Source: an uncultured virus (IMG/VR IMGVR_UViG_3300036716_000812) (taxonomy: Duplodnaviria; Heunggongvirae; Uroviricota; Caudoviricetes). From it: a stretch of 64,000 nt of DNA. This document shows, piece after piece, positions 1-64,000 of this stretch. Made by a program: the position numbers and the translations under genes. The notes below the pieces were generated by a model. The model was not told the origin of the DNA and searched no databases. It saw nothing but the letters and a program-made list of their open reading frames with translations. How positions within the stretch are numbered: the stretch's first letter is position 1; every line of letters begins with the position of its first letter. The stretch lies in IMG/VR virus record IMGVR_UViG_3300036716_000812. One strand, 5' to 3'.

Positions 1-15
1 CATGATTCTATTTAT

Positions 16-23
16 GATAAATA
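16..23 (+). promoter_or_regulatory. Putative T4-like late promoter (GATAAATA) upstream of the UDP-glucose dehydrogenase gene
   Basis: GATAAATA resembles the T4 late consensus TATAAATA; the same octamer recurs upstream of virion genes in this window. Confidence 0.55.
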
Positions 24-59
24 ATATCAGTAGTTAATTATTTTATCAAAGGAGTTAAA

Positions 60-1271
60 ATGAAAATAGGCGTAATTGGTGTAGGTAGATTAGGACAAGA
101 CTGTGCCGAAGTAATGGCAGAGAATGGACACGAAGTATCAGGTTATGATATTAATCCATTTGAATCAGAATCAATCACTCAAGTAGAAACAATAGAAGAA
201 CTGGTCAAAGACAAACAATATGTATTTGTTTCTGTGCCAACTCCTCACGACCCTGCATATGATGGTAGCACACCAGCAATGCATTTAGAACCCAAAGACT
301 TTGATTACACAATCGCTAAGAGTGTAATAGAAGAAGCCAATACTTATATGAATGATAGTCAATCTATTATTCTTATTTCTACAGTAATGCCTGGCACTAT
401 CAGAAATCAAATCATTCCACTAGTAACTAATACTAAGTTTGTTTATAATCCATACTTGATTGCTATGGGAACAATACGATGGGATATGGTTAATCCAGAA
501 ATGATTATGATAGGGACAGAAGATGGTTCTAAAACTGGCCTTGCTAGTGACTTGTCTTTCTTCTATTCATCTTTTATGGATAACAATCCAAGAACTGTAA
601 TTGGTACTTGGGAAGAAATAGAGACTATGAAGATTTTCTATAATACATTTATTAGTACTAAAGTTGTACTGACTAATATGGTTATGGATGTCGCACTGAA
701 AGTTGGAAACATTAATGTTGATGTAGTAACGGAGGCACTACAAGGATGTGACAAACGAATTACTGGTCCACAATATATGACTGCTGGTATGCCAGACGGT
801 GGGTCTTGTCATCCGAGAGATAACATTGCAATGCGATGGTTAGCACAAGAGTATGACTTAGGATATGATTTATTTCACAATGTTATGTTAGCAAGAGAAG
901 TACAAGCAAAGAATATGGCAGATGCAGTTGTCAAACAAGCAAACGCACACGATATGAAAGTTATTATTGTCGGCAAGGCATACAAAGTAGACGTAGAATA
1001 TGAACATGGAAGTGGAAGTATACTCGTAGGACACTATGTGAAAGAGGCTGGAGTAGAATTACACTACTACGATACTCATACTGGCGACTATTATCAGTCT
1101 GATGAACCCGCAGTTTATCTTTTAGCACACAATTTTGGTAAGATATCAGAAGAAAATACGACAAATAGTGTTAGAATTCTTGATGGAAGTGTAGTAATTG
1201 ACCCTTGGAGACAGTATGAAAACGAGAATTGTACTGTAATTCACTTCGGAAACACAAGAATTCACCAATAA
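60..1271 (+). CDS. ugd: UDP-glucose/GDP-mannose dehydrogenase family protein
   Basis: N-terminal GVGRLG Rossmann motif, VPTP, ISTVMPG, YNPY, catalytic GGSCHPRD; RBS GGAG. Confidence 0.9.
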   Translation: MKIGVIGVGRLGQDCAEVMAENGHEVSGYDINPFESESITQVETIEELVKDKQYVFVSVPTPHDPAYDGSTPAMHLEPKDFDYTIAKSVIEEANTYMNDSQSIILISTVMPGTIRNQIIPLVTNTKFVYNPYLIAMGTIRWDMVNPEMIMIGTEDGSKTGLASDLSFFYSSFMDNNPRTVIGTWEEIETMKIFYNTFISTKVVLTNMVMDVALKVGNINVDVVTEALQGCDKRITGPQYMTAGMPDGGSCHPRDNIAMRWLAQEYDLGYDLFHNVMLAREVQAKNMADAVVKQANAHDMKVIIVGKAYKVDVEYEHGSGSILVGHYVKEAGVELHYYDTHTGDYYQSDEPAVYLLAHNFGKISEENTTNSVRILDGSVVIDPWRQYENENCTVIHFGNTRIHQ

Positions 1272-1283
1272 CCACTCAAAAAC

Positions 1284-1311
1284 TTGACAGAATACGGTTT
1301 TATGCTATAAT
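1284..1311 (+). promoter_or_regulatory. Sigma70-type promoter
   Basis: TTGACA-16 nt-TATAAT with extended -10 TG. Confidence 0.8.
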
Positions 1312-1343
1312 ATATCTATATTAATCATAAAAGGGTATATAAT

Positions 1344-2975
1344 ATGAAAATGACATCAACACTATTGGCGATATCATTACTAGGAGTATCTAGTATAACA
1401 CACGCCACAGGATGTTCTGATGGTAGTGAGCCAGTTAAAACAGTTTCTAGTGATGGTAGTTACTATACATACAAATGTAATGTTTCTTCGGCTCCAGTCA
1501 ATTCAACAGAGCCTGGAACAGTATCGCTATCATCGGATGTACAGAAATCAACTACAACAGGAAACTGGTTCCCCGATGAAGTCATGTATAGTCCACACTA
1601 TGCAAAATACTCTCAACAGTTTCGTTTAAAAGCATGGACCTCAACTCACTGGCAATTTGCTGATTTCGATAATGATGGAATCCAAGATTTCTTTATGATA
1701 ACAAACCCAATGCAAACTGGTTTTGATTGGTCAGCCGATAGTCCAGAGTGTAACACGTCAATCGGAACTTGCTTTTCAGATGTAGGTTCATTTAGTCTTA
1801 TTAAGGTTTCACAAATGGGTCAAAGTTTTACTGGGGTGGAAGTGACTAATGATTTCTTTATAGATAATAATCCTATTGAAATGAAAGGGACTGATGGCAC
1901 CGACTTACATGTTGCTGACTTTAATGGTGATGGCGTATTCGATGTTTTTCAAACTGAAAACGTTTCAATTAATAAGGATAAAACTGGTAAGAATGATATG
2001 TTCTTTCTATCTCAACCAGATGGAACGTGGTTAGAGTCAACTGCTACTCACGTAACTGGTACATGGGATTGTTCATATTGTAAGTGGGGCACTAAAGGTC
2101 ATGGTGTTAAGGAAGGTAAAGGTTTGATTAACTTCTCTCACGGTTCATCAATTGGTGATATTGACGGTGATGGTGATATTGATATCGTAGTGACAAGTAT
2201 TGTATGGCACGGATGGACAAAAAGTCAATCTAAAAGAACAGAAAACGGTTACATATATTGCTACATCAATCAAGGTGATGGACATATGAAAGTTCGTCAG
2301 TGTGGTGACCAATGGGGCAACTCAGGTGAACTTGGTGATATTGACAATGATGGTGACTTAGATTTAGTATGGGGCGCAAGGCAGATGTCTTGGGTTTTAG
2401 AATGGAACACCCATGATAAGATGCCAGGCTGTACTAGCCATAATAGTTGTAACAGTGCATTTAATGGTGTTCTGTTAAATGATGGAACTGGTAACTTCTA
2501 TGAACGTGGTTTTGAGTTTGACGATGTATTTACAAAAACTACAGGTTTTGCTTATCAAGGAACTCCTGCAATAGGTCTCATTGACTTAGATGGCGATGAT
2601 GATTTAGATGTTGTTCGAAGCCATGTTGGAATGTTATATTCTGGTGCTGGAATGACCATTGAAGAAAATATTGGCAACGGACAATTCAGAACAGTTCTAC
2701 ACGAAGAGTTTTGTGCCGGTAACACAAACAAGAATGACTGGATGAGAAATGAAGGTGGAAGCCATAACTGTTGGGTTAATGACTTTAAGTTTGGTGATTT
2801 CAATAAAGATGGTCTTGTTGATATCTACTTAGATGGACATGATGCTAATAAAAGTAATGTTGTCCAAGATGGAACAATCTATATGAGTAATGGTAAATTT
2901 ACATACGATATAGTAAATCCAAATGATGCAGATTATCCATTGAAAAACATAAATTTAAGAACAACTAGAAAATAG
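1344..2975 (+). CDS. Secreted FG-GAP/VCBS-repeat beta-propeller protein
   Basis: N-terminal signal peptide; repeated Ca-binding motifs (DFDNDGIQD, DFNGDGVFD, DIDGDGDID, DIDNDGDLD, DLDGDDDLD, DFNKDGLVD); paired cysteines. Confidence 0.8.
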   Translation: MKMTSTLLAISLLGVSSITHATGCSDGSEPVKTVSSDGSYYTYKCNVSSAPVNSTEPGTVSLSSDVQKSTTTGNWFPDEVMYSPHYAKYSQQFRLKAWTSTHWQFADFDNDGIQDFFMITNPMQTGFDWSADSPECNTSIGTCFSDVGSFSLIKVSQMGQSFTGVEVTNDFFIDNNPIEMKGTDGTDLHVADFNGDGVFDVFQTENVSINKDKTGKNDMFFLSQPDGTWLESTATHVTGTWDCSYCKWGTKGHGVKEGKGLINFSHGSSIGDIDGDGDIDIVVTSIVWHGWTKSQSKRTENGYIYCYINQGDGHMKVRQCGDQWGNSGELGDIDNDGDLDLVWGARQMSWVLEWNTHDKMPGCTSHNSCNSAFNGVLLNDGTGNFYERGFEFDDVFTKTTGFAYQGTPAIGLIDLDGDDDLDVVRSHVGMLYSGAGMTIEENIGNGQFRTVLHEEFCAGNTNKNDWMRNEGGSHNCWVNDFKFGDFNKDGLVDIYLDGHDANKSNVVQDGTIYMSNGKFTYDIVNPNDADYPLKNINLRTTRK

Positions 2976-2997
2976 AACTAAACAAAAACAAACAATG

Positions 2998-3022
2998 AGC
3001 CCTCTTTATGAGGGCTTTTTTT
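2998..3022 (+). terminator. Intrinsic terminator
   Basis: AGCCCTC-TTTAT-GAGGGCT stem-loop followed by a T run. Confidence 0.85.
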
Positions 3023-3026
3023 ATAT

Positions 3027-3034
3027 GATAAATA
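3027..3034 (+). promoter_or_regulatory. Putative late promoter (GATAAATA) for the cupin-methyltransferase-SDR operon
   Basis: Octamer immediately after the terminator and ~35 nt upstream of the ATG. Confidence 0.55.
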
Positions 3035-3069
3035 GTTATATACAGAGTTAATAAACGGTAGATAATTAT

Positions 3070-3450
3070 ATGCATATTAGAAAACTTGACCCAGAAATTA
3101 ATCCAATCACACTCAAAGATGGTAGAGGTGGAATATTCACATACTATCCAGAACAAGGTGACCCAGTTGTAGAATGGAGTTTCATTGTAACTCTCAAGGG
3201 TTCACAACGCGGACATCACTATCATAAAGAGTTCGATGAATACATCATGTTTGTAGAAGGCAATGGAGTATACTTAGAGTTACAAGACGATGGTACTGAG
3301 GTCCCTACTCCTGTTGCTTCTGGTGACTGTGTATACTTACCAAAGAACATAGCACATACATTCATTCCAATGGCTGATTGTAAGATGGTCGCAATGATAA
3401 CAAAGAAGTGGAACGACTGTGACGAACCTATCACTAGAGCAGGCGAGTAA
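3070..3450 (+). CDS. Cupin-fold NDP-sugar epimerase/isomerase (RmlC/FdtA-like)
   Basis: DGRGGIF, RGHHYHK and AHTF cupin motifs; sugar-gene context. Confidence 0.75.
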   Translation: MHIRKLDPEINPITLKDGRGGIFTYYPEQGDPVVEWSFIVTLKGSQRGHHYHKEFDEYIMFVEGNGVYLELQDDGTEVPTPVASGDCVYLPKNIAHTFIPMADCKMVAMITKKWNDCDEPITRAGE

Positions 3451-4652
3451 TGATAATTAATGAGAAAGATACTTGTAGAGTTTGTGATAGTCCTGTTCAT
3501 TTAGTTGTAGACTTTGGTGAAATATGTATCAACGATTTTCCTCAATCTAGTCAAGACCCTACTTCATCTGCACCAATGGTGTTAGACCAATGTGAGAAGT
3601 GTGACTTAGTTCAACTTCGTCATACTGTTGACCCGAAGGTATTATATGGTGAACATTATTGGTACGAGAGTGGATTGAATCAGAAACTAAAAGACAATCT
3701 AATCGACATAGCAAAGATTATCAATACATATACTGATGAGGGTGATACAGTATTAGACATTGGTGCGAACGATGGAACTCTATTAGATGGAGTATCAAGG
3801 TATAGAATTAGAATTGGATGCGAACCAGCACCAAACTTGCGGGACAAGTTAAAAGATAACTGTGATATAATGATTCCAGAAATGTGGGACCACAAATATC
3901 TTGACCAATACATCTGCACTCATCCTTCAACAGAATATATAAACAACAAAGCAAAGGCAATCACCGCTATTGGTATGTTTTATGATATGGATAATCCAAA
4001 TGATTTCATATCAAGTGTGAAAGAAGCACTGACAGATGATGGCATTTTTATTGCACAGTTAATGACACTCGCACCAATGTTAAGAATGAGAGACTTAGGT
4101 AATGTCTGTCACGAACATTTAGAATATTATTCATATGCGAGTCTTGTAGAGTTGTATGAACGCAACGGATTAGAAATATATCACGTTGAAGAGAACGATA
4201 TTCAAGGTGGAAGTTATCAACTATGGGCAAGACATTTAAAAGATGGTAGCATTTCATATGACGAAGACATATCAACACTGAAAGATTTCTTCTCAGAGAT
4301 TGAACACAATGGCAAAGTTCTAAGAGATACACTTGAAACATATAACGATAAGAACTGTTACGTATATGGTGCAAGTACAAAAGGTAATACAATGTTACAA
4401 CTGTGGGAATTAGGAAAGTACTTTAAAGGTGCGGCTGAAATTCATACAGACAAAGTAGGAAGAGTGACTGTTGGTACTAATATTCCAATCGTACACGAAG
4501 ATGATGCTAAAAAAGATGCTGATGTATTCTTTGTTCCTAATTTTGGATTTAAAGATATGTTTGTAGAAAAAGAAAAAGAATGGATAGATAAGGGAGGCAT
4601 AATGGTATTCGCTATGCCTGATGTAGAAATTATTAAAGGTAATAACAAATGA
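3450..4652 (+). CDS. NDP-hexose C-methyltransferase (class I SAM, Zn-binding N-terminus)
   Basis: CRVC..CEKC zinc motif, VLDIGANDG, HEHLEYYS and YGASTKGN motifs typical of sugar C-methyltransferases. Confidence 0.85.
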   Translation: MIINEKDTCRVCDSPVHLVVDFGEICINDFPQSSQDPTSSAPMVLDQCEKCDLVQLRHTVDPKVLYGEHYWYESGLNQKLKDNLIDIAKIINTYTDEGDTVLDIGANDGTLLDGVSRYRIRIGCEPAPNLRDKLKDNCDIMIPEMWDHKYLDQYICTHPSTEYINNKAKAITAIGMFYDMDNPNDFISSVKEALTDDGIFIAQLMTLAPMLRMRDLGNVCHEHLEYYSYASLVELYERNGLEIYHVEENDIQGGSYQLWARHLKDGSISYDEDISTLKDFFSEIEHNGKVLRDTLETYNDKNCYVYGASTKGNTMLQLWELGKYFKGAAEIHTDKVGRVTVGTNIPIVHEDDAKKDADVFFVPNFGFKDMFVEKEKEWIDKGGIMVFAMPDVEIIKGNNK

Positions 4653-5563
4653 AAATAGCAATAACAGGTGGTGCAGGATATGTAGGATGTAGACTTAGTG
4701 AACACTTTCTAAAACAAGGTCACGAAGTTATATGTATCGATTGGATGCGATGGGGAGTTACTCCGATATTAAATATCATAGACCATCCCAACTTTCATCT
4801 TCACGTCATGGACATTAGGAACAAAAAAGTTGAGTCTGTAATCAAATCAGCAGATGCAGTTATTCATCTAGCAGGCATTGTTGGTTATCCAGCGTGTGAT
4901 GCCGAGCCAATACTAGCACACTCTATCAATGTCGAAGCAACGAAAAGAGTTATAGATGCAACAGGTGATAAACCCTTTGTGTATGCAAGTACAGGCAGTG
5001 TGTATGGTGCCCTTAATAGCACTTGCACAGAAGACTCAGAAACAAATCCAATCAGTAAGTATAGTGAATACAAACTAATAGGTGAAGAATACTCAGGAGA
5101 TAACGCAGTTATCTTTAGACCAGCAACTGCATTTGGTGTCAGTAATAGATTACGAAATGATTTACTCGTCAATGACTTTGTTAATCAAGCAGTTAATGTG
5201 GGCGAACTCATATTGTTCGAAGGTCATTTCAAACGAACATTTTTGAGTATCAACGATTTGGTCCGAGGCTTTGCTATGGGAATAGAGAAGTATGATGATA
5301 TGAAAGGTGAAGTTTGGAACGTTGGTGATGAAACTCTTAATCATACAAAGTTAGATATAGCAACAACTATTCAAAAATATGTTGACTATGACCTTGAAGT
5401 GAACACAACATTAGAACACGATAAAGATGGAAGAAACTACTTCGTTGATTATTCTAAGATAAAAGAACGTACGGGATTTGTAGCAACAGAAACACTCAAC
5501 TCTGGTATATTAAATCTTGTCACACTTTATAAGGCCAGTTCTCACAACATCACATATAGATAA
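4649..5563 (+). CDS. NAD-dependent epimerase/dehydratase (extended SDR)
   Basis: TGGAGYVG, HLAG, STGSVYG, YSEYK (YxxxK). Confidence 0.88.
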   Translation: MKIAITGGAGYVGCRLSEHFLKQGHEVICIDWMRWGVTPILNIIDHPNFHLHVMDIRNKKVESVIKSADAVIHLAGIVGYPACDAEPILAHSINVEATKRVIDATGDKPFVYASTGSVYGALNSTCTEDSETNPISKYSEYKLIGEEYSGDNAVIFRPATAFGVSNRLRNDLLVNDFVNQAVNVGELILFEGHFKRTFLSINDLVRGFAMGIEKYDDMKGEVWNVGDETLNHTKLDIATTIQKYVDYDLEVNTTLEHDKDGRNYFVDYSKIKERTGFVATETLNSGILNLVTLYKASSHNITYR

Positions 5564-6595
5564 TACATCATCTCTAGTTAAGTCTGCTTGACCTGGTAAA
5601 TGTAATCCCATCTTTGCTATGTAATCAGTATTAGGTGTTGGAGTTTTCCATTGACTATGAAATGGTTGGTCACATAAACTATAGTATACTGCTCTACATC
5701 CTATGCCATGTTCTCTAAGATAGTTTGCTAACTCATCTCTATTGTCAACTAAGATTTCTGGATAAGTTGGTGCTGTAGAATCTAAATCAGTATAAACAAA
5801 ATCACAAACATCGTGTAGTCCCTCAGTGTACGCATCATAGATATCTTTCTTGCGTTCAACAATGCCAGGCAACTTTTTCATTTGTTCAACACCGAATGCG
5901 GCTTGAATGTCTGTAAACTTAAAGTTCATACCCATTACATTATACACTTCGCCCACAGCAACAGTTCTGCCAAAGTTCTTTATAGCAACTATCTTCTTGC
6001 TTAGTTCTTCATCATTAGTGATGATACAACCACCTTGACCTGTTGTGATAATCTTAGGAGCACCAAAACTGAATATTCCAAGATGACCCATTGTACCAAT
6101 ATGATTTTCTTTATGCCAACTTCCTAATGCTTGGGCACTATCTTCAATTACAAATCTTCCTTCACTTCTCAACTTTGCTATATGTAACCATGCATCATCT
6201 GAATATCTTCCATTGATACTCGTAACAAACACAACACGACAATCATCAGGTATACTTTCAAAGTCAATAGTATAAGAAGACTGGTCAACATCAACTATTA
6301 CTGGTGTTGCTCCCATTAGAATAGCACCATTAGCCGTAGCGGCTTGTGTATAGGCACTTACAGCAAATCTTTCATTGGGTTTTATATCAGCAACCATTGA
6401 TGCAACTAAGAGACCAGTCGTAGCACTAGTTACCATATGTGCGTACTTGGCGCCAGTATAGTCACATATCATTTGTTCCATCTCTCTAGTCTTGGTGTGT
6501 TCCATTATCCAACCACCAGAGTTGATGTACTCTGTTACACTATCTATTTCTTCTTGCCCATATACTGGGTTCATGTGGCTGTTAGGTGTTATCAT
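5510..6595 (-). CDS. DegT/DnrJ/EryC1/StrS PLP-dependent sugar aminotransferase
   Basis: VTSAT, IEDSAQALG, SFGAPKIITTGQGG (PLP lysine), GMNFKFTDIQAA. Confidence 0.9.
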   Translation of the reverse strand: MITPNSHMNPVYGQEEIDSVTEYINSGGWIMEHTKTREMEQMICDYTGAKYAHMVTSATTGLLVASMVADIKPNERFAVSAYTQAATANGAILMGATPVIVDVDQSSYTIDFESIPDDCRVVFVTSINGRYSDDAWLHIAKLRSEGRFVIEDSAQALGSWHKENHIGTMGHLGIFSFGAPKIITTGQGGCIITNDEELSKKIVAIKNFGRTVAVGEVYNVMGMNFKFTDIQAAFGVEQMKKLPGIVERKKDIYDAYTEGLHDVCDFVYTDLDSTAPTYPEILVDNRDELANYLREHGIGCRAVYYSLCDQPFHSQWKTPTPNTDYIAKMGLHLPGQADLTRDDVLSICDVVRTGLIKCDKI

Positions 6596-7490
6596 AATAC
6601 CATCCGTATGTTTCTGTTAATGCTTCTTCTAATGTATAGTTTGGTGTCCATCCTAGTTCTTTCAATCTTGAATTATCAATTGCTCTGTTTTTAATTCCTT
6701 CTGGTCTATCAGTGTTGTACCATAATGTACCTTTGAATCCACTTATCTCTTTCAATGTTTCTGCTAATGTTCTAATAGAAGTTTCAACTCCACTAGCAAC
6801 GTTAACTGTATCATATTTATTATTGTTTAGAATTATATCCATTGCACTCACGGCATCCTTGATATAAATCAAGTCTCTACTTTGATTACCGCTTCCCCAT
6901 ATTTCAATCTGCTCATGGTCTTCTTTGACTGCTGTAACAAACTTTTGCATCAATGCACCAATTACGTGTGCGTGTTCGCCAGTTCTGTCACCGGGTCCAA
7001 ACATATTAGAGTTGATTGCAGTTCGCCAATGCGTTCCTGCTTTTTCATTCTTTGCTCTACATTGATACATGCCCATTAACTTTGGCAATGCTGTTGGCAA
7101 ATATGTTTTGTATGGTTCGCCGTTCATCAATTGGTCTTCAGTGTACGGTTGACTTCCTTCAGCAGGATAACTACAAGTGCTTCCTTGTAGTAGCACTCTA
7201 TCTATTCCAAACTCAGAACATACATTGAATATATTATTCTGAATAGTTAAATTCTTTATCATCAGTTCATAAGCAAAATCTAAATCTTCTTGCAGACCAC
7301 CAACAGTAGCCGCATTGATTACTACGTGAGTTGGTAATCCATATGTCTTGTTCAGTCTGTCGAATTCTGCATGTGTACTAGTTGCATCACTGTAATCTAC
7401 GGTGTCAGTGTTACCGCCCATAGCGTTTCTAACTACTGTGTTGTAGTGTGACCCTACTAATCCTCGATTGCCTGCTATATAATATTTCAT
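6582..7490 (-). CDS. fcl: GDP-L-fucose synthase-like epimerase/reductase with an atypical active site
   Basis: AGNRGLVGS, AATVGG, GSTCSYP, NMFGPGD, HVIGAL, IWGSG..SRDLIY; the YxxxK Tyr appears replaced by Thr. Confidence 0.8.
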   Translation of the reverse strand: MKYYIAGNRGLVGSHYNTVVRNAMGGNTDTVDYSDATSTHAEFDRLNKTYGLPTHVVINAATVGGLQEDLDFAYELMIKNLTIQNNIFNVCSEFGIDRVLLQGSTCSYPAEGSQPYTEDQLMNGEPYKTYLPTALPKLMGMYQCRAKNEKAGTHWRTAINSNMFGPGDRTGEHAHVIGALMQKFVTAVKEDHEQIEIWGSGNQSRDLIYIKDAVSAMDIILNNNKYDTVNVASGVETSIRTLAETLKEISGFKGTLWYNTDRPEGIKNRAIDNSRLKELGWTPNYTLEEALTETYGWYYDNT

Positions 7491-7518
7491 GCTATCCTTT
7501 TGTGTAGTGGTATTTAGT

Positions 7519-10203
7519 TCATCTATTTTGTATTACTATGAAATCATTTAACTCTGCTTTAGGAGAGTGTATGGTTGATAATGGATATTCATAACCTGTG
7601 TCTCTATTTTGATATTGTAATAAAAATTTAGACTCTATAGAAAAATTATGAAATTCATTATAAACAAATGGATATGGTTGCAACACTGCTATTCCGCCTG
7701 GCTCTAAATATTCTTTTACGTTCTCAATGAAAAACTTTATGTCTTTTAACATGTATGGCATAAAGAATGTACTTTGTGCGCCAGTTTTACCATCAACAGT
7801 TTCCCAGTTTTGACTAACACTTCCTTGAGAAAAGTTCACAATTCTGTCTGATTGCCAGAAAATATTTGACATAGTGACAAGTATAACATCATATTTCTTA
7901 CCTAGTTTAAATTTTTGTTGAGGGCGAATGTGAATATCCATAGGGACTAAATCAATCTCTTTCCACATATGTTGCAAGTCTGGTAACATATCACCTGCTT
8001 CCTCATAAGAATTTGTGCAGTTAACTTCTGTGAATCCCTCAGACTCTAAAAACTTAGGAGTGATACCAAAATGTGTCCCCATGTCTAATATTTTTGTATC
8101 TCTTGGTGCGTAATGTAATCCTATATTCTTCATAATCATAATATGATTTGTCCAATACTCGGGCATTAGACTTGCATTGAAATAATCAGAGTGTCCTTTC
8201 TCTTTGAAATACTCTATAATTCCATCTTGTTCTTCAAAGAACTCCGTAAGAAATTTATCGAATCTTCCTCTAAGACTTGGAATATTAGAAGGATGTCTAT
8301 TTCTCCATGTTCCTTTTTTGAAATAAAGTTCAAAGTGGTCTTTAAACATATCATATACATAATTACTATTCAATAATTTATCGACTTTTTCATCAGCCCA
8401 GGCTGACTCCCATTTAATCTGGTTAGACATATGACTTTTGAATACTAATTTTCGTTGTATTATATGACTGATTTCTCTTACTATTCGATGTATTCTTGAC
8501 CTAGAATCGTGGTCAATCGGTCTGTAAAAGCCATCCTCGTATGGATTATCTAAGTCAAACAGATAATCTATATTATCGTATGGCAACTCTTGTTGTTTTA
8601 TACGGGCGTCTTGTAGTATTTCTTTGTCACCATCCAACACCATAGATAATATTTCTTCTGTTTCTTTGCCTAATTCTTTTGCTAATGCTACCGCACCCAT
8701 ATACAGTCTCTTTCTAGGGTCGTGTGAGAGGGCAACTAAACTGGTATTTTCAAAATCAACATCGTCTATAGAAATCAATTTGAATCCTAGTTTAGGAGAA
8801 ATCTCGTCTAACACAATATTACTTTCAGTTGGTATGATTGCTACTTGTGTGTTTTCACTATACCATATTTTGTTATTCCAATCTAAATCGTCAATCTTTT
8901 TAATTTGTTTAGATGTTAATCCCGGCTTTAACTTTAAGTTATCATCTATTGAAAGTGAAGTTAATATCCGTTTGTCAACATTGTGAACAAAGTTATCCTT
9001 GTAATGATTGTAGTTGTGTTCTAATATTTCCTGCATGTTGCTGTCATAGATTACAACCCCGTAATCATCTACTTCTAATGGAATAGTTAAGATTTTTTCA
9101 ATACTATCGCCAATAAGTTTTACTCTATGTTGAATATGACTTCCCTTATCGTACTCTTCAGACCAAAAATCATCAAATGTTCTGAATCCCAGTTCTTTTA
9201 AATGAGCCATAAATCCCTTATCACCAACAACGATGAATGGCTTTTTAGATAATATTGCTTGTGATAACTTTTCACTTATTGACACCATTCCATTATTAGT
9301 TGACGTGAATTCTGTGATAACTTCTGCGTATATTTTTTGTCTTATAGGAAACATCTCACTGACTCGGTCTAGGCTAGAACTGCCAAACCATTCATCTCTG
9401 TCTATCTCTGGATTATATGGTAGCCGTGTGTCGTATATTTCTTCAGCAATCCTTTCAAATATTTCTTTGTCATAATCATCACTATGATAACTAGCAATGC
9501 CCGTAATTGCATCTTTATCCATCTGAGGAGTTATATTATCATTTGCTGAGCCTAGAAAACTTAAATAAAAGTCCTTTGATATGTTGAGATTTCTTTTTAA
9601 TAGTTCAGCCATCAGTAAAATCCTATTAGTTCTTAATCTTCGATTTAAAGATAAGATATGTCTAGGCTCATTATCAGTTAATGGAATACTTAATCCTTCA
9701 TTCCAGTTCCAATCGCCGTATCGTAATACAGTTCTCGATGCACTGATTATTTCTATCGTGCCTTCCCATTCACAGTTTTCATACATTGTCCAGTATTTTA
9801 CATTATGATGACATTTTAAATGACCAAAAAACTTGTCCACCAATCTATAGGTTTCTTCGTTGACTAATTCGACACCCATATCAATTATAATACATGTATT
9901 TCCTTCTTCTATATTACTAATTACACCGTCATCATTTTTCAAATCTTCTAGCATGAATAAAACAGAATCTTCATAATTGAATTCGTCACCCAAATCTAGT
10001 AGTTGGGTTCTATATATGTGAGTTGATAAACTAGGAGAGACAAAATAATAATTATCGAAACGCACACTTGGGTCTAATTCGTCAATATAGTTTTGATAGA
10101 TATCATAGTTCTCGACCGGACATACCTCCAGTGTATCTGGACCTTGCCAGTCGTTAATAATCCGACTAGAACGATTTACAACTCTTTTGTTATAGTACAT
10201 CAT
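7519..10203 (-). CDS. Multidomain protein: glycosyltransferase-like N-terminus, central domain, C-terminal class I SAM methyltransferase
   Basis: LSLNRR, EVITE..ISEKLSQAILSKKPFIVVG..LGFRTF (GT-B/GT10-like signature); C-terminal ILDMGTHFG and KYDVIL. Confidence 0.55.
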   Translation of the reverse strand: MMYYNKRVVNRSSRIINDWQGPDTLEVCPVENYDIYQNYIDELDPSVRFDNYYFVSPSLSTHIYRTQLLDLGDEFNYEDSVLFMLEDLKNDDGVISNIEEGNTCIIIDMGVELVNEETYRLVDKFFGHLKCHHNVKYWTMYENCEWEGTIEIISASRTVLRYGDWNWNEGLSIPLTDNEPRHILSLNRRLRTNRILLMAELLKRNLNISKDFYLSFLGSANDNITPQMDKDAITGIASYHSDDYDKEIFERIAEEIYDTRLPYNPEIDRDEWFGSSSLDRVSEMFPIRQKIYAEVITEFTSTNNGMVSISEKLSQAILSKKPFIVVGDKGFMAHLKELGFRTFDDFWSEEYDKGSHIQHRVKLIGDSIEKILTIPLEVDDYGVVIYDSNMQEILEHNYNHYKDNFVHNVDKRILTSLSIDDNLKLKPGLTSKQIKKIDDLDWNNKIWYSENTQVAIIPTESNIVLDEISPKLGFKLISIDDVDFENTSLVALSHDPRKRLYMGAVALAKELGKETEEILSMVLDGDKEILQDARIKQQELPYDNIDYLFDLDNPYEDGFYRPIDHDSRSRIHRIVREISHIIQRKLVFKSHMSNQIKWESAWADEKVDKLLNSNYVYDMFKDHFELYFKKGTWRNRHPSNIPSLRGRFDKFLTEFFEEQDGIIEYFKEKGHSDYFNASLMPEYWTNHIMIMKNIGLHYAPRDTKILDMGTHFGITPKFLESEGFTEVNCTNSYEEAGDMLPDLQHMWKEIDLVPMDIHIRPQQKFKLGKKYDVILVTMSNIFWQSDRIVNFSQGSVSQNWETVDGKTGAQSTFFMPYMLKDIKFFIENVKEYLEPGGIAVLQPYPFVYNEFHNFSIESKFLLQYQNRDTGYEYPLSTIHSPKAELNDFIVIQNR

Positions 10204-12023
10204 AATATTTTCTTTATTTCCCTAGCAAGATATTGAGTAGTATCCTGTCCCCAATGACCATCATCAAGTTTATCTATTATATTAGTATCTTCATTATCTT
10301 TCATGTATATAGAAACGCATCGTCTGTTTTCGATATTCATATCTTTTATGTATTTGTCGATAATTTTATAATCAACTGGATGTAGTTCCTGTTCAAATCC
10401 AATAATTCTAACTAGTATTATATTCCAATTCATTGCTCTTGTTATCCAATCAATTCTCCTTAGATTTGTTTCTAAATTTTTTAAATATACATTTGCGTAT
10501 GTTGTATGAGAACGTATTATTCCATCTCTAGCAGTGTTTACCATCTTTTTTAATTTCTTTTTTGAACTTATTGTTTCTTTATCTAAATCGTCTGCTACAT
10601 GGTCCCAGTCTGGCGATATGTTATAATTTCTTATAGTACCATTTCCTGACTCTATATCATCTTTTTTATGAAAGGGATTAACACCATGAATTGAATCTGG
10701 ATATTCAGCATCTACAAAAAAATCAAATCTATACAATGATGACATTGCTATTATTATTGATTTTGTTTTGTGAGCGTTTTCATCGTTAGTCCATTTTTCT
10801 AATCTATTTACAATTGTATTATTGCCTGCTCCAGGGCAACCAAAATTAGGAAAGAGAATATCTGGACATTCTCTTCTTAATACTGTCCCTAGTTCGTGTT
10901 CTTTGGGTAATCCATGACCGAACATGAAACTATCTCCGAATATAGGAATGATTGTCCTTTCATTTTCTATGTTACTTATGTCTGTCCTTGTCGGATAATC
11001 AGTTTCATAAACTTCAGTCTCACCAGTAAAATGAAGATGATTGATTCGATTTGGTACACTATTACCCGTCTGTTGTCTTTTTAAATTTGAAAACAATGAA
11101 AATTTAGATGTAATGTTACTTGGCTCTGTATAAATTCTAGTCGAATTATGTCCTGTGTAGTAGTCATCTGACTTACCATGAAGAGTGCCATTTTTGTATT
11201 CTCCTTCATCCCACTTTGTGCCATCATCCCAATATCTAACGTACGGACCATCCAATGTGCCTTTATTAAATGTGAATTCGGTTGATATCGTGCCACATGG
11301 TGCATATGTAATTTCTTTACCATGCCTTTGGCCATCTTTATATTGATGTTCCCACATAAGTCTTCCATCAGGAGAATATTGTGTCATTACTTCACTTTGA
11401 TTTCCTTTTTTGTCAAAGATAGTAGTATTTTTTAGTTGGTCGGTTCCATAATAATGATAGTGAACTCTTCTTTGAAATTCACCGTTGTTGAACCACTGCT
11501 CATCTTCTATTCGTCCGTCTAATCTGTATCTACAGTAGTGTCCATGTCTCTCACCATCTTTATATTCACCGCTATCTCGTTTAATTTTTATTGTATCATC
11601 TTGAATCTTTCTATACATATTATAACAATAAGGCTCATCAAAGTCAACCCACTCAGTGATATGATAATCAACTTGGCTTGGCTTTTCGAAGATTGCGTCT
11701 GTATCTGCAAACTTACTATTTTTTGTTGTGTCTAACCATATAGTAATGTCAGCATCAAAATACTTTCTTGTTTCTTCTAAGGGACAAATAAAATCAGCAA
11801 TTACGCTTTTGCCTGCTTCTACTAGAACATCTGATAAGAACTTCATTCTATCTGCTTGGCGTAATCTACCTTCTTTGGAGAAGTCCCAATCATTAAACTC
11901 TTCCCTAATCTTGTCGGCGTTCAGCCAAACAGCATCCATCACTTTTGATAATGGTTCTGACAATGTACTTTTACCACTGCCAGAAAGTCCACACACTAAT
12001 ATCTTTTTAGGATTCATTGCCAT
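10200..12023 (-). CDS. Fusion of adenylyl-sulfate kinase (CysC-like), MORN-like repeats and an SGNH/GDSL-like domain
   Basis: GLSGSGKST P-loop, LNADKIRE, DFSKEGR, ADFICP; YKDG/YKNG..HG repeats; FGDSFMFG..GAGN..DGHWG. Confidence 0.7.
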   Translation of the reverse strand: MAMNPKKILVCGLSGSGKSTLSEPLSKVMDAVWLNADKIREEFNDWDFSKEGRLRQADRMKFLSDVLVEAGKSVIADFICPLEETRKYFDADITIWLDTTKNSKFADTDAIFEKPSQVDYHITEWVDFDEPYCYNMYRKIQDDTIKIKRDSGEYKDGERHGHYCRYRLDGRIEDEQWFNNGEFQRRVHYHYYGTDQLKNTTIFDKKGNQSEVMTQYSPDGRLMWEHQYKDGQRHGKEITYAPCGTISTEFTFNKGTLDGPYVRYWDDGTKWDEGEYKNGTLHGKSDDYYTGHNSTRIYTEPSNITSKFSLFSNLKRQQTGNSVPNRINHLHFTGETEVYETDYPTRTDISNIENERTIIPIFGDSFMFGHGLPKEHELGTVLRRECPDILFPNFGCPGAGNNTIVNRLEKWTNDENAHKTKSIIIAMSSLYRFDFFVDAEYPDSIHGVNPFHKKDDIESGNGTIRNYNISPDWDHVADDLDKETISSKKKLKKMVNTARDGIIRSHTTYANVYLKNLETNLRRIDWITRAMNWNIILVRIIGFEQELHPVDYKIIDKYIKDMNIENRRCVSIYMKDNEDTNIIDKLDDGHWGQDTTQYLAREIKKIL

Positions 12024-14502
12024 ATGCCTCTATACTTTCAATCGTTTCACTGAACTCATCGTTTGTTTCTTTGCCACAAAACAAAGAGCAAGTTCTCAAT
12101 CGTTTGTCTCTAACATTATTATCTTTAAAATTCTCTACCCACTTTTCTTGGAACATTGGTCCATCTATTATATCTTCCAACTTTGTGTGATGTAAACTTA
12201 TCTTATCTCTTCCAAAAGAGTTTATAAAATCTTTAAGTTGTGCTGTTTCTTCATTGTCATAAGCATAGTACTTACTTGCTGTAAAGCAACAAGGAAAAAC
12301 TAAACCATCGTGTGCTACAAACACACTCTTGTTGTGAAGAACCATACAATCAATTTTGCTGTTTCCTAGTTTGACTTCCCATTCAGTTAATGGTCTATCG
12401 TCATCTTTAATAAATTTAGGTGGAATATATGTCGGTGTTGTTTCTACTGGAATACCTCTTTCTTCATCCTTTTTTATCTTTTGAATTATAGATTCAATAT
12501 CATCAGGCTCTGTCATGGTCTTTGTTTGCTTGTAAAAGTCTTCATACTTCACTGAAGCAACTATTTTATTTGTAAATTCGTTTTCTGGTGGCTCAAGTAC
12601 ATACTGATAAGAACCATCAGTATCAAACACTCGTATGCCCTCTTTCACTTCTCTATTTAAATCATTATGAACAAATCCCATTGCTTTCTTTTCAAAGAAT
12701 TTGTCAAAACCTAGTTCATCTGCTAATGCTCTTGCTTCTGCTATTTGATGTTGGTTGTGCTTGAATACAAGAAACTCCCATCTAGCACGTCCGCCACCCT
12801 TTATAAAGTTTTTCATAGCCATCATTATTTTTGACCAATTAGTTCCTTTTCTATACAGATGATTTGTGTCTTCTAACCCATCTACAGAAAACGTTAAAAT
12901 TCCACGTTTTCCTATTAGTTCACCGAGTGATTGCCAAAACTCTGGGTTTCTGCCACTTCCGTTTGTATTCATTGTAATTCTAAGATTTGGATTTACAGAC
13001 TTAGCATAAGTGAGAATGGGTATAAGGTCAGGATTAGTCATGGAGTCTCCATAGTTGCCACACATTGATAATCCATATAATTGCTTAATGAAGTCATCAC
13101 TAAACCACTCTTTAAATTTTTCAATACTTACATATGTTTCTTTGAACGATGTATTTTTTAATCCGCCATTTGCTCGTCTATTACATACTGGACACAATGC
13201 ATTACATAAACTACTAGTCTCTAAATCTAAATGAAGTAATTCTTTGTGTTTATACATTGTTCTCTTTCCAACTTTTGTATAGTTATGACTCACTGATTCC
13301 TTCGTGCTTTTTATTTCTGTGTTTGTGTCCTTGCCACAAAATGTTCCACAAGTATATAACTTTCCTTCTTCTATAGAATTCTTGTTCCAACTATTGACAA
13401 ATCCGGTTTGCATAATATCGGACTCTATAATATCTTTTATATTTTTCGTTTCGCTAAGAGTTATTGTTTCTTCTCCATAACTCTCTACAAAATTTCTCAA
13501 CTGCACAGTCTCATAACTAGCAGTTGCATAATATTTACTTGCTGTAAAGCAACACGGAAACACAACGCCAGTTGAGGAAACAAACACACTTTGTGATTTC
13601 TCCATGCCGGCCCAACTCAAAGCAGAACACTCAATCTGGCACTTATCTAATTTTTTTACGCCAATTGGGTCCTCATCTGATATAGTTTCTAAATGGGCAG
13701 ACAGGCCAACACTTCTATAGTTGAAGGTTTCGGTTATATCTTCTAGTTGCATAGGCATAGTGCTTTCATTTGTGAAGTTATCGGATTTGTATCGTACTGA
13801 TGGCTTTCTTATTGCTTCGTTTTGCCATTCATCATCTGGACTATATAGATAGTGGTCAAACGAACCATTGGATTTTAATTTTCTGATAATTGAAATTCCA
13901 TCCTCGCCAGCCATAAATCCCATTGCTTTCTTTGGCCAAAACTCATCCATACCCAAATCTTCTGATAACTTTCTTGCTTCTGCTATTTGATGTTGGTTGT
14001 GTTTAAAAACTAAAAATTCCCACACTGTTCTTACCTTCTTTGTAGAAGTAACGGCTTTCATAGCAGTCATTACTTTTTCCCAGTTGACTCCTTTTCTATA
14101 CAGATGGTTTGTGTCTTCTAATCCATCAACACTAAAAACTATACGTCCTGCTTTGCCTATAACTTCTGCTAAATCTTTCCAAAACTCGGCATCTCTACCA
14201 CCTGCATTAGTGTTCATAGAAATAGCACAAGTTGAATTTATAGACCTAAAGTATCTGAGTATGGAAATCAAATCCGGCGCAGTCATAGGGTCGCCATAGT
14301 TTCCACATAAAGTTAATTGTTTCATTCGTCTTATCAAATCAATAGGAAACCATGCCTTGAATTCACCCAGTGTAACTGCTCTTTCTATCATTATTGGATT
14401 CTTAGGTCCACCAGACAGGCGCCTGTTACAAATTGGACACTCTGCGTTACACAAACTGCTTATTTCTAAATGTATGTCTTTTATCTGTTCGTAATCATAC
14501 AT
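12007..14502 (-). CDS. Tandem double radical SAM protein, each half with a C-terminal SPASM/twitch-like domain
   Basis: Two CxxxCxxC motifs (CNAECPIC, CNALCPVC), two CGNYGD, two FSVDGLEDTNHLYR, two VFPCC..CxxxC. Confidence 0.85.
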   Translation of the reverse strand: MYDYEQIKDIHLEISSLCNAECPICNRRLSGGPKNPIMIERAVTLGEFKAWFPIDLIRRMKQLTLCGNYGDPMTAPDLISILRYFRSINSTCAISMNTNAGGRDAEFWKDLAEVIGKAGRIVFSVDGLEDTNHLYRKGVNWEKVMTAMKAVTSTKKVRTVWEFLVFKHNQHQIAEARKLSEDLGMDEFWPKKAMGFMAGEDGISIIRKLKSNGSFDHYLYSPDDEWQNEAIRKPSVRYKSDNFTNESTMPMQLEDITETFNYRSVGLSAHLETISDEDPIGVKKLDKCQIECSALSWAGMEKSQSVFVSSTGVVFPCCFTASKYYATASYETVQLRNFVESYGEETITLSETKNIKDIIESDIMQTGFVNSWNKNSIEEGKLYTCGTFCGKDTNTEIKSTKESVSHNYTKVGKRTMYKHKELLHLDLETSSLCNALCPVCNRRANGGLKNTSFKETYVSIEKFKEWFSDDFIKQLYGLSMCGNYGDSMTNPDLIPILTYAKSVNPNLRITMNTNGSGRNPEFWQSLGELIGKRGILTFSVDGLEDTNHLYRKGTNWSKIMMAMKNFIKGGGRARWEFLVFKHNQHQIAEARALADELGFDKFFEKKAMGFVHNDLNREVKEGIRVFDTDGSYQYVLEPPENEFTNKIVASVKYEDFYKQTKTMTEPDDIESIIQKIKKDEERGIPVETTPTYIPPKFIKDDDRPLTEWEVKLGNSKIDCMVLHNKSVFVAHDGLVFPCCFTASKYYAYDNEETAQLKDFINSFGRDKISLHHTKLEDIIDGPMFQEKWVENFKDNNVRDKRLRTCSLFCGKETNDEFSETIESIEAYGNES

Positions 14503-15694
14503 GAGTAATCATTCCTTTAAATTCTGGTAGATAGTCTTCAATATTTTGTTTTCGTATCTCATCTAAATTACGTGTATATTCTTTTGCTTGTTCCCATTTA
14601 TTGGGTTTATCTGGTCCACCGAACATAGTTTTTAGTTCATCAAGTTTCCATTTATCAAATACATCTTCGAAACTCTTATGAATTTTGTCACGCATCTCTT
14701 TTGGTAATACAGCAGGAGATAAGATATCTGGGTCGTATACATAATTGTGATGTACGAAAGTTCCATACTTCTTATTGAATGCTATGTAGAAATCACCCAA
14801 TGTACTGTAGTTCATCCACGAAACTGTCTGTGTAATGTCCATTTCAAAGCCTTCGTTTTTTAGGCGGAGAAAGTTTTTCTCAACATCGTTCCATTTTGTG
14901 GGATAGCGGATGTAGTGGTTTCTATCACCTAAGTCATCTATGCTACAACTTATTTTAACATGGTCAAACTTCTTCCATAAGTCTATAACTTTCTCATTCA
15001 TTAATGTCATATTAATATTATACCACAACTTGATATCAGTTTTGCCTAATTCAACAAGTCGTTCTAAGAACGCAAAGTGTTCTTTGATTAACATCGGTTC
15101 GCCACCATTAATGTAAAAAGTTTTAACGTTATCACAGTGTTGTAGTAAGTCTTCCCAAAATCCCTCACGTTCTGGCCATCTGAAGCCTTCCATTGTGTTA
15201 TAATCTGTCAACTGAAACGTAGTTGCTTTCTGTAACGCATCATAATCATTTCTCCATTTACTACTAGAAGCAGGATTACAAGTACGACAAGCAACGTTAC
15301 AAGTGTTGCCTAGACGTAGTTCTACAAATTCTAATTGTACATCTTTCATATAGCCTGTATTATCTGTTACTTCTCTCGCAACATCTATAGTATACTCTGG
15401 ATAGTTTTTGATTTCTTCTACACGTTTTGAGTTCATACCCTTGGCTTCTTCTGCGTAGCAACGCAAACAGGCTTTGGGTTTTTTGCCATCTAATACTTCT
15501 AGTCTTGCTTTCTTGTAACTATCACTGTTCATTGTGTCGTGTACAGTGTCGTGGTTTAGATTATAAAATCTATCACCATCACGTGAACTACTCAACGCAT
15601 GGCGATGGTCAGCAACACAACAATGTGTTACTCCGCCATGAGGATGCGTAGCAAGATGTTGAAACAACAATGGGCAGAAAGTATCACTCATCAA
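14495..15694 (-). CDS. Radical SAM protein with N-terminal twitch-like Cys domain
   Basis: CPLLF..THCC..CLRC, then CNVACRTC, GGEP, SID. Confidence 0.85.
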   Translation of the reverse strand: MMSDTFCPLLFQHLATHPHGGVTHCCVADHRHALSSSRDGDRFYNLNHDTVHDTMNSDSYKKARLEVLDGKKPKACLRCYAEEAKGMNSKRVEEIKNYPEYTIDVAREVTDNTGYMKDVQLEFVELRLGNTCNVACRTCNPASSSKWRNDYDALQKATTFQLTDYNTMEGFRWPEREGFWEDLLQHCDNVKTFYINGGEPMLIKEHFAFLERLVELGKTDIKLWYNINMTLMNEKVIDLWKKFDHVKISCSIDDLGDRNHYIRYPTKWNDVEKNFLRLKNEGFEMDITQTVSWMNYSTLGDFYIAFNKKYGTFVHHNYVYDPDILSPAVLPKEMRDKIHKSFEDVFDKWKLDELKTMFGGPDKPNKWEQAKEYTRNLDEIRKQNIEDYLPEFKGMITHV

Positions 15695-16655
15695 TTAATT
15701 CTACATTAGTTAGTTTAGTACATTTTACCATCTCTTTTATGACTTCTTCTTTGTTCGTTTCAGTCATATCTATTTTTCCTAATATAATTCTTCCAGAAGT
15801 AAACATGGGCAAATTAAAATCATAATATTGGTCAAGATTATTTTCTTTAATCCATGCATCGATATTTGATGTCCAGTGTGGAATGCCAGTCGTCTCTTCC
15901 TTAAGTTCTTCCTTAAGTCGAACCTCAAATGCAGGATGTACTGTTATTTGTTGTTCAAGTCCTTTTGTTTTTACTAATTCTAAATCATTAGTAGCATAGC
16001 ACGTCTGTAAATCTTTACCAACTCTAAAGTAATCAAGTGTTAAGTCACCCCATTCAAAATCTGTTCTGAAATTATTATAGTCTTCGTCTGTTAGATTTTG
16101 TATCTCCGCTCCTCCATGTTGAGTCATTAGACGTGTTGTTCCGAAAAATTCTAAGTTCTCTGGTGGAGACCAATATTCCATAGAATGAACAAGTTGATTT
16201 ATTTCTTCTAAGAGTTGATATATTTCTCCGTTTTGACAGTATTCAGCAGAGTCGTTAACTTCTGGCATATTTGATACATTCTCAAAATACAAATGAAGTG
16301 CGTTAAGTTTTAATATCTCACAATCAAGTGAGTTTTCATTTAATACTAGAGACTCATCAACGTTTGGAATTCCATCCTTTGATTTAATTTGTTCGATTAT
16401 CCAATTCATTCTTTTTTTCATTTTAAAAAAAGTATCAACTTGAACTGATGGATAAAAATTATAAGAACAATTTAATATATCTTCTTTAAGCATTGTGTCC
16501 ATAATTCTAATAAATTTTTCAGTTGTTGAGCAATCTTTTGTTAAATTAAAAACAACAGAATATGTTTGGTCATCCAATTTATATTTTGACAGAGAATGCT
16601 CGCCTCTCACGGGAGGCAACATATCTGTTTGTGATAGTGTCATTTTAAGTTTCAT
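15684..16655 (-). CDS. Hypothetical protein in the radical SAM operon
   Basis: 323-aa ORF overlapping both neighbours; no recognised motif. Confidence 0.6.
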   Translation of the reverse strand: MKLKMTLSQTDMLPPVRGEHSLSKYKLDDQTYSVVFNLTKDCSTTEKFIRIMDTMLKEDILNCSYNFYPSVQVDTFFKMKKRMNWIIEQIKSKDGIPNVDESLVLNENSLDCEILKLNALHLYFENVSNMPEVNDSAEYCQNGEIYQLLEEINQLVHSMEYWSPPENLEFFGTTRLMTQHGGAEIQNLTDEDYNNFRTDFEWGDLTLDYFRVGKDLQTCYATNDLELVKTKGLEQQITVHPAFEVRLKEELKEETTGIPHWTSNIDAWIKENNLDQYYDFNLPMFTSGRIILGKIDMTETNKEEVIKEMVKCTKLTNVELIDE

Positions 16656-18040
16656 TTTTCTTCACCTTTCCACCATTCATATAGTTCATCATCTGCTTTG
16701 TATATGTCAGCAATTGTAATTTTTTCATCTCTAATACTATCTAGTCTATCTTGGTAACCTTTACCATTCTTTTTGCCTTGTATAAATTCTTCTGGATATT
16801 CTTCTTCAAATGAAGGTCTATTTCTCATTTCTCTTAACGTATTTATTAGTGTAAATTGTTTGTGGGTGGCAATAGGTTCCATATACTCAAGTAACTCGTC
16901 AATCTTTCTAGTAAGAATATGTTTCGGCCATGCAAAGGGCGAGAATATAATGTCTGGATGAAACGCAAACATAATCTTTGTTTCTATTCTCACATCAAGT
17001 TCTAAACTTAAATCAAACAAGTCTTTGATACTAAACATACCTGGACCAGTAATCGTTAAGTCAAACAACATCTTATCTTTTCCACCTGGTGCGGCTAGAC
17101 CTTCTTTGAAGTTTTCTAACCATTCTTCCCATACGATTCCTTTACGAATGAACTCAACAATATCACCTGTTCCATCTATACTCGCACACATCAGCCAATC
17201 TTTGAACTGTGGTAGATAGTCAAATAGTTTTTGACCTTTGAATTCAGTACGTGATAGATTAGAATTATATCTTAGATGACAGTTCTTTGCTGAACCATTC
17301 TTGACCATTTCTTCTAATGCCCACCAATGTATATCATACATCAATGGTTCTCCGCCAACCCAATAGATTTCTTCAACTATGCCTTTCGATATTGCTTCTC
17401 TGAATTCTGGTTCAACAACTTCAGTCTGAAACGAGGTCATCTTCTTCTTAACATCTTTCTGCATAAACGGTTGTTGTTCTATGCTCCACATATTATTCTT
17501 TTTCTTTTCTGCTTCCCAAGACGATGACAATTGTTCGCCACACATACGACACTTGAAGTTACATAAGTTTGAGTATCTGTAATCAAATGAAATAACAGGC
17601 ATCGTTGTGTGTCCATCTTCGTCTGTGTTGTCAAATGCTTCTTGTATCTTATCTCTGAATAGAACACCCGTAAACCATTTACGGTATGATGATATACTTA
17701 AGATGTCATCGTTACATACATCACACTGTGATATGCGTTCACCTGCCATAAGTTTCTTGCGGATGTCTTTCATATACGGTGAGTTCCAATGTTCTTCTAA
17801 ACTGACAGGATTAAAATCGTCTGCCAATGTTTTAGATTCTTTTATCTCGCCATACGTCTCATCGTTAGTCGCATCAATATACTGTTTTTGAAATGAGTGT
17901 TCTTCTCTACTTGCACAACACATTCTTCTCTCACCTTGTGGAGATATGTAAGTGTGTGACCACGGTGCCATACAGAAAGTTTTGTTCTCACTTTCTTCAG
18001 CACAACTGCCATCTTTATTCCAAATTGGTACTATTTTCAT
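16652..18040 (-). CDS. Radical SAM protein with N-terminal twitch-like Cys domain
   Basis: CMAPWSH..RMCC..CDVC, CNFKCRMC, GGEP, ASIDG. Confidence 0.85.
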   Translation of the reverse strand: MKIVPIWNKDGSCAEESENKTFCMAPWSHTYISPQGERRMCCASREEHSFQKQYIDATNDETYGEIKESKTLADDFNPVSLEEHWNSPYMKDIRKKLMAGERISQCDVCNDDILSISSYRKWFTGVLFRDKIQEAFDNTDEDGHTTMPVISFDYRYSNLCNFKCRMCGEQLSSSWEAEKKKNNMWSIEQQPFMQKDVKKKMTSFQTEVVEPEFREAISKGIVEEIYWVGGEPLMYDIHWWALEEMVKNGSAKNCHLRYNSNLSRTEFKGQKLFDYLPQFKDWLMCASIDGTGDIVEFIRKGIVWEEWLENFKEGLAAPGGKDKMLFDLTITGPGMFSIKDLFDLSLELDVRIETKIMFAFHPDIIFSPFAWPKHILTRKIDELLEYMEPIATHKQFTLINTLREMRNRPSFEEEYPEEFIQGKKNGKGYQDRLDSIRDEKITIADIYKADDELYEWWKGEEK

Positions 18041-18047
18041 GTCTCTA
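18016..18047. repeat. 32-bp direct repeat, copy 1 (gene junction)
   Basis: tattccaaattggtactattttcatgtctcta, identical to 18791-18822. Confidence 0.95.
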
Positions 18048-18762
18048 ATACGCCAGTCTTTTCATTTCTTTTTCCATGATAAAAAGGAAATTGTTTTGCT
18101 ATCTGTACCACTTCATCGTAGTTGATTATCAATTCTTGTTTTTGTTCTTTTGTTAATTGCTTTTTCATTCCTCGAATATCATTATCAATATCAATAAATT
18201 CATTTAACTTTTCATAAGGATAAAAGGTACAATTATAATCATCTTTATATCTATCTACATACTCATTATAGAGATGGCAATCTCTTTGATATCTCGTACA
18301 TCTAGTCTTGATGTACTCGGTGTCTATATGTCTCTTTTTGTGTTCTCTTATTTTGTTGTCAGTTACAACCCAAGAGTTGTCCATCTCGGCAATCATATGA
18401 CTGCAAATTGTATCTAAACAATCAATTCTAAAACAAAAATGTAAGTCAGTAACATTTAATCCACGAAAAAAATTATCAGTGGCAGATAAATCAAAAGCAC
18501 ATTCATTTTGTTGTTGCGGTTCTTGTTGTGGCGTGCGGTCGACAACACCAGTTGTCACAAGATACTTCATACTCCAATCTTTATAAAACTTAATTTTTTT
18601 AAGTTTATCAAAAAACATTTGATATTCGCATGGATGTATTTCTGTAGAATAAAAATCGTGTTCCCAAAAGTTAAATGGAGGATTACATAGATTTTGTGCA
18701 ACATGGTGTTCCACGACCGTGCTTCCTGTTCTTGCAGTGTAAATGATTAGATGTTTACTCAT
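18037..18762 (-). CDS. Sulfotransferase-like protein (Stf0-like)
   Basis: N-terminal YTARTGST PAPS-binding loop; R..LDTICS..IA; YE motif. Confidence 0.6.
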   Translation of the reverse strand: MSKHLIIYTARTGSTVVEHHVAQNLCNPPFNFWEHDFYSTEIHPCEYQMFFDKLKKIKFYKDWSMKYLVTTGVVDRTPQQEPQQQNECAFDLSATDNFFRGLNVTDLHFCFRIDCLDTICSHMIAEMDNSWVVTDNKIREHKKRHIDTEYIKTRCTRYQRDCHLYNEYVDRYKDDYNCTFYPYEKLNEFIDIDNDIRGMKKQLTKEQKQELIINYDEVVQIAKQFPFYHGKRNEKTGVLET

Positions 18763-18815
18763 TTCGTCTCGTGTTCATCATCGCCGTCACTATTCCAAAT
18801 TGGTACTATTTTCAT
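18759..18815 (-). CDS. 18-aa mini-ORF MKIVPIWNSDGDDEHETK, probably a recombination scar
   Basis: ATGA-type overlaps with both flanking genes; first 8 aa identical to the N-terminus of the 16652-18040 protein. Confidence 0.5.
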   Translation of the reverse strand: MKIVPIWNSDGDDEHETK

Positions 18816-18822
18816 GTCTCTA
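18791..18822. repeat. 32-bp direct repeat, copy 2
   Basis: Identical to 18016-18047. Confidence 0.95.
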
Positions 18823-19999
18823 CTCCACACATTAAAGAACATGCTTTTAATCTTTTATTTCTTATATCTCTGTCTTTAAAACTTTCAATCCATTTGTTTG
18901 TATACATGTCTCCATCAATGATATCTTTCAATGATGTATGATGAAGTGAAATCTTTTCTTTTCCGTAATCATTTATAAAGTTTTTTAATGGTAGTGACAC
19001 TTCACTATTAGCATCATCATAAAAACTAGCAGTGTAACAACAAGGAAAAACTAAACCTGCGTGATTGACCCAAATTTGATTTCTGTCTATTGCTTCGCAT
19101 TGAATATCACATTTACTTAATTTCTTATCATGTTCATTTAGCGGACTGATTAAGTCGACCTCTTTCTTTGTCCAATGTAAGACGTGAGTAGACGACTTTT
19201 CAGATTTCTTTAGTTGTAATTTAATATCTTTAAGATATCCTGAAGTTGACTTAGAACCCATTTCTACTGTGTCATTGAAGACATTTCCAAGTTGTATATC
19301 TTGTCTAGGATTCCAATTTTTTCCTTTAATATCAATCGAAGGTTTAATTGTATATTCAAATATTCCTTCTGTTCCGTAAACATGCATGTTGTTTTCACCA
19401 TCGTCATCTTTATAAAATCCAAATGCTTTCTTTGGAAAGAAAGTTTCAATGCCCAACTCGTTTGACAATTTTCTTGCTTCTTCTATTTGATGTTGGTTGT
19501 GTCTGAATACGAGAAACTCCCACCGTGCTTTTGCACCTGTTGATTTGTAATTCGTCATGGCAGTCATAATTTTATCCCAATAAGTACCTCGGCGATATAT
19601 CCAATTTGTATCTTCAAGACCATCAACACTGAATACTAAAGTTCCATTTTCTTTAAATATTTCACCCAAGTCACGCCAAAACTCTGGGTCTCTTCCACTT
19701 GCGTTTGAGTTCATCTGCATTCTTATATCTGGATTTATAGACTTGAAGTATTGTAAAATAGGTATGAGGTCTGGATTAGTCATAGCATCCCCATAGTTTC
19801 CACACATTCCAAGTTGATGAATCTGTTTAATGAAATCTACTGAGAACCAATCTTTTATATTCTGTAAAGTCATATATGTTTCTGTAAATAATGGATTCTT
19901 TACTCCACCCGAGGCTCTACGACCACATTGTGGACATAGGGCATTACAAAGACTGCTCACTTCTAATTCAAGATGTCTTATGTCTTTATAATCAATCAT
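18812..19999 (-). CDS. Radical SAM protein with C-terminal SPASM/twitch-like domain, paralog of both halves of 12007-14502
   Basis: CNALCPQC, CGNYGD, FSVDGLEDTN, VFPCC, CSLMC; start moved to ATG 19999 (TAATG overlap). Confidence 0.85.
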   Translation of the reverse strand: MIDYKDIRHLELEVSSLCNALCPQCGRRASGGVKNPLFTETYMTLQNIKDWFSVDFIKQIHQLGMCGNYGDAMTNPDLIPILQYFKSINPDIRMQMNSNASGRDPEFWRDLGEIFKENGTLVFSVDGLEDTNWIYRRGTYWDKIMTAMTNYKSTGAKARWEFLVFRHNQHQIEEARKLSNELGIETFFPKKAFGFYKDDDGENNMHVYGTEGIFEYTIKPSIDIKGKNWNPRQDIQLGNVFNDTVEMGSKSTSGYLKDIKLQLKKSEKSSTHVLHWTKKEVDLISPLNEHDKKLSKCDIQCEAIDRNQIWVNHAGLVFPCCYTASFYDDANSEVSLPLKNFINDYGKEKISLHHTSLKDIIDGDMYTNKWIESFKDRDIRNKRLKACSLMCGVET

Positions 20000-21528
20000 T
20001 ACTTTCCTAACGCATCGGTGTCTGTATTCCAACCGCCCACTGTTTCGTGTTCATCATCTCCACCATCATATGCTTTGGTTGTTGCAGGGTCGCCTGCTCT
20101 ATCAACTGATTCAAGTTCTATAGTCTTTGACCTTATATCACTTTCACTTGGCACATCTGCTTCTAATGATTTAAACCACTCTGCTAGTGGTCCAGGAAAC
20201 GTAGATACGAAATCTTTCCCTCTGCGTATGTCATACTGTGCAAAGAATGCCTTGAAATCGTTATACAACTTCGGGGTCTCTGCTGTGTTCTTATGTGGTG
20301 TCTTAACGATATCTAAGTAGTCAATCAATCTACGAACACTTTCTTTCTCACCATCAGTTAGCATTTCTTGTGGGCGTTCACTCATATACCAATTCTCCAA
20401 CACATCTTTATAATGAGTTTTGATTTCTTCTGGTAGTATCGCCGCACTTTGAAAAGATGGAAATCTTAAAATGTTTAACGTCATTGTTGGCGCACGATGT
20501 TCGTATTCTTCACGCAAATCTAACATCTCGTCCATAAACTCTGTGATAGAATTTAGGCAAAGAGAATTGATTGTCATCATCATATGTAATTTAGATACGT
20601 TTGCTTCTTTTAATACACGGTGTATATTTGATTTCCAGTACTCATAGTCTAGTCCGTCACGAATGTACTCACCTTGTACTCCTGTTGCTTCCATACTGGT
20701 GTATATCTCAAGTTTAGGAATATGCCAAGATTCTTTAACAAGTTTGTCAAGAACTTTAGGAGTTTCAGGACACATATTTGAGTTAATAGCAAAACGCATA
20801 TTGCGTCCTCTATTGGGATTATCTTTGAACCATTGAAATAACTTCCACGTGCCTTTGTGCATAATAGGTTCGCCACCCGTGATACGAATTTCTTCTAAGC
20901 AATCTGCTAAGTCACTTTCCCACCACTTATGAAATGCTTGTATGTATGGATTATCTTCTTGTCGTTTTGTTTTAGGTTCGGCATATGGTGCTGTATCTTG
21001 GAAGTGTCCACGACCATCAGATTGTATATTCTGATAACCACCATAATCATTAATGTCTTTCACCCATGCTGTACTAAATGCAGGATTACAATAAGAACAT
21101 TTAAAATTACAAGCCCTATCAAATGATATTTCTAGTGTACGCAAGTTTACGTTATTATCCCATGGCATATCTACTGATTTTTCGATATCTTTATCTGTGA
21201 AGATTTCTGTTTTGAATACTCTATCAGAGATATGGTCTTTACCCATGTCTTCAACTTTCCAACAATACTCACACTCTGCTGGTCTTTCACCTTCTTGCAT
21301 AAGTTTACGCATCTTCTTCTTATGACTGGTGTTATGAATTGCCGATGGATTATCTTTCAGTTCTTCAAGTGGAATCCAATGTCCTGGTGGGTGATGACAA
21401 CTTGCAGTCTGTCCATGTCCTAACCAGATGGTAGCATTATACCACTTAGCGGCACAATATGATTTACTAATCGGGTCGATGATTCGTTCTTTATATTGAT
21501 GTAATGTTTCTGCGTTTTTTCTAGCCAT
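19999..21528 (-). CDS. Radical SAM protein with N-terminal Cys/His auxiliary domain
   Basis: CAAKW..SCHHP..CEYCW, CNFKCSYC, TGGEP. Confidence 0.85.
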   Translation of the reverse strand: MARKNAETLHQYKERIIDPISKSYCAAKWYNATIWLGHGQTASCHHPPGHWIPLEELKDNPSAIHNTSHKKKMRKLMQEGERPAECEYCWKVEDMGKDHISDRVFKTEIFTDKDIEKSVDMPWDNNVNLRTLEISFDRACNFKCSYCNPAFSTAWVKDINDYGGYQNIQSDGRGHFQDTAPYAEPKTKRQEDNPYIQAFHKWWESDLADCLEEIRITGGEPIMHKGTWKLFQWFKDNPNRGRNMRFAINSNMCPETPKVLDKLVKESWHIPKLEIYTSMEATGVQGEYIRDGLDYEYWKSNIHRVLKEANVSKLHMMMTINSLCLNSITEFMDEMLDLREEYEHRAPTMTLNILRFPSFQSAAILPEEIKTHYKDVLENWYMSERPQEMLTDGEKESVRRLIDYLDIVKTPHKNTAETPKLYNDFKAFFAQYDIRRGKDFVSTFPGPLAEWFKSLEADVPSESDIRSKTIELESVDRAGDPATTKAYDGGDDEHETVGGWNTDTDALGK

Positions 21529-22927
21529 TGCTTGTCTCTATTTTAAATACTCTTGTTGGTGTCAAACTATCATACCATTCTGATAATATTGGACTAAATG
21601 TTGTTCTTAAATCTTTGCCTCGTCTTTTGTCATATTGTGTATAGAATGATTTGAAATCTCCTTGGCGTTTCTTTAATACTTCTTCTGAATGAGGTATACG
21701 AATCGCTTTATCCAAGTGGTCAATTATTCTGGTTACATGTATGCCTTCTTGGTCTAATAAATCTTCTTTTCTTTTTTCATGCCATACTATTAATTTATCA
21801 TTATAATATTTTATAATATTTGTTGGTAAAGTACTAATACTCTGAAACTCAGGATTATACACTGGATTCAATGATAATAAAATTGAACTACCACTATATT
21901 CTTCTCTAAGTTCTAGGATATCATCCATAAAATCTGTTATAGAATCTAAAGACAATGCGTTGATAGTCATCATTATGCCTAGTTTATTTACTTTAGATTG
22001 TTCTAATAATCTCTTAACGTTATTTAACCAAACTTCATAATTCATTCCATCGCGGATATAATCTGCTTGTATTCCGAAGGCTTCACAACTTGTAAACATT
22101 TCAAATCCAGGAACATATTCAATTGCGTCTAATAATCTTTGAAATGTTTTTTCTTTTTCTGGAACAAGATTTGAATTAATCGCAAATCTCATTCTTTTAC
22201 CACGCTCTGGATTATTCTTAAACCAGTCGAGTAATTTCCACACACTAGGATGCATAATAGGTTCACCACCTGTTACTCTAATTCCATCAAGTGTGTCTGC
22301 TAGTCCCCCATCTTCTTCCCACCATTTCCAAAATGCTTGAATATATGGATTATCTTCATCTCTCTTTGTTACATTGGCAGCCCAATCGGATGTATGTGTA
22401 TAATGTTCTCTTTTATCTGATTGAATATTTTCATAAGGTCCATTATCTTTTATATCTTTTACCCATGTCGTGCTAAATGTGGGTCCACAATACGAACATG
22501 CAAGGTTACATGCTCTATCAAATGATACTTCGAGTGTTCTTAGAAGTGCGTTATCACTCCATTTTCTTAAAGGTATTGCATCTAAATCTGTTTCTTCATA
22601 CATCAGTGTTTTGAAAACCCGTTCAGAAATTTTATCTACACCCTTGGCTTCTACTTCCCAACACTTATAACATTCAGATGGTTGTTCACCATTGAGCATC
22701 ATTTTACGCATCTTCTTCTTGTGGCTTGTATTGTGTATTGCTGATGGATTTTCTTTTAATTCTTCTATTGAAATATCATGTGGAGATGGAAGATGACAAC
22801 TAGTCGTTTGTCCATGTCCTAACCAGATAGTAGCACCATGCCATTTCGCACCACAAAACGTGGAACTTTTCGAATCCATAACTCGTGTTTTGTATTCTAA
22901 AAATGACTCTGTTGAACTTTTTCTCAT
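21521..22927 (-). CDS. Radical SAM protein, paralog of 19999-21528
   Basis: CGAKW..SCHLP..CYKCW, CNLACSYC, TGGEP. Confidence 0.85.
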   Translation of the reverse strand: MRKSSTESFLEYKTRVMDSKSSTFCGAKWHGATIWLGHGQTTSCHLPSPHDISIEELKENPSAIHNTSHKKKMRKMMLNGEQPSECYKCWEVEAKGVDKISERVFKTLMYEETDLDAIPLRKWSDNALLRTLEVSFDRACNLACSYCGPTFSTTWVKDIKDNGPYENIQSDKREHYTHTSDWAANVTKRDEDNPYIQAFWKWWEEDGGLADTLDGIRVTGGEPIMHPSVWKLLDWFKNNPERGKRMRFAINSNLVPEKEKTFQRLLDAIEYVPGFEMFTSCEAFGIQADYIRDGMNYEVWLNNVKRLLEQSKVNKLGIMMTINALSLDSITDFMDDILELREEYSGSSILLSLNPVYNPEFQSISTLPTNIIKYYNDKLIVWHEKRKEDLLDQEGIHVTRIIDHLDKAIRIPHSEEVLKKRQGDFKSFYTQYDKRRGKDLRTTFSPILSEWYDSLTPTRVFKIETSNG

Positions 22928-24492
22928 TGTGTGTATTGCTCTTCGTATTCTTCTTTTGCTTCGTTCCAGAAGTCTGTCATCTCTGGAAATGTGGCCAAGA
23001 AATCTAAGCCCCTACGTTTGTCATACTGTGTAAAATATTCGTAAAATTTTATTAGTTTGTCACTTAAATCTTCAGAAGACATATTATCACCTTCTTTAGC
23101 CCATGCTAAATCTCTTTCTAATTTTAATACCTCATAATTCTTAAAGCCTGTATACTTGCGACCATACAAATCATTTTCTAAAACATTCTCTTTCATAAAG
23201 TTGATGTTCTCTTCAAGCACATCTAACATATCACCATCTGCTAATTGCAGAGTCATCCAATCTGGGTATCTCAAGTATGGAGTATCAAACCAAATTCTTT
23301 GTCTCTTTTTTCGAACAAAAGGAGTATGAACAACACCATCTCTGTCTGGTGGTTGAACAACTTTATCTTCTTGGTTTTCATAACCGAATTCTTCACGCAA
23401 GTCTAATATCATTTGTAAGAAACCTCGAAGATTTGGAATACTAAGTAACTGAAATGTGTTAATGAACGATATTTCAGTCCCTGTTGTTTCACTTAGAACT
23501 CGTCTACAGTTTTGATACATTTTCTCAAAATCAAGACCGTCACGCATGTATTCTGCTTGTTTGCCTACTCCATCTACACTTACGTATAAACTAAAATGTT
23601 TACATGCTGGTGCAACGTACCAGTGATTACCACTGTCTGGATTAAACTTATCTGTGTCTTCCCATACACGAACTTCTTCAATTGCTTTCAATTTGTCTAT
23701 AAACTTATCAAATAACGCATCTTGTGGTGGACACATATTTGAAGTTATACTTAAATCTAGTGTTGCGTTTGGATTTTCGTTTACATAATCTAATACTTTG
23801 AATGTGTTGTTGTCCATTAGTGGCTCACCGCCAGTCATACGAAAAACTTTTAAATCTTGATACACTTTAGGAAACCATTCCCAAAATGCGGTGATGTATG
23901 GATTATCTCTACGAGAGACTTCTAACGGCATCATTCCTGTCTTACGTAGATAGTCTATGTCATTGTGACCTGTTCCGTTTGAGAAACGAAATCCGCCATG
24001 TTCTTTTACGTCATCTTCCCATGCAGTAGACAAGTGAGGTGAGCAATAACTACATTTAAAGTTACATGCTTGGTTAAAATTGACTTCGACATATCGTGGA
24101 GTAATGTCGTGGTCCCAAGGATTGTTTACAACTTCATCCCATGCGTCTTTTACCCACCATTCACTTGAGCGATAGTGTCTATCGCTTAATCTACCACCCT
24201 CTGGTGGATTCGGAGCATCTTCTACATTCCAACAGTACTGACATCCTTCAGGACGAGTACCCTCTTTCATTTGTTTTCGTTCTTGTAATTTGAACTGTGT
24301 ATTATGTAATGCGTTCGGATTCGCTTTTAGTTCATCTAATGGAATCGCATGTGTTGGCGGATGATAACAACTGTGTGTTCTTCCTTGCGGCAAGTGTAAA
24401 CTTACCTGAAGCCATTTCGCCATGCACATAGACGGTGACAATGCATTTAAATTGTCTCGTGTGACAACAGCATCATCGTCATAATTAGACAT
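22924..24492 (-). CDS. Radical SAM protein of the same subfamily
   Basis: CMAKW..SCYHP..CQYCW, CNFKCSYC, TGGEP. Confidence 0.85.
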   Translation of the reverse strand: MSNYDDDAVVTRDNLNALSPSMCMAKWLQVSLHLPQGRTHSCYHPPTHAIPLDELKANPNALHNTQFKLQERKQMKEGTRPEGCQYCWNVEDAPNPPEGGRLSDRHYRSSEWWVKDAWDEVVNNPWDHDITPRYVEVNFNQACNFKCSYCSPHLSTAWEDDVKEHGGFRFSNGTGHNDIDYLRKTGMMPLEVSRRDNPYITAFWEWFPKVYQDLKVFRMTGGEPLMDNNTFKVLDYVNENPNATLDLSITSNMCPPQDALFDKFIDKLKAIEEVRVWEDTDKFNPDSGNHWYVAPACKHFSLYVSVDGVGKQAEYMRDGLDFEKMYQNCRRVLSETTGTEISFINTFQLLSIPNLRGFLQMILDLREEFGYENQEDKVVQPPDRDGVVHTPFVRKKRQRIWFDTPYLRYPDWMTLQLADGDMLDVLEENINFMKENVLENDLYGRKYTGFKNYEVLKLERDLAWAKEGDNMSSEDLSDKLIKFYEYFTQYDKRRGLDFLATFPEMTDFWNEAKEEYEEQYTQ

Positions 24493-25476
24493 TTAGTGTC
24501 CACTCCACCCTGTTGTCTTCTCTGTTGCTAGTGGATTTTCAACTCTAGGAGGATTTATATAATTAGTCTTCCAAAATCTTCCTACTTCTGGTGTAGGGTC
24601 GCATATTTCCATATCTATCTTATCAATAAGAATATCTCCTATTCGCAAACACTCATCATATAACTTATCATAGTCCCACTCAACGCCAGTTCGACTACAC
24701 TTCTCTTCACCACCAGCAACGATAGGTAATACTTCTTCTTCAAAATATGACTTGAACCAGTCAAACGATGAGATGTTCTCTAATTTGTAGTCATCTACAA
24801 AGTTCACATCATAACACCCAAGTCTTGCTCCGTAACAGGCCCAGATACCATTCTCTACATCTGCACCAACGCTACACCATATTGTTAGTCTTTGATAATT
24901 TTTATGCCATATTCTCTTTTTAAAGTCTTCTACTGGTACTTTTTTACCTTCATCTAGTGACATCTTAACGCCTTCACGATATCCTGCTCTAAATGCCTGA
25001 AACGGTGAACCCGCATTAAACACTTCTGAATAGATATTGTTCATTTGGATGTAGTTCAAGTCCCAACAGAAGTCTACTTTCTTTGTTTCGTCTTCTGCGT
25101 TCTCGTGTGTTTTCATCTCTAACACTAAATCTACTGGCCAACATTTAATGCCACCATTTCCGTAAACTAGTCCATTAACTGAATTCTTAGCACTCCAACT
25201 TATAATTGATACTGCTAAGTCTGTGTCGTCTGGAATTGATATTGCTAAATCAAAAAAACTTTCATCAACAATGTTATCGCCATCAATAGTAATAAATCTG
25301 TCAGTTTCACTTTGTCTTGCACATTCTTTATGTGCGTTATCAAATCCTTTTACTCCATCTACTCTTTTAGCAAATGGGAACTTCATCATTAGATTCGCCC
25401 AATGTTCCTCTTTTGCTGGTTCGTCATAACTGATATAGAATACATCTAAGTCACCAAGAATTATTTCTGTTTTCAT
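24493..25476 (-). CDS. GT-A-fold glycosyltransferase-like protein
   Basis: DVFYISYDEP, AHKECA, ITIDGDN (DxD), YGNGG; start MKTEI follows a GGAG RBS. Confidence 0.6.
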   Translation of the reverse strand: MKTEIILGDLDVFYISYDEPAKEEHWANLMMKFPFAKRVDGVKGFDNAHKECARQSETDRFITIDGDNIVDESFFDLAISIPDDTDLAVSIISWSAKNSVNGLVYGNGGIKCWPVDLVLEMKTHENAEDETKKVDFCWDLNYIQMNNIYSEVFNAGSPFQAFRAGYREGVKMSLDEGKKVPVEDFKKRIWHKNYQRLTIWCSVGADVENGIWACYGARLGCYDVNFVDDYKLENISSFDWFKSYFEEEVLPIVAGGEEKCSRTGVEWDYDKLYDECLRIGDILIDKIDMEICDPTPEVGRFWKTNYINPPRVENPLATEKTTGWSGH

Positions 25477-26045
25477 ATTTTTCTCCACGAATACTTATCA
25501 AAATACTTCTGCGTATACACGCTTATACTGTATTTATTATCTACAAACTTAATGCGTTTTCCAGTAGATAATAGTTCAGAAAATGGTATTTCTACTATTT
25601 TGATTAAGAACTCTGGACGGTCCTTATAAGTTATAAAGAATACATGGTCAGTCTTCCCAGCAACTGTTACTAATTGATTTGCGTCAATTCCAATAGTTTT
25701 CTTTAGTTTTTCATTGGCCTCGAACACTAGTTCATTCTCTTCTAAAGAAACAAAGATATCAGCATCTTCTGTTTCTAGTACCTTATGTAACTGATTGTCT
25801 TTGTTTCTTCTTTTAATATCGACTGTCGATTTTACAATTTCATATACAAGAGGATTATCTGTTCTGCTTACTATATAGTCTGAGAATTTATAACTACCAT
25901 TAAGAAAAGGCTCAATGTCTTTAATCTCAAACCAAGCAAATAAGTCTTTAGTATCTTGTATCTGGTTAGTTATTTGTGAAATCTTGTTGAACCCATCAAA
26001 ATAAACAGCACGACATGTATCAGTTTTGTTTATAAGACTTATCAT
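25473..26045 (-). CDS. Hypothetical protein
   Basis: 190-aa ORF with ATGA overlaps on both sides. Confidence 0.6.
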   Translation of the reverse strand: MISLINKTDTCRAVYFDGFNKISQITNQIQDTKDLFAWFEIKDIEPFLNGSYKFSDYIVSRTDNPLVYEIVKSTVDIKRRNKDNQLHKVLETEDADIFVSLEENELVFEANEKLKKTIGIDANQLVTVAGKTDHVFFITYKDRPEFLIKIVEIPFSELLSTGKRIKFVDNKYSISVYTQKYFDKYSWRKI

Positions 26046-26899
26046 GTTAATGCATCCTCGAGTTGTTTAATCTTATTCTCGTCCATCCAATTCTTCTCTA
26101 CATAATGTACAGGCAATGTTTGAGTGAAATTACCAATCTTAACTTGTAAATCATCTCCCAACTCACTTGTTATACTTTTTGTCCAATCACTGTCTATTTG
26201 ATTTGACGGCACATTCTGTATCATACTTTTCATATGAACAAAAGTAGGAACATCTTTAATATCGTAATCACATGTTTCTGCTTCAATATCTAACAGTTGA
26301 ATGGCTAATGCGTATGCTACATCGGCACTCATCCAATTCTGTCCTACACCCTTAAGAAACTTATCAAAGTATACATTCCAATGAGTCATAACCAATTCAA
26401 CCATTCTAAAGAATTCAAAAGTTAGTTCTGATTTCTTAAAGTATGTGAAGTTGCTATATACGTTTGGTAGATTTAATTGAGTGAACTTCTTTCGATAATA
26501 GTCGCTTGTTACATCTTCGTTGCGAAATGTTTTAACATTTGTGCAACACCAAACATCTTTCTTAGCAAGATAATCCCACCAATAGTCTACGCTCTCAGTG
26601 AATATCATATCACTATCAAGTATAATAGTTTCATCATAAGGAGTCATATGTGGATATTTCCACTTGTTGTGTATCTTCCACTTATCTCCTTTGGCGTCAT
26701 CATTCCAAGGAATATCAACTATAGAGTCAAATACTTTTTTGTGTTTGGCAGTTATTAGTTTCTTTGTTTCTTCATCTACACATACACATAGATTGCTATT
26801 CTCTTGTGTTGCTTTTAAACTGAGAGCAAGAGCATACGACATTTCTAAGTAATCAATGTCTCCACTATTCTGGGCAATAGTTATATATCCTTTGCTCAT
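26042..26899 (-). CDS. GT-A glycosyltransferase (GT8-like)
   Basis: GYITIA..YALALSLK, PYDETIILDSDM (DxD), FVHMK. Confidence 0.7.
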   Translation of the reverse strand: MSKGYITIAQNSGDIDYLEMSYALALSLKATQENSNLCVCVDEETKKLITAKHKKVFDSIVDIPWNDDAKGDKWKIHNKWKYPHMTPYDETIILDSDMIFTESVDYWWDYLAKKDVWCCTNVKTFRNEDVTSDYYRKKFTQLNLPNVYSNFTYFKKSELTFEFFRMVELVMTHWNVYFDKFLKGVGQNWMSADVAYALAIQLLDIEAETCDYDIKDVPTFVHMKSMIQNVPSNQIDSDWTKSITSELGDDLQVKIGNFTQTLPVHYVEKNWMDENKIKQLEDALT

Positions 26900-27765
26900 A
26901 CTTTTTCTCCGTTTGCTAACAGGTCATTAATGCATCTTGCGATTGCTTTCTTATTCATAATATGTATGTCCACATTTTTAAACCTTGATAGTAGATGATT
27001 TGTAATTCTTTCAGCGTCAGCACAATACATAATAATATCATTATGCGAGTTGACTCTGTAAATATCATCAAGGTCAAAACTGTTATTCAGATAATTAAAT
27101 GGTAATGATGGTACATCAAATGCAACACTTCCATTTAGTATATGTAATGCCATTGAAAACGCAAAGTCATTTCTGAATAGATTACCACTGCAATTATATA
27201 GGTAATAGTAATACTTATAATTATATTTTATGTGACTTATGAGAGTGAATAGATTTTCGGCAAAATCAGATTTTTTAAAATAAAAAACTGTTGCCCAATA
27301 CATAGGAATACTAAAGTTATCAAGGTATTCTATGTTCTCTTTATGACGTTCTGATACATCTCTGTATTTACAGTTAATCATCACATCGTTTTCACTATCC
27401 CATACTTGGTCTAAGACATTATTCATAATGAAATAGTCAGCATCTATAACCAATGTTTCGTCATACGGAGAGAGTTCATAGACCTCACTTCTACCCATAT
27501 TCTTAAATGATGCGTACTCAGTTATATGGGTGGTATCTTTGAACAATCGTATATTGTCTGGTTGAAAACTATCACTAATAATTACGTTATCGAAATACTT
27601 GTTAATTAGTTTCTTATTTGATTTTAAAGTCTCAGTATTAGTTATTAGACATATCTCGTCAAATAACGAAAGATTCTTTCTGGCATAACCAGCACATGCA
27701 CATGCCTGCTCGGCATAGTTGACGTACTCGTTATTCTGAGCAAATATTATAATACCCTTACTCAT
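26896..27765 (-). CDS. GT-A glycosyltransferase (GT8-like), paralog of the adjacent gene
   Basis: GIIIFA, SPYDETLVIDADY (DxD), RNDFAFS, HIMNK. Confidence 0.7.
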   Translation of the reverse strand: MSKGIIIFAQNNEYVNYAEQACACAGYARKNLSLFDEICLITNTETLKSNKKLINKYFDNVIISDSFQPDNIRLFKDTTHITEYASFKNMGRSEVYELSPYDETLVIDADYFIMNNVLDQVWDSENDVMINCKYRDVSERHKENIEYLDNFSIPMYWATVFYFKKSDFAENLFTLISHIKYNYKYYYYLYNCSGNLFRNDFAFSMALHILNGSVAFDVPSLPFNYLNNSFDLDDIYRVNSHNDIIMYCADAERITNHLLSRFKNVDIHIMNKKAIARCINDLLANGEKV

Positions 27766-27766
27766 A

Positions 27767-28150
27767 TTAAATTTCTAATACTTTTTCTATTTTACGAGAA
27801 CTTCTTAATTTTTGGTATTCGTTATAATAGTCATTCACTACTTCGAAGTACAAACTAGAGATATCATCAAGGAACTTTTCAGTATCTTCGATACGAACAG
27901 GTATGTCGTTTTTATCTAGTAGTGTTATCTCTGTTTTGCCATTTGAAACAACAAAATTCATAAAAGATATGAGTGATTGGTCAACTGTGAATGAGCCACC
28001 AGCAGTACTATAACTTAGTAAGTTCTGTGTTTTGACTTTTAGATTGTTTTTGTTTAGATTGAAAGTCTTCATTGTATTAGAAAAGTCTAATGCTTTCTCT
28101 AATCTTTCCAAGTCCTTCTCTGATGCTACATCTTTAATACTCTCGGCCAT
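27767..28150 (-). CDS. Hypothetical protein heading the GT/radical SAM operon
   Basis: 127-aa ORF with AGGAG RBS and an upstream sigma70 promoter. Confidence 0.65.
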   Translation of the reverse strand: MAESIKDVASEKDLERLEKALDFSNTMKTFNLNKNNLKVKTQNLLSYSTAGGSFTVDQSLISFMNFVVSNGKTEITLLDKNDIPVRIEDTEKFLDDISSLYFEVVNDYYNEYQKLRSSRKIEKVLEI

Positions 28151-28176
28151 AAATTTATTCTCCTATATTACTACTA

Positions 28177-28205
28177 ATAATACAGTAAAATCAACCAAAA
28201 GTCAA
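28177..28205 (-). promoter_or_regulatory. Sigma70-type promoter for the ~20-kb GT/radical SAM operon
   Basis: TTGACT-17 nt-TATTAT on the minus strand. Confidence 0.7.
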
Positions 28206-28208
28206 GTC

Positions 28209-29849
28209 TTAAAGTTCAGAAATATGGGAATAACTTGGGGATGTAAGTGTTACACCATCTGGAGTATCTTCAGTTATTAGTTCATCAATTGTTACAGTTA
28301 ATGAACCAGCAACATAATCTGTTCCTATCCATGTTCCAGAATATGAACCATTTGTCCAATTATCACCCGAAACTACATATGATGCAATGCCCGTTCCAGT
28401 TCCAGGTCCAGTTGCTGTAAATCTAGTAGCAGTAGTGGTTGCTGTGCCTGTTGCTACGTAATCAGCAGTTCCTAAATTCTGTAATGTTCCTTCACCAGTA
28501 CTTCCATCGGATAGTCCGGTTCCAGTTGCTGTAAATACTGTATTAAGATTATTATCAGCCGCTCCAATTGTAGTGAAGTCTAATGTTCCTGTTACTGTAA
28601 TCTTGTAAGTCTTGCCGACTACGAATGTTCCACTTCTGAATACAGTCTCAGTCTGACCAGTGGCAGTAAAAGTTGTACCTATATTGTTATCTGCTGAACC
28701 TAGTGTTGTAAAGTCTGTGCTACCAACTGCTGTTATTGTATAATCTTTTCCAATAACAAGTTCACTGCTTAAAGTCTCAGCGTTTCCAGTTGCAGTTGCT
28801 ATGAACGTTCTGTTTATTGCATTATCTACAGCACCCAAAGACACCCAATCGACTGGATTAGTGGCGTCAGTATTAGATGTAATAACATATTCATCACCAA
28901 CTACTAATGCAGTGTGTGCCACAACAGTACCACCCGTATGGTTGTCTGTCGCACCGATTGATGTAAAGTCAGTTGTTCCTGCGTTAACGATGGTGTACTC
29001 GGTCCCAATCACAAAGTTGCCTGCAACCAAAGTAGACTCGTGTAATTCATTAAACCATATTCTAATATCTATGTCGTAATTATTTGAAAGTTTTGCTTCA
29101 ACGAATAATTGGTTGTCTGAATAATCACCAGTTCCACCTTTTTTGTATATTTGTTGATAATTTGTGTTTAGACTACTAAATCCTGGTCCCTCGAATCCTA
29201 CACCTGTAGATGCTTCTGTTATAGAATGTCTTATTTTGATAACGCCAATACTATCTAAGAGTGTTTTCCAATCTAAACTTTGTGCATGAGATACATCAAT
29301 ACTAGAAAGAATTGTGTCAATTCTAATTTCACCACCAGTATTGAAAAAATGTCTACGAGCATCTGCGTCTATAAAGAGAACTCTTGTTTCGTAATATATT
29401 TGTTCGTTACTTGTCCAATAAGGAGTACCCGGAGTTCCTGATGGGTCGTAATATGTCTTGTTAGTGGATTTTTGGTTTGCGTTTACAGTCATGTATGCTA
29501 CATCACTGTTTAGTTTGTTTCCTACTATGTTTGCTATATCAGTTGTTATAGTAGGAATAATTGATAGAATATCGTCTGATGGCCAACTAGCATCTGTTGT
29601 ACTAGTTGGCGAATATAAGTTTGTGCCTTGATGTTTGCCTGCATATAGCATCGCGGTTAAAAGTTCATCCCACAATGGTGTTGTTACTTGCTCATTTGCT
29701 TCAGCAACAACGAGATGATTTTGACCGTATCCCGAATTACCAACGCCTATGCCTACAATATTATTAATATCTCCTACAAAAGAGTTAAAATTCGCCACCA
29801 ATATTGCATTGTTTTGGTGATTTTTTGTTAAATAATAACTCTGTGGCAT
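28209..29849 (-). CDS. Virion structural (tail/baseplate-associated) protein with four Thr/Gly-rich repeats
   Basis: FFNTGGEIRI motif shared with the 29874-30791 paralog; repeats of F/LV(I/V)G..Y.I...G..DF..(I/L)GA..N..G..FTATG. Confidence 0.6.
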   Translation of the reverse strand: MPQSYYLTKNHQNNAILVANFNSFVGDINNIVGIGVGNSGYGQNHLVVAEANEQVTTPLWDELLTAMLYAGKHQGTNLYSPTSTTDASWPSDDILSIIPTITTDIANIVGNKLNSDVAYMTVNANQKSTNKTYYDPSGTPGTPYWTSNEQIYYETRVLFIDADARRHFFNTGGEIRIDTILSSIDVSHAQSLDWKTLLDSIGVIKIRHSITEASTGVGFEGPGFSSLNTNYQQIYKKGGTGDYSDNQLFVEAKLSNNYDIDIRIWFNELHESTLVAGNFVIGTEYTIVNAGTTDFTSIGATDNHTGGTVVAHTALVVGDEYVITSNTDATNPVDWVSLGAVDNAINRTFIATATGNAETLSSELVIGKDYTITAVGSTDFTTLGSADNNIGTTFTATGQTETVFRSGTFVVGKTYKITVTGTLDFTTIGAADNNLNTVFTATGTGLSDGSTGEGTLQNLGTADYVATGTATTTATRFTATGPGTGTGIASYVVSGDNWTNGSYSGTWIGTDYVAGSLTVTIDELITEDTPDGVTLTSPSYSHISEL

Positions 29850-29873
29850 ATTACATCTTCCACAATTTAAAAA

Positions 29874-30791
29874 TTACAGGCTATCAGTAACAGTTGCAGT
29901 TGGGTTTGTTAAGTTAACTGAACCAGATGCATTTGTTAATTTCTTTGATGCGATTGTAACTGTTGATGTTCCTGGAACAGTATCATAACCTGACCATGAC
30001 CATGCACCACCATAACCAGAGCCACTGCCTGAACGGGCAACGTGAGCATCTGCTAAGTCAATCTGAATGTAAAGGTCTGCACCACCATTGCCTGTCTTTG
30101 CTGAAACTTGAATATAGTTAGCACTATAATCAGAGTTATCTGCAAATTCTTTCTTATGAACAACATAAGAAGTTGATATACTGTTGTGCTTATATCTTGT
30201 ACGTGCATCAACTGAACTTGAATCTTCTGGTCTTACTGAGTAAGTAAAAGTTCCTAGTTCACCACATAATTGATTCCATGAACTACCTTGGTCTTCGCCA
30301 CCTGTAGCACTATGTGATGCTGTAACTCTAAGTTCGCCGCCTGCGGTAAACCAAGCATTCAAATTGGCCGCTGAACCAAATTCAAATTTAACAATTTGAG
30401 TTCTAGTTCCGTTCCAGTTTGATGCTGTTTCGCTTGTTTCGTTCTGTACGCTTGTGTCCCAGTCTGTGTAAGACCAAGGAGAATCAAAGCGTGTTTCAAT
30501 ATCAGAGATGAATGATGATATTTTTGAACCGTAATCAGTCCAAGTTATTGTATCACCAACATCGACTGCTGTGAATGGATTTGATATGTTGTAATAATTA
30601 CTAATCTTCGCCGCCGCACTGTGTAGTGAATCATGGTACGCATCATCAATAGTATCACCAGTTGATGGATTTGCTGTTATCGTATGTGATTGGTTATAAC
30701 CACCATGCACACCTGTGCCGTTTAAGATAGTATCCATAGCACTTCTTAGACTGTTTAAGTCTGTATTTGTAATTGTTGAGCCTGAAGCCAT
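29874..30791 (-). CDS. Virion structural protein, repeat-free paralog of 28209-29849
   Basis: HGGYNQ, WFTAGGELRV, DYSANY motifs; Ser/Thr-rich; lies in the tail module. Confidence 0.55.
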   Translation of the reverse strand: MASGSTITNTDLNSLRSAMDTILNGTGVHGGYNQSHTITANPSTGDTIDDAYHDSLHSAAAKISNYYNISNPFTAVDVGDTITWTDYGSKISSFISDIETRFDSPWSYTDWDTSVQNETSETASNWNGTRTQIVKFEFGSAANLNAWFTAGGELRVTASHSATGGEDQGSSWNQLCGELGTFTYSVRPEDSSSVDARTRYKHNSISTSYVVHKKEFADNSDYSANYIQVSAKTGNGGADLYIQIDLADAHVARSGSGSGYGGAWSWSGYDTVPGTSTVTIASKKLTNASGSVNLTNPTATVTDSL

Positions 30792-30808
30792 TGTTATACT
30801 CCTAAAAT

Positions 30809-31468
30809 TTAACTAATTTGAATTGTAACTGTGTAATCAATTACAATTGTTCTATTTGCCGCAAGTAACACGGGATGGAAAGTTACATGCGTCATCATTA
30901 ATGTTTTTGTTTTGTCCAGGGCACTACTGTTCGTCACACCCGAGAGAAGTCCGATTTCATCAAATGTAAAAGCATCTGCTTGTGTCTCTGTTGCAGAACT
31001 ATCACTTGTTGGAATCGCTACTCCTACAGCAGTTGCATAATCTGTGTGACTTACGTTTACACTAAATTTTACTTTTGCTGTGTTGTTTGGTACTAATTCT
31101 CCAGCCCCCATGTCCTCTCCTGGAAAATAGACAGTATTAACTGTTTCCTGTTCGTATGTAGGAACATACAATGAAGCATTGCTCGCCGTTATTGCTAGTT
31201 GGTCATACGTTGGGTAGACTCTTGGAGAACGATACGAAAGAGTAGAAGTTGAGGTACTTCCACCAGTGCCAAATTGCATCCAATTAATATGTGGGGCACT
31301 GCCACTAGCATTTACGCTTGTTGCTTTACCTGCCATAGCCGAAGCCATGACATATGCCATATTTCCTGGATGAATTGCATTTTTCTTTTGCACAAGCACA
31401 TCACCACTCTCTTTATCATAGATTTTGAGCGTACCGACTACTTGAGATTTTATTACGTCTTTAAACAT
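30809..31468 (-). CDS. Baseplate/tail fibre attachment protein
   Basis: KKNAIH, FGTGG, FTFDEIGL, THVTFHPV..IDYTVTI motifs; late promoter upstream. Confidence 0.55.
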   Translation of the reverse strand: MFKDVIKSQVVGTLKIYDKESGDVLVQKKNAIHPGNMAYVMASAMAGKATSVNASGSAPHINWMQFGTGGSTSTSTLSYRSPRVYPTYDQLAITASNASLYVPTYEQETVNTVYFPGEDMGAGELVPNNTAKVKFSVNVSHTDYATAVGVAIPTSDSSATETQADAFTFDEIGLLSGVTNSSALDKTKTLMMTHVTFHPVLLAANRTIVIDYTVTIQIS

Positions 31469-31497
31469 GTTATATCCGTCTCTTAGATTATATCTTA

Positions 31498-31521
31498 TAT
31501 TTATCTACTATTGTATTTATA
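31498..31521 (-). promoter_or_regulatory. Putative late promoters (TATAAATA 31514-31521, GATAAATA 31498-31505)
   Basis: T4 late-type octamers upstream of the structural genes. Confidence 0.6.
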
Positions 31522-31552
31522 CATTTATGCAAATACTTCTGTTCTACTAAAA

Positions 31553-34500
31553 TTATTTCTGGTCTTGTAAGACTAATGCTAGTGGCGTTTCAAGCACAAA
31601 TACTCTATCATTTTGTGAAAAATTGTGTCCTACTGTTGTATATAATGCTCTTTCTACAATATTTAATTCACCGCCAGTGTTTTTATCATACATCATAAAC
31701 TCTACATTTTCTGGATTACTAACACTTTGTACAGCAATCAGTTTCTTGTTCTTCTTTGAGGCACTTAATTCTTCTGCCTTTGCTGTTCCTTGTAATCCGG
31801 TATACTTAAATCGTCCTCTAGCCGTGCCTGTTCCTGTGCCGACGCCTGTTGCTGTAAATACTGTACCAACATTACTATCGGTTGCTCCAATTAGTGTGAA
31901 GTCTGTTGTTCCGACTGATACAATAGTATACTCTCTTCCAATGACAAATGAACCAGAGTTAATTGTCCAAGTATCTGCTAATGTTCCCCAATCTTTAATA
32001 GGAACATTATAGCCCCTACCATAAACATCATACACATAAAACTCTGTTTTGTCAAGAGTAAACCCAGTTAAGTCGCCATCAGTTGCATGTATGTCTGCAT
32101 CGTTACTTCCGTCTTTGTAATCTTGGAGTATAACAACAGACGATTCAACTGCTCTAGCATCAACTTGACCCGTATCAATTCCACCCTCAACTGTAGTTGC
32201 AGTAGTTCGGTTTCTTAAAAAATCACCTGCTTCTAAATCGCCATGACTGCCAATATCTTTGTCTGTAGTATTTGTTGGCGTATTTCCTGTTGTGCCACCA
32301 TCAAAGACTTCGCCCTGTTTCTTATATCTACTTGCTTTACCGAAGTCTAAGGTAAGATTCAAATTCTCATCAATAGTTGTTGATACGATTGCTGTGTCTG
32401 AGGTTTTATTTAATCGTTTTACTTCTCGTATCTTTGTGTGATATGGTTTTGTTTCTCTGATATATTCTAATATGTCAGTCTCACCGTCTCTCTGATACAC
32501 TGCGTGTTGCTTTAATTCTCTGCTATGTAAGTTTAGGTCAAAATAACTTGTTTTAAATAACCAATCAGGATAAGATTTTTCTGTATAAAGATAATCAATC
32601 ATTCTATAGAATATATTATTGATAAATGATGTTTCAGAATGATTTCTAATTAGGTTCATTAATTCTTGTATTTGGACTCCTACTGCGTTCTTATAATATT
32701 CTTCAACCACTGTGCCGTTGCCTGTTCCTGTGCCAGTTGCCGTGAAGGTCTCACCAACGGAATTTGCGCCAGCACCTATCAAAGTGAAATCAGTTGTGCC
32801 AACTGATAGTATTTCGTACTGTTCACCAATGACAAAGTTTCCGCCTGTCTTTGTTTCTGGATATGTTATAGATGAAAGTTCTATATTCAACGAACTTTTG
32901 CTTCTATTAACTAGTTGAAGTCTGTTATCTATTTCAAAGTAATATTCGTCATGTGTTGGTAGTTTCAACTTAAATGATTTTATTCCATTTTGATATTGCC
33001 CAATCATATCAAACTCTCTAGTAGTTGATAGGTAAGAGAAAGTTTTGATAGTTTTGTAATTGTCATCTATATACCAGTCACCAAGACTAAAGATAAAGTC
33101 ATCTGTGTCTATATATTGTGCATGATTTGAATACTTAGTTTGTAGTAATTCTTTACTCATTACCGCATTAATAATCGATGCGAAGTTTTCTCTTGCCTTG
33201 TGTTCAATTGTGAACCAATTATTATCTGTCTTTGATATCTTATACACTCGCAATACATCACCAACAGTCATTTTGTGATTTTGACTTATTTTTAGAGTAG
33301 AGCCTTCAATAGTTAGATAACTTGATTTTACTGTCTTGTTGTCATGTGTGACCACAATGTCGTTTATAGTTAAACCGGATATAAACTGATTGCCGTTAGC
33401 ATCAACTGGTGTTACAACTGCGAAGTTAATATCTTCCAAGTCTGATGTCGTAAACTTTGTAGCATATGTAGACTTGAATCTACATTTATCATCAGATAAA
33501 AGATTTTCAATAGTAATACCAGAGATGGAGTCAGTCATGTCATCCAACACTACCGGATTAACCGGAGTATCGTTGTCTTCTATAAGTAGTTGCCAATCTG
33601 ATGTTTCTTTTACAATTCCGGTTGTTACTTGATATTCTAATGATGTGGTTATTTTACTACTGTCATATGATTTAGAATGATTAGTAATAATCGCACTAGT
33701 TTTACCTACTGGCAAGAATCTATTTTTAGGAGCGGAAGAGGCAAGTAGCATTGCAAGATTCTTAGCATCAGAGTCTGTAGATGACCAGAAGAAATAGTCA
33801 GTTATTTCTTTGCCAGCATCAGTATCATAGTATGTCTTTGTGTTATATGCAGTTGTTGCCACTGGTAATGTTCGAGACTTTGTCCATTTACGTATTATTA
33901 TATTAGAACTATCTACTGTTTTGCCCCAATATTTCCTCACAAAATCGACATCTAAGTTTCCATTAGCATCGCCATAGTCGTTATAACGATAAAAACGTGC
34001 GTCTTCTGTGTCCCACCATATAGTATCTAACTTCTCGTCTAACCACAAGTCGTTGCTTGTAGTTGTATCATATTTTGCAGGGTCAGTCCACATGATGTAA
34101 TCTAATTTTGAAACAATTTGTCCTGGCATCTTTAAGTTAAGTGGGTCATATAGTTGATGGTTTATAAAGTTCTCACCATCTTGTACTATTAGTCTTTTAG
34201 TCAGGTCAGTATCAATAACTGTGGCTTTTCTGGCATGAATTGATGTACCAGTCGCCGGACTATAACTCAACACTGCCCAACCGGCAGTACTGTAATTGTC
34301 TATCCATAATTTACTTGCACTATTCAGTCCAAGTGCTGTTTCAAATTCTAAGCGTGACGAGCCGTTAAATCCAGGAGTATATCTCACTGATTTCCATTGC
34401 ATCGCTTTAAAGTTAGCACTTGACGTTACATTAGAGTATGTCAAAACTAGACCAACTCTAGTTAACATTGATGAAGAAGTTCCCGAGAATGACATTTGTA

Positions 34501-37500
34501 CTGAGTCTGAAGTAAATATCATTCTTCCGTCACTCGACAATCCAACCACGAGGTCTGATGCCGCAGTGATTTGACTTGCGAATTCTAATGCAGAAGGACT
34601 TGATGAAGTTGCGTTACTGTATGTTCCCGCTGTTATTCCTAAATCACTAAGAGGATTTCCAGAAATATTAGATGTAACGATACTCTTTTCTGTGCTTGTT
34701 ATTTTTACTTGTCTATCAGACTTGACTGCTTCAACAGTTGAGCCTTGAAATACTTGATTATTTAAATCAACAATAATATTATCTGTGGCATCAACAGCGA
34801 CCATTGGGTTGCCAGTTTCTGGACCAGGTCCTGGGTGTGCTGTTGTTGTTGTATATCCTAATCTGCTCATAGCACCAGAAGTCACTTCAACGATATCTAA
34901 GTTATGATTTGTACTTGTTATTTTAATCGTGCCAGTTATAACTTGTGCTGAGACTCCGGAAACACCAATTGCATTTATTTGTGCAGTAACACTATCTAAT
35001 GTTGGTGGCGAATTCGTTTCATATGTACCTGCTGTGATTCCCAACTCGGCTAATGCAGTTCCAGAAATTACCATTTGACTTCCTGAACTTGCTATAGTCA
35101 TGCGATTGTCTGCGCCAACTGTAGCAGTAATGTCAGTTATTGTAGTTAAGTCTGTCGCTAAGTTATCTAGTTTCGAATCCGTGTAAGCATTTGTTGTTGA
35201 TAGTCCTAAATCAATCAATGAACCACCTGTCATGGTTAGTTGCGGAACTGATGTTGTCAGAACCAATTGATTTGACGAAGCAGATGCTACAACATTGCCT
35301 GTTCCTGAATTAATCGCATTTACAATTGCAGTTAAATCATCGCCGCTTGTCAGTGTAACCGTATCGCCATTAATTGTCAGTGGCTTTGTCGATGACATAA
35401 CTGGAGAAGAAACTGTTCCAGTAACAGTTAAATCTTCAATTGTCTTTGTTGTTCCATCAATTACTACTGTGTTGTTTGTTGTAAGTGCCGAACTTCTTGT
35501 TGCTGTTGTTGTTTTTGATATGTTTTCTGTATTACTATAGTCTATAGTCAGTGATGTATCATCAATTTTTATTTCGTCACCATAAGTAGAACTAAAGGCA
35601 CCTATTGTTTTTGCAACAGTTCCAGTGAACGTAACTGTTGTGCTTGTTCCATTTTCAACTGTGCCGCCAGAATTATAAACAACAAAACTTGCTTGTTCAT
35701 CTTCGGTCACAATTGGGTTGGCAACTGTACCAAGAATTGTAATTCCCGAACTAGTTAATCCAGTTGCTGTATAAGTGAACTCTGTGCCATCAATTGTTAT
35801 TGTCTCATTGTCAGTGAATTCTGGGTTACTTACCGAACCAATTGCTTCTACACCAGAGTTTGAACTAGTTGGAACGAACACACTATTTGAAGTTGTGGAA
35901 TCTATCTCAACAGTTAAGGGTTCAAAATCTTCTTCAAATACTAGATACTCATGTACTATTGTTCCATTTACTGATTTTGTTCCATTAGAAGATAGTAAAT
36001 AATATCCTGATATAGTTGGAGTTATCTCGTCAGCAGATATTTTTATATAAATTGGCTTAGAAGCAGATTCATCATCAATTTCAGAAGCAGTACCAATATA
36101 TAATTGATTATCTGATGTTTCGCCAATATAACTTAATTCGGCAACTTCACTAAGACGTACAACATCCCATTCTCTGTCTGTGTCTGCTTGTATCCATGCG
36201 GTGTCACCTTCGTATAAAGAAGTCTCTGTCAAGGAAGTCAGTGAATCGTATGTGCTTGTAGTGTAACTGACATCAGATTCATTCACATATCCCGTTGTTT
36301 TAATTGCTATATTATTTTCTTTTGTAACGGGTAATAGTTCTTTAGTTGTATCTTGGTATTCTATTAAAAATGGGTCTTGAATCATGTCGTCAACTAATAC
36401 TTCTTTGGTCATTGTAAATTTCGAAGACTGATGACCATACTCACTTAGTTTAATTGCCCAGATGTCAGATTGTGTGATGTTTTCAAAATCACTGTTGTTG
36501 TTAATTATCTTATCGATACTTGAAACTGTTCCTTTGTGTGACAAGAAACCTTTATAAAATTCTAGTTGAGATTCTCTTTCAACACCGTGATTTGTTAGAT
36601 AGTCTCTTGTTGTATATCCATATTGGTTTGATTTCAACTTATTGACAATTGATAAACTTTGGTCAACTAATGTATCTCTGTAACTATTAGTTTCAGCAAT
36701 CATTGTATCGAAGTTAGGTAACAACTTATTATCATATACTATGAAACCATCAACTGACATCGTCCCGTCCCAATCGATTGTTCGGTTACAATCAACCTGT
36801 ACTCTAAGATTTCTATTATGACTATGAGGGTCGTATATGACATCTCCATAACTATCAGTTCTGTCAACAACGAATGCGTGTTCGATATCTCTTATATCCA
36901 TCTTCATTCCATAGATAGGAACGTTGCTTGTGAATGTTAGTTTAGAACCGTCTGTGTGAAAATTAACTTCAGAATTTGGTATAAGTCTGCCAGATGCGTC
37001 TACTATACGATAATAATTCTTAAATGTTTCTGTTGCTACACTGGCTACACCATAATCTGTATTAAAATTGCCGCCAGTCAATAATGGTGTCAGAGTGATA
37101 AAATCACCAACCGAATTATTTTCTGATTGCCATTCTAAGAATTTGTATAATAGATTTTCCCAATCTACGGGCTCAGCAAACTCATTTGAATCTGTGAATT
37201 CCCATCCTACTAATTTAAGATAATGTTCATATCCCATTATTAGATGTGCAACTTCATCTACTGTTTCTAAGATATCTCCATAATTATAATTCTTTACAGT
37301 ATCATCTACCAAGTCTTGGTAACCCATTGCTTGAATTTTGTTTGTTGTTGGCCATTCTGCTACTGGTTTCCAATCTTTAATATTATCATCAAAGTCAGTA
37401 GATGATGTATGGCTGGTAAGACAAACATAAGGAATATCATTCCATAATGTATATGAATCCATTCTGTAATACTCGCCTGATTGCCATGATTTTAATGTGA

Positions 37501-40500
37501 GTTTATCACCGGCAGTTGAGAATGCTTTTTCTCCACTTGCTTTATCCCAACCCATTGAGTAAAATACTGGATTTAGTTCATCATATCCGTGAACTCTAAA
37601 TCCAAACTTGTCAATCTTAGGCTGTGAAATTAGTGTCCATCTACTGTAATCAAAAACGATTACGTTAGGGTCTGCTTTTTCTTTTGCTGAAGCCTCAGTT
37701 ATTTTTCTTTTATAATACTTACTGTCATTTGGATTTAAAACAATCGTGCCGGCTACATAATTGCTCTCTTTGGCAGTTTGTAATGAATACTCTGGATGCT
37801 TAGTAGCGGTTGATACTTTTTCTAATACGATAGCACTAAAGAATTCGCTTCTATTTGGCACACCAGCATGAACAAACAAGTCAAAGTTGTCTTCTGGTAA
37901 TTCAGTGAATCTACTATTTGATAATGCGTTATTTTCTGTCTGCAATTTAAAGTTATTAACAAATCCACCTAACTTTGAGCCCAATTTAAATGAATAGTTT
38001 TCTTTTTCTTTGATTGTTGTTTTATTGTCAATGCCTTCATTCTTATTAGAATACTCAATAATATCTGCTAATTCATTTTTATATTTGTGTATAATCTCAA
38101 ATGGATTTGTCAACAGCATTAATAGAAATTCTGCAAATACATATTCACTGCTACGAGTCCATGCGAGTTCAACTGGAGAATTATCACCAAATTCCCACGC
38201 TTGTTTCATTAACTCTATATCGTCATATGTAAATGTGACACCGCCAAAGAATAAATCTTCTGGTGGTTTTAATTTTCCAACATCTGCAGGTGTCGGAGCA
38301 TCGGCATCGCCCCAAACTGGAACTGGACAAGTTAAAGAATTAGTTGATATTAATAAATTCCAAAATGCAACTGTGGTGTAATCTGTGCCATACGTAGAAT
38401 CAAAATCTACTGGCTTCTGTGATAATTTGATTGCTTTCCATGGTTCCAGCAAAGGTCTGTCTGTGCCATAAGCACGAATTAGTTGGCCTCTCCAGTTACC
38501 ACTGGCTGTTTCATCTTTTGCTCTATAGTTCCATGTTTTAAAATCAGAGGCATCGTGTGCATCATTAGTCAAATTATCGATACTATTCCTCGACATCCAC
38601 TTTTTAAAGAATGGATACATAATGTATTTCTTTTCAGCATTAGAATAATCATTTGTAGATGTTCCAAATAGACCATAATTCATACTGTCTATCGTAGAAT
38701 TTGTATTATCTGATAGATTATTAAATACTAAAGTTTCGAATATAAATAAAATTTTATCTATTCTGTTTGTTTCAGGTCCATTACCTTGACCGTAATCAAC
38801 TAACGGATATGCTGGTATCAATGAACCATCATGTCCTTTAATAAAATTGACGTCCGTTTCATATTCCGTATCTGTGATAATCTCTGGAATATGTGCTGGT
38901 GCGATTCCCAATGAAGTTGCACTTGGTGGGATATAATTCTCTTTAATGTTAATATAATGTCTAACAGTTATTGTGTCACTAGATGACCTGTCTGTTGTAA
39001 AGATTATCTCTGTTGCACCAGATGATAATGTATAGTCTACGTTAAGTCGTTGAACAACATCATTTAGAATTATAACAACATCTTTGTCATATAGTATAGA
39101 ATCTCTAAATGTAGGCATTACCTGCTCAGTCGCACCATCGATAACATTTACATCAAGTTGCTGATAATGAGAATGATTCTCACCAAAGTTTATCATTGTG
39201 CTGTCTCTAAAAATGCTTACACTTGAGTGTTTTCCTAAAGATATGGTGTCGATTGCATCTTCTAAAACTTGCAAGTCTGTTTTAGTATCACTGGCACTGT
39301 TTGACAATTTGTCTATAATTGTCGTTAATAGTTTATTCTTGTATCCGTTGTAAGAGTTTGATAAAAATTCTGTTGCTTTTATTGGATTATAATCTTCTCT
39401 TGTTAACGCAAAGTATGCCTCTTTAATATCTATAGAGTTAATAACTAAAATACTTCCCTTGTCGGCATGTCTTAGTTTCTCAATTGTATCACCGATATTT
39501 CTGTAGTTATTTGAAGCGTTAGCATCTCCAGTTAATCCGCTCGTGGTCTCAATTATACGAGACATATGCTCATGCATTGTAGAGTAAACCAACTCTACAT
39601 TAACATACGAATTATTATCAATATTGTATTCTAATGAAGGATTGATTTTTTGAAACACTGTATCGCCGTCATAAACAACAGCAGTAGAAGTACAATAATC
39701 AACATATATATTTCCAGCAACCTCACTTGTTAGTGTGATTTTCTTTGACACTGTGTCAAATGTGTAGTTTCCTATTTGCTTTTTGCCATCTACATATAAA
39801 TCAATTGAATTGAAATTTTTAGGAGACTGAAGAAGTTCAATCTCTGAAACTGTAATTTTGTCGCCAACTTCTTGTCTTAGGTTTCTATAATCAAAAGTAG
39901 TAGAGACCATCAATTGTTTATAAGTAGTAATACTTGGATTTTCCCACTTATAGGTTGATGTTTCTAATAAGTCAATGTTGAATACCATCTCACTGTAATA
40001 ATCACCCGCTTTTAACTTAGGTTTGAATCCTAGTTCAGTGTCTGTTACATAATTGTCACCAACTACATAGTGAAATATTTTTATGTCAGAAAGTTGAGTT
40101 GTTCCTGTATCATCATATGATTTAAATGTTGGCAGTTCCCACGTTACATCACTTAAAGATTTATCAGCACTTGAAGTGCTAAGTTCTATGTGTTGGTCAA
40201 ATTCTATGATTGGACGAGATGCCTGTACTATCAACTCGAAGTTTGAATCATCAATATATGCCTTGATATCATCATAATGGAACCAACTGTTATTTTTTGA
40301 CCACCAGTTATCTGTGCCGTGTGGCATATCTGTACTATTGTTGATTGTAACGTAATGTTTGTTGTCTGAGCCAGCAAAGATTTCAGCACGAAATGATGAT
40401 GGAACCCAGTAGTACATACTAAAGTTAACAAATTTATCTAAATCTATTGGCAACGCAACAGTTCTTAATGTGTTATTGCTATTAAATAATCTTCTGTGGT

Positions 40501-40804
40501 CGTTTGTGAGCGACCCTTTATTATATAGAGCGTTAATTAAATCATCATAAAATACATTATCAGTTGCATTTCTGTTTGAGAACGTTGGTTCTAACCCGTA
40601 ATTATCTCTTGCATATGATTGTGGCGGAAAAGAAAGATATATATCACTACTTTTAAATATTCCTTTTTCTTTTCTACCAACAAACGCTTTTGTTTTCTCC
40701 ATTTCACCAACAGAAAACGCACGGTCAAGAGTTGACTCAAATATTGTTTCTAACTCGCGGTTCTTTAAGTGTCCTGGTAAAAAGTCATAAATCTTCTTTG
40801 CCAT
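31553..40804 (-). CDS. Giant (3083 aa) baseplate/tail structural protein
   Basis: Directly follows the gp6-like gene; Ser/Thr-rich beta-strand central region; YIRETKPYHTKIRE motif; two copies of the Thr/Gly repeat. Confidence 0.65.
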   Translation of the reverse strand: MAKKIYDFLPGHLKNRELETIFESTLDRAFSVGEMEKTKAFVGRKEKGIFKSSDIYLSFPPQSYARDNYGLEPTFSNRNATDNVFYDDLINALYNKGSLTNDHRRLFNSNNTLRTVALPIDLDKFVNFSMYYWVPSSFRAEIFAGSDNKHYVTINNSTDMPHGTDNWWSKNNSWFHYDDIKAYIDDSNFELIVQASRPIIEFDQHIELSTSSADKSLSDVTWELPTFKSYDDTGTTQLSDIKIFHYVVGDNYVTDTELGFKPKLKAGDYYSEMVFNIDLLETSTYKWENPSITTYKQLMVSTTFDYRNLRQEVGDKITVSEIELLQSPKNFNSIDLYVDGKKQIGNYTFDTVSKKITLTSEVAGNIYVDYCTSTAVVYDGDTVFQKINPSLEYNIDNNSYVNVELVYSTMHEHMSRIIETTSGLTGDANASNNYRNIGDTIEKLRHADKGSILVINSIDIKEAYFALTREDYNPIKATEFLSNSYNGYKNKLLTTIIDKLSNSASDTKTDLQVLEDAIDTISLGKHSSVSIFRDSTMINFGENHSHYQQLDVNVIDGATEQVMPTFRDSILYDKDVVIILNDVVQRLNVDYTLSSGATEIIFTTDRSSSDTITVRHYINIKENYIPPSATSLGIAPAHIPEIITDTEYETDVNFIKGHDGSLIPAYPLVDYGQGNGPETNRIDKILFIFETLVFNNLSDNTNSTIDSMNYGLFGTSTNDYSNAEKKYIMYPFFKKWMSRNSIDNLTNDAHDASDFKTWNYRAKDETASGNWRGQLIRAYGTDRPLLEPWKAIKLSQKPVDFDSTYGTDYTTVAFWNLLISTNSLTCPVPVWGDADAPTPADVGKLKPPEDLFFGGVTFTYDDIELMKQAWEFGDNSPVELAWTRSSEYVFAEFLLMLLTNPFEIIHKYKNELADIIEYSNKNEGIDNKTTIKEKENYSFKLGSKLGGFVNNFKLQTENNALSNSRFTELPEDNFDLFVHAGVPNRSEFFSAIVLEKVSTATKHPEYSLQTAKESNYVAGTIVLNPNDSKYYKRKITEASAKEKADPNVIVFDYSRWTLISQPKIDKFGFRVHGYDELNPVFYSMGWDKASGEKAFSTAGDKLTLKSWQSGEYYRMDSYTLWNDIPYVCLTSHTSSTDFDDNIKDWKPVAEWPTTNKIQAMGYQDLVDDTVKNYNYGDILETVDEVAHLIMGYEHYLKLVGWEFTDSNEFAEPVDWENLLYKFLEWQSENNSVGDFITLTPLLTGGNFNTDYGVASVATETFKNYYRIVDASGRLIPNSEVNFHTDGSKLTFTSNVPIYGMKMDIRDIEHAFVVDRTDSYGDVIYDPHSHNRNLRVQVDCNRTIDWDGTMSVDGFIVYDNKLLPNFDTMIAETNSYRDTLVDQSLSIVNKLKSNQYGYTTRDYLTNHGVERESQLEFYKGFLSHKGTVSSIDKIINNNSDFENITQSDIWAIKLSEYGHQSSKFTMTKEVLVDDMIQDPFLIEYQDTTKELLPVTKENNIAIKTTGYVNESDVSYTTSTYDSLTSLTETSLYEGDTAWIQADTDREWDVVRLSEVAELSYIGETSDNQLYIGTASEIDDESASKPIYIKISADEITPTISGYYLLSSNGTKSVNGTIVHEYLVFEEDFEPLTVEIDSTTSNSVFVPTSSNSGVEAIGSVSNPEFTDNETITIDGTEFTYTATGLTSSGITILGTVANPIVTEDEQASFVVYNSGGTVENGTSTTVTFTGTVAKTIGAFSSTYGDEIKIDDTSLTIDYSNTENISKTTTATRSSALTTNNTVVIDGTTKTIEDLTVTGTVSSPVMSSTKPLTINGDTVTLTSGDDLTAIVNAINSGTGNVVASASSNQLVLTTSVPQLTMTGGSLIDLGLSTTNAYTDSKLDNLATDLTTITDITATVGADNRMTIASSGSQMVISGTALAELGITAGTYETNSPPTLDSVTAQINAIGVSGVSAQVITGTIKITSTNHNLDIVEVTSGAMSRLGYTTTTAHPGPGPETGNPMVAVDATDNIIVDLNNQVFQGSTVEAVKSDRQVKITSTEKSIVTSNISGNPLSDLGITAGTYSNATSSSPSALEFASQITAASDLVVGLSSDGRMIFTSDSVQMSFSGTSSSMLTRVGLVLTYSNVTSSANFKAMQWKSVRYTPGFNGSSRLEFETALGLNSASKLWIDNYSTAGWAVLSYSPATGTSIHARKATVIDTDLTKRLIVQDGENFINHQLYDPLNLKMPGQIVSKLDYIMWTDPAKYDTTTSNDLWLDEKLDTIWWDTEDARFYRYNDYGDANGNLDVDFVRKYWGKTVDSSNIIIRKWTKSRTLPVATTAYNTKTYYDTDAGKEITDYFFWSSTDSDAKNLAMLLASSAPKNRFLPVGKTSAIITNHSKSYDSSKITTSLEYQVTTGIVKETSDWQLLIEDNDTPVNPVVLDDMTDSISGITIENLLSDDKCRFKSTYATKFTTSDLEDINFAVVTPVDANGNQFISGLTINDIVVTHDNKTVKSSYLTIEGSTLKISQNHKMTVGDVLRVYKISKTDNNWFTIEHKARENFASIINAVMSKELLQTKYSNHAQYIDTDDFIFSLGDWYIDDNYKTIKTFSYLSTTREFDMIGQYQNGIKSFKLKLPTHDEYYFEIDNRLQLVNRSKSSLNIELSSITYPETKTGGNFVIGEQYEILSVGTTDFTLIGAGANSVGETFTATGTGTGNGTVVEEYYKNAVGVQIQELMNLIRNHSETSFINNIFYRMIDYLYTEKSYPDWLFKTSYFDLNLHSRELKQHAVYQRDGETDILEYIRETKPYHTKIREVKRLNKTSDTAIVSTTIDENLNLTLDFGKASRYKKQGEVFDGGTTGNTPTNTTDKDIGSHGDLEAGDFLRNRTTATTVEGGIDTGQVDARAVESSVVILQDYKDGSNDADIHATDGDLTGFTLDKTEFYVYDVYGRGYNVPIKDWGTLADTWTINSGSFVIGREYTIVSVGTTDFTLIGATDSNVGTVFTATGVGTGTGTARGRFKYTGLQGTAKAEELSASKKNKKLIAVQSVSNPENVEFMMYDKNTGGELNIVERALYTTVGHNFSQNDRVFVLETPLALVLQDQK

Positions 40805-40806
40805 CT

Positions 40807-43800
40807 TTATTCGCCTTGTAATTCAGATTGTGATAATTGTGTAATTATTTTTACATCATTTGATGTTGTGACTGCCATGAACACTTCGTTTAAGGCACAA
40901 GAGATACTCAATAGGTTTGTAAATTCATTTGAAGAATATTTAGGTGTAATCACTACACTCGAAATATAATCTCCTAGTTCCTTATGTAAGTAAGCCGCTA
41001 GTTCCGAGAAGTAGAACGTGTCTCCAAAATCCCAGTTATCAATTTTAAAATATTCATTCACTTTTGTAGATACTGCGGTTTTTATTTCACTATCAGTATA
41101 TCCGACGCCCAACTTCTTAATCACCTTGAATACTGCTTGGTTCTCTGACATAGCATATGAACCAAATAAGTACTTAAATTCTACTGGGATATAAGCAACA
41201 TGGTCTGCAATGGCTGCCTTAGGCTCAATTGTATTCATCAATTTTTTCAATTCATAATTGTTCGGCGGAACTGGAGTAGAAGTTGTGAAATCGTTTGCTA
41301 TCCATTTTTCTACATTTCTAACATAATCAGAACTCAACACATACATATCAACAATGTTACTTGTGCTAGGATTGATTCTCTTGTTTATATCAGCATAATG
41401 GTCCCATCTAAAACTTGTAAAGTCATCTTCAGCAAATGATATTCCTTCTTTTACTGCATATGCAGTCCCATCATGGACAATAGTTTCTCCGCTACCACTA
41501 AAGTTTAAAGAGTCTGACCAAATTCCAGCGATTCGTTTGTACCACTTTGGAGGACTTTCAGTAGTGTTGTACCACAGTCCAGCAGTCAATGGAACTGAAT
41601 TATCTGGAACTGGTGGAGTAGTAACACCAACTTGTGGTGCGGCAAATGCGTACTTTGATGCTCTATCATAATCTACTGTGCCTACTCTATAACTTTCAGT
41701 CACTAGTTTCTTTCCAGAAGTAATAGTGAATACTTCGTATGGATTTCCGCCTGTGCTTCCTGAAAACAATTTAACTTTAGTGTTATCTTTATATCCAGCC
41801 GGAGTGTAATAGTCATCGTATACATGTGATGACAATGTTTTGTATGTCGCACCTGTTTCTTTGGCGATAATCGCTAAGTCAAACGATGAAGAAACCCTCA
41901 CTGAGAAGTCAGCAATATCTGACAAGTTTGCTGGCGCTCCAACAAACACGTCAATTAGGTCGCCAACTGAAACATCGTGTGTCCAGAAAATAATCTTATA
42001 TGTGTTTCCTGATGTGTTTGTTATTGTTGTGTGTTCCGCATCAATAAAACTTCCAGTTACAGTTCTAAGAAGAACGTTACTCGTTGTGAGTGTGGTAGAA
42101 CTTACTAATGAAAATTCGCCATAAGCATATTGTTTGAATTTAATATCTTGGTCTAGTGTGTTTATGTTTAACTGGTTCTGATTGCCGGGTGTGCCTGGGT
42201 CTGTGTCTGCATGTTGAAATGGTAAAGTAAATGTATACTCTGTAGTTCCAGCGTCATATGATGTCACTATTCCTGTGCCACTCTGTTCAATACCATCTCC
42301 TTCATCAATAAACGAAAATTTACTACCAGCATTACTAAAATAAGTTGTTGATGGTTTTCCTTTAAAACCGAAGGTATTTAAATCAGCCGTACTGACTGTT
42401 GCAAAACTACTATCTGCGTTAGAATGTTCTTCATCGCCAGAGTAGTTGATAGTAATGTTTGTATTTGACAAATTAGTGTCTGTTGAGGCAGTTACTGCCT
42501 GGTCTAGGCCTATTTCTGAATCTAAAGATGTTACGGTAGTCAGGTCATCAATTCTTAAAGTAAGAGTATCAATTCCATCACCTGTTAGTTGGTCTGTTGC
42601 GTCACCAATAATCTTACCTGAATCTGAAGTGGGAGAATGTATGTTTGCTGCCGCTAATGGATATTCAACTCCATCAGGCGACACAAGAGTATGTGACCAC
42701 GACTGGTTGTCACCAACTGCGGGATTTGTATTAACGAAATTATATGTTTCTCTTGCACCAGTGTATTGATACACTGCCTTAAATTCTGCACCTGGGCCGG
42801 TAGTTGAGTCGGGCCAGTTAACTAAGCCTGTTATTGGTGCTTGCCCTACAGTCACTGATGAAGCAACTTCTGAATTGTCATATTCATTGGTAGTCGTGTC
42901 TGATAAGTAGTTTAGAAATATAGTGTCTCTCTGAGATAGATTCGTTTCGTTATCAACTACATTTGTGATGTTGCCATAGAAGAACTTGACTTGGTCTCTA
43001 CTTTCAAATGCTACATTCTTGCCTGTGAATTCTGCTATATATTCTGATTCGTTGTCTCTAATTCCAGAAGTATAGTTAAAGACTACATGTATCTCTGATG
43101 GCGCAGAACCTGTGTGAACTTGCCATTCCCATTGTTGTGGCTTTCCGGCTACTAATGCATACTTCAATGTAAACGTTGTTTCAGAAACGCTATCTACTTT
43201 AGCCTTTATTGCGGCGACTTCATCATCTGTGAATTTTGTTCTTACACCTCTTATAATTTTTATAATAGTTCCATCTGCTGGTATCGATTTGTTTATTGTG
43301 TAATTTGCAGAATTGTCACTAAGATTTTTTCCCACCGTTACAACTGTTGCGTATGTTGTTGTTTCTCCAACGCTCAGTTGAAATGTGTCGCCTTCAAATA
43401 CCGTATTACCTATCGTAGAATTTATTACCATCGAATCGCTTGATGATGCCGTAAATGATTTTGCCACTGCGACATTTATACCAACAGCACTGTGATTTTT
43501 ATAGTAAAATTGATTTAACAGGCCTGGATGTTTGATTGCTTTTGTGAGTTCGTTTCTTATAAAATTATCACTTTTGCCTTGTTCTTTGTTATAACTTAAG
43601 GGAACTTTTACTACTTCGTCTTCGACAAATAAACTTCCGTCAGTGCCTGCTACACTTAAATTTGAATGATGACCTAACACGTCATCCATTTCAAAGTAAC
43701 GAGAGTTTCCTGCGAATGATGTATTAACTGATTTTAATTTTCTGACAACATTAGTACCAAGTGTTAATGGGTAAACATTATAATCTTGTGCGTTTACCAT

Positions 43801-45093
43801 TCTATCTTGTGAGTAATAACTTCTTGGTGCAATTCTACGTACACTTGCGTATGTTTCACCAGAGTAGTTTTCAGTAAAGTCTCTAGTACTTGTTAGTGTA
43901 AATGTTAATCGATATATTCGGTTATCACTGCCAGTATATGGAACTGTGATTGCTACATTATTAATATCATCTGCTTCTACAGAAAAGTTATCATTGTCTA
44001 CTGTTCTGAACCATGTTCTGTATCCACCAGATGCGGCATTACCGAATACTCCATCTGGATAAGTTAATTCTATTGAATTGTTGTCAGTTGAACTAACACT
44101 TACTATATCACCAGAACCTGTTCGTAACGCATTAAATATTGCAGTTTCACGACTCTGGTTGTCTACTTTAGAAACACTTGAAAGATATGATTTATTTGAA
44201 TCAACTTTCGTAACCCAAACATCACTGTTTGATATATTTACTTCAGATATCTTTTGTCTTCTATTTGAGATTACTGATGTATAATTCTTGTCTTCGTACC
44301 CCAATTGTCCAGCGACCGCATAAACAAAGAAACCTGTTCTATCACTAGAAGAACCCAAACCATCGTTTCTATTTACAAGTGTAAAGTTTTTAGAAAGATT
44401 TGGTTCATCTTCGTAAATTGTATCTGATGTCTGGTCTAAAACAACACGCACAGCCTCAAAGTTTCTAGTGGTACCTGCAATTGGTGTGTTAAATGAATAA
44501 TTTATGTTTTTTGCACTTGAAGCCTCATTTATTTCATACAAAGAATAATCTATTTCATCGACTGATAACGTAGATGCTGGATTTTGAATTTTTGTATTTC
44601 CAGCGAATGAAGAGTTTAAAATACTAATAAAGTTCTCATACCAGTCAGCATTGTTGCTGTCGTTCCAATTTATAGTTTTGCCTGCTAGAGATACTCCCTC
44701 GTTGTCTAAGACATCCTCGTTTGTTGAAACGCTTGAGATTTTCATAAATCCTTTTGCGTTAATTGGTCTAGTTTTATTATAACCCAGAGATTTAGCCATT
44801 TGAAGAATGCTGGCTCTACGTTCAGCAGTGTCCATAAAGTTTTCACGGGTATTCATATCTAGTCTGAATGATAGACTGTGTCCCATGTATGCAACTAAAT
44901 CTAAGATTGCGATAAATTCAGAACTTGCTACGAAGTCATTAAATTTTTCAGGATAAGTTTGTGCTGTGTAATCTAATAAGGCAGTTCGGATAGTGTCGAA
45001 GTCATATGCTTTAAGACTGATATTTGAAAATGCAGTATATACTGCTGTCCAACTTTCACTTGCGAATAGATTGTCTGTACGTTCTTGGCTCAT
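40807..45093 (-). CDS. Baseplate wedge subunit (T4 gp6-like, enlarged)
   Basis: YDFDTIR..FIAILDLVAY..ENFMDTAERRASI..GY; YPDGVFGN; QDRMVNAQDY; WDFGDTFYFSEL. Confidence 0.8.
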   Translation of the reverse strand: MSQERTDNLFASESWTAVYTAFSNISLKAYDFDTIRTALLDYTAQTYPEKFNDFVASSEFIAILDLVAYMGHSLSFRLDMNTRENFMDTAERRASILQMAKSLGYNKTRPINAKGFMKISSVSTNEDVLDNEGVSLAGKTINWNDSNNADWYENFISILNSSFAGNTKIQNPASTLSVDEIDYSLYEINEASSAKNINYSFNTPIAGTTRNFEAVRVVLDQTSDTIYEDEPNLSKNFTLVNRNDGLGSSSDRTGFFVYAVAGQLGYEDKNYTSVISNRRQKISEVNISNSDVWVTKVDSNKSYLSSVSKVDNQSRETAIFNALRTGSGDIVSVSSTDNNSIELTYPDGVFGNAASGGYRTWFRTVDNDNFSVEADDINNVAITVPYTGSDNRIYRLTFTLTSTRDFTENYSGETYASVRRIAPRSYYSQDRMVNAQDYNVYPLTLGTNVVRKLKSVNTSFAGNSRYFEMDDVLGHHSNLSVAGTDGSLFVEDEVVKVPLSYNKEQGKSDNFIRNELTKAIKHPGLLNQFYYKNHSAVGINVAVAKSFTASSSDSMVINSTIGNTVFEGDTFQLSVGETTTYATVVTVGKNLSDNSANYTINKSIPADGTIIKIIRGVRTKFTDDEVAAIKAKVDSVSETTFTLKYALVAGKPQQWEWQVHTGSAPSEIHVVFNYTSGIRDNESEYIAEFTGKNVAFESRDQVKFFYGNITNVVDNETNLSQRDTIFLNYLSDTTTNEYDNSEVASSVTVGQAPITGLVNWPDSTTGPGAEFKAVYQYTGARETYNFVNTNPAVGDNQSWSHTLVSPDGVEYPLAAANIHSPTSDSGKIIGDATDQLTGDGIDTLTLRIDDLTTVTSLDSEIGLDQAVTASTDTNLSNTNITINYSGDEEHSNADSSFATVSTADLNTFGFKGKPSTTYFSNAGSKFSFIDEGDGIEQSGTGIVTSYDAGTTEYTFTLPFQHADTDPGTPGNQNQLNINTLDQDIKFKQYAYGEFSLVSSTTLTTSNVLLRTVTGSFIDAEHTTITNTSGNTYKIIFWTHDVSVGDLIDVFVGAPANLSDIADFSVRVSSSFDLAIIAKETGATYKTLSSHVYDDYYTPAGYKDNTKVKLFSGSTGGNPYEVFTITSGKKLVTESYRVGTVDYDRASKYAFAAPQVGVTTPPVPDNSVPLTAGLWYNTTESPPKWYKRIAGIWSDSLNFSGSGETIVHDGTAYAVKEGISFAEDDFTSFRWDHYADINKRINPSTSNIVDMYVLSSDYVRNVEKWIANDFTTSTPVPPNNYELKKLMNTIEPKAAIADHVAYIPVEFKYLFGSYAMSENQAVFKVIKKLGVGYTDSEIKTAVSTKVNEYFKIDNWDFGDTFYFSELAAYLHKELGDYISSVVITPKYSSNEFTNLLSISCALNEVFMAVTTSNDVKIITQLSQSELQGE

Positions 45094-45106
45094 AATTGTC
45101 TCTCTA

Positions 45107-45463
45107 TTATTCTCTATCTAAGTCTATACTTAATTCTACGGTTTCGTTTGATGGTAGAATTTCAATTCTTAACATAGCGTTTATTGTGTGGTCCGAGTCT
45201 GTAACTTCACAACTAACATAGTTAACTCTCGGGTCATCATTTATAATATTTGTTAAATCTTCTTTAATTAAATCAGTTGTTTCTTCAGTTAATGGCTCGA
45301 ATTTCATTTCATGGATAATCGACCCATAATTGGGCAACATCACACGTTCGCCTTTACGGGTCATGATATTATTCATGAGGTCTTCAATCACTAAGTCTTT
45401 GTCTTGTAACTCGTGATTTATTGCATTTATATTTTTGGTACTAAACCCTGCGAATGTTGCCAT
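45107..45463 (-). CDS. Baseplate protein, GPW/gp25 family
   Basis: TRKGERVMLPNYGS..FEPL..DPRV. Confidence 0.88.
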   Translation of the reverse strand: MATFAGFSTKNINAINHELQDKDLVIEDLMNNIMTRKGERVMLPNYGSIIHEMKFEPLTEETTDLIKEDLTNIINDDPRVNYVSCEVTDSDHTINAMLRIEILPSNETVELSIDLDRE

Positions 45464-45496
45464 AACTTTTATTTTCTCTGTAGTTTATGTTACATG

Positions 45497-45504
45497 TATT
45501 TATC
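45497..45504 (-). promoter_or_regulatory. Putative late promoter (GATAAATA) for the gp25-gp6 baseplate operon
   Basis: Octamer ~35 nt upstream of the gp25-like start. Confidence 0.6.
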
Positions 45505-45530
45505 TCCACATAATATTCGTAGTTTTTATG

Positions 45531-45570
45531 TTGACTTTTGGGTTTAATAATGTTATTATACATATAAATA
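45531..45570 (+). promoter_or_regulatory. Sigma70 promoter (TTGACT-17-TATTAT) plus late TATAAATA (45563-45570) upstream of clpP
   Basis: Motifs read directly from the sequence. Confidence 0.65.
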
Positions 45571-45600
45571 ATAGCAATAATACCACAAGGATAACATCTA

Positions 45601-46191
45601 ATGCCAAATTTAGTACCAATGGTCGTTGACCAATCAGCAAATGGAGAGCGTAGTTACGATATTTTCTCTCGTTTATTAAAAGAAAGAGTTATATTTTTGA
45701 CTAGTGAGGTTAATGACTATCAGGCAGACTTGATTTGTGCCCAGTTATTATTCTTAGAAGCAGAGAATTCAGAAAAAGATATTCATTTCTATATCAATTC
45801 ACCAGGTGGTGCAGTGACATCTGGCATGGCAATTTACGATACAATGCAGTTTATTACATCTCCAGTGTCAACTACTGTAATGGGTCAAGCATGTAGCATG
45901 GGTTCATTACTTGCTCAAGCAGGCGCTGAAGGTAAACGATATGTATTACCAAATAGTCGCACAATGATTCATCAGCCAAGTGGCGGAGCAGGTGGACAAG
46001 CAACTGATATGGAAATTCAAGTTAAAGAAATTCTTAAGATGAAAGAAAGACTTACTGGAATTTATGTATCACACAATACTGCCGGAAAGACATTTGAAGA
46101 GTTGACTGAAGCGATGGAGCGAGACAACTTTATGTCTGCTGAAGAGACTGTTGCGTTTGGACTAGCAGATAAAGTTATAGATAAGCGTTAA
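45601..46191 (+). CDS. clpP: ATP-dependent Clp protease proteolytic subunit
   Basis: [37 protein letters not shown] (Ser), MIHQP (His), ERD (Asp). Confidence 0.95.
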
Positions 46192-46820
46192 ACACCAGGA
46201 ACATAACTGAACATTTGGGCAGTTTTCATCTTTCTTTGTGCCAGTTTATCATTTACTTTGCCATTCTTTTTTATATTACTTTGAATTTCATCTGTTACTG
46301 AATACCAGTCTTTTGCATTTATAAGTTTTATGATTGGGCTATTTTCTATCGCACTTACGCCTTCATAAAAAAAGTGATATAGTAACGCATCATAATGTGG
46401 TTGTGCAATCTTTACTTTAACGAATTTCTCTAGTACATTTCCAATATTTCTTAGTTGTTTCTCTAAAATAAACCGAGAGGCACCAAGTGTTATCTTGTTT
46501 GTTGATATATCTACACGAGTGGAAGCCACAGTAATATATCCATACTCTATTTCAGTATCTGAGATATTATAATTATATCCTATTACATTATTAACAATTG
46601 TAGTAGTTGGGGTGTTATCTAGTATAATCGCATCTTTGCTCACTGATGAAAATGTTAAATCTTTCAAGTCACTAAGTTGAACCCGTATATGAGAAAGAAT
46701 ATAATTTGGATTTCCATTTTCGTGGTAATTTGTACCTAAAAATGTGCCAACATCTGTTATAACATTTAATGGCATTTGTATATAATTTAGCAATGAGCCT
46801 TGTCTTTTATCGTATATCAT
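46188..46820 (-). CDS. Degenerate lysozyme-like (GH24-fold) baseplate protein
   Basis: [36 protein letters not shown] resembles the phage lysozyme C-terminal motif; catalytic region not recognisable. Confidence 0.5.
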
Positions 46821-46823
46821 GGT

Positions 46824-48077
46824 TTACTCCATATTCGCTTTACCGTCATCACTTGCTTTTGATATAGCAAATTCACTAGTTGTTAATTTATTAGCATGAG
46901 GTCTAATGAATGGCTCGTGTGTTGGCATCTCAGAAACTATTGTACCTTTAAGTTTTGTTGATTCTAAGTTTTCATCGATATCTGATTTGTCAGTTAATAT
47001 AATAAGTTCTGATTTTGGTGACTCCGGTCCATTTAGATGTAATAATCCCGCTGTGGTTACTCTACAATCTACACCAACATTGATATTCATCATTGCTTCA
47101 CTTTGTAAAAATTGGGTGCCTTTGCTTCGTAAATGCAATTCTTTGTCTGAGTTAATTTTTGTATTACCCTCGATACTGTGTATGTTGATGTTCTCTCCTG
47201 CTTCCAGATTTATATTCTTATCTGCTCTCAAATTAAAGTCTTTCTGCGTTCTCATATTCAACGAGCCTTTCGCATATACCATAACTTCACCATTTGCTCC
47301 AATTTCTACCCATCCAGAGCCAGAACTATTGACTATGTAAATAAAGTCGTTTCCACCGTCTAACGTTACTGCCGCACCAGACGATGTTGTTATTTTTATT
47401 TGCTCAGGATGAATCGTACCATCATCTGCTACACTGCCATCATCTATAGAAATAGAACATCCACCAGAAGACTTTATTCCTGTTACTTTGGAATGTTGTG
47501 TTGTTTCGTATCCACCATCTCTACGAGAACTTGAAGTGGTTGGTCCTCTTAGTTGGTCAGAGAATGTTCCTTGATTACCGAGAATTCTATTAAATGCTGA
47601 GTTTGGTAATTCTTCTCCATCTATTTCGGCATCTCCTTCGTTGGCGACATCTTTCAAAACAGAAACGCCTTCATATGCACCTTCACCAATTCCAGAACCG
47701 TCAATATGTGGATTTCCTAAAACACCGCCAGCAACTACATCTACTGTATCTGATGCTGTCGCAAACCAATATGAGTCATCTAAGGAATTATTACCTGCAA
47801 AGAATACGAGAATTTCAGTACCAGTCTTATCAGGAACAGTAAAAACTGCTCCAGTTTTTGCATGTTTAAATATTCTAGGCCTATTGGGTGTCATACCCAG
47901 AGAAGGAATATAAGCGGCTACTCTGCCTTGTCCCATTGGGTCAATCAAAGATTCGCCAGTTGAAATGTCTGTGGTAATAACGATTGCTTTATAAATATTA
48001 CCCAACTTTGCCAGAATAGGATTTGCATTAATTGACTTCTTATCATTTATATTCTGTGCTAATGTGTTGTCTGCCAT
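46824..48077 (-). CDS. Baseplate central spike, gp5/VgrG-like (OB-fold plus beta-helix)
   Basis: DPMGQGRV, PDKTGTEILVFF, repeated beta-helix motifs (DFNLRADKNINLEAGENINIHS), C-terminal MPTHEPF. Confidence 0.7.
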   Translation of the reverse strand: MADNTLAQNINDKKSINANPILAKLGNIYKAIVITTDISTGESLIDPMGQGRVAAYIPSLGMTPNRPRIFKHAKTGAVFTVPDKTGTEILVFFAGNNSLDDSYWFATASDTVDVVAGGVLGNPHIDGSGIGEGAYEGVSVLKDVANEGDAEIDGEELPNSAFNRILGNQGTFSDQLRGPTTSSSRRDGGYETTQHSKVTGIKSSGGCSISIDDGSVADDGTIHPEQIKITTSSGAAVTLDGGNDFIYIVNSSGSGWVEIGANGEVMVYAKGSLNMRTQKDFNLRADKNINLEAGENINIHSIEGNTKINSDKELHLRSKGTQFLQSEAMMNINVGVDCRVTTAGLLHLNGPESPKSELIILTDKSDIDENLESTKLKGTIVSEMPTHEPFIRPHANKLTTSEFAISKASDDGKANME

Positions 48078-48096
48078 AGTTTAATTTCCTTACTTA

Positions 48097-51000
48097 TTAT
48101 TTGTTTGAATCCAAATAAAATACAGTTCTTTTGCCTTCGGCTTTGTATCCATCTGGGAATATAGTAACAAAACTCGGGTCTGTCATGTCTCCGACTTCTA
48201 CCGCAGGAAACAAATCTGCTATTTTTACTTTTAGTTTGTCAAAATCTGGATTTCTATAATCTTGGTTCAATGTGTCTGAATATATTTCAAAGTATTTACT
48301 AGTGTTAGGAATTGTTATGCTTTCACCAGCGGCATCTATATATGTTAAATCTCCAATATTGTTCCAATTTTTTATAGTAAAATCACCATTTTCGACATCT
48401 GTGACATTAATTAATTCGCCATGGTTTTTACTAGTTATCAACTCGTACATTTTTCTAGCCTCGTTGTATTGAGATAGTTTATCACTATTCATCATAGCCC
48501 AATCAGTTGTAACACCAGCATTGTTTATCTTATCTCTTAAACTTCCTGGCATAATAATTTCAGTTGTGTCTAGTGGCAATGCTTGTTTAATCAAAAGAGG
48601 CTGTTTGGCTACTTCTATTGTTTCGTTTGCTTCTACTACTGTAACAAACTCTTTGACTCCCTCAACTTCTAATGTTCTTACCGCAGTTGTAGTTGTGTCT
48701 GACTGATTTAAGAATTTCTGTGCTATTTCATGTTCAACATCCTCTAGTGTTTTTAAATCATCTTTTCTTTGTGAGTTATCAAAATAATAACCATCAAGAT
48801 TTTTATTAAGTTCATCTGCCTCTGTTACTAAGGTATCTAATTCTGAGCCTAACTCTATATTTCGTATTGCACCCGTCAAGTCTCCTCTAATTCCAGAGTT
48901 TGTGTAATTTTCAATAGAATTTATACCATTAACATAGCCCTTAACGTCTTCCCAATCCTTTTCTAGCATACTATCTATTCTTGTTGTAGTTGAGATTTTT
49001 TTTAACATAGCATCATTCATTGCCGTTCTGGATTCTTCATCCATTGTTAGATTTTTTTCTATTAGTTCTTTATCTAACGCATCAGAACTTCTTTGATACC
49101 ATTGTGCCGCTGCCGCCTCATCTATATCAGTATTTTCTAATATTGTATTAATTTCACCTGCTAACATATTAACATCATTTGCTTCGCCTATAGTTAATGT
49201 TTTTTCATTAATTTTTTTAAGTTCAAGTCTTCTCGTATCAGGATTAAATACTCTTTCGCTTGTTACTACCTCATCAACTTTTGCTTTAAACCAATGAGTA
49301 TTTTTCCAGTCATTGTTTGAATTTGGATTATTGATTTGTTCAAGGTATTTCTTTTTTGTCCAGGTATATTCTGGCACACTAGATAGAACTTCTTTAACTT
49401 CTTCATTAACTAAAGATGTCGGAGTAGTTAATATATTATTACTAACAATTGCACCTTGAATCTGATTATTGACTGAGCCGTATGTTCCTGCTTTAATTTC
49501 ATCTAAGATAATATTTGGAGTTCTTTCTCCTGTGTATTTTTCTACCCATGTTTCCACATCTTCTCTGTCATGTCCTGTAATATCTAATGAACCTTGTGCA
49601 ACCGCAACTTGATATGCTGCCACCTCTGGCCGTGTTAATATAAAGTCTGGATTAGTAAGAGGGTCAGCAAGAACATCATTAAGATATTCTTCAACCTTGA
49701 ATCTAGCGGTTGCTGTTCCATAATCTTCAGAAGATAGGCCAGGAACAGTAGCAAGTAAATTGTTTATAGACGCTCGTTGTTGGACACATGCATCGCTTCC
49801 TGGAGTTGCCTTGCATAGGTCTCCTAGTCTTTCTTGGTTAACAAGAAAATTATTAGCGGCTAGCATACGGGCAGAATTATCCGCTAGTGGATTATCGTGT
49901 CGTCCTAAAATTCCATTCGGGTTGTGTGCGTTCGCGGCAAGTGTGTCGTTCAAGTCTGCATCATCGATTTGTGTGTTTACAACTGATGCCAAAGTGTCCT
50001 TGTCAACAAGAAATTTATCAACTGAGTTACCAAGTGAATTCCAAGACCTTTTCACTTTATCTACAAATGTTTCTTCTGGTGGAAGTTCTGGAGATTCATA
50101 CCTGTGTGCCTCATAATCCCATGACTTGTTTGCTTCCATATGGTTATGAAATGCCATATCTACCGCAAGTTGTTGGTCAGCAGAAAGAGGTACCTTTGTT
50201 TTTTCGCCGTCACCCAAATTGCCATATACCTCTATTTCTGTTCCACCGTTTCTAATTTTTGAACCGTCATCTGCCCATCCATCTTTGTCTCCAACCTCTT
50301 CAACTTCTTCTTCAATTGGAACATTAGGAAAAAACTCGGCTGATGGTTCTTTTACCATTGACAGAGTTTGTGTGAATATGCCATTAGAAAAATCACTTAC
50401 AATTGATTTCACTGCGTATAAACTTAAAATCATACTTTCGACAATTACGTTATCATAATTATCCGTGCCTCTTGCTTTTCCGGATTCTATTACTACATAT
50501 GGGAATCCATTTAACTGAGTACTGACCGGTGGGATTATAGTATTAGTTCCGCTATTTCCAAATAAATCTTTTTTCGTTTTGGCTGGCATATATCCTTCTA
50601 TCCAAAATGGGTCACCCTTAATAGTCATGTCTGCATAAAACATACTCAATAGACCACTTTTTGCTTCGTAATATTTTTCTTGGGCGTTTTCAAATACATC
50701 TTTGTCCTTAGCGCCTTGGGATACGAGTTTTGCTTTATCATCTGTGTCTTTAAATATCTTTCGTTGGAATTTAATAGGATTTTGTGCTTGTGCTGTAAGA
50801 ATTGTTCTGAAGTCATCATTAGACATAGTAGTAATATAATCATCACCAAGTTCTTCTGCTAATATTATACCTGGTGTGTTTTCTTCTTTTAATTTTTGAA
50901 ATAATTTCTCAGTTGCATCTTTATATCCGTCTATTTTGTCTCCTAGTACAAGAGTTGCGGCTGTATCTTGAATCTCTGTGTTTATTCGACCTTCTTCAGA

Positions 51001-52791
51001 ACTTAGAAACTCGCTTGCCTCATCACGGGTTTCGCCTAGTTTTTTTATCTTTGTTCTTGATTCTTTGATTTGCTTATTTAATTTTGCTAAATTGTTTCTA
51101 GCCGCCAAAGCATTAAAGTCGCCAATCATCTCATAAGTCTTGTTTGGTCCTCTACCGCCTCCAAATGCCCCAGAATTTTGTGTTCCTGGTTCTGATATTT
51201 TGAAATGTGTGATTAGTTCTTCAAACGACATATCGCCAAACTTTGATTCAAAATCTTCTTCAACCTCAAACTTTGTCTTTTTTTCATCGCTAAGTCCACC
51301 TATTGCTTCGAGTATTTTATCTTTATAAGTGCCTGAGTTCGTCTTGAGTGCGTTCTTGTATTTCGTCCAGTTCTGTTCTTCAGCAACATAAGCCGCGTTT
51401 GCCTCTTTAAATGCCTCTGTTGCCGCATTAATGGCCTGGTTGTGTGCTTCGGTCCTTTTCTTGCCGTCCTCTGTGTCTTGCATGAAGTCAACATTTTTCC
51501 AAGAGTCAGTAGGTTCCAAATACACCTTTGTCAATTCTGCTTGTAATGAAATATTGAAATCTAACACTTGGTCATTATTTCCAGTGAACAGATAATCGTA
51601 TTTTTTATGAACGTGTCCATCTTCAAATATTTCTACTGTATTCGATTTGTTGTTTTTTATCTTTACGAAATGGTCAGTCATATTCTGTTGAATCAGTTTT
51701 TTCTGATAATCTATGTGATATATAACCTTATATGATTGGACTCCTTTAATTGGATTAAATCCGTCTGGCTTTAATTCTAAATGAGGAGTAATTTGAAGTA
51801 CTTTGGTATATCCCGGCGTATCATCAGTCAATTCTTTTCTCAAATCATCAGCGTGTAGACATATCTCCTCTATCTCCTGATATATGCTTTGTCCTGGCAT
51901 CATTGTCCCAATTGGCTCAGCATTATTTTTACCCACCAAATTCATATTTTTCTGCTTTTCGGTTGATGTAAACAATGTTTTGTCCTTGTCAATTGGACTT
52001 GCTCCAAAGGCCTCTTTAAACTGGTCAGAAAGCACAATACTGTACTCGTTTTTTAACTCTTCAGCGAGGTATTGATTTTCATTTTTAATCATTTGGTTAA
52101 GAGATGTTTGAAATGCTTCGAGCGTTTCAGATAAATTGCCATCTATAAGATACTCAAAATTAAATTCCACCCTAGATATATGGCTATCCATTACGGCTTC
52201 ATCCATTGCGGCTTGTCCTGTTAGGACCGTGGTTGTTCCTCTAGCATCAGTAGATGTACTTACATTGTTATAATTTCTGAGTTTGAATGGGAATACTTTT
52301 GTTTGTGGCAATTTTTCTTGTACTTTGCCATTTTCTTTATCACCTAGAAGATTTATCTTTATAAAGTATACTGCTTCTGAAATAGATTTAAATCCACACA
52401 ACGCTATCGCATTTTGAATCGAATCTGCTAAACTTGTGTTTCCAACTTGAGTACACGTAAACTCAAGTTTATCTGCCGTTCCAGCAACCCTACTGTAATT
52501 TGAATTTCCAGAACCAACAGACTCTATAGATAAATTTGTTATATTAAATTCTGTAGTGTATCCTGTTTTTGCAATTGTTACATATTTCGTGTCTAAAGAC
52601 GGCCACTCATCATTAACAATCTGTTTAATCATGGATGTTTCTGCTGCCTGAAATCTTGCTGTTTCGGTTTTGTCAACAACGAACCATTCTAGCGAATATG
52701 TATAACTATGATAGTCATCAAGCGGATTGGGTATAAACCCACTCTCATACTCTTTTATTAAACTTCTTAAGTTGCCTGCGTTGCCTATCAT
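48097..52791 (-). CDS. Baseplate hub/tail protein (gp27-like N-terminal half with a long extension)
   Basis: PNPLDDYHSYTY, YDYLFTGNNDQVLDFNI, MTIKGDPFWI, LYAV..IVSDFSNGIFTQTL; lies between the gp53-like and gp5-like genes. Confidence 0.6.
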   Translation of the reverse strand: MIGNAGNLRSLIKEYESGFIPNPLDDYHSYTYSLEWFVVDKTETARFQAAETSMIKQIVNDEWPSLDTKYVTIAKTGYTTEFNITNLSIESVGSGNSNYSRVAGTADKLEFTCTQVGNTSLADSIQNAIALCGFKSISEAVYFIKINLLGDKENGKVQEKLPQTKVFPFKLRNYNNVSTSTDARGTTTVLTGQAAMDEAVMDSHISRVEFNFEYLIDGNLSETLEAFQTSLNQMIKNENQYLAEELKNEYSIVLSDQFKEAFGASPIDKDKTLFTSTEKQKNMNLVGKNNAEPIGTMMPGQSIYQEIEEICLHADDLRKELTDDTPGYTKVLQITPHLELKPDGFNPIKGVQSYKVIYHIDYQKKLIQQNMTDHFVKIKNNKSNTVEIFEDGHVHKKYDYLFTGNNDQVLDFNISLQAELTKVYLEPTDSWKNVDFMQDTEDGKKRTEAHNQAINAATEAFKEANAAYVAEEQNWTKYKNALKTNSGTYKDKILEAIGGLSDEKKTKFEVEEDFESKFGDMSFEELITHFKISEPGTQNSGAFGGGRGPNKTYEMIGDFNALAARNNLAKLNKQIKESRTKIKKLGETRDEASEFLSSEEGRINTEIQDTAATLVLGDKIDGYKDATEKLFQKLKEENTPGIILAEELGDDYITTMSNDDFRTILTAQAQNPIKFQRKIFKDTDDKAKLVSQGAKDKDVFENAQEKYYEAKSGLLSMFYADMTIKGDPFWIEGYMPAKTKKDLFGNSGTNTIIPPVSTQLNGFPYVVIESGKARGTDNYDNVIVESMILSLYAVKSIVSDFSNGIFTQTLSMVKEPSAEFFPNVPIEEEVEEVGDKDGWADDGSKIRNGGTEIEVYGNLGDGEKTKVPLSADQQLAVDMAFHNHMEANKSWDYEAHRYESPELPPEETFVDKVKRSWNSLGNSVDKFLVDKDTLASVVNTQIDDADLNDTLAANAHNPNGILGRHDNPLADNSARMLAANNFLVNQERLGDLCKATPGSDACVQQRASINNLLATVPGLSSEDYGTATARFKVEEYLNDVLADPLTNPDFILTRPEVAAYQVAVAQGSLDITGHDREDVETWVEKYTGERTPNIILDEIKAGTYGSVNNQIQGAIVSNNILTTPTSLVNEEVKEVLSSVPEYTWTKKKYLEQINNPNSNNDWKNTHWFKAKVDEVVTSERVFNPDTRRLELKKINEKTLTIGEANDVNMLAGEINTILENTDIDEAAAAQWYQRSSDALDKELIEKNLTMDEESRTAMNDAMLKKISTTTRIDSMLEKDWEDVKGYVNGINSIENYTNSGIRGDLTGAIRNIELGSELDTLVTEADELNKNLDGYYFDNSQRKDDLKTLEDVEHEIAQKFLNQSDTTTTAVRTLEVEGVKEFVTVVEANETIEVAKQPLLIKQALPLDTTEIIMPGSLRDKINNAGVTTDWAMMNSDKLSQYNEARKMYELITSKNHGELINVTDVENGDFTIKNWNNIGDLTYIDAAGESITIPNTSKYFEIYSDTLNQDYRNPDFDKLKVKIADLFPAVEVGDMTDPSFVTIFPDGYKAEGKRTVFYLDSNK

Positions 52792-52794
52792 TGC

Positions 52795-53085
52795 TTACAC
52801 CATGTTACTAATGTTGTCTATATTTGGAATTCTAATTTTAGTTCCTGCAGAAAAATCTCTAATAGGGTCAACTATATTATTAGGATTTCTGGCAGCAAAT
52901 ATCCACCAATACTTTGCAGTACCATACATCTCATAACTGCATAAATCCGGACGCTCATCAAACTCTGCTGGAATTGTGTATTCAATATCATATGGGTCAG
53001 GATACAAGTTTCTGAATGTGATTACATCTAATATCGTATTATCAATTATATTTGTTTTACTCCATGGGGAATTTTTCTTATACAT
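52795..53085 (-). CDS. Baseplate wedge protein, gp53/LysM-like
   Basis: ERPDLCSYEMYGTAKYWWIFAARNP..DP..F..G..IRIP. Confidence 0.8.
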   Translation of the reverse strand: MYKKNSPWSKTNIIDNTILDVITFRNLYPDPYDIEYTIPAEFDERPDLCSYEMYGTAKYWWIFAARNPNNIVDPIRDFSAGTKIRIPNIDNISNMV

Positions 53086-53701
53086 AGCCTTGGTCCTTTA
53101 ATTTTCCTGCGAGATAATCTTTAACACTGAAATTTTCTCTTATACTCTTAGGTGAATATGTAACACTTAGTGATATAACAAACGTATTCATGACTGGAAC
53201 TCTTACAGTTTTATCTGAGTTGGTGTAACCTGTCTCTACATAATCTATATCTGAGTCTAGGTTCCAAGTAAAGTCACGAATAACACAAGGTACATTTTCA
53301 TATATTCCGTGTGCGTTAAATCTCAATATCGGTGGTGGCTGACCAGGATTATCATCATTTGCCCATTCCATTTTCATTGTACTTCTAAGCCAAAGCGCCG
53401 CATTATTGACATATTCGGCTTCTGCTTCACTTCTTACAAGCATTGGAGCAGTGATGTTGAGGTCCATATTTGCGTGACTTTGAAACGCTCTTTGTTGAAA
53501 GTTGCTGTGGTCGAAACTATACTCGTTATAATTTGCAGTTTGAATAACCGAAATCGTAGGAGTAAACGGAAAGTTAAGTCTTGTGTTGCCCACTCCGTAT
53601 TGGTTTCTTGGACCTTCAAACTCATTAGTCAAGATATTGTTAAATCTACCACTAGGGTCTTCTAAATACACTGGTTGTTTTGTATAATATGGGGTTGCCA
53701 T
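53078..53701 (-). CDS. Tail tube initiator / baseplate tube cap (gp48/gp54-like)
   Basis: FPFTPTI..ANY, GQPPPILRFNAHG..NVPCVI..DIDY. Confidence 0.7.
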   Translation of the reverse strand: MATPYYTKQPVYLEDPSGRFNNILTNEFEGPRNQYGVGNTRLNFPFTPTISVIQTANYNEYSFDHSNFQQRAFQSHANMDLNITAPMLVRSEAEAEYVNNAALWLRSTMKMEWANDDNPGQPPPILRFNAHGIYENVPCVIRDFTWNLDSDIDYVETGYTNSDKTVRVPVMNTFVISLSVTYSPKSIRENFSVKDYLAGKLKDQGYV

Positions 53702-53728
53702 AACATTACTCCTAAATCATTATAACAG

Positions 53729-53736
53729 TATTTATC
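53729..53736 (-). promoter_or_regulatory. Putative late promoter (GATAAATA)
   Basis: Octamer ~28 nt upstream of the gp48-like start. Confidence 0.6.
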
Positions 53737-53796
53737 GTTGTATTATATGCGAACTTTTTAAAATTTACTATTTTTTTCTATATATAGTGTATTAGC

Positions 53797-53828
53797 ACTT
53801 GACAACCGTCAAGTTTTTATGTTATAAT
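53797..53828 (+). promoter_or_regulatory. Sigma70 promoter (TTGACA-18-TATAAT) for the sigma/gp47/gp46 operon, with a palindrome over -35
   Basis: ACTTGAC-AACC-GTCAAGT inverted repeat; TGTTATAAT extended -10. Confidence 0.75.
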
Positions 53829-53854
53829 TGGTATTAAATTAGGAGAAATATACT

Positions 53855-54724
53855 ATGGCAAGACGACAAAACTATTTAAATAACAAAGATATGTTGAAAC
53901 AAATACATATTTCTAAGTCAAACTATTCTTGGTTCGAAGATAGAGACAAACACCACCAGCATGATATTATTCTGTATTCAACTAAAGAAATTGCTGATTC
54001 TGTGGAACAAGCAAGACAAAATAAAGCAAAACGCTTACAAAAATTGGCTTGGGATGCGAATGATGACAAGAAATTAAAGCAAGTAGATTTTGAAGTTGAC
54101 CCTACTTCTTTCACCGAAGACGAAATTGTCTTTCGTGTGATGACATTCGAACATATTCCAGATGAACCTGGACGTAAAGCAAATCCTAAAACTGTCGCTG
54201 ACCATAAAGTAAAATTGCCATTTCCTTCATTCAAGCACTATACATTTGTAGATGGAAAACTTAACGAAGTAGGAATATCGCATCATAATAAAGAGAAAGA
54301 ATTTGATTTAAGTGCTGGTAAAATTACCGCGGTATTGGCAACGATGTATATCAAACTAGTAGAAAGATACTCTCAGAGGTCAAACTGGCGAGGATACACA
54401 TACATTGATGAAATGAGAGGACAAGCATTGCTCCAATTAGCACAAATTGGACTACAATTTAATGAAGATAAGAGTGATAATCCATTTGCTTACTACACAA
54501 CAGTAGTGAATAATTCATTCACTCGTGTTCTTAACATAGAAAAGAAAAATCAAGGCATACGTGATGACTTGCTCGAAAAAGCAGGACAGGCGCCAAGTTG
54601 GACAAGACAATTGGCACACGAAATGAAATCTCAGGAGCGTTGGCAGAAAGTCGTCAAAACAAAAATTACAGACGATGCTATTCCAACAGAAACCATTAAA
54701 GAGATTTATGCCGACAATGACTAA
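53855..54724 (+). CDS. Late-transcription sigma factor (T4 gp55-like)
   Basis: NYLNNKDML, RSNWRGYTYIDEM, FNEDKSDNPFAYYT..NSFTR..IEKKNQ; synteny with gp47/gp46. Confidence 0.85.
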   Translation: MARRQNYLNNKDMLKQIHISKSNYSWFEDRDKHHQHDIILYSTKEIADSVEQARQNKAKRLQKLAWDANDDKKLKQVDFEVDPTSFTEDEIVFRVMTFEHIPDEPGRKANPKTVADHKVKLPFPSFKHYTFVDGKLNEVGISHHNKEKEFDLSAGKITAVLATMYIKLVERYSQRSNWRGYTYIDEMRGQALLQLAQIGLQFNEDKSDNPFAYYTTVVNNSFTRVLNIEKKNQGIRDDLLEKAGQAPSWTRQLAHEMKSQERWQKVVKTKITDDAIPTETIKEIYADND

Positions 54725-55736
54725 TAATCTATTCAAAAAAGCCGCATGTTTTACAGATATCCATTGGGGTATGAAGAACAATGCGAAACAACACAACGAA
54801 GATTGTTTAGATTTCGTTGATTGGTTTATCGAGGACGCCAAGAAAAGAGATTGCGAAACTTGTATATTCTTAGGAGACTGGCATCACAACAGGTCAAGTC
54901 TAAACATATCAACAATGAAATACAGTCTTGCTGGTCTACGTAGACTAAGCAAAGCATTCGAAAAAGTTTATGTTATTTTAGGTAACCACGATTTGTTTTA
55001 CCGCGAAACACGTGATGTAAACTCAATGGAATTTATTGATGATTTACCTAATGTAGTGCTAGTAAGAGATACACTCATTGAAGGTGATGTCGGTATTGTA
55101 CCATGGTTAGTCGGTGATGAATGGAAGAAGGTTCCTAAGATAAAGACAAAATACATCTTTAGTCATTTAGAGTTACCTACATTTAAACTCAATGCAATGA
55201 TTGAAATGCCTGACCATGGTGGTCTTAAAGGCAGTATGTTTAAGAACCAAGATTATGTGTTCACTGGACACTTTCATCAACGTCAAGTAAAAGGCAATGT
55301 AATTTATATCGGTAATGCGTTCCCTCATAACTTCTCAGACAACTGGGATGATGACCGAGGTTGGATGTTCTTAGAGTGGGATAAAGAACCAGAGTTCTTT
55401 ACTTGGAAAGATGCACCAAAATACAGAACGATTGCGTTATCAAAACTATTAGATAATCCAGACAAGTTTTTAGTACCAAAAACAACAGTAAAGATAACAC
55501 TAGATATAGATATTTCTTACGAAGAAGCAAATTTTATTAAGGATACATTTGTAGAAACATATAAGTTACGAGATGTAACATTAGTGCCAGTCAAAAGTGA
55601 TGAACACGAAAATGATACTGGTGCTGAAATACATTTCGAAACAATAGATGAAATTGTGGTATCACAGTTAGCATCACTAGACGATAACGGCAGTTTCGAT
55701 AAAAATATACTTATTGAAATATACAATAACTTATGA
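54717..55736 (+). CDS. Recombination endonuclease (T4 gp47 / Mre11 / SbcD-like)
   Basis: DIHWG, LGDWHH, GNHD, SH and GHFH metallophosphoesterase motifs; start could be 54708 or 54717. Confidence 0.92.
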   Translation: MTNNLFKKAACFTDIHWGMKNNAKQHNEDCLDFVDWFIEDAKKRDCETCIFLGDWHHNRSSLNISTMKYSLAGLRRLSKAFEKVYVILGNHDLFYRETRDVNSMEFIDDLPNVVLVRDTLIEGDVGIVPWLVGDEWKKVPKIKTKYIFSHLELPTFKLNAMIEMPDHGGLKGSMFKNQDYVFTGHFHQRQVKGNVIYIGNAFPHNFSDNWDDDRGWMFLEWDKEPEFFTWKDAPKYRTIALSKLLDNPDKFLVPKTTVKITLDIDISYEEANFIKDTFVETYKLRDVTLVPVKSDEHENDTGAEIHFETIDEIVVSQLASLDDNGSFDKNILIEIYNNL

Positions 55737-56329
55737 GAAAGATACTAATTACAGGAAGTCGTAACTACGGCTTGTGTGAGGCTGTTTGTAATCTGTTTGA
55801 TACTATGACTAATATCGAATATGAAACAGCCAGCAGAAGTAATGGCTACCACCTAGACACAAGTGAAGGTCAGAAAAAATTGGCAGAGAAATACATCGAA
55901 GGCAACTTTGATATTTTCATAAACAATTCTGCAATATGGAAGTTTCAACAAGTTATGGTAGTTGAGGCTGTATATAATGCTATGGAAGAAGCGAATAGAA
56001 AAGGACATATAATAAGTATAGGTTCAACTGCTGATACTGGAGTAAAAGGAAGAACTTGGAGATATCCAACAGAAAAGAAAGCACTCAAGGCTTACAACAG
56101 AGACTTAACTTATAAAGCAATGGGTGGCAGTAATATTAAAACAACACTAATTTCACCAGGAAGTTTAACAACAACAAGTGTAATGAAAAAACATCCTGAT
56201 AGAAAACTGATTGATGTCGAATATATAGCAGAGTTAGTCGTATGGGCAATCAATCAACCAGAGTACATCAATGTCAACGAATTGTCGATTGACCCTATAC
56301 AATTAGGAACTTACGCAAGAGAGGTATAA
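55733..56329 (+). CDS. Short-chain dehydrogenase/reductase
   Basis: ILITGSRNYGL, INNSA, SIGS, YPTEK (YxxxK), ISPG. Confidence 0.8.
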   Translation: MRKILITGSRNYGLCEAVCNLFDTMTNIEYETASRSNGYHLDTSEGQKKLAEKYIEGNFDIFINNSAIWKFQQVMVVEAVYNAMEEANRKGHIISIGSTADTGVKGRTWRYPTEKKALKAYNRDLTYKAMGGSNIKTTLISPGSLTTTSVMKKHPDRKLIDVEYIAELVVWAINQPEYINVNELSIDPIQLGTYAREV

Positions 56330-56331
56330 GT

Positions 56332-58122
56332 TTGTTAGTAATTAAGAATATAACAATAAGAAATTTTATGAGTGTGGGTAACGTAACCCAGGCAGTGACA
56401 TTAAACCAAGACGAACTAACTTTAGTTTTGGGTAATAATATCGATTTAGGTGGAGATGGTTCTCGTAACGGAACTGGTAAGACCACTTTAATCAATGCGT
56501 TATCGTATGGTTTATATGGTAAAGCACTCACAAACATCAAACAGAACAATCTAATCAACAAAACCAATGGCAAAGGCATGATGGTCACCGTTGATTTCGC
56601 ATACAACGGAAATGATTACCGCATTGAACGTGGTCGTTCACCGAATGTATTTCATTTCTTAAGAGATGGCATGGAACTTGGTGATAATGATGTAGAGAAT
56701 GCTGGTCAAGGTGAAATGCGAATGACCCAATTTGAAGTAGAGAATATTATTGGTCTTTCTCACTCAATGTTCAAACACATTGTTGCGTTGAACACATACA
56801 CTGAGCCTTTCTTGTCCTTAAAAGCAGGTGACCAACGTGAACTTATTGAAGAACTTCTAGGAATTACAGAACTCTCTCGTAAAGCAGAAGCACTCAAAGA
56901 GATTTCAAAGAACACAAAAGAACAAATCAAAGAAGAAGAATATTCACTTAAGGGTAAAGAAGCCACAAATGCTCGTATTCTAAAAAGTATTAAAGATATC
57001 GAACGTAGACAGAAAGTCTGGAGTAACAAGCAACAAACAGACTTAGAAACATTAGAGTCCGCACTCGATTCATTGTCTCATGTAGACATTAAGAATGAAC
57101 TAGAGCAACATGCTTTACTTGTAACATACAATGAAAACTTATCTGCTAAGAACCAGGCAACATCTTGGATTAAAAACATTGAAACAGATAACACAAAACA
57201 GTCTAAACTCATTGAACGTTTGAATGGTGAAATAAAACTCATTGAAGAACATAAATGTCACGCTTGTGGTCAAGAAATCCATGATGACAAACAAGGCGAA
57301 ATAATGACAAACAAAAATTCACAGAAGACCGAAGCAGTAGAACAACTCGCTACTAATGAAACTTCATTAACAGAACACAATACTCTAATCGAAAGTATTG
57401 GAGATATTGGCGACAAACCTGTTACATTTTACTCTACACTATCTGATGCCTATGAACATCAAAATTCTGTAGAAAAGTTAGCAGAACAAATTGAAACGAA
57501 TAAAAATACCGAAGACCCATACGCAGAACAAATAGCAGATATGCGTGATAGTGCCCTAGAAGAAATAGACTATGGACACATGAATTCATTGGTTTCTTTA
57601 CAGGAACACCAAGAATTCTTATTGAAACTACTAACTAATAAAGATAGTTTTATTCGTAAAAAGATTATAGACCAGAACTTAAGTTACTTAAATTCTCGCC
57701 TAGCATATTACTTAGATAAGTTGGGATTACCACATGATGTTGTATTCCAGAGCGATTTAACAGTAGAAATTACTGAATTAGGTCGTGATTTAGACTTTGA
57801 TAACCTAAGTAGAGGCGAAAGAAACAGACTTATTTTAGGTTTAAGTTGGAGTTTTCGTGACATATTCGAGTCATTATACAGCACAATTAACGTGTTATTT
57901 GTTGATGAATTGATAGATAGCGGAATGGACACCAATGGTGTAGAGTCGTCACTTGCTGTTCTTAAGAAAATGGCAAGAGATGGAAATAGAAGTGTGTATT
58001 TGATTTCACACAAAGACGAATTGCAAGGGCGTGTAGAAAGTGTCCTTAATGTAATAAAAGAAAATGGTTTCACAAGTTTTTCCCATGAAGAGGAAAGCGC
58101 CATGTATAAAACACAGGAGTAA
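56332..58122 (+). CDS. Recombination ATPase (T4 gp46 / Rad50 / SbcC-like)
   Basis: NFMSVG, Walker A NGTGKTT, zinc hook CHAC, signature LSRGE, Walker B LFVDE, ISH. Confidence 0.92.
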   Translation: MLVIKNITIRNFMSVGNVTQAVTLNQDELTLVLGNNIDLGGDGSRNGTGKTTLINALSYGLYGKALTNIKQNNLINKTNGKGMMVTVDFAYNGNDYRIERGRSPNVFHFLRDGMELGDNDVENAGQGEMRMTQFEVENIIGLSHSMFKHIVALNTYTEPFLSLKAGDQRELIEELLGITELSRKAEALKEISKNTKEQIKEEEYSLKGKEATNARILKSIKDIERRQKVWSNKQQTDLETLESALDSLSHVDIKNELEQHALLVTYNENLSAKNQATSWIKNIETDNTKQSKLIERLNGEIKLIEEHKCHACGQEIHDDKQGEIMTNKNSQKTEAVEQLATNETSLTEHNTLIESIGDIGDKPVTFYSTLSDAYEHQNSVEKLAEQIETNKNTEDPYAEQIADMRDSALEEIDYGHMNSLVSLQEHQEFLLKLLTNKDSFIRKKIIDQNLSYLNSRLAYYLDKLGLPHDVVFQSDLTVEITELGRDLDFDNLSRGERNRLILGLSWSFRDIFESLYSTINVLFVDELIDSGMDTNGVESSLAVLKKMARDGNRSVYLISHKDELQGRVESVLNVIKENGFTSFSHEEESAMYKTQE

Positions 58123-58125
58123 CAT

Positions 58126-58302
58126 ATGAGTACTAACGCAGAAATCGTAGAAGCAATGGAAACTTATCTAGCGGAAAATGCCAAGTTTGAAGAAAAGGGT
58201 GTTAAAGCATCTGCGGCTCGTGCCAGAAAAGCACTAGGCGATATTGGAAAACTTTCAAAGGTTCGTAGAAAAGAAATCCAAGACAAAAAGAACAACATGT
58301 AA
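58126..58302 (+). CDS. Small basic histone H1-like (Hc1-family) protein, 58 aa, absent from the ORF track
   Basis: MSTNAEIVEAMETYLAENAKFEEKGVKASAARARKALGDIGKLSKVRRKEIQDKKNNM; AGGAG RBS. Confidence 0.75.
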   Translation: MSTNAEIVEAMETYLAENAKFEEKGVKASAARARKALGDIGKLSKVRRKEIQDKKNNM

Positions 58303-58311
58303 GTAATTTGT

Positions 58312-58902
58312 ATGGAAGAATATATTCCAAAATTCTTAGATATGCTTTATGATAATGAGATTGGAAAACATCTCACTATTGAAGAAGTGCGGGACGCATT
58401 TCATACAAATCAGATTGAAAGTAAAAAACAAGCAAGTCTAGCCTTTGGGGCAGTCAGCGATAATGCAAATAAAGTTTTGTATATCGGCTCTTGGCTAGGC
58501 TTTCTTACTCATGTGTTGATTGAAAAATATCCATCTATAAACTTCTACGAAGTTGACATGGACACACGATGCAAAGAAGTAAGTGGCAGATTCAATTATA
58601 CATTTAAGAATTATCTAGGACATCAAAGTGCAAACATTGAGGATAAAAACTTCAATATGTGGCATGAATTTGATACTATCATTAATCTTAGTTGTGAACA
58701 CATGTCTACAAATTGGTATCATAAAGTTGCATCAGGAACACAACTTATTATACAAAGTAATAACCTCGTAATTGACGACCATATAAACAATTGTGAATCA
58801 CTAGATGATTTCAAAAGCAAATATCCTCTCAGTAAGATACATTACGACACTACATTAGAACTTAACGTATTCAATAGATTTACTTTGTCTGGCGTAAAAT
58901 AA
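58312..58902 (+). CDS. Class I SAM-dependent methyltransferase-like protein
   Basis: VLYIGSWLG, EVDMD, IINLSCEHM, IQSNN..DHINN. Confidence 0.65.
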   Translation: MEEYIPKFLDMLYDNEIGKHLTIEEVRDAFHTNQIESKKQASLAFGAVSDNANKVLYIGSWLGFLTHVLIEKYPSINFYEVDMDTRCKEVSGRFNYTFKNYLGHQSANIEDKNFNMWHEFDTIINLSCEHMSTNWYHKVASGTQLIIQSNNLVIDDHINNCESLDDFKSKYPLSKIHYDTTLELNVFNRFTLSGVK

Positions 58903-58920
58903 CGAATCATAAATACTGGT

Positions 58921-59559
58921 ATGAGTATATTTGTTATTATATTGCTGGGATTTATTTGGTATCAATTCATCAGTGTAATTGGTCTATCTATTGGATTGCA
59001 TAGATATTTTGCACATAATCAGTTTAAATTTAAATATCTTTCTTCATTTTGGGAGACATTAGTTTTATTTCTGTCGTTATTAGCAGGGTCACGAAGTCCA
59101 CTAGGATGGATTGGCGCACATAGAATTCACCATAGATATTCTGATACTGAAAAAGACCCACATAGTCCATTACATATAGGATTTTTTAATGTACTATTCA
59201 GTAGTTGGAAAGTGAAAGAGATTCCTATAAAATACGTTAGGGATTTATATGAAAATAAAAGAGTTATGTTTTTTCATAGACATTGGAAAAATATATGGGG
59301 AATTACAGGAATAATTTCTTTACTGATATCGTCAGACTTCTTTCTTATATTTGTAGTTTCTCCTTTCATATTTGGATGGTTAAGTTTTGGTATATTCAAC
59401 GCACTGGGTCACAAAGATGGAAAGCCAGTAACTAATAGATTTATAAATCTTTTATCTGGCGGAGAAGGACCACACGATGTTCATCATAGTAATAGTAAGC
59501 AGATAAGATTAAGTAAGTACGATATATCAGGAATTATAATTGAAAAGTGTTTAAAATAG
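58921..59559 (+). CDS. Membrane-bound fatty acid (delta-9-like) desaturase
   Basis: His boxes HRYFAH, HRIHH, HDVHH; DPHSP; hydrophobic segments. Confidence 0.88.
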   Translation: MSIFVIILLGFIWYQFISVIGLSIGLHRYFAHNQFKFKYLSSFWETLVLFLSLLAGSRSPLGWIGAHRIHHRYSDTEKDPHSPLHIGFFNVLFSSWKVKEIPIKYVRDLYENKRVMFFHRHWKNIWGITGIISLLISSDFFLIFVVSPFIFGWLSFGIFNALGHKDGKPVTNRFINLLSGGEGPHDVHHSNSKQIRLSKYDISGIIIEKCLK

Positions 59560-60065
59560 TAGAAGAAGCGCCACCTCAATGGTTACTTGATGACATAGCA
59601 GGCGGTAATGATAAACTAAAAGACAATTATACATTAGAAAATATAAAGTTACAAGAAATGATATGTTTCTGTATGTTGATGTATAATGATGATATAGTTG
59701 GGTTCAGTGGATTACAACGTAAGCCATTAGCACCAGAGCCTTTTGGTGATTGGGAAGACAACACACCAAGGGTTAATTCACGTTGTTATATAGCACCAAA
59801 GTTTAGACAATATAAAATAAGAGGCGATAGAATTCGTTATCCATGGAAATATCTAGCACCATATCAGATTAGAATGGCAGATAAAATGGGTTACAATAAG
59901 TTATTCTGGTCAACAGAACTATATAAACGTCAAGGAAAAACCATGGACTTGACAATCGAATACGCAAAAGAATATTTGCCAGAGAACTGGCACTACAACA
60001 GATTAGAAGGTTATAGAGATATAAATGGAGTTGAACAAGAAGTATGCGAGATATTAAAATCATAG
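59547..60065 (+). CDS. Hypothetical protein, possibly GNAT-like
   Basis: IVGFSG..RVNSRCYIAPKFR pattern loosely resembles acyltransferases. Confidence 0.45.
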   Translation: MFKIVEEAPPQWLLDDIAGGNDKLKDNYTLENIKLQEMICFCMLMYNDDIVGFSGLQRKPLAPEPFGDWEDNTPRVNSRCYIAPKFRQYKIRGDRIRYPWKYLAPYQIRMADKMGYNKLFWSTELYKRQGKTMDLTIEYAKEYLPENWHYNRLEGYRDINGVEQEVCEILKS

Positions 60066-60661
60066 ATAACATTCATACAAAAGAAGAATTTATAAAAGAA
60101 TTAGAAAAGTATGGAACAGTTAACAGAGATATAGACTTACCAGTCATTACAAGTAAAGAGACTAAAGAAGTCACTGAACAAATTTGGCACCAAGATGGTT
60201 TACAGATAGAAAACCAACCACAGTACCAAGCACTATGGTGTTCACATGCTGAAGAAGAATGTCCATCTACACAATATGTTTCTACAAGAATATCAGAAGA
60301 AGAGGCTCTAAAGCACATTGATGTCATAGAGGGTTATGAGTTCAAAGAAGCAATTGATGATGGATTGTTTTATAGATTTGAAAAAGAATCACATAAAAGA
60401 TATTATTTAAAAAAGATTTACAAAGGTAAAAGACCAATCATTCTACAAGACGATATAGGTTATTACACTAGATGGTGTCCAATGTCATCATATAAAAACG
60501 AAACGTTAGAAGAAGCAGTCTTTAAAAACGAAATACAAGAAATAGAGTGGATATCTGGTAGAGTTGTGATATCAAACAACATTGCAACGTTACATAGAAG
60601 AACTCCAAACAAGAATGTGGCGGGAACAAGAAGTCTTTATAGAGCATATGTACACATATAA
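60044..60661 (+). CDS. TauD/TfdA-family Fe(II)/2-oxoglutarate dioxygenase
   Basis: WHQDG (HxD), W..G..VISNNIATLHRR, R.LYR. Confidence 0.75.
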   Translation: MRDIKIIDNIHTKEEFIKELEKYGTVNRDIDLPVITSKETKEVTEQIWHQDGLQIENQPQYQALWCSHAEEECPSTQYVSTRISEEEALKHIDVIEGYEFKEAIDDGLFYRFEKESHKRYYLKKIYKGKRPIILQDDIGYYTRWCPMSSYKNETLEEAVFKNEIQEIEWISGRVVISNNIATLHRRTPNKNVAGTRSLYRAYVHI

Positions 60662-60690
60662 AAAAATATTAAAAAAAACTTAAAAAACGC

Positions 60691-60719
60691 TTGACTTTGG
60701 GTTGCCAGTATGTTAGTAT
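60691..60719 (+). promoter_or_regulatory. Sigma70 promoter for the candidate sRNA
   Basis: TTGACT-17 nt-TAGTAT with extended TG and an upstream A-tract. Confidence 0.7.
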
Positions 60720-60727
60720 ATTATAAT

Positions 60728-60898
60728 CAACGGGTGCCTATGTCTCCTCTAAACCTCTCTCATCGACATAGACCTTGTTGCTTCACTCTTTAAAAGAAGA
60801 GTGGGTGGGTTAGACCTTAACGTACCACCATAAAAAGCACAAAAAGGAAACGTAAGGCGGGAAACCCAGTAGTAGAAATATTACTGGGTTTTTCTTTT
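60728..60898 (+). ncRNA. Candidate ~170-nt structured small RNA
   Basis: Own promoter and terminator, no ORF; hairpins CTATGTC/GACATAG, CACTCTT/AAGAGTG, GGTGG-GTTA/TAAC-CCACC. Confidence 0.6.
60862..60898 (+). terminator. Intrinsic terminator
   Basis: AAACCCAGTAGTA-GAAA-TATTACTGGGTTT stem (one G-U pair) followed by a T-rich tract. Confidence 0.85.
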
Positions 60899-60926
60899 GC
60901 CTAAATACAAATATTAGAGGAGTTAA

Positions 60927-61181
60927 ATGATGTCACCCCAATCAATTGAAAGAGTAAAATGGCTCGCCACGTTTATGTTCGTGTGTGCGGGAACATTGAT
61001 ATCTTTAAACTTACCACAATCTAAGTACGCATTTCCATTATTTGCATCAGGACATATAATTGCTATCTACGTCTTTACAATACTTAAAGACAAGCCGTTA
61101 ATTGTACAAAATGTATTTTTCTTATGTATTGATGTGATAGGAATATATCAGTGGGTATTAGCGCCTATATTTTTTCTTTAA
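60927..61181 (+). CDS. Small membrane protein (about three hydrophobic segments)
   Basis: 84 aa, hydrophobic; strong AGAGGAG RBS; CTAAATA upstream. Confidence 0.65.
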   Translation: MMSPQSIERVKWLATFMFVCAGTLISLNLPQSKYAFPLFASGHIIAIYVFTILKDKPLIVQNVFFLCIDVIGIYQWVLAPIFFL

Positions 61182-61602
61182 CGCTGTTTAGATACTCAGT
61201 AAGAATTTTCGAACTTCCCACTCGTACATTGATAATACCATTATAGTACTCATCTGTTTCAAGCACTCTACGGTCAAATTGTTCTTTGGCTTCTACATAA
61301 CTTAATGCGCCACGACTCGGGCAATAATGTAGAATCTCACGGGAAAATTTATCGGGACCTAATTTTTTTACGTCCGCATTCAAATGGTCAGAAGAACCCC
61401 AATAAGTTCTCCAATCACTTTCTTTATAACCACGTCTCTTGTTCTTTCTTCCTTTAAGAGGTGGTTTAGTGGTTTTAAATCTTGCTAACTTCTTACCTAT
61501 GTATTTTCTATCATTCGTAAGGTTCGTAATAAGATATACAAATCCCTCAACATTCTCAGGTAATTCATTTACAACTTCATTGTTATATGTCCATTCACTC
61601 AT
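61165..61602 (-). CDS. Minimal GIY-YIG (Seg-like) endonuclease
   Basis: GFVYLITN..RKYIGKK, YWGSS, FSREIL, E..YYNG; no C-terminal DNA-binding domain. Confidence 0.8.
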   Translation of the reverse strand: MSEWTYNNEVVNELPENVEGFVYLITNLTNDRKYIGKKLARFKTTKPPLKGRKNKRRGYKESDWRTYWGSSDHLNADVKKLGPDKFSREILHYCPSRGALSYVEAKEQFDRRVLETDEYYNGIINVRVGSSKILTEYLNSVKEKI

Positions 61603-61609
61603 GGTGTTC

Positions 61610-62212
61610 TCATTTTAATAGGTCTAAAGACCTAATATCTTCGGAAATTTCTTTTCGTTCCACTCAAAGAACATTTCCTTGATATTTCTTTTTTCCATTT
61701 AATATTATTTATTTTAATTACTTGTTCGGTTTGGAAGACACAATTGCCCATCCACTGGGCAACTGCTAATGAAACTTGTTCTTGCTCATCAGATTCTATG
61801 TCTAAGTTAGCCACTAGCAATGGCGAGGTCGGTTGACGATTCCCTCATAACTTAGTATTGCGTCTTTCGACTCAACGGCACTTTGAATAATCCACATAGA
61901 ATAAAATATCATCAAAGTTGGTAGTGTTTTTAACCTACCAGCGGTTTGTACATTTCTGTACAGTAAATACTAGTCATTCGATACCTTTAGAGTAACGAAT
62001 GTTAAAATACGAAATAAAATGTGTGGTTAACGAGAAGCAGTGTCGGATTTCACCCAACTTGTCTGAACGTATGTATAATATACGCCCTCAATCCCGAGTC
62101 GGCATCCCGACTAACAGTTCCACTATGTATTGTTTTATTGTAATCATTATTAGCCTTTGGGGATTTATATTAGAATTAAAAATTGTTTTTGAATCGATTT
62201 GTATTAGTTATG
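61610..62212 (-). ncRNA. Candidate large (~600 nt) ornate structured RNA
   Basis: About 12 hairpins; GAAA loops and G-U pairs that work on the minus strand; two possible pseudoknots; own promoter; no credible ORF. Confidence 0.65.
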
Positions 62213-62218
62213 TTGAAC

Positions 62219-62247
62219 ATACTAACATAGTGGAAAAGGGATGTCAA
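62219..62247 (-). promoter_or_regulatory. Sigma70 promoter for the large RNA / GIY-YIG transcript
   Basis: TTGACA-17 nt-TAGTAT with extended TG and an upstream A-tract. Confidence 0.8.
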
Positions 62248-62275
62248 CCCTTTTTGTAACTTTTTTTGTATTTTT

Positions 62276-62509
62276 TTATAAAATAGGTGTTCCAGCGTTT
62301 TTACTGAGTTCAAAGTTCTCAGAAACAATCTCATTTAGATATCTGATATGGTTTGCAGGCATGTTGTGCAGTTCAGATATACTGACGCCCCCTCTCATAT
62401 ACCAGGTTAGTTTATACAGTGATTTGTGTAGAGTGTCAAGTGATTTATTATAAGACTCTTGTTTCTCTAATATTTCGGCTTCGCCGGCAGTCTTCAGCCA
62501 GCGGAGGAA
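62276..62509 (-). CDS. -1-frame extension of the gp26-like gene (77 aa; WYMRGG domain, gp51-like)
   Basis: Open frame FLRWLKTAGEAEILEKQESYNKSLDTLHKSLYKLTWYMRGGVSISELHNMPANHIRYLNEIVSENFELSKNAGTPIL with no ATG in its first half. Confidence 0.7.
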   Translation of the reverse strand, partial: FLRWLKTAGEAEILEKQESYNKSLDTLHKSLYKLTWYMRGGVSISELHNMPANHIRYLNEIVSENFELSKNAGTPIL

Positions 62510-62515
62510 AAATTT
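62482..62515 (-). other. Programmed -1 ribosomal frameshift signal
   Basis: In-frame A_AAT_TTT heptamer (62515-62509), 5-nt spacer, CGCTGGC/GCCGGCG stem-loop (62503-62482). Confidence 0.75.
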
Positions 62516-63348
62516 ACAGGATTCATATCAAACACAACTTCTTCTTTGTGTTCACATGCCTCACAAGTAAATTCAAATTTCGAAATTTCAGATAAGTTTG
62601 GCACAACACTATTAACAGTGTCGTTTACTTTTTTCACAATATTTGCTGGTACATTGTCCATGAATTCTGTGATAGAGTCTGAATCAATCACAACTGTATC
62701 GGGTGTTTCTATTCTGTCAATCGCACTAATTAGTAAATCTACGTTCTGTTTTGATACTTTTCTGAAACTGATGGCAAATTGTCTTGCCATCTCCAGTTCT
62801 TCACGGTCATCCTCTGGATTTTCCTGGGCGGCTGTAATAGATGACAATATTCTAGCCTGCTCAACTTCCATCAGTGCTACTCTAGTTAGACTGTCTAATT
62901 TCGGTGGAGTTACAAAAATTTTAAGGTCTTCATATTCAATTGGCGGAATATCACTGATATCTGGAAACTTTTCCAGAATGTGATTTATGTCTATGTTATA
63001 ATCGGCTTGCTCTTTACAGTTCGAACAACTGTGGGTGTGTTGGATTTCTTTGCCATATGTTGCGTATTTGATTGCTAAGAAAATTAGTTCCGCATCAACA
63101 TTACATAAGTTTCTTGGATTTGGTATGGCAGGCACACAACTTTTAATAAGATTGATTAAAGCCTCTCCGTTTAATAATTCGTCAGGATTTTGCATTGATA
63201 TTTCATCAATAGCAGTCATCGGAAGTATAGGCAACTCGTCCAATACAGTTTTGTCTATTTCTGGATTAAATCTGCCACCAGTCGGAATTTGTACATATAT
63301 TCCCGGTTTACGAAAATATTTGGATAATGGGTTCTCATTGGTGTTCAT
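62494..63348 (-). CDS. Baseplate hub / tail assembly chaperone (T4 gp26-like)
   Basis: NPLSKYFRKP..LPMTAIDEI..LLNG..SCVP..D..FLAIKYATYG..CSNC, C-terminal CEAC..MNPVNF. Confidence 0.8.
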   Translation of the reverse strand: MNTNENPLSKYFRKPGIYVQIPTGGRFNPEIDKTVLDELPILPMTAIDEISMQNPDELLNGEALINLIKSCVPAIPNPRNLCNVDAELIFLAIKYATYGKEIQHTHSCSNCKEQADYNIDINHILEKFPDISDIPPIEYEDLKIFVTPPKLDSLTRVALMEVEQARILSSITAAQENPEDDREELEMARQFAISFRKVSKQNVDLLISAIDRIETPDTVVIDSDSITEFMDNVPANIVKKVNDTVNSVVPNLSEISKFEFTCEACEHKEEVVFDMNPVNFSSAG

Positions 63349-63361
63349 TTGTTTGTCCTTT

Positions 63362-63414
63362 GATAAATACAGTATAATAAGGTTAGTAATTAAGTATATA
63401 CATAATTATTTATC
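63362..63414. promoter_or_regulatory. Pair of opposed late promoters (GATAAATA + 63362-63369; GATAAATA - 63407-63414)
   Basis: Octamers in the intergenic gap between the divergent gp26-like and tape-measure-like genes. Confidence 0.55.
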
Positions 63415-63460
63415 TTCAACAATAACTACGAAGTTTTTATAACTATTTTAGAGGGATTTC

Positions 63461-64000
63461 ATGGCAGACGAACAAGATGTTTTTATTTCGGGAATAAGCG
63501 GCAGTATCCAGCAATGGAGTACAGAGGCGACAGCAATGAAAATGGAAGCAATATTAAGTAAGATTTCCGCTTCAAACTCGGCAATGACGCAACTTCTCAC
63601 TGCGATAAAGAATGGCGAGGGCATGACACAGAAGCAGTTGTCTCAGGCAGTAAATGCTACAAAAACTCAGACAAAAGCAACAAATAGCGCCTCTAAAAAA
63701 GAATCACAAGATACCACAAGAACTCATGGTATATTGAAAGGGCTTTCTCAAACTTTCAAAGATGGATGGAATGGTTCGACTAGTGGTATTATTGACCAAA
63801 TGAGAAAGAGTCAGATTGAAGCATCTAGGCTAGAAAGAGACACACAGGTATTACTAAAGGCGGGCATGTCGAGGGAAGATGCGGCAGCAACAGTAAAAAC
63901 TGAAGCAAGACAAAAAAGCCAGGCAGACTTTTTCAAAAAAGCGGCGATGGGTATTATCGGTTTAATAGCCTCAGCCGAAGAGGCAACTCTGGCTGGATAT
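63461..64000 (+). CDS. 5' part of a probable tape measure protein (runs off the window)
   Basis: Open frame MADEQDVFISGISGSIQQWSTEATA..., Ala/Ser/Thr/Lys/Gln-rich and helical in character; AGAGGG RBS; adjacent to the chaperone gene. Confidence 0.55.
   Translation, partial: MADEQDVFISGISGSIQQWSTEATAMKMEAILSKISASNSAMTQLLTAIKNGEGMTQKQLSQAVNATKTQTKATNSASKKESQDTTRTHGILKGLSQTFKDGWNGSTSGIIDQMRKSQIEASRLERDTQVLLKAGMSREDAAATVKTEARQKSQADFFKKAAMGIIGLIASAEEATLAGY

Follow-up and report, generated by a model that had tools for sequence, protein, structure and literature searches.

A conserved RNA gene of T4-type phages and its candidate small RNA with an anti-Shine-Dalgarno loop directed at a distant late gene

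The c4 RNA of phages P1 and P7 is an antisense RNA that acts in trans: short complementary boxes located in its loops pair with a phage mRNA where its translation is initiated and block its expression. According to PMC8198154, the full repression of ant requires the C4 antisense RNA, and there is a C4 binding site upstream of icd. The locus presented here, which lies in a window of 64,000 nt (the whole stretch of DNA that was analysed, from an uncultured virus), resembles that system in the sense that both RNAs are phage-encoded, would act as antisense in trans and carry in their loops boxes that pair with the initiation region of a phage mRNA. Nevertheless, c4 is processed from the operon transcript of its own target and serves the lysogenic immunity of a temperate phage, whereas the window RNA has a promoter and a terminator of its own, a predicted target 20-30 kb away and a lytic T4-type phage as carrier, and it gave no match with the Rfam C4 model.

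Anti-Shine-Dalgarno loops rich in C and U are also found in bacterial sRNAs, such as Yfr1 in cyanobacteria, RsaE/RoxS in Firmicutes and AbcR in alpha-proteobacteria. They share with the window RNA an unpaired, pyrimidine-rich seed exposed in a hairpin loop, Shine-Dalgarno (SD) sequences as targets, and their own promoter and terminator. Unlike them, the window RNA is encoded by a phage, its predicted pairing, of 21-28 bp, is far longer than the usual seeds, and the gene predicted as its main target belongs to the phage. Since no Rfam model matched it, the window RNA is not considered a member of either the c4 or these bacterial families.

The position of the RNA gene, next to that of a small membrane protein, recalls two other systems. 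Type I antitoxin sRNAs like IstR-1 and OrzO are encoded beside their toxins, with limited complementarity to them. Here, a small RNA gene also adjoins the gene of a small membrane protein and complements its 5' UTR, but the pairing with this neighbour is weak, the neighbour is a conserved Pnu-like protein with three helices and the strong target is found elsewhere. The pnuC motif (NAD+-II), in turn, is a riboswitch located upstream of pnu-family transporter genes, and the likeness consists in a structured RNA and a terminator upstream of a Pnu-like membrane protein gene. However, at this locus there is no Rfam match, no conserved switching helix was recognized by eye, nothing is universally kept except a hairpin loop of low complexity, and there is a promoter-like motif between the RNA and the gene.

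The post-transcriptional control known from T4-type phages is exerted by the proteins RegA and RegB and by RNA hairpins acting in cis. As described in PMC3014915, the early read-through transcripts of four T4 genes (e, soc, 49 and I-TevI) hide the ribosome-binding site (RBS) in a hairpin formed in cis, inside which the late promoter is located. The locus studied here shares with them an anti-SD sequence that would block the translation of a late gene, a late promoter just upstream of the SD and a short late UTR. Furthermore, distant homologues of the predicted target, a gene encoding a 232-aa protein, carry local hairpins arranged as in e, soc, 49 and I-TevI. The difference is that the anti-SD strand would come in this case from a separate early gene, and, as it is supplied in trans, it could also act on the transcripts from the late promoter and set a threshold. 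The same source (PMC3014915) states that no trans-acting regulatory sRNA has been functionally characterised from T4 and invites candidates from related genomes, and of the terms "phage T4", "jumbo" and "lytic phage", none turned up when they were searched for in a 2025 review on phage-derived sRNAs (PMC12197685). Most likely, the window RNA is a diffusible switch on the translation of a distant late gene, a kind of regulator that is undescribed for T4-type phages.

The RNA gene, its structure and its relatives

The genome of the window is that of a T4-type phage, with a gp46/gp47-like nuclease pair; a baseplate protein and a gp55-type late sigma factor (53855-54724; phrog_12791, 1.4e-77) are also encoded in it. 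Related contigs of 90-99 kb were rated as 21-27% complete and distant relatives reach up to 342 kb; therefore, the lineage is considered one of jumbo phages. No match came out of a blastn search of 50,697 phage records, and the nearest record (32 kb) has neither the sRNA gene nor the distal target gene. Moraphages, according to PMC12619734, are phages of Bacteroidota and are not relevant here. The features of the RNA gene are the following:

60691..60719, + strand: sigma-70-type promoter with an extended -10 element, from a consensus scan (TTGACT, 17-nt spacer, TG-n-TAGTAT)
60691-60696, + strand: -35 hexamer TTGACT of this promoter
60714-60719, + strand: -10 hexamer TAGTAT, with the TG 5' of it at 60711-60712
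60727..60899, + strand: predicted sRNA of about 173 nt, its 5' end placed from the -10 box and its 3' end from the T run of the terminator
60728..60780, + strand: P1 hairpin, with covariation and a 20-nt loop
about 60738-60764, + strand: predicted seed, formed by the 5' strand of P1 and the loop
60745..60764, + strand: 20-nt CU-rich loop TCCTCTAAACCTCTCTCATC, two pyrimidine boxes with AAA between them
60784..60803, + strand: P2, a variable hairpin whose complementary arms are particular to each variant, with large insertions in some
60804..60829, + strand: P3, a nearly invariant hairpin that only the longer "type I" forms have
60832..60847, + strand: A-rich single-stranded linker of 16 nt, nearly invariant
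60859..60898, + strand: intrinsic terminator, from a terminator scan (16-bp stem at 60859-60894, 4-nt loop, T run)

An earlier note on this DNA had described a promoter-to-terminator unit with a 20-nt loop and no ORF, and the features that it listed were found where it had placed them. No conserved ORF is present. The sole ORF, of 27 aa (60710-60793), starts within the promoter, and its inner ATG (60740) is not kept, with TTTGTC, TGTGTC and ATTGTC as variants. The -35 hexamer and the TGnTAnnAT box are kept in all the aligned relatives, and the spacer is variable. Promoters of the same class occur at five other sites of the window, one of which (53799) precedes the gene of the gp55-like late sigma factor, and the sRNA promoter is presumed to be early. 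The unit has, in short, what is expected from a trans-encoded base-pairing sRNA at this level, that is, a promoter and a Rho-independent terminator of its own and no conserved ORF.

The 21-nt loop sequence allowed the unit to be found in 91 viral and metagenomic loci (40 and 51, respectively), and the same 21-mer gave no match in around 185,000 prokaryote genomes, where neither a host homologue nor a prophage copy appeared. With the window included, there are 92 loop-bearing rows, of which 86 were used after leaving out the six cut by contig ends. They comprise 39 distinct RNAs, 24 of them of "type I", with P3 and the linker, and 15 of "type II", without them; there are, in addition, forms with a variant loop. 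Some type II RNAs are only about 150 nt long and consist of P1, one hairpin and the terminator. Exact-pattern scans retrieved 7 viral loci with a 24-nt P1 pattern and 26 with a 20-nt P3 pattern. There is one copy of the sRNA per contig, and it is absent from phage Melnitz and from the loci of distant relatives. A literature search that excluded subscription journals and supplements returned no published description of this RNA.

The predicted fold has a minimum free energy of -56.7 kcal/mol (z = -4.8; none of 200 shuffles was as stable), and the unit at 60691-60899 contains four hairpins, the last of which is the intrinsic terminator; P2 forms also in the folds of three relatives. Two of the checks proposed in the earlier note were run. 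On the one hand, the Rfam/Infernal comparison matched no family: when 59000-62500 was compared by cmscan with 4227 families (E<=10), nothing relevant came out, the matches within the unit being those of ctRNA_p42d (19.4 bits, gathering 50) and SdsR_RyeB (18.8 bits, gathering 38), both in the terminator region. ARAGORN found no tRNA or tmRNA in the unit either. On the other hand, the homologues were inspected for covariation, and the stems do covary. In the 24 type I sequences, 98.1% of the cells are paired and 12 pairs show compensatory change, a result equalled by none of 500 shuffles, with slid controls pairing at 40-50%. The terminator helix of these same sequences reaches 99.4% of paired cells, with compensatory change in five pairs, and a terminator is found in the type II RNAs too. 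The outer stem of P3, a hairpin that is missing from 15 of the 39 distinct RNAs, changes from GC to AU in 9 of the 24 sequences. For P1, 35 distinct variants give 92.6% of paired cells, with compensatory change at 8 of 15 pairs, in an alignment that was made with a covariance model and, being fitted to it, leans towards the structure; no shuffle out of 500 reaches this score, and the slid controls are 26-51% paired. The window unit is, in consequence of these observations, a conserved RNA gene with a covarying structure.

The loop behaves differently. It is essentially invariant, whereas the stems covary and the surroundings vary. Among 46 loci with at least 250 nt upstream that were found through the neighbouring protein and not through the loop sequence, the exact 21-mer is present in 39 and a version with one or two differences in the other 7, and it is absent from none. 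Similarly, the loop is unchanged in the 15 distinct sequences of the P3-pattern set, with a single difference, in one sequence, located 3 nt upstream of the 21-mer. In three full-length relatives it is unpaired with a mean probability of 0.94-0.95, so that a conserved, accessible and single-stranded seed, as in trans-encoded base-pairing sRNAs, is available. The linker is also well kept (13 of 14 listed positions are invariant in the 24 type I sequences, and the first C varies in 2 of the 24), and we suggest that it may be a chaperone-binding site.

Assembled contigs from RNA libraries (4 of 13 runs) cover part of the unit at low depths, of about 2-15, and show neither ends, nor strand, nor level. 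One of these contigs, from a relative (depth 15), covers the equivalent of 60739-61004, from the loop through the terminator into the next gene, and a second one covers 60494-60765, across the promoter. That they bridge the predicted ends could be due to DNA carry-over or to read-through.

The adjacent membrane-protein gene

The region that follows the terminator contains three elements:

60900..60907, + strand: CCTAAATA, late-promoter-like motif of the next gene, with putative promoter activity
60914..60922, + strand: RBS region of the next gene, TTAGAGGAG, 9-nt exact complement of the loop at 60744-60752
60927..61181, + strand: gene for an 84-aa membrane protein with three helices, distantly Pnu-like (AF2 mean pLDDT 94.9)

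The sequence CTAAATA, which served as the landmark to delimit the RNA, is present in all the rows that reach far enough downstream (86 of 92), and in the window many genes have a related xATAAATA motif 25-65 nt before their start. T4-type late promoters resemble motifs of this kind. The use of CTAAATA as the mark of a "regulon" was considered and rejected: it is not a marker of sRNA targets, because it also precedes genes without complementarity to the loop.

Both the promoter and the terminator of the sRNA gene are conserved, and the terminator stem covaries, which supports the view of the gene as an independent transcription unit. Since the terminator is strong and a promoter-like motif follows it, the RNA would be separate from the next gene, and the attenuator that the earlier note had contemplated for the control of the small membrane protein is not supported by this layout. 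The same evidence weighs against a broader alternative, namely that the Pnu-like gene is controlled in cis by a leader or riboswitch, through termination or RBS sequestration. The linkage of both elements is certainly strict, as the 84-aa gene lies 3' of the RNA in all 39 distinct variants and the RNA lies upstream of it in 46 of the 46 protein-anchored loci. Moreover, Pnu-family transporters are often controlled by riboswitches, the loop complements the RBS region of the gene in several registers, and one RNA-library contig bridges the terminator. Nonetheless, the terminator has a long stem, of 16 bp, that is conserved, CCTAAATA stands between it and the gene, and no Rfam riboswitch matched at E<=10. 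No conserved alternative pairing was seen in a by-eye reading of the alignments and consensus folds, where the only antiterminator option noticed was a trivial GGG/CCC pairing with P3, that is, with a hairpin that 15 of the 39 RNAs lack. Finally, the minimal forms are reduced to P1, one hairpin and the terminator, the cofolds with the UTR of the Pnu-like gene leave the loop unused, and the Melnitz homologue of the protein, 40% identical, has no such RNA upstream of its gene. A leader or riboswitch is, therefore, quite unlikely.

The earlier note had based the idea of an anti-SD repressor acting in trans on two short complementarities within the window. Both exist: CTCCTCTAA (60744-60752) and TTAGAGGAG (60914-60922) complement each other exactly, and TTTAGAGG, which occupies 63447-63454, ends 6 nt upstream of the ATG at 63461. 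However, they are not clearly beyond chance by themselves, given that both window strands contain 22 other exact matches of at least 8 nt to the loop complement, which is close to the random expectation. The one upstream of 63461 is an unremarkable 8-nt match (-11.1 kcal/mol), and that gene is dropped as a target; nothing identifies it as tape-measure-like, as had been proposed, and it has no PHROG match. The kind of regulator that had been suggested is upheld by a much stronger and conserved target elsewhere, but the two targets then named are weak.

In the case of the adjacent gene, the duplex between the loop and the RBS has an energy of -13.4 kcal/mol in the window, which ranks first, of 49 RBSs in one scan and of 52 in another, with three other RBSs at -12.4 to -13.2 kcal/mol. 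In the relatives it ranges from -10 to -14 kcal/mol and takes the 4th place of 89 and the 7th of 83 in two contigs; altogether, these duplexes fall within the top 5-10% of ordinary RBSs. When the full-length RNA is cofolded with the UTR of the gene, the gain (ddG) is -2.5 to -5.8 kcal/mol and the loop is not used. The RBS of the next gene is possibly a weak or secondary target, to judge from these predictions.

The 84-aa protein carries conserved polar residues, and by sequence it appears to be only a distant relative of the Pnu (NMN_transporter) family. Its Pfam matches, NMN_transporter (E 0.006) and DUF6552 (E 0.022), are both below the cut-offs, and for the former the score of 17 bits stays under the curated cut-off of 27.3. 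A profile search started with the protein gathered 215 representatives; 6 of the 30 that were scanned matched NMN_transporter, one of them above the cut-off, and one full-length member of that family was matched by the profile at its C-terminal repeat. In Foldseek, the model gave nothing at E<=0.001, with PnuC and SemiSWEET as weak rows only (for PnuC 4qtn_A, TMq 0.62 but E = 2.1). A complete 342.6-kb relative has no match to the profile of the protein.

This character of the neighbour is relevant for another alternative that the earlier note had also raised, that of an antitoxin-like sRNA directed at the adjacent small membrane protein. Its logic would be that of type I toxin-antitoxin or anti-holin systems. 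The adjacency is strict, the neighbour is indeed a small membrane protein with three helices, its RBS has the 9-nt exact match in the window, and GA-rich boxes with unusual spacing are found in the UTRs of several relatives. But RBSs in these genomes ordinarily reach energies of -10 to -14 kcal/mol, the net cofold gain of only -2.5 to -5.8 kcal/mol, with the loop unused, is not the strong pairing expected from an antitoxin, and the protein displays conserved polar residues and a distant similarity to Pnu rather than toxin-like features. A conserved Pnu-like product of this kind is not a typical type I toxin. The antitoxin is considered very unlikely.

The distal late gene

The search for targets was extended to three related contigs (G002, G003 and G004), with 83-89 ORFs each, in which the 21-nt loop was scored against the stretch from -35 to +6 around the start of each ORF called; the ORFs came from a simple script of our own with heuristic starts. 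In all three, the best RBS match corresponds to the same orthologous gene, which encodes a protein of 232-235 aa and is located, in the relatives, 20-30 kb from the RNA gene; it is not present in the window. The duplexes have energies of -20.1, -25.2 and -20.1 kcal/mol, compared to runners-up at -13.4, -15.2 and -14.2 and medians from -6.4 to -7.5, and mononucleotide shuffling of the loop led to values as good as these in 1, 0 and 3 cases out of 300. When every 40-nt window of both strands of the contigs was scanned, with the antisense strand of the sRNA gene itself set aside, the target UTR ranked first in G003 and G004 and second in G002 (-24.4 versus -24.5 kcal/mol); energies of -20 to -24 kcal/mol are also reached at a few coding-region sites. 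The scan covered 21-27% of each related genome, and better or additional targets may exist.

The complementarity does not end at the loop, but runs into the 5' strand of P1. On the eight contigs that contain both genes (six distinct pairs), the cognate duplex has 21-28 bp and an energy of -25.9 to -40.0 kcal/mol in every case. It extends from just after the CCTAAATA motif, beginning around 5 nt after the likely start of late transcription, through an SD of the GGAGGAGA type to the GTG start codon. In cofolds of the full-length sRNA with the target UTR, P1 is opened and pairs with the UTR, and the net ddG amounts to -13.2, -20.3 and -19.3 kcal/mol. Hence the third trait of a trans-encoded base-pairing sRNA, a conserved complementarity to the translation initiation region of another locus, is found as well. 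The product of 232-235 aa is all-helical in its AF2 model (pLDDT 80.6) and has no recognisable family or fold: there was no Pfam or PHROG match at E<0.01, the ESM Atlas gave nothing usable, and Foldseek returned nothing at E<=0.001.

A search with the target protein yielded 80 loci with 42 distinct upstream stretches, whose pairing with a 23-nt loop segment follows the relatedness of the protein:

Target protein with at least 80% identity: 12 distinct UTRs, -24.4 to -33.8 kcal/mol
Target protein with 73-77% identity: 5 distinct UTRs, -16.1 to -18.3 kcal/mol
Target protein with at most 59% identity: 25 distinct UTRs, -10.3 to -21.7 kcal/mol

The 28-nt seed orders the groups of UTRs by identity in the same way. 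In these sequences, the strong site tracks the clade, and distant relatives are without it; within the clade, it is kept in 12 distinct UTR variants despite their diverged flanks. A two-sided covariation of sRNA and target is not seen, because the loop never varies among the pairs. Many of the distant homologues have instead a local hairpin in which the SD is paired with bases upstream of the TAAATA motif, and in one of them (L208) this hairpin uses a cis copy of the first nine bases of the loop. A 342-kb distant relative (92% complete) does not contain an antisense copy of its own UTR.

That a sequence of about 27 nt is shared by two loci, near promoter motifs in both of them, could also mean that it acts as DNA, for instance as an operator for a phage DNA-binding protein, and that the RNA structure is incidental. 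This is highly improbable, since the stems of P1, P3 and the terminator covary as RNA helices, G-U pairs included, the two copies are oppositely oriented relative to their own promoters, and the copy in the sRNA gene is located downstream of the promoter, inside the transcript.

A repressor acting in trans on the late gene does not account for the invariance of P3 and the linker, nor for the fact that the RNA gene is so strictly linked to the Pnu-like one. Exact complements of at least 11 nt to P2, P3 and the linker gave no site recurring across the four sequences scanned, and the module formed by the invariant P3 and the A-rich stretch could add a second partner. It is thus conceivable, albeit unlikely, that the structured RNA has another main job, as the decoy or partner of an RNA-binding protein of the host or the phage or as a regulator of host mRNAs, and that the complementarity is the relic of an inverted duplication of the 5' region of the late gene. 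The invariant P3 and linker of the type I forms, for which the scanned contigs offered no complementary site, would agree with this, and so would the loop, which is more strictly conserved than the target site and fits an extra constraint; besides, a weak resemblance to P1 (23.7 bits) is found on the strand opposite that UTR to which the RNA would pair. Against it, the minimal type II RNAs keep the loop in spite of having neither P3 nor linker, and they co-occur with the strong target site, as on contig G004. In addition, the site has been kept over 12 distinct UTR variants whose flanks diverge, and the SD and the start codon are exactly what the duplex covers.

A proposed mode of action and its meaning

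The preferred reading is that an early sRNA blocks in trans the translation of a late mRNA, and a probability of roughly 0.6 is assigned to it; taken as a whole and with the same degree of confidence, this explanation regards the carrier of the gene as a lytic, T4-type jumbo phage of marine origin. Presumably, the genome of the window also has the target gene, as its relatives do. The transcription of the sRNA, its timing and the direction of the regulation are likewise putative. The host RNA polymerase would produce the sRNA early in the infection from the sigma-70-type promoter, up to its own intrinsic terminator, and late transcription would later provide an mRNA with a short leader for the 232-aa protein. 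The loop would nucleate the pairing, P1 would open, and a duplex of 21-28 bp would bury the SD and the start codon. Because this duplex spans from the SD through the start codon, it would exclude the 30S subunit, and its length might also invite cleavage. In this manner, the translation of the late protein would be held back until the late mRNA outnumbers the sRNA pool, and the adjacent gene of the Pnu-like membrane protein might be a weak second target. More tentatively, the anti-SD arm, which belongs to the mRNA itself, upstream of a late promoter, in T4 and in the distant relatives of this phage, may have moved to a separate early sRNA, giving rise to a timer that can be titrated.

If this is true, it would be the first sRNA circuit acting in trans on a late gene of the phage itself among T4-related phages. 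Both the seed and the target site of the candidate are defined and natural variants are available, making it amenable to be tested by means of a simple two-plasmid reporter, with no need for a cultured host. Furthermore, it adds a new RNA family for the annotation of marine viral metagenomes, and it flags two conserved proteins for study: the 232-aa product of the late gene and its Pnu-like counterpart beside the RNA gene, with three membrane helices.

Genes around the sRNA gene

The neighbourhood of the predicted sRNA gene in the window comprises, in addition to the 84-aa membrane protein gene that directly follows it, the features below.

53855-54724 (+), gp55-type late sigma factor gene
58312-60661, four genes that separate the gp46 region from the sRNA gene
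61165-61602 (-), SegE-like GIY-YIG homing endonuclease gene (Pfam, 1.5e-35)

The late sigma factor gene has an early-type promoter of its own, at 53799. The four genes 5' of the sRNA gene encode a protein of unknown function, a fatty-acid-desaturase-like protein, a second protein of unknown function and a TauD-like 2OG oxygenase; they are missing from several relatives, in which the sRNA promoter lies directly 3' of a 58-aa gene. On the other side, the SegE-like gene and the 3' end of the 84-aa gene share 17 nt, and a similar gene likewise adjoins the copy of the 84-aa gene in G004, one of the related contigs with the sRNA. Beyond it, about 900 nt (61603-62493) contain no convincing ORF and gave no match in Rfam; on their minus strand lies an early-type promoter that belongs to the class of the sRNA promoter (first hexamer at 62247). 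This stretch could be a long leader of the SegE-like gene or a further non-coding RNA.

Loop matches and local pairing

A coding-region match to the sRNA loop lies within an SbcD-like gene in the window and in three related contigs with the sRNA.

55345 (+), window
43265, G002
37179 (-), G003
51681, G004

The match, at -21 to -24 kcal/mol, is conserved in all four sequences, and it is probably a chance match kept through protein conservation.

In six loci from distant relatives (L208, L216, L226, L235, L239 and L254), within about 80 nt upstream of the homologues of the 232-aa late gene, the Shine-Dalgarno sequence pairs locally with bases 5' of the TAAATA late-promoter motif, a cis arrangement that resembles that of T4 e/soc. 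In L208 this is an 11-bp hairpin, whose 5' arm is identical to bases 1-9 of the sRNA loop.

Genome size of the lineage

Two distant relatives of the window's lineage (G007 and G008, the records of L225 and L270) have genomes of 342 kb, and terminal repeats are present in one of the two; CheckV places the completeness of the 90-99 kb contigs bearing the sRNA at 21-27%; therefore, the window comes from a jumbo phage.

What the first reader, a model, noticed from the sequence alone, without database searches (positions are those of the whole stretch)
61165..62247. Large ornate RNA co-transcribed with a minimal GIY-YIG nuclease: candidate new ribonucleoprotein system
Seen: a strong promoter (62247-62219, minus) is followed by ~600 nt with no credible ORF in an otherwise gene-dense genome, then the GIY-YIG start at 61602. 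The minus strand forms hairpins at 62097-62112, 62068-62084, 62042-62058 (GAAA-containing loop), 61975-62001, 61947-61962 (GAAA), 61919-61940, 61881-61917, 61858-61875 (GAAA), a multibranch domain at 61802-61855, then 61741-61765, 61643-61678 and 61619-61634, plus two loop-mediated long-range pairings (61894-61902 with 61793-61801, 9 bp; 61968-61974 with 61813-61819). The first ~90 nt are A-rich and look unstructured. I could not find RNase P, tmRNA or group I/II intron hallmarks. The 145-aa nuclease has only the catalytic domain plus a K/R-rich insert (KTTKPPLKGRKNKRRGYK) and lacks the DNA-recognition domain of homing enzymes. Inference: the RNA may scaffold or guide the nuclease (by analogy with HEARO/omega-RNA and IscB), or be a new ribozyme or large phage RNA of the GOLLD/ROOL kind.
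Basis: partly seen in the sequence, partly recalled or inferred. Interest (0 to 1): 0.9.

Follow-up and report, generated by a model that had tools for sequence, protein, structure and literature searches.

The report
Large phage RNA beside swappable nuclease
An uncultured giant marine phage carries a real, heavily folded RNA of about 600 bases that no database names; a small DNA-cutting enzyme gene always sits next to it but appears to be an exchangeable neighbour, not a proven partner.

Summary
Window 61617-62215 (minus strand) has no conserved ORF, folds far better than shuffles, and aligns with 47 other distinct sequences from viral contigs.

It does not match any Rfam family. A model of its 3' core finds diverged copies in other phage lineages. 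In some of these the 5' part is the Rfam motif Polynucleobacter-1 (RF01718). By eye, the same modules also occur in accessory chromosomal elements of Polynucleobacter.

Every RNA locus found by an RNA-only pattern and long enough to judge has a small co-oriented nuclease gene beside it. The nuclease is either a GIY-YIG or a PD-(D/E)XK enzyme, and it lies downstream here but upstream in the other lineages.

The nuclease behaves as a movable cassette:
- It is swapped precisely for the unrelated fold.
- It is 79-86% identical between phages whose gp46 is only 53-58% identical.
- It occurs in phage Melnitz, where the 3'-core model found no RNA copy.

Best reading: a resident RNA gene of unknown job, new to the databases, flanked by a homing-type nuclease. 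A guide or scaffold role is not supported, but the constant adjacency keeps it open.

The parts
62219..62247 (-). sigma-70-type promoter-like site (TTGACA, 17 nt, TAGTAT, TG upstream of the -10). The -35 hexamer lies in the loop of a small hairpin (62233-62255).
   Evidence: Conserved in most close relatives (alignment, leaders). The same TTGACA-N17-TAGTAT is seen by eye at the nuclease 3' end in L058. Promoter function is inferred, not shown.
62124..62212 (-). A/U-rich, G-poor unstructured leader with three CUAAUA repeats (62207-62202, 62173-62168, 62153-62148)
   Evidence: All 40 distinct leaders of this RNA type have 3-6 CTAATA repeats. The only two exact CTAATAYAAA sites in the 64-kb window are here.
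62023..62123 (-). 5' domain: closing helix GUGG/CCAC, hairpin 62097-62112, invariant helix CGGGA/UCUCG enclosing hairpins 62068-62084 and 62042-62058
   Evidence: helices 1-4. Helices 1 and 3 never vary, so they are neither supported nor contradicted. Model R2 of this domain finds no consistent match in the other lineages.
61975..62001 (-). hairpin with invariant loop CUCUAAAGG
   Evidence: helix 5; 3 of 6 pairs change on both sides
61970..61973 (-). 5' strand (CUAG) of pseudoknot 2; pairs with the loop at 61814-61817
   Evidence: helix 6: 100% of cells paired; one pair switches U-A (31) to C-G (17)
61881..61962 (-). three variable hairpins (61947-61962, 61919-61940, 61881-61917). The loop of the last holds the 5' strand of pseudoknot 1 (61894-61902).
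   Evidence: helices 7, 8. The helix at 61881-61917 is poorly aligned by MAFFT; I judged it by eye in each lineage.
61736..61882 (-). conserved 3' core: GAAA hairpin (61858-61875), three-way junction (61802-61855) with invariant loop GAAUCGYCAACCGA, 3' strand of pseudoknot 1 (61793-61801), variable hairpin, and hairpin 61741-61765 (UUGCCC...GGGCAAUUG)
   Evidence: Model R1 scores 166.3 bits here. On the model-fitted alignment of 48 matches, 27 of 32 pairs change on both sides, and 97.5% of cells pair against 84.4% in shuffles. That alignment leans towards the structure.
61680..61735 (-). A/T-rich spacer, variable in length and sequence between relatives
   Evidence: alignment columns about 450-540
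61619..61678 (-). 3' module: long hairpin with GAGYG-GAAA-like tip (61643-61678) and an invariant terminal hairpin AGGUCU-UUA-GACCU (61619-61634), 16 nt before the nuclease start
   Evidence: helix 14. The module is kept when the next gene is a PD-(D/E)XK nuclease or a radical-SAM gene. Equivalent hairpins are seen by eye after the RNA core in the other phage lineages and in Polynucleobacter.
61165..61602 (-). 145-aa GIY-YIG nuclease, catalytic domain only
   Evidence: PF19835, E 1.5e-35. AlphaFold model has mean pLDDT 78.5. Best solved fold is the I-TevI catalytic domain 1ln0 (Foldseek prob 0.96, TM 0.61 on the target, E 0.17). No PDB sequence match at E<=1.
62494..63348 (-). upstream gene: baseplate hub protein (context, not part of the RNA)
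   Evidence: PF12322, E 1.6e-16; phrog_150 baseplate hub

Best explanation
Window 61617-62215 (minus strand) is a resident RNA gene of a clade of uncultured marine and freshwater myoviruses. CheckV figures imply genomes of about 330-370 kb.

From a sigma-70-type promoter it would give a transcript of about 600 nt. Its parts, in order, are an unstructured leader with CUAAUA repeats, a core of about 390 nt with two pseudoknots, an A/U-rich spacer and two terminal hairpins.

The 3' core is shared with RNAs of other phage lineages. In some of those the 5' part is the Rfam motif Polynucleobacter-1. The window RNA is therefore a diverged branch of a larger, undescribed RNA family.

I infer that the RNA works on its own, as a folded trans-acting RNA of the orphan large-RNA kind. 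What it does is not known.

The GIY-YIG gene is an I-TevI-type catalytic-domain nuclease that behaves as a movable cassette. It lands beside the conserved RNA gene, on either side and always co-oriented, and here it is probably read through from the RNA's promoter. The most likely reason is the one that places homing endonucleases next to conserved RNA genes: an invariant sequence makes a dependable target or landing site.

Shown: the RNA, its structure, its family and the adjacency statistics. Inferred: the transcript, its independence of the nuclease, and the homing logic.
For: RNA structure: z = -5.09. RNAalifold gives 73 pairs, 25 with compensatory changes. Curated structure with both pseudoknots: 97.4% of cells paired against 90.5% in shuffles, 0 of 500. 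3' core: 27 of 32 pairs covary.

Family: R1 finds full-length matches at a constant place after the nuclease in 17 of 31 'after gp46' loci, and at a constant offset and strand in 18 of 43 loci fetched with an RF01718-derived pattern. RF01718 is at or above gathering score in L062-L065 and in 19 of 20 pattern loci tested. The L062 RNA aligns over 435 nt, E 3.5e-24, with pattern loci.

Independence from the nuclease:
- Exact ORF-for-ORF swap between GIY-YIG and PDDEXK_15.
- In loci of the 'after gp46' lineage the nuclease is 79-86% identical to the window's, while gp46 is 53-58% and the hub 29-31% identical.
- Melnitz has the nuclease at 79% identity but no R1 match in its whole record.
- A promoter-like TTGACA-N17-TAGTAT lies between nuclease and RNA in L058 (by eye).
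- The same RNA 3' module precedes non-nuclease genes in other lineages.
Against: Occupancy is total, which a purely selfish, sporadic homing gene does not predict. Of 76 loci found with the RNA core pattern, 68 have the GIY-YIG gene downstream and 7 the PD-(D/E)XK gene; 1 has too little DNA to tell. Of 43 loci found with the RF01718-derived pattern, 37 have GIY-YIG upstream and 5 PD-(D/E)XK; 1 is a false positive.

The nuclease is single-copy in records of 259 and 285 kb. It has no DNA-binding domain, unlike known Seg and I-TevI enzymes (recalled).

In Polynucleobacter the related RNA sits before a 188-aa tyrosine recombinase that is catalytic domain only, in 11 of 15 loci. So a DNA enzyme accompanies the RNA there too.

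No transcript ends were seen. Contigs from RNA libraries cover the region colinearly but could derive from DNA. No function for the RNA follows from any result.
Confidence: 0.4

Rival explanations
1. Functional pair. The RNA scaffolds, guides, regulates or is processed by the small nuclease, which lacks any DNA-recognition domain. In bacteria the partner would be the small tyrosine recombinase. The RNA would supply the target recognition that the minimal enzymes lack.
For: A small co-oriented nuclease lies beside the RNA in 75 of 76 and 42 of 43 loci found by RNA-only patterns. The two exceptions are one truncated locus and one false positive. The adjacency survives a change of gene order, with the RNA before the nuclease here and after it elsewhere. 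The nuclease is single-copy per genome. All three enzyme kinds are catalytic-domain-only: the 145-aa GIY-YIG, the 170-181-aa PDDEXK_15, and a 188-aa recombinase whose whole length matches the Phage_integrase catalytic domain.
Against: Two unrelated folds would have to fit the same RNA. A nearly identical nuclease sits beside very different RNAs. It also occurs in Melnitz, where R1 finds no RNA. I did not identify a variable guide-like segment. No known RNA-guided system uses GIY-YIG or PD-(D/E)XK domains of this size (recalled).
Confidence: 0.2
2. Replication-origin RNA. The transcript would be a structured pre-primer that acts on its own DNA locus, in the manner of ColE1 RNA II. The CTAATA repeats would be protein-binding iterons, the A/T-rich spacer the unwinding region, and the terminal hairpins loading sites. 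Nucleases and recombinases would cluster there because it is a replicon module shared by phages and integrated elements.
For: Layout: promoter, repeats, folded RNA, A/T-rich spacer, hairpins. The element is shared between phages and accessory chromosomal elements of Polynucleobacter: 10 of 101 species genomes, 0-2 copies each. It lies next to gp46/gp47-type recombination genes. An earlier agent reached this reading on a relative (e1-5735907); that is a lead, not evidence.
Against: Two covarying pseudoknots and invariant loops go well beyond what RNA II needs (the comparison is recalled). No initiator gene was identified. No replication data exist. The strand of the element differs between lineages, with no sign of a matching change in gene orientation.
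Confidence: 0.2
3. Cis-regulatory leader. The whole element would be a long 5' UTR that times or limits translation of the downstream, potentially toxic nuclease. This would resemble the RBS-masking hairpins of T4 intron and seg endonuclease genes.
For: The invariant terminal hairpin ends 16 nt before the start codon. The 3' module precedes the downstream ORF in every locus of this RNA type, whatever that gene is. The 2010 paper's table rated Polynucleobacter-1 as probably cis-regulatory (passage read).
Against: In the other lineages the RNA follows the nuclease. In several loci (for example L165) no same-strand ORF of 70 aa or more follows the RNA. A 390-nt core with two pseudoknots, better conserved than the neighbouring proteins, is far more than an RBS mask needs.
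Confidence: 0.07
4. Ribozyme or degenerate intron. The RNA would be a self-splicing or self-cleaving element that hosts endonuclease genes, as group I introns do.
For: Pseudoknotted, junction-rich core with invariant unpaired nucleotides. The neighbours are endonucleases of two families that are known from group I introns (recalled).
Against: No match to any intron or ribozyme family of Rfam at E<=10 in the window or in ten relatives. No split host gene flanks the element. A 3170-nt contig from an RNA library is colinear across the whole element. Its one joint there (61657-61710) replaces 52 letters with 72 and lies in the variable spacer, so it is not a splice.
Confidence: 0.08

Closest known systems
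Polynucleobacter-1 RNA motif (Rfam RF01718; Weinberg et al. 2010, PMC2864571)
   Same: In sister phage lineages the RNA that shares this window's 3' core and terminal hairpins has RF01718 as its 5' part. It occupies the same place, between gp46 and the baseplate hub, with the same nuclease beside it. Both are orphan RNAs of unknown function.
   Different: The window RNA does not match RF01718, even at E<=10. Its 5' domain model finds nothing in RF01718-bearing loci. RF01718 covers 141 nt; the RNA here is about 500-600 nt. The 2010 table lists 16 sequences from Burkholderiales, fresh water and estuary. I saw that table row and the seed alignment only, and no text on the motif.
Large ornate orphan RNAs of phages and bacteria (GOLLD, ROOL)
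   Same: Size of about 500-800 nt, many helices and pseudoknots, carried by phages, function unknown (recalled).
   Different: No Rfam match to either family at E<=10. No tRNA genes nearby; there are none in the whole window. The constant nuclease neighbour is not a feature I recall for those RNAs.
Free-standing GIY-YIG homing endonucleases of T4-type phages next to conserved genes (seg genes; segB in the tRNA and stable-RNA cluster)
   Same: GIY-YIG catalytic domain with an I-TevI-like fold. Intergenic and co-oriented. Horizontally mobile and exchangeable with another nuclease family at the same site. It sits beside a conserved RNA gene.
   Different: Only 145 aa, with no DNA-binding domain. 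Single copy per genome and present at every RNA locus examined. Homing was not tested.
HEARO / omega-RNA with IscB or TnpB (RNA-guided nucleases)
   Same: A structured RNA next to a small nuclease gene on a mobile background.
   Different: No Rfam match. The nuclease belongs to a different superfamily. The nuclease occurs without the RNA and is swapped for another fold. I did not identify a guide segment.
ColE1 RNA II pre-primer
   Same: A structured transcript of about 550 nt from its own promoter, running into an A/T-rich region followed by hairpins (comparison recalled; layout).
   Different: No sequence or family match, and no evidence of priming. This RNA has pseudoknots with covariation.

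Membership tests
Polynucleobacter-1 RNA (RF01718) | Match to the Rfam covariance model at or above the gathering score (37 bits) | tested here: not met
   No match in the window at gathering score or at E<=10 in 60800-62600. L062-L065 score 63.4 bits and 19 of 20 pattern loci score 69.8-95.8 bits.
Polynucleobacter-1 RNA (RF01718) | Homology of the rest of the RNA (3' core, terminal hairpins) with RNAs that carry RF01718 | tested here: met
   R1, built from this RNA type, matches RF01718-bearing loci full length at a constant offset and strand: L062-L065 at 20.8 bits and 18 of 43 pattern loci at 12.6-19.2 bits. The scores are weak; the support is their positional consistency.
Group I intron | Match to the intron model, a split host gene, and a spliced form | tested here: not met
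   No Rfam intron match at E<=10. The flanks are a complete ORF plus promoter on one side and a convergent ORF on the other. RNA-library contigs are colinear; contigs cannot prove the absence of splicing.
GOLLD / ROOL large RNAs | Match to the Rfam models | tested here: not met
   No match.
Omega-RNA / HEARO-type guide RNA systems | IscB or TnpB-type nuclease, obligate RNA-nuclease linkage, and a variable guide segment | tested here: not met
   The nuclease is GIY-YIG. Melnitz has the nuclease but no R1 match. The nuclease is swapped for PDDEXK_15. I did not analyse a guide segment formally.
Free-standing GIY-YIG homing endonuclease (Seg-like) | GIY-YIG catalytic domain | tested here: met
   PF19835, E 1.5e-35. 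Fold nearest the I-TevI catalytic domain.
Free-standing GIY-YIG homing endonuclease (Seg-like) | C-terminal DNA-binding domain | tested here: not met
   145 aa, of which the Pfam domain covers 4-124. All 19 aligned homologues have similar lengths.
Free-standing GIY-YIG homing endonuclease (Seg-like) | Horizontal mobility and patchy presence among related phages | tested here: inconclusive
   Mobility is supported: nuclease identity 79-86% against gp46 53-58%, a cassette swap, and presence in Melnitz. Presence is not patchy: some nuclease sits at every RNA locus.
Free-standing GIY-YIG homing endonuclease (Seg-like) | Site-specific cleavage of the nuclease-less allele, and gene conversion | not testable with these tools
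   Needs enzyme assays or co-infection crosses.

The most novel reading that the evidence does not exclude
One ornate RNA family of about 500-600 nt spans giant phages and small accessory elements of bacteria. Everywhere it is paired with a minimal, catalytic-domain-only DNA enzyme: a GIY-YIG nuclease, a PD-(D/E)XK nuclease, or a 188-aa tyrosine recombinase. The boldest reading is that the RNA is the shared targeting or scaffolding subunit that lets interchangeable minimal enzymes act on specific DNA. That would be a new kind of RNA-dependent DNA-cutting and DNA-joining system. The lineage-specific 5' domains, one of which is the Polynucleobacter-1 motif, would act as specificity modules.
Probability: 0.15. 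Interest if true: 0.95.

Novelty: new variant of a known kind. Interest (0 to 1): 0.72.

Why it matters
Large, highly structured RNAs without a known job are rare, and several have turned out to be ribozymes or unusual assemblies.

This one is well supported by covariation. It occurs in well over a hundred viral contigs and in bacterial accessory elements. It also shows that a 141-nt Rfam orphan motif from 2010 is only the front part of a much larger RNA in some lineages.

Its unbroken association with small nucleases or recombinases gives a concrete, testable question: is the RNA a target, a neighbour or a partner? An answer for partner would define a new RNA-protein DNA-targeting system. An answer for target would make it a clear case of homing enzymes exploiting a conserved RNA gene in giant phages.

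In the held library, Polynucleobacter-1 appears only in the 2010 paper. A search on 'structured RNA', T4-like, homing endonuclease and noncoding listed nothing on this RNA. The searchable supplements of the 2023 catalogue of viral structured RNAs did not contain its core motif.

Tried and rejected
- Own assembly: not held. The nearest record, G001, is a 32-kb fragment without the locus.
- Cultured phages: blastn of the region against the phage collection matched only the nuclease part. The RNAs of the two other lineages gave no match.
- Expression: I laid four RNA-library runs on 60700-62700. They are contigs, cover coding and non-coding parts alike, may derive from DNA, and show no ends. They give no evidence either way on transcription or processing.
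- CUAAUA repeats as a genome-wide promoter motif: rejected. CTAATAYAAA with up to one mismatch occurs 25 times against 23.8 expected, and the only exact sites are the two in the leader.
- Closing helix CAUA/UGUG proposed by RNAalifold: set aside. The same 3' bases extend the 61741-61765 hairpin, and that alternative has one compensatory C-G to U-A change.
- Homology of the 5' domain to RF01718: model R2 gave one stray match in 31 loci.
- R1 on Polynucleobacter chromosomal loci: one stray match in 19 loci. The shared 3' modules there rest on my reading of the alignment, not on a score.
- DUF6641 in four phage records: none found, but the controls did not ring either, so this says nothing.
- Supplements of PMC10690425: the core motif and two contig numbers were not found in 6 files. 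Files 1, 2 and 4 were not searched and may hold it.
- tRNA or tmRNA: none in the window.
Full report
**What is there.** On the minus strand, the baseplate-hub gene (62494-63348; PF12322) and a short overlapping ORF ending at 62276 are followed by a promoter-like site. This is TTGACA-17-TAGTAT with TG before the -10, at 62247-62219. About 600 nt without a conserved ORF come next, then the start of a 145-aa GIY-YIG gene at 61602 (PF19835, E 1.5e-35). The stretch 61603-62215 folds at -146.1 kcal/mol against -118.4 +/- 5.4 for 20 shuffles, z = -5.09. Rfam 15 has no match at gathering score in the whole window. It has nothing relevant at E<=10 around the locus.

**Relatives and structure.** A scan of viral contigs for relatives of the nuclease kept 80 loci of 585 confirmed. 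Of these, 49 carry the RNA region directly upstream at 67-100% identity. A second scan, with a 21-nt pattern from the RNA core alone, gave 76 loci. From all loci I took 119 complete RNA copies, 48 of them distinct, and aligned them.

- RNAalifold predicts 73 pairs, 25 with compensatory double changes.
- On a curated structure of 82 pairs in 14 helices, 97.4% of cells pair against 90.5% in shuffles.
- On that structure 32 pairs change on both sides against 19.7 +/- 1.8; 0 of 500 shuffles reach either value.
- Partners slid by 1-3 columns give at most 8 such pairs.
- One measure, further pair types, was not above the shuffles (198 of 500).

Two helices (GUGG/CCAC and CGGGA/UCUCG) never vary and so remain unproven. 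Three variable helices align poorly with MAFFT. In 61894-61902 with 61793-61801, 7 of 9 pairs covary. The second is a 4-bp pairing, 61970-61973 with 61814-61817, with one U-A (31 sequences) to C-G (17) switch. The 5' leader is unstructured and holds three CUAAUA repeats. All 40 distinct leaders have 3-6 of them. The motif is not enriched elsewhere in the window.

**The phage.** The window encodes gp25, gp6-like and lysozyme baseplate parts, ClpP, and gp46- and gp47-like nucleases. The hub protein's nearest cultured relatives are giant phages such as Phosso and Atu_ph07, at 33.5% identity or less. Related contigs of 96-285 kb are rated 26-86% complete by CheckV, which implies genomes of about 330-370 kb.

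**The RNA family is wider than this RNA type.** A covariance model of the 3' core (R1; window 61736-61882) scores 135-169 bits on the loci it was built from. It also finds full-length matches of 12-30 bits in 17 of the 31 nuclease loci that lack the upstream RNA. Those matches always lie a few hundred bases downstream of the nuclease, on the same strand. Three of the 14 loci without a match end before that place.

In these loci the order is: gp46-like gene, a small ORF, the nuclease, a promoter-like TTGACA-N17-TAGTAT in L058, CTAATA repeats, the folded core, an A/T-rich spacer, a GAGCG-tipped hairpin plus a terminal hairpin, then a non-nuclease ORF or none. The hub gene lies on the other strand (by eye). 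On the model-fitted alignment of both types (48 matches), 27 of 32 pairs covary; that alignment leans towards the structure.

**Link to a known motif.** In one of these lineages (L062-L065) the part of the RNA that precedes the 3' core matches Rfam RF01718, Polynucleobacter-1. The match scores 63.4 bits against a gathering score of 37.

- A pattern taken from that match fetched 43 further viral loci.
- RF01718 is above gathering score in 19 of 20 of them tested.
- R1 matches 18 of the 43 at a constant offset and strand.
- The L062 RNA aligns with several of them over 435 nt, E 3.5e-24.

A model of the window type's 5' domain (R2) finds nothing consistent in 31 loci of the other lineages. So the 3' core is common to the family, while the 5' domains differ or have diverged too far to detect.

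The 2010 paper that defined Polynucleobacter-1 gives it one table row: probably RNA, probably cis-regulatory, Burkholderiales, fresh water and estuary, 16 sequences. I saw that row and the seed alignment only. No other paper in the held library names the motif.

**Bacterial copies.** The same pattern in bacterial genomes finds Polynucleobacter and related chromosomes. Their alignment shows, by eye, that the RF01718 part is followed by the same kinds of 3' modules as in the phages. R1 itself does not detect them. The RNA is the best-conserved part between two copies in one genome.

It lies between a divergent DUF6641 gene and, in 11 of 15 loci, a 188-aa tyrosine recombinase consisting of the catalytic domain only. 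RF01718 occurs in only 10 of 101 Polynucleobacter species genomes sampled, with 0-2 copies. In bacteria it therefore belongs to accessory, probably mobile, DNA.

**The nuclease.** Its AlphaFold model (mean pLDDT 78.5) is nearest the I-TevI catalytic domain (1ln0, prob 0.96, E 0.17). It has no PDB sequence relative at E<=1 and no extra domain.

*Results in favour of a link with the RNA:*
- Of the 76 core-pattern loci, 68 have this nuclease downstream; two of those have a radical-SAM gene in between.
- Seven have a 176-181-aa PDDEXK_15 nuclease instead, and one is too short to judge.
- Of the 43 RF01718-pattern loci, 37 have the GIY-YIG gene (50-58% identical) immediately upstream and 5 have a 170-aa PDDEXK_15-like gene.
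- The remaining one is a false positive.
- The nuclease is single-copy in records of 259 and 285 kb.

*Results against dependence on the RNA:*
- L091 (PD-(D/E)XK) and L110 (GIY-YIG) are homologous up to the end of the RNA and again from the end of the nuclease ORF, with only the ORF exchanged.
- In loci of the 'after gp46' lineage the nuclease is 79-86% identical to the window's, while gp46 is 53-58% and the hub 29-31% identical. The RNAs of the two lineages match only by covariance model. The nuclease has therefore moved between lineages by itself.
- Phage Melnitz (141,552 bp) has the nuclease at 79% identity beside ribonucleotide-reductase genes. It has no R1 match anywhere and no RF01718 match within 3 kb.

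**Reading.** I take the RNA to be a resident gene of these phages. I take the nuclease to be a mobile, exchangeable neighbour that settles beside it on either side, most likely for the reason homing enzymes and integrases favour conserved RNA genes. This accounts for the swaps, the horizontal transfer and the RNA-less Melnitz copy. It does not easily explain why no RNA locus is empty, why the enzymes lack DNA-binding domains, or why a recombinase accompanies the RNA in bacteria.

Those three points keep two rivals alive. The other is an origin-type element whose transcript acts on its own locus. What the RNA does is not known. No transcript ends could be seen, because the only RNA data available were contigs.

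**Earlier notes of this scan.** Three describe the same nuclease next to a large folded RNA in other genomes and also judged the RNA independent of the nuclease. I used them as leads only. As shown to me, none mentions the link to RF01718.

Noticed in passing
window 62276-62500 (minus strand): A reading frame open from at least 62500 to 62276 overlaps the stop of the baseplate-hub gene in another frame and ends '...AGTPIL'. Relatives have 93-96-aa ORFs in the same place (L025:2088-2369, L127:1784-2074). It may be a small overlapping gene or a frameshift extension of the hub protein. Pfam and PHROGs had no match for the L025 ORF.
   Followed up: partly
window 12007-24492 (minus strand): Eight consecutive ORFs with radical-SAM hits, three of them also with SPASM hits, follow sugar-nucleotide modification genes at 60-7490. 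This is an unusually large radical-SAM cluster for a phage.
   Followed up: no
window 58126-58302 (plus strand): A 58-aa ORF matches the histone H1-like protein Hc1 family over its whole length (PF07432, E 1.9e-9). It lies directly after the gp46-like gene.
   Followed up: no
window 62233-62255: The -35 hexamer of the RNA's promoter sits in the loop of a small hairpin (AAAGGG-TTGACAT-CCCTTT), which the scan also lists as terminator-like on the plus strand. It recalls the promoter-stem-loop cassettes said to flank shuffled genes in T4-type phages (recalled, not checked).
   Followed up: no
L047:1796-3004, L112, L141; Melnitz locus L157:1585-2793: In three loci of this RNA type a 402-aa radical-SAM protein lies between the RNA and the nuclease. 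Melnitz has a 402-aa ORF just upstream of its copy of the nuclease. The two genes may travel together.
   Followed up: partly
L210:440-3209 and other Polynucleobacter loci (L204-L239): A conserved module consists of a DUF6641 gene, an RNA of about 490 nt (RF01718 plus a 3' extension), and a 188-aa tyrosine recombinase that is catalytic domain only. It is present in about one in ten Polynucleobacter species genomes, sometimes twice.
   Followed up: partly
L223:2-2068 (minus strand of the stored locus): In one Polynucleobacter locus the gene after the RNA is a 689-aa protein. By eye its N-terminus carries a GIY...YIG-like motif, but Pfam gave no match.
   Followed up: no
G004:C1:89483-89604 (locus L243): A second, weak match of the 3'-core model (16 bits, E 0.01) lies 41 kb from the main copy in a 99-kb relative. 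It could be chance or a second, diverged copy.
   Followed up: no
L080:2561-2634: A tRNA gene (71.6 bits) lies about 1.7 kb downstream of the nuclease in one relative.
   Followed up: no
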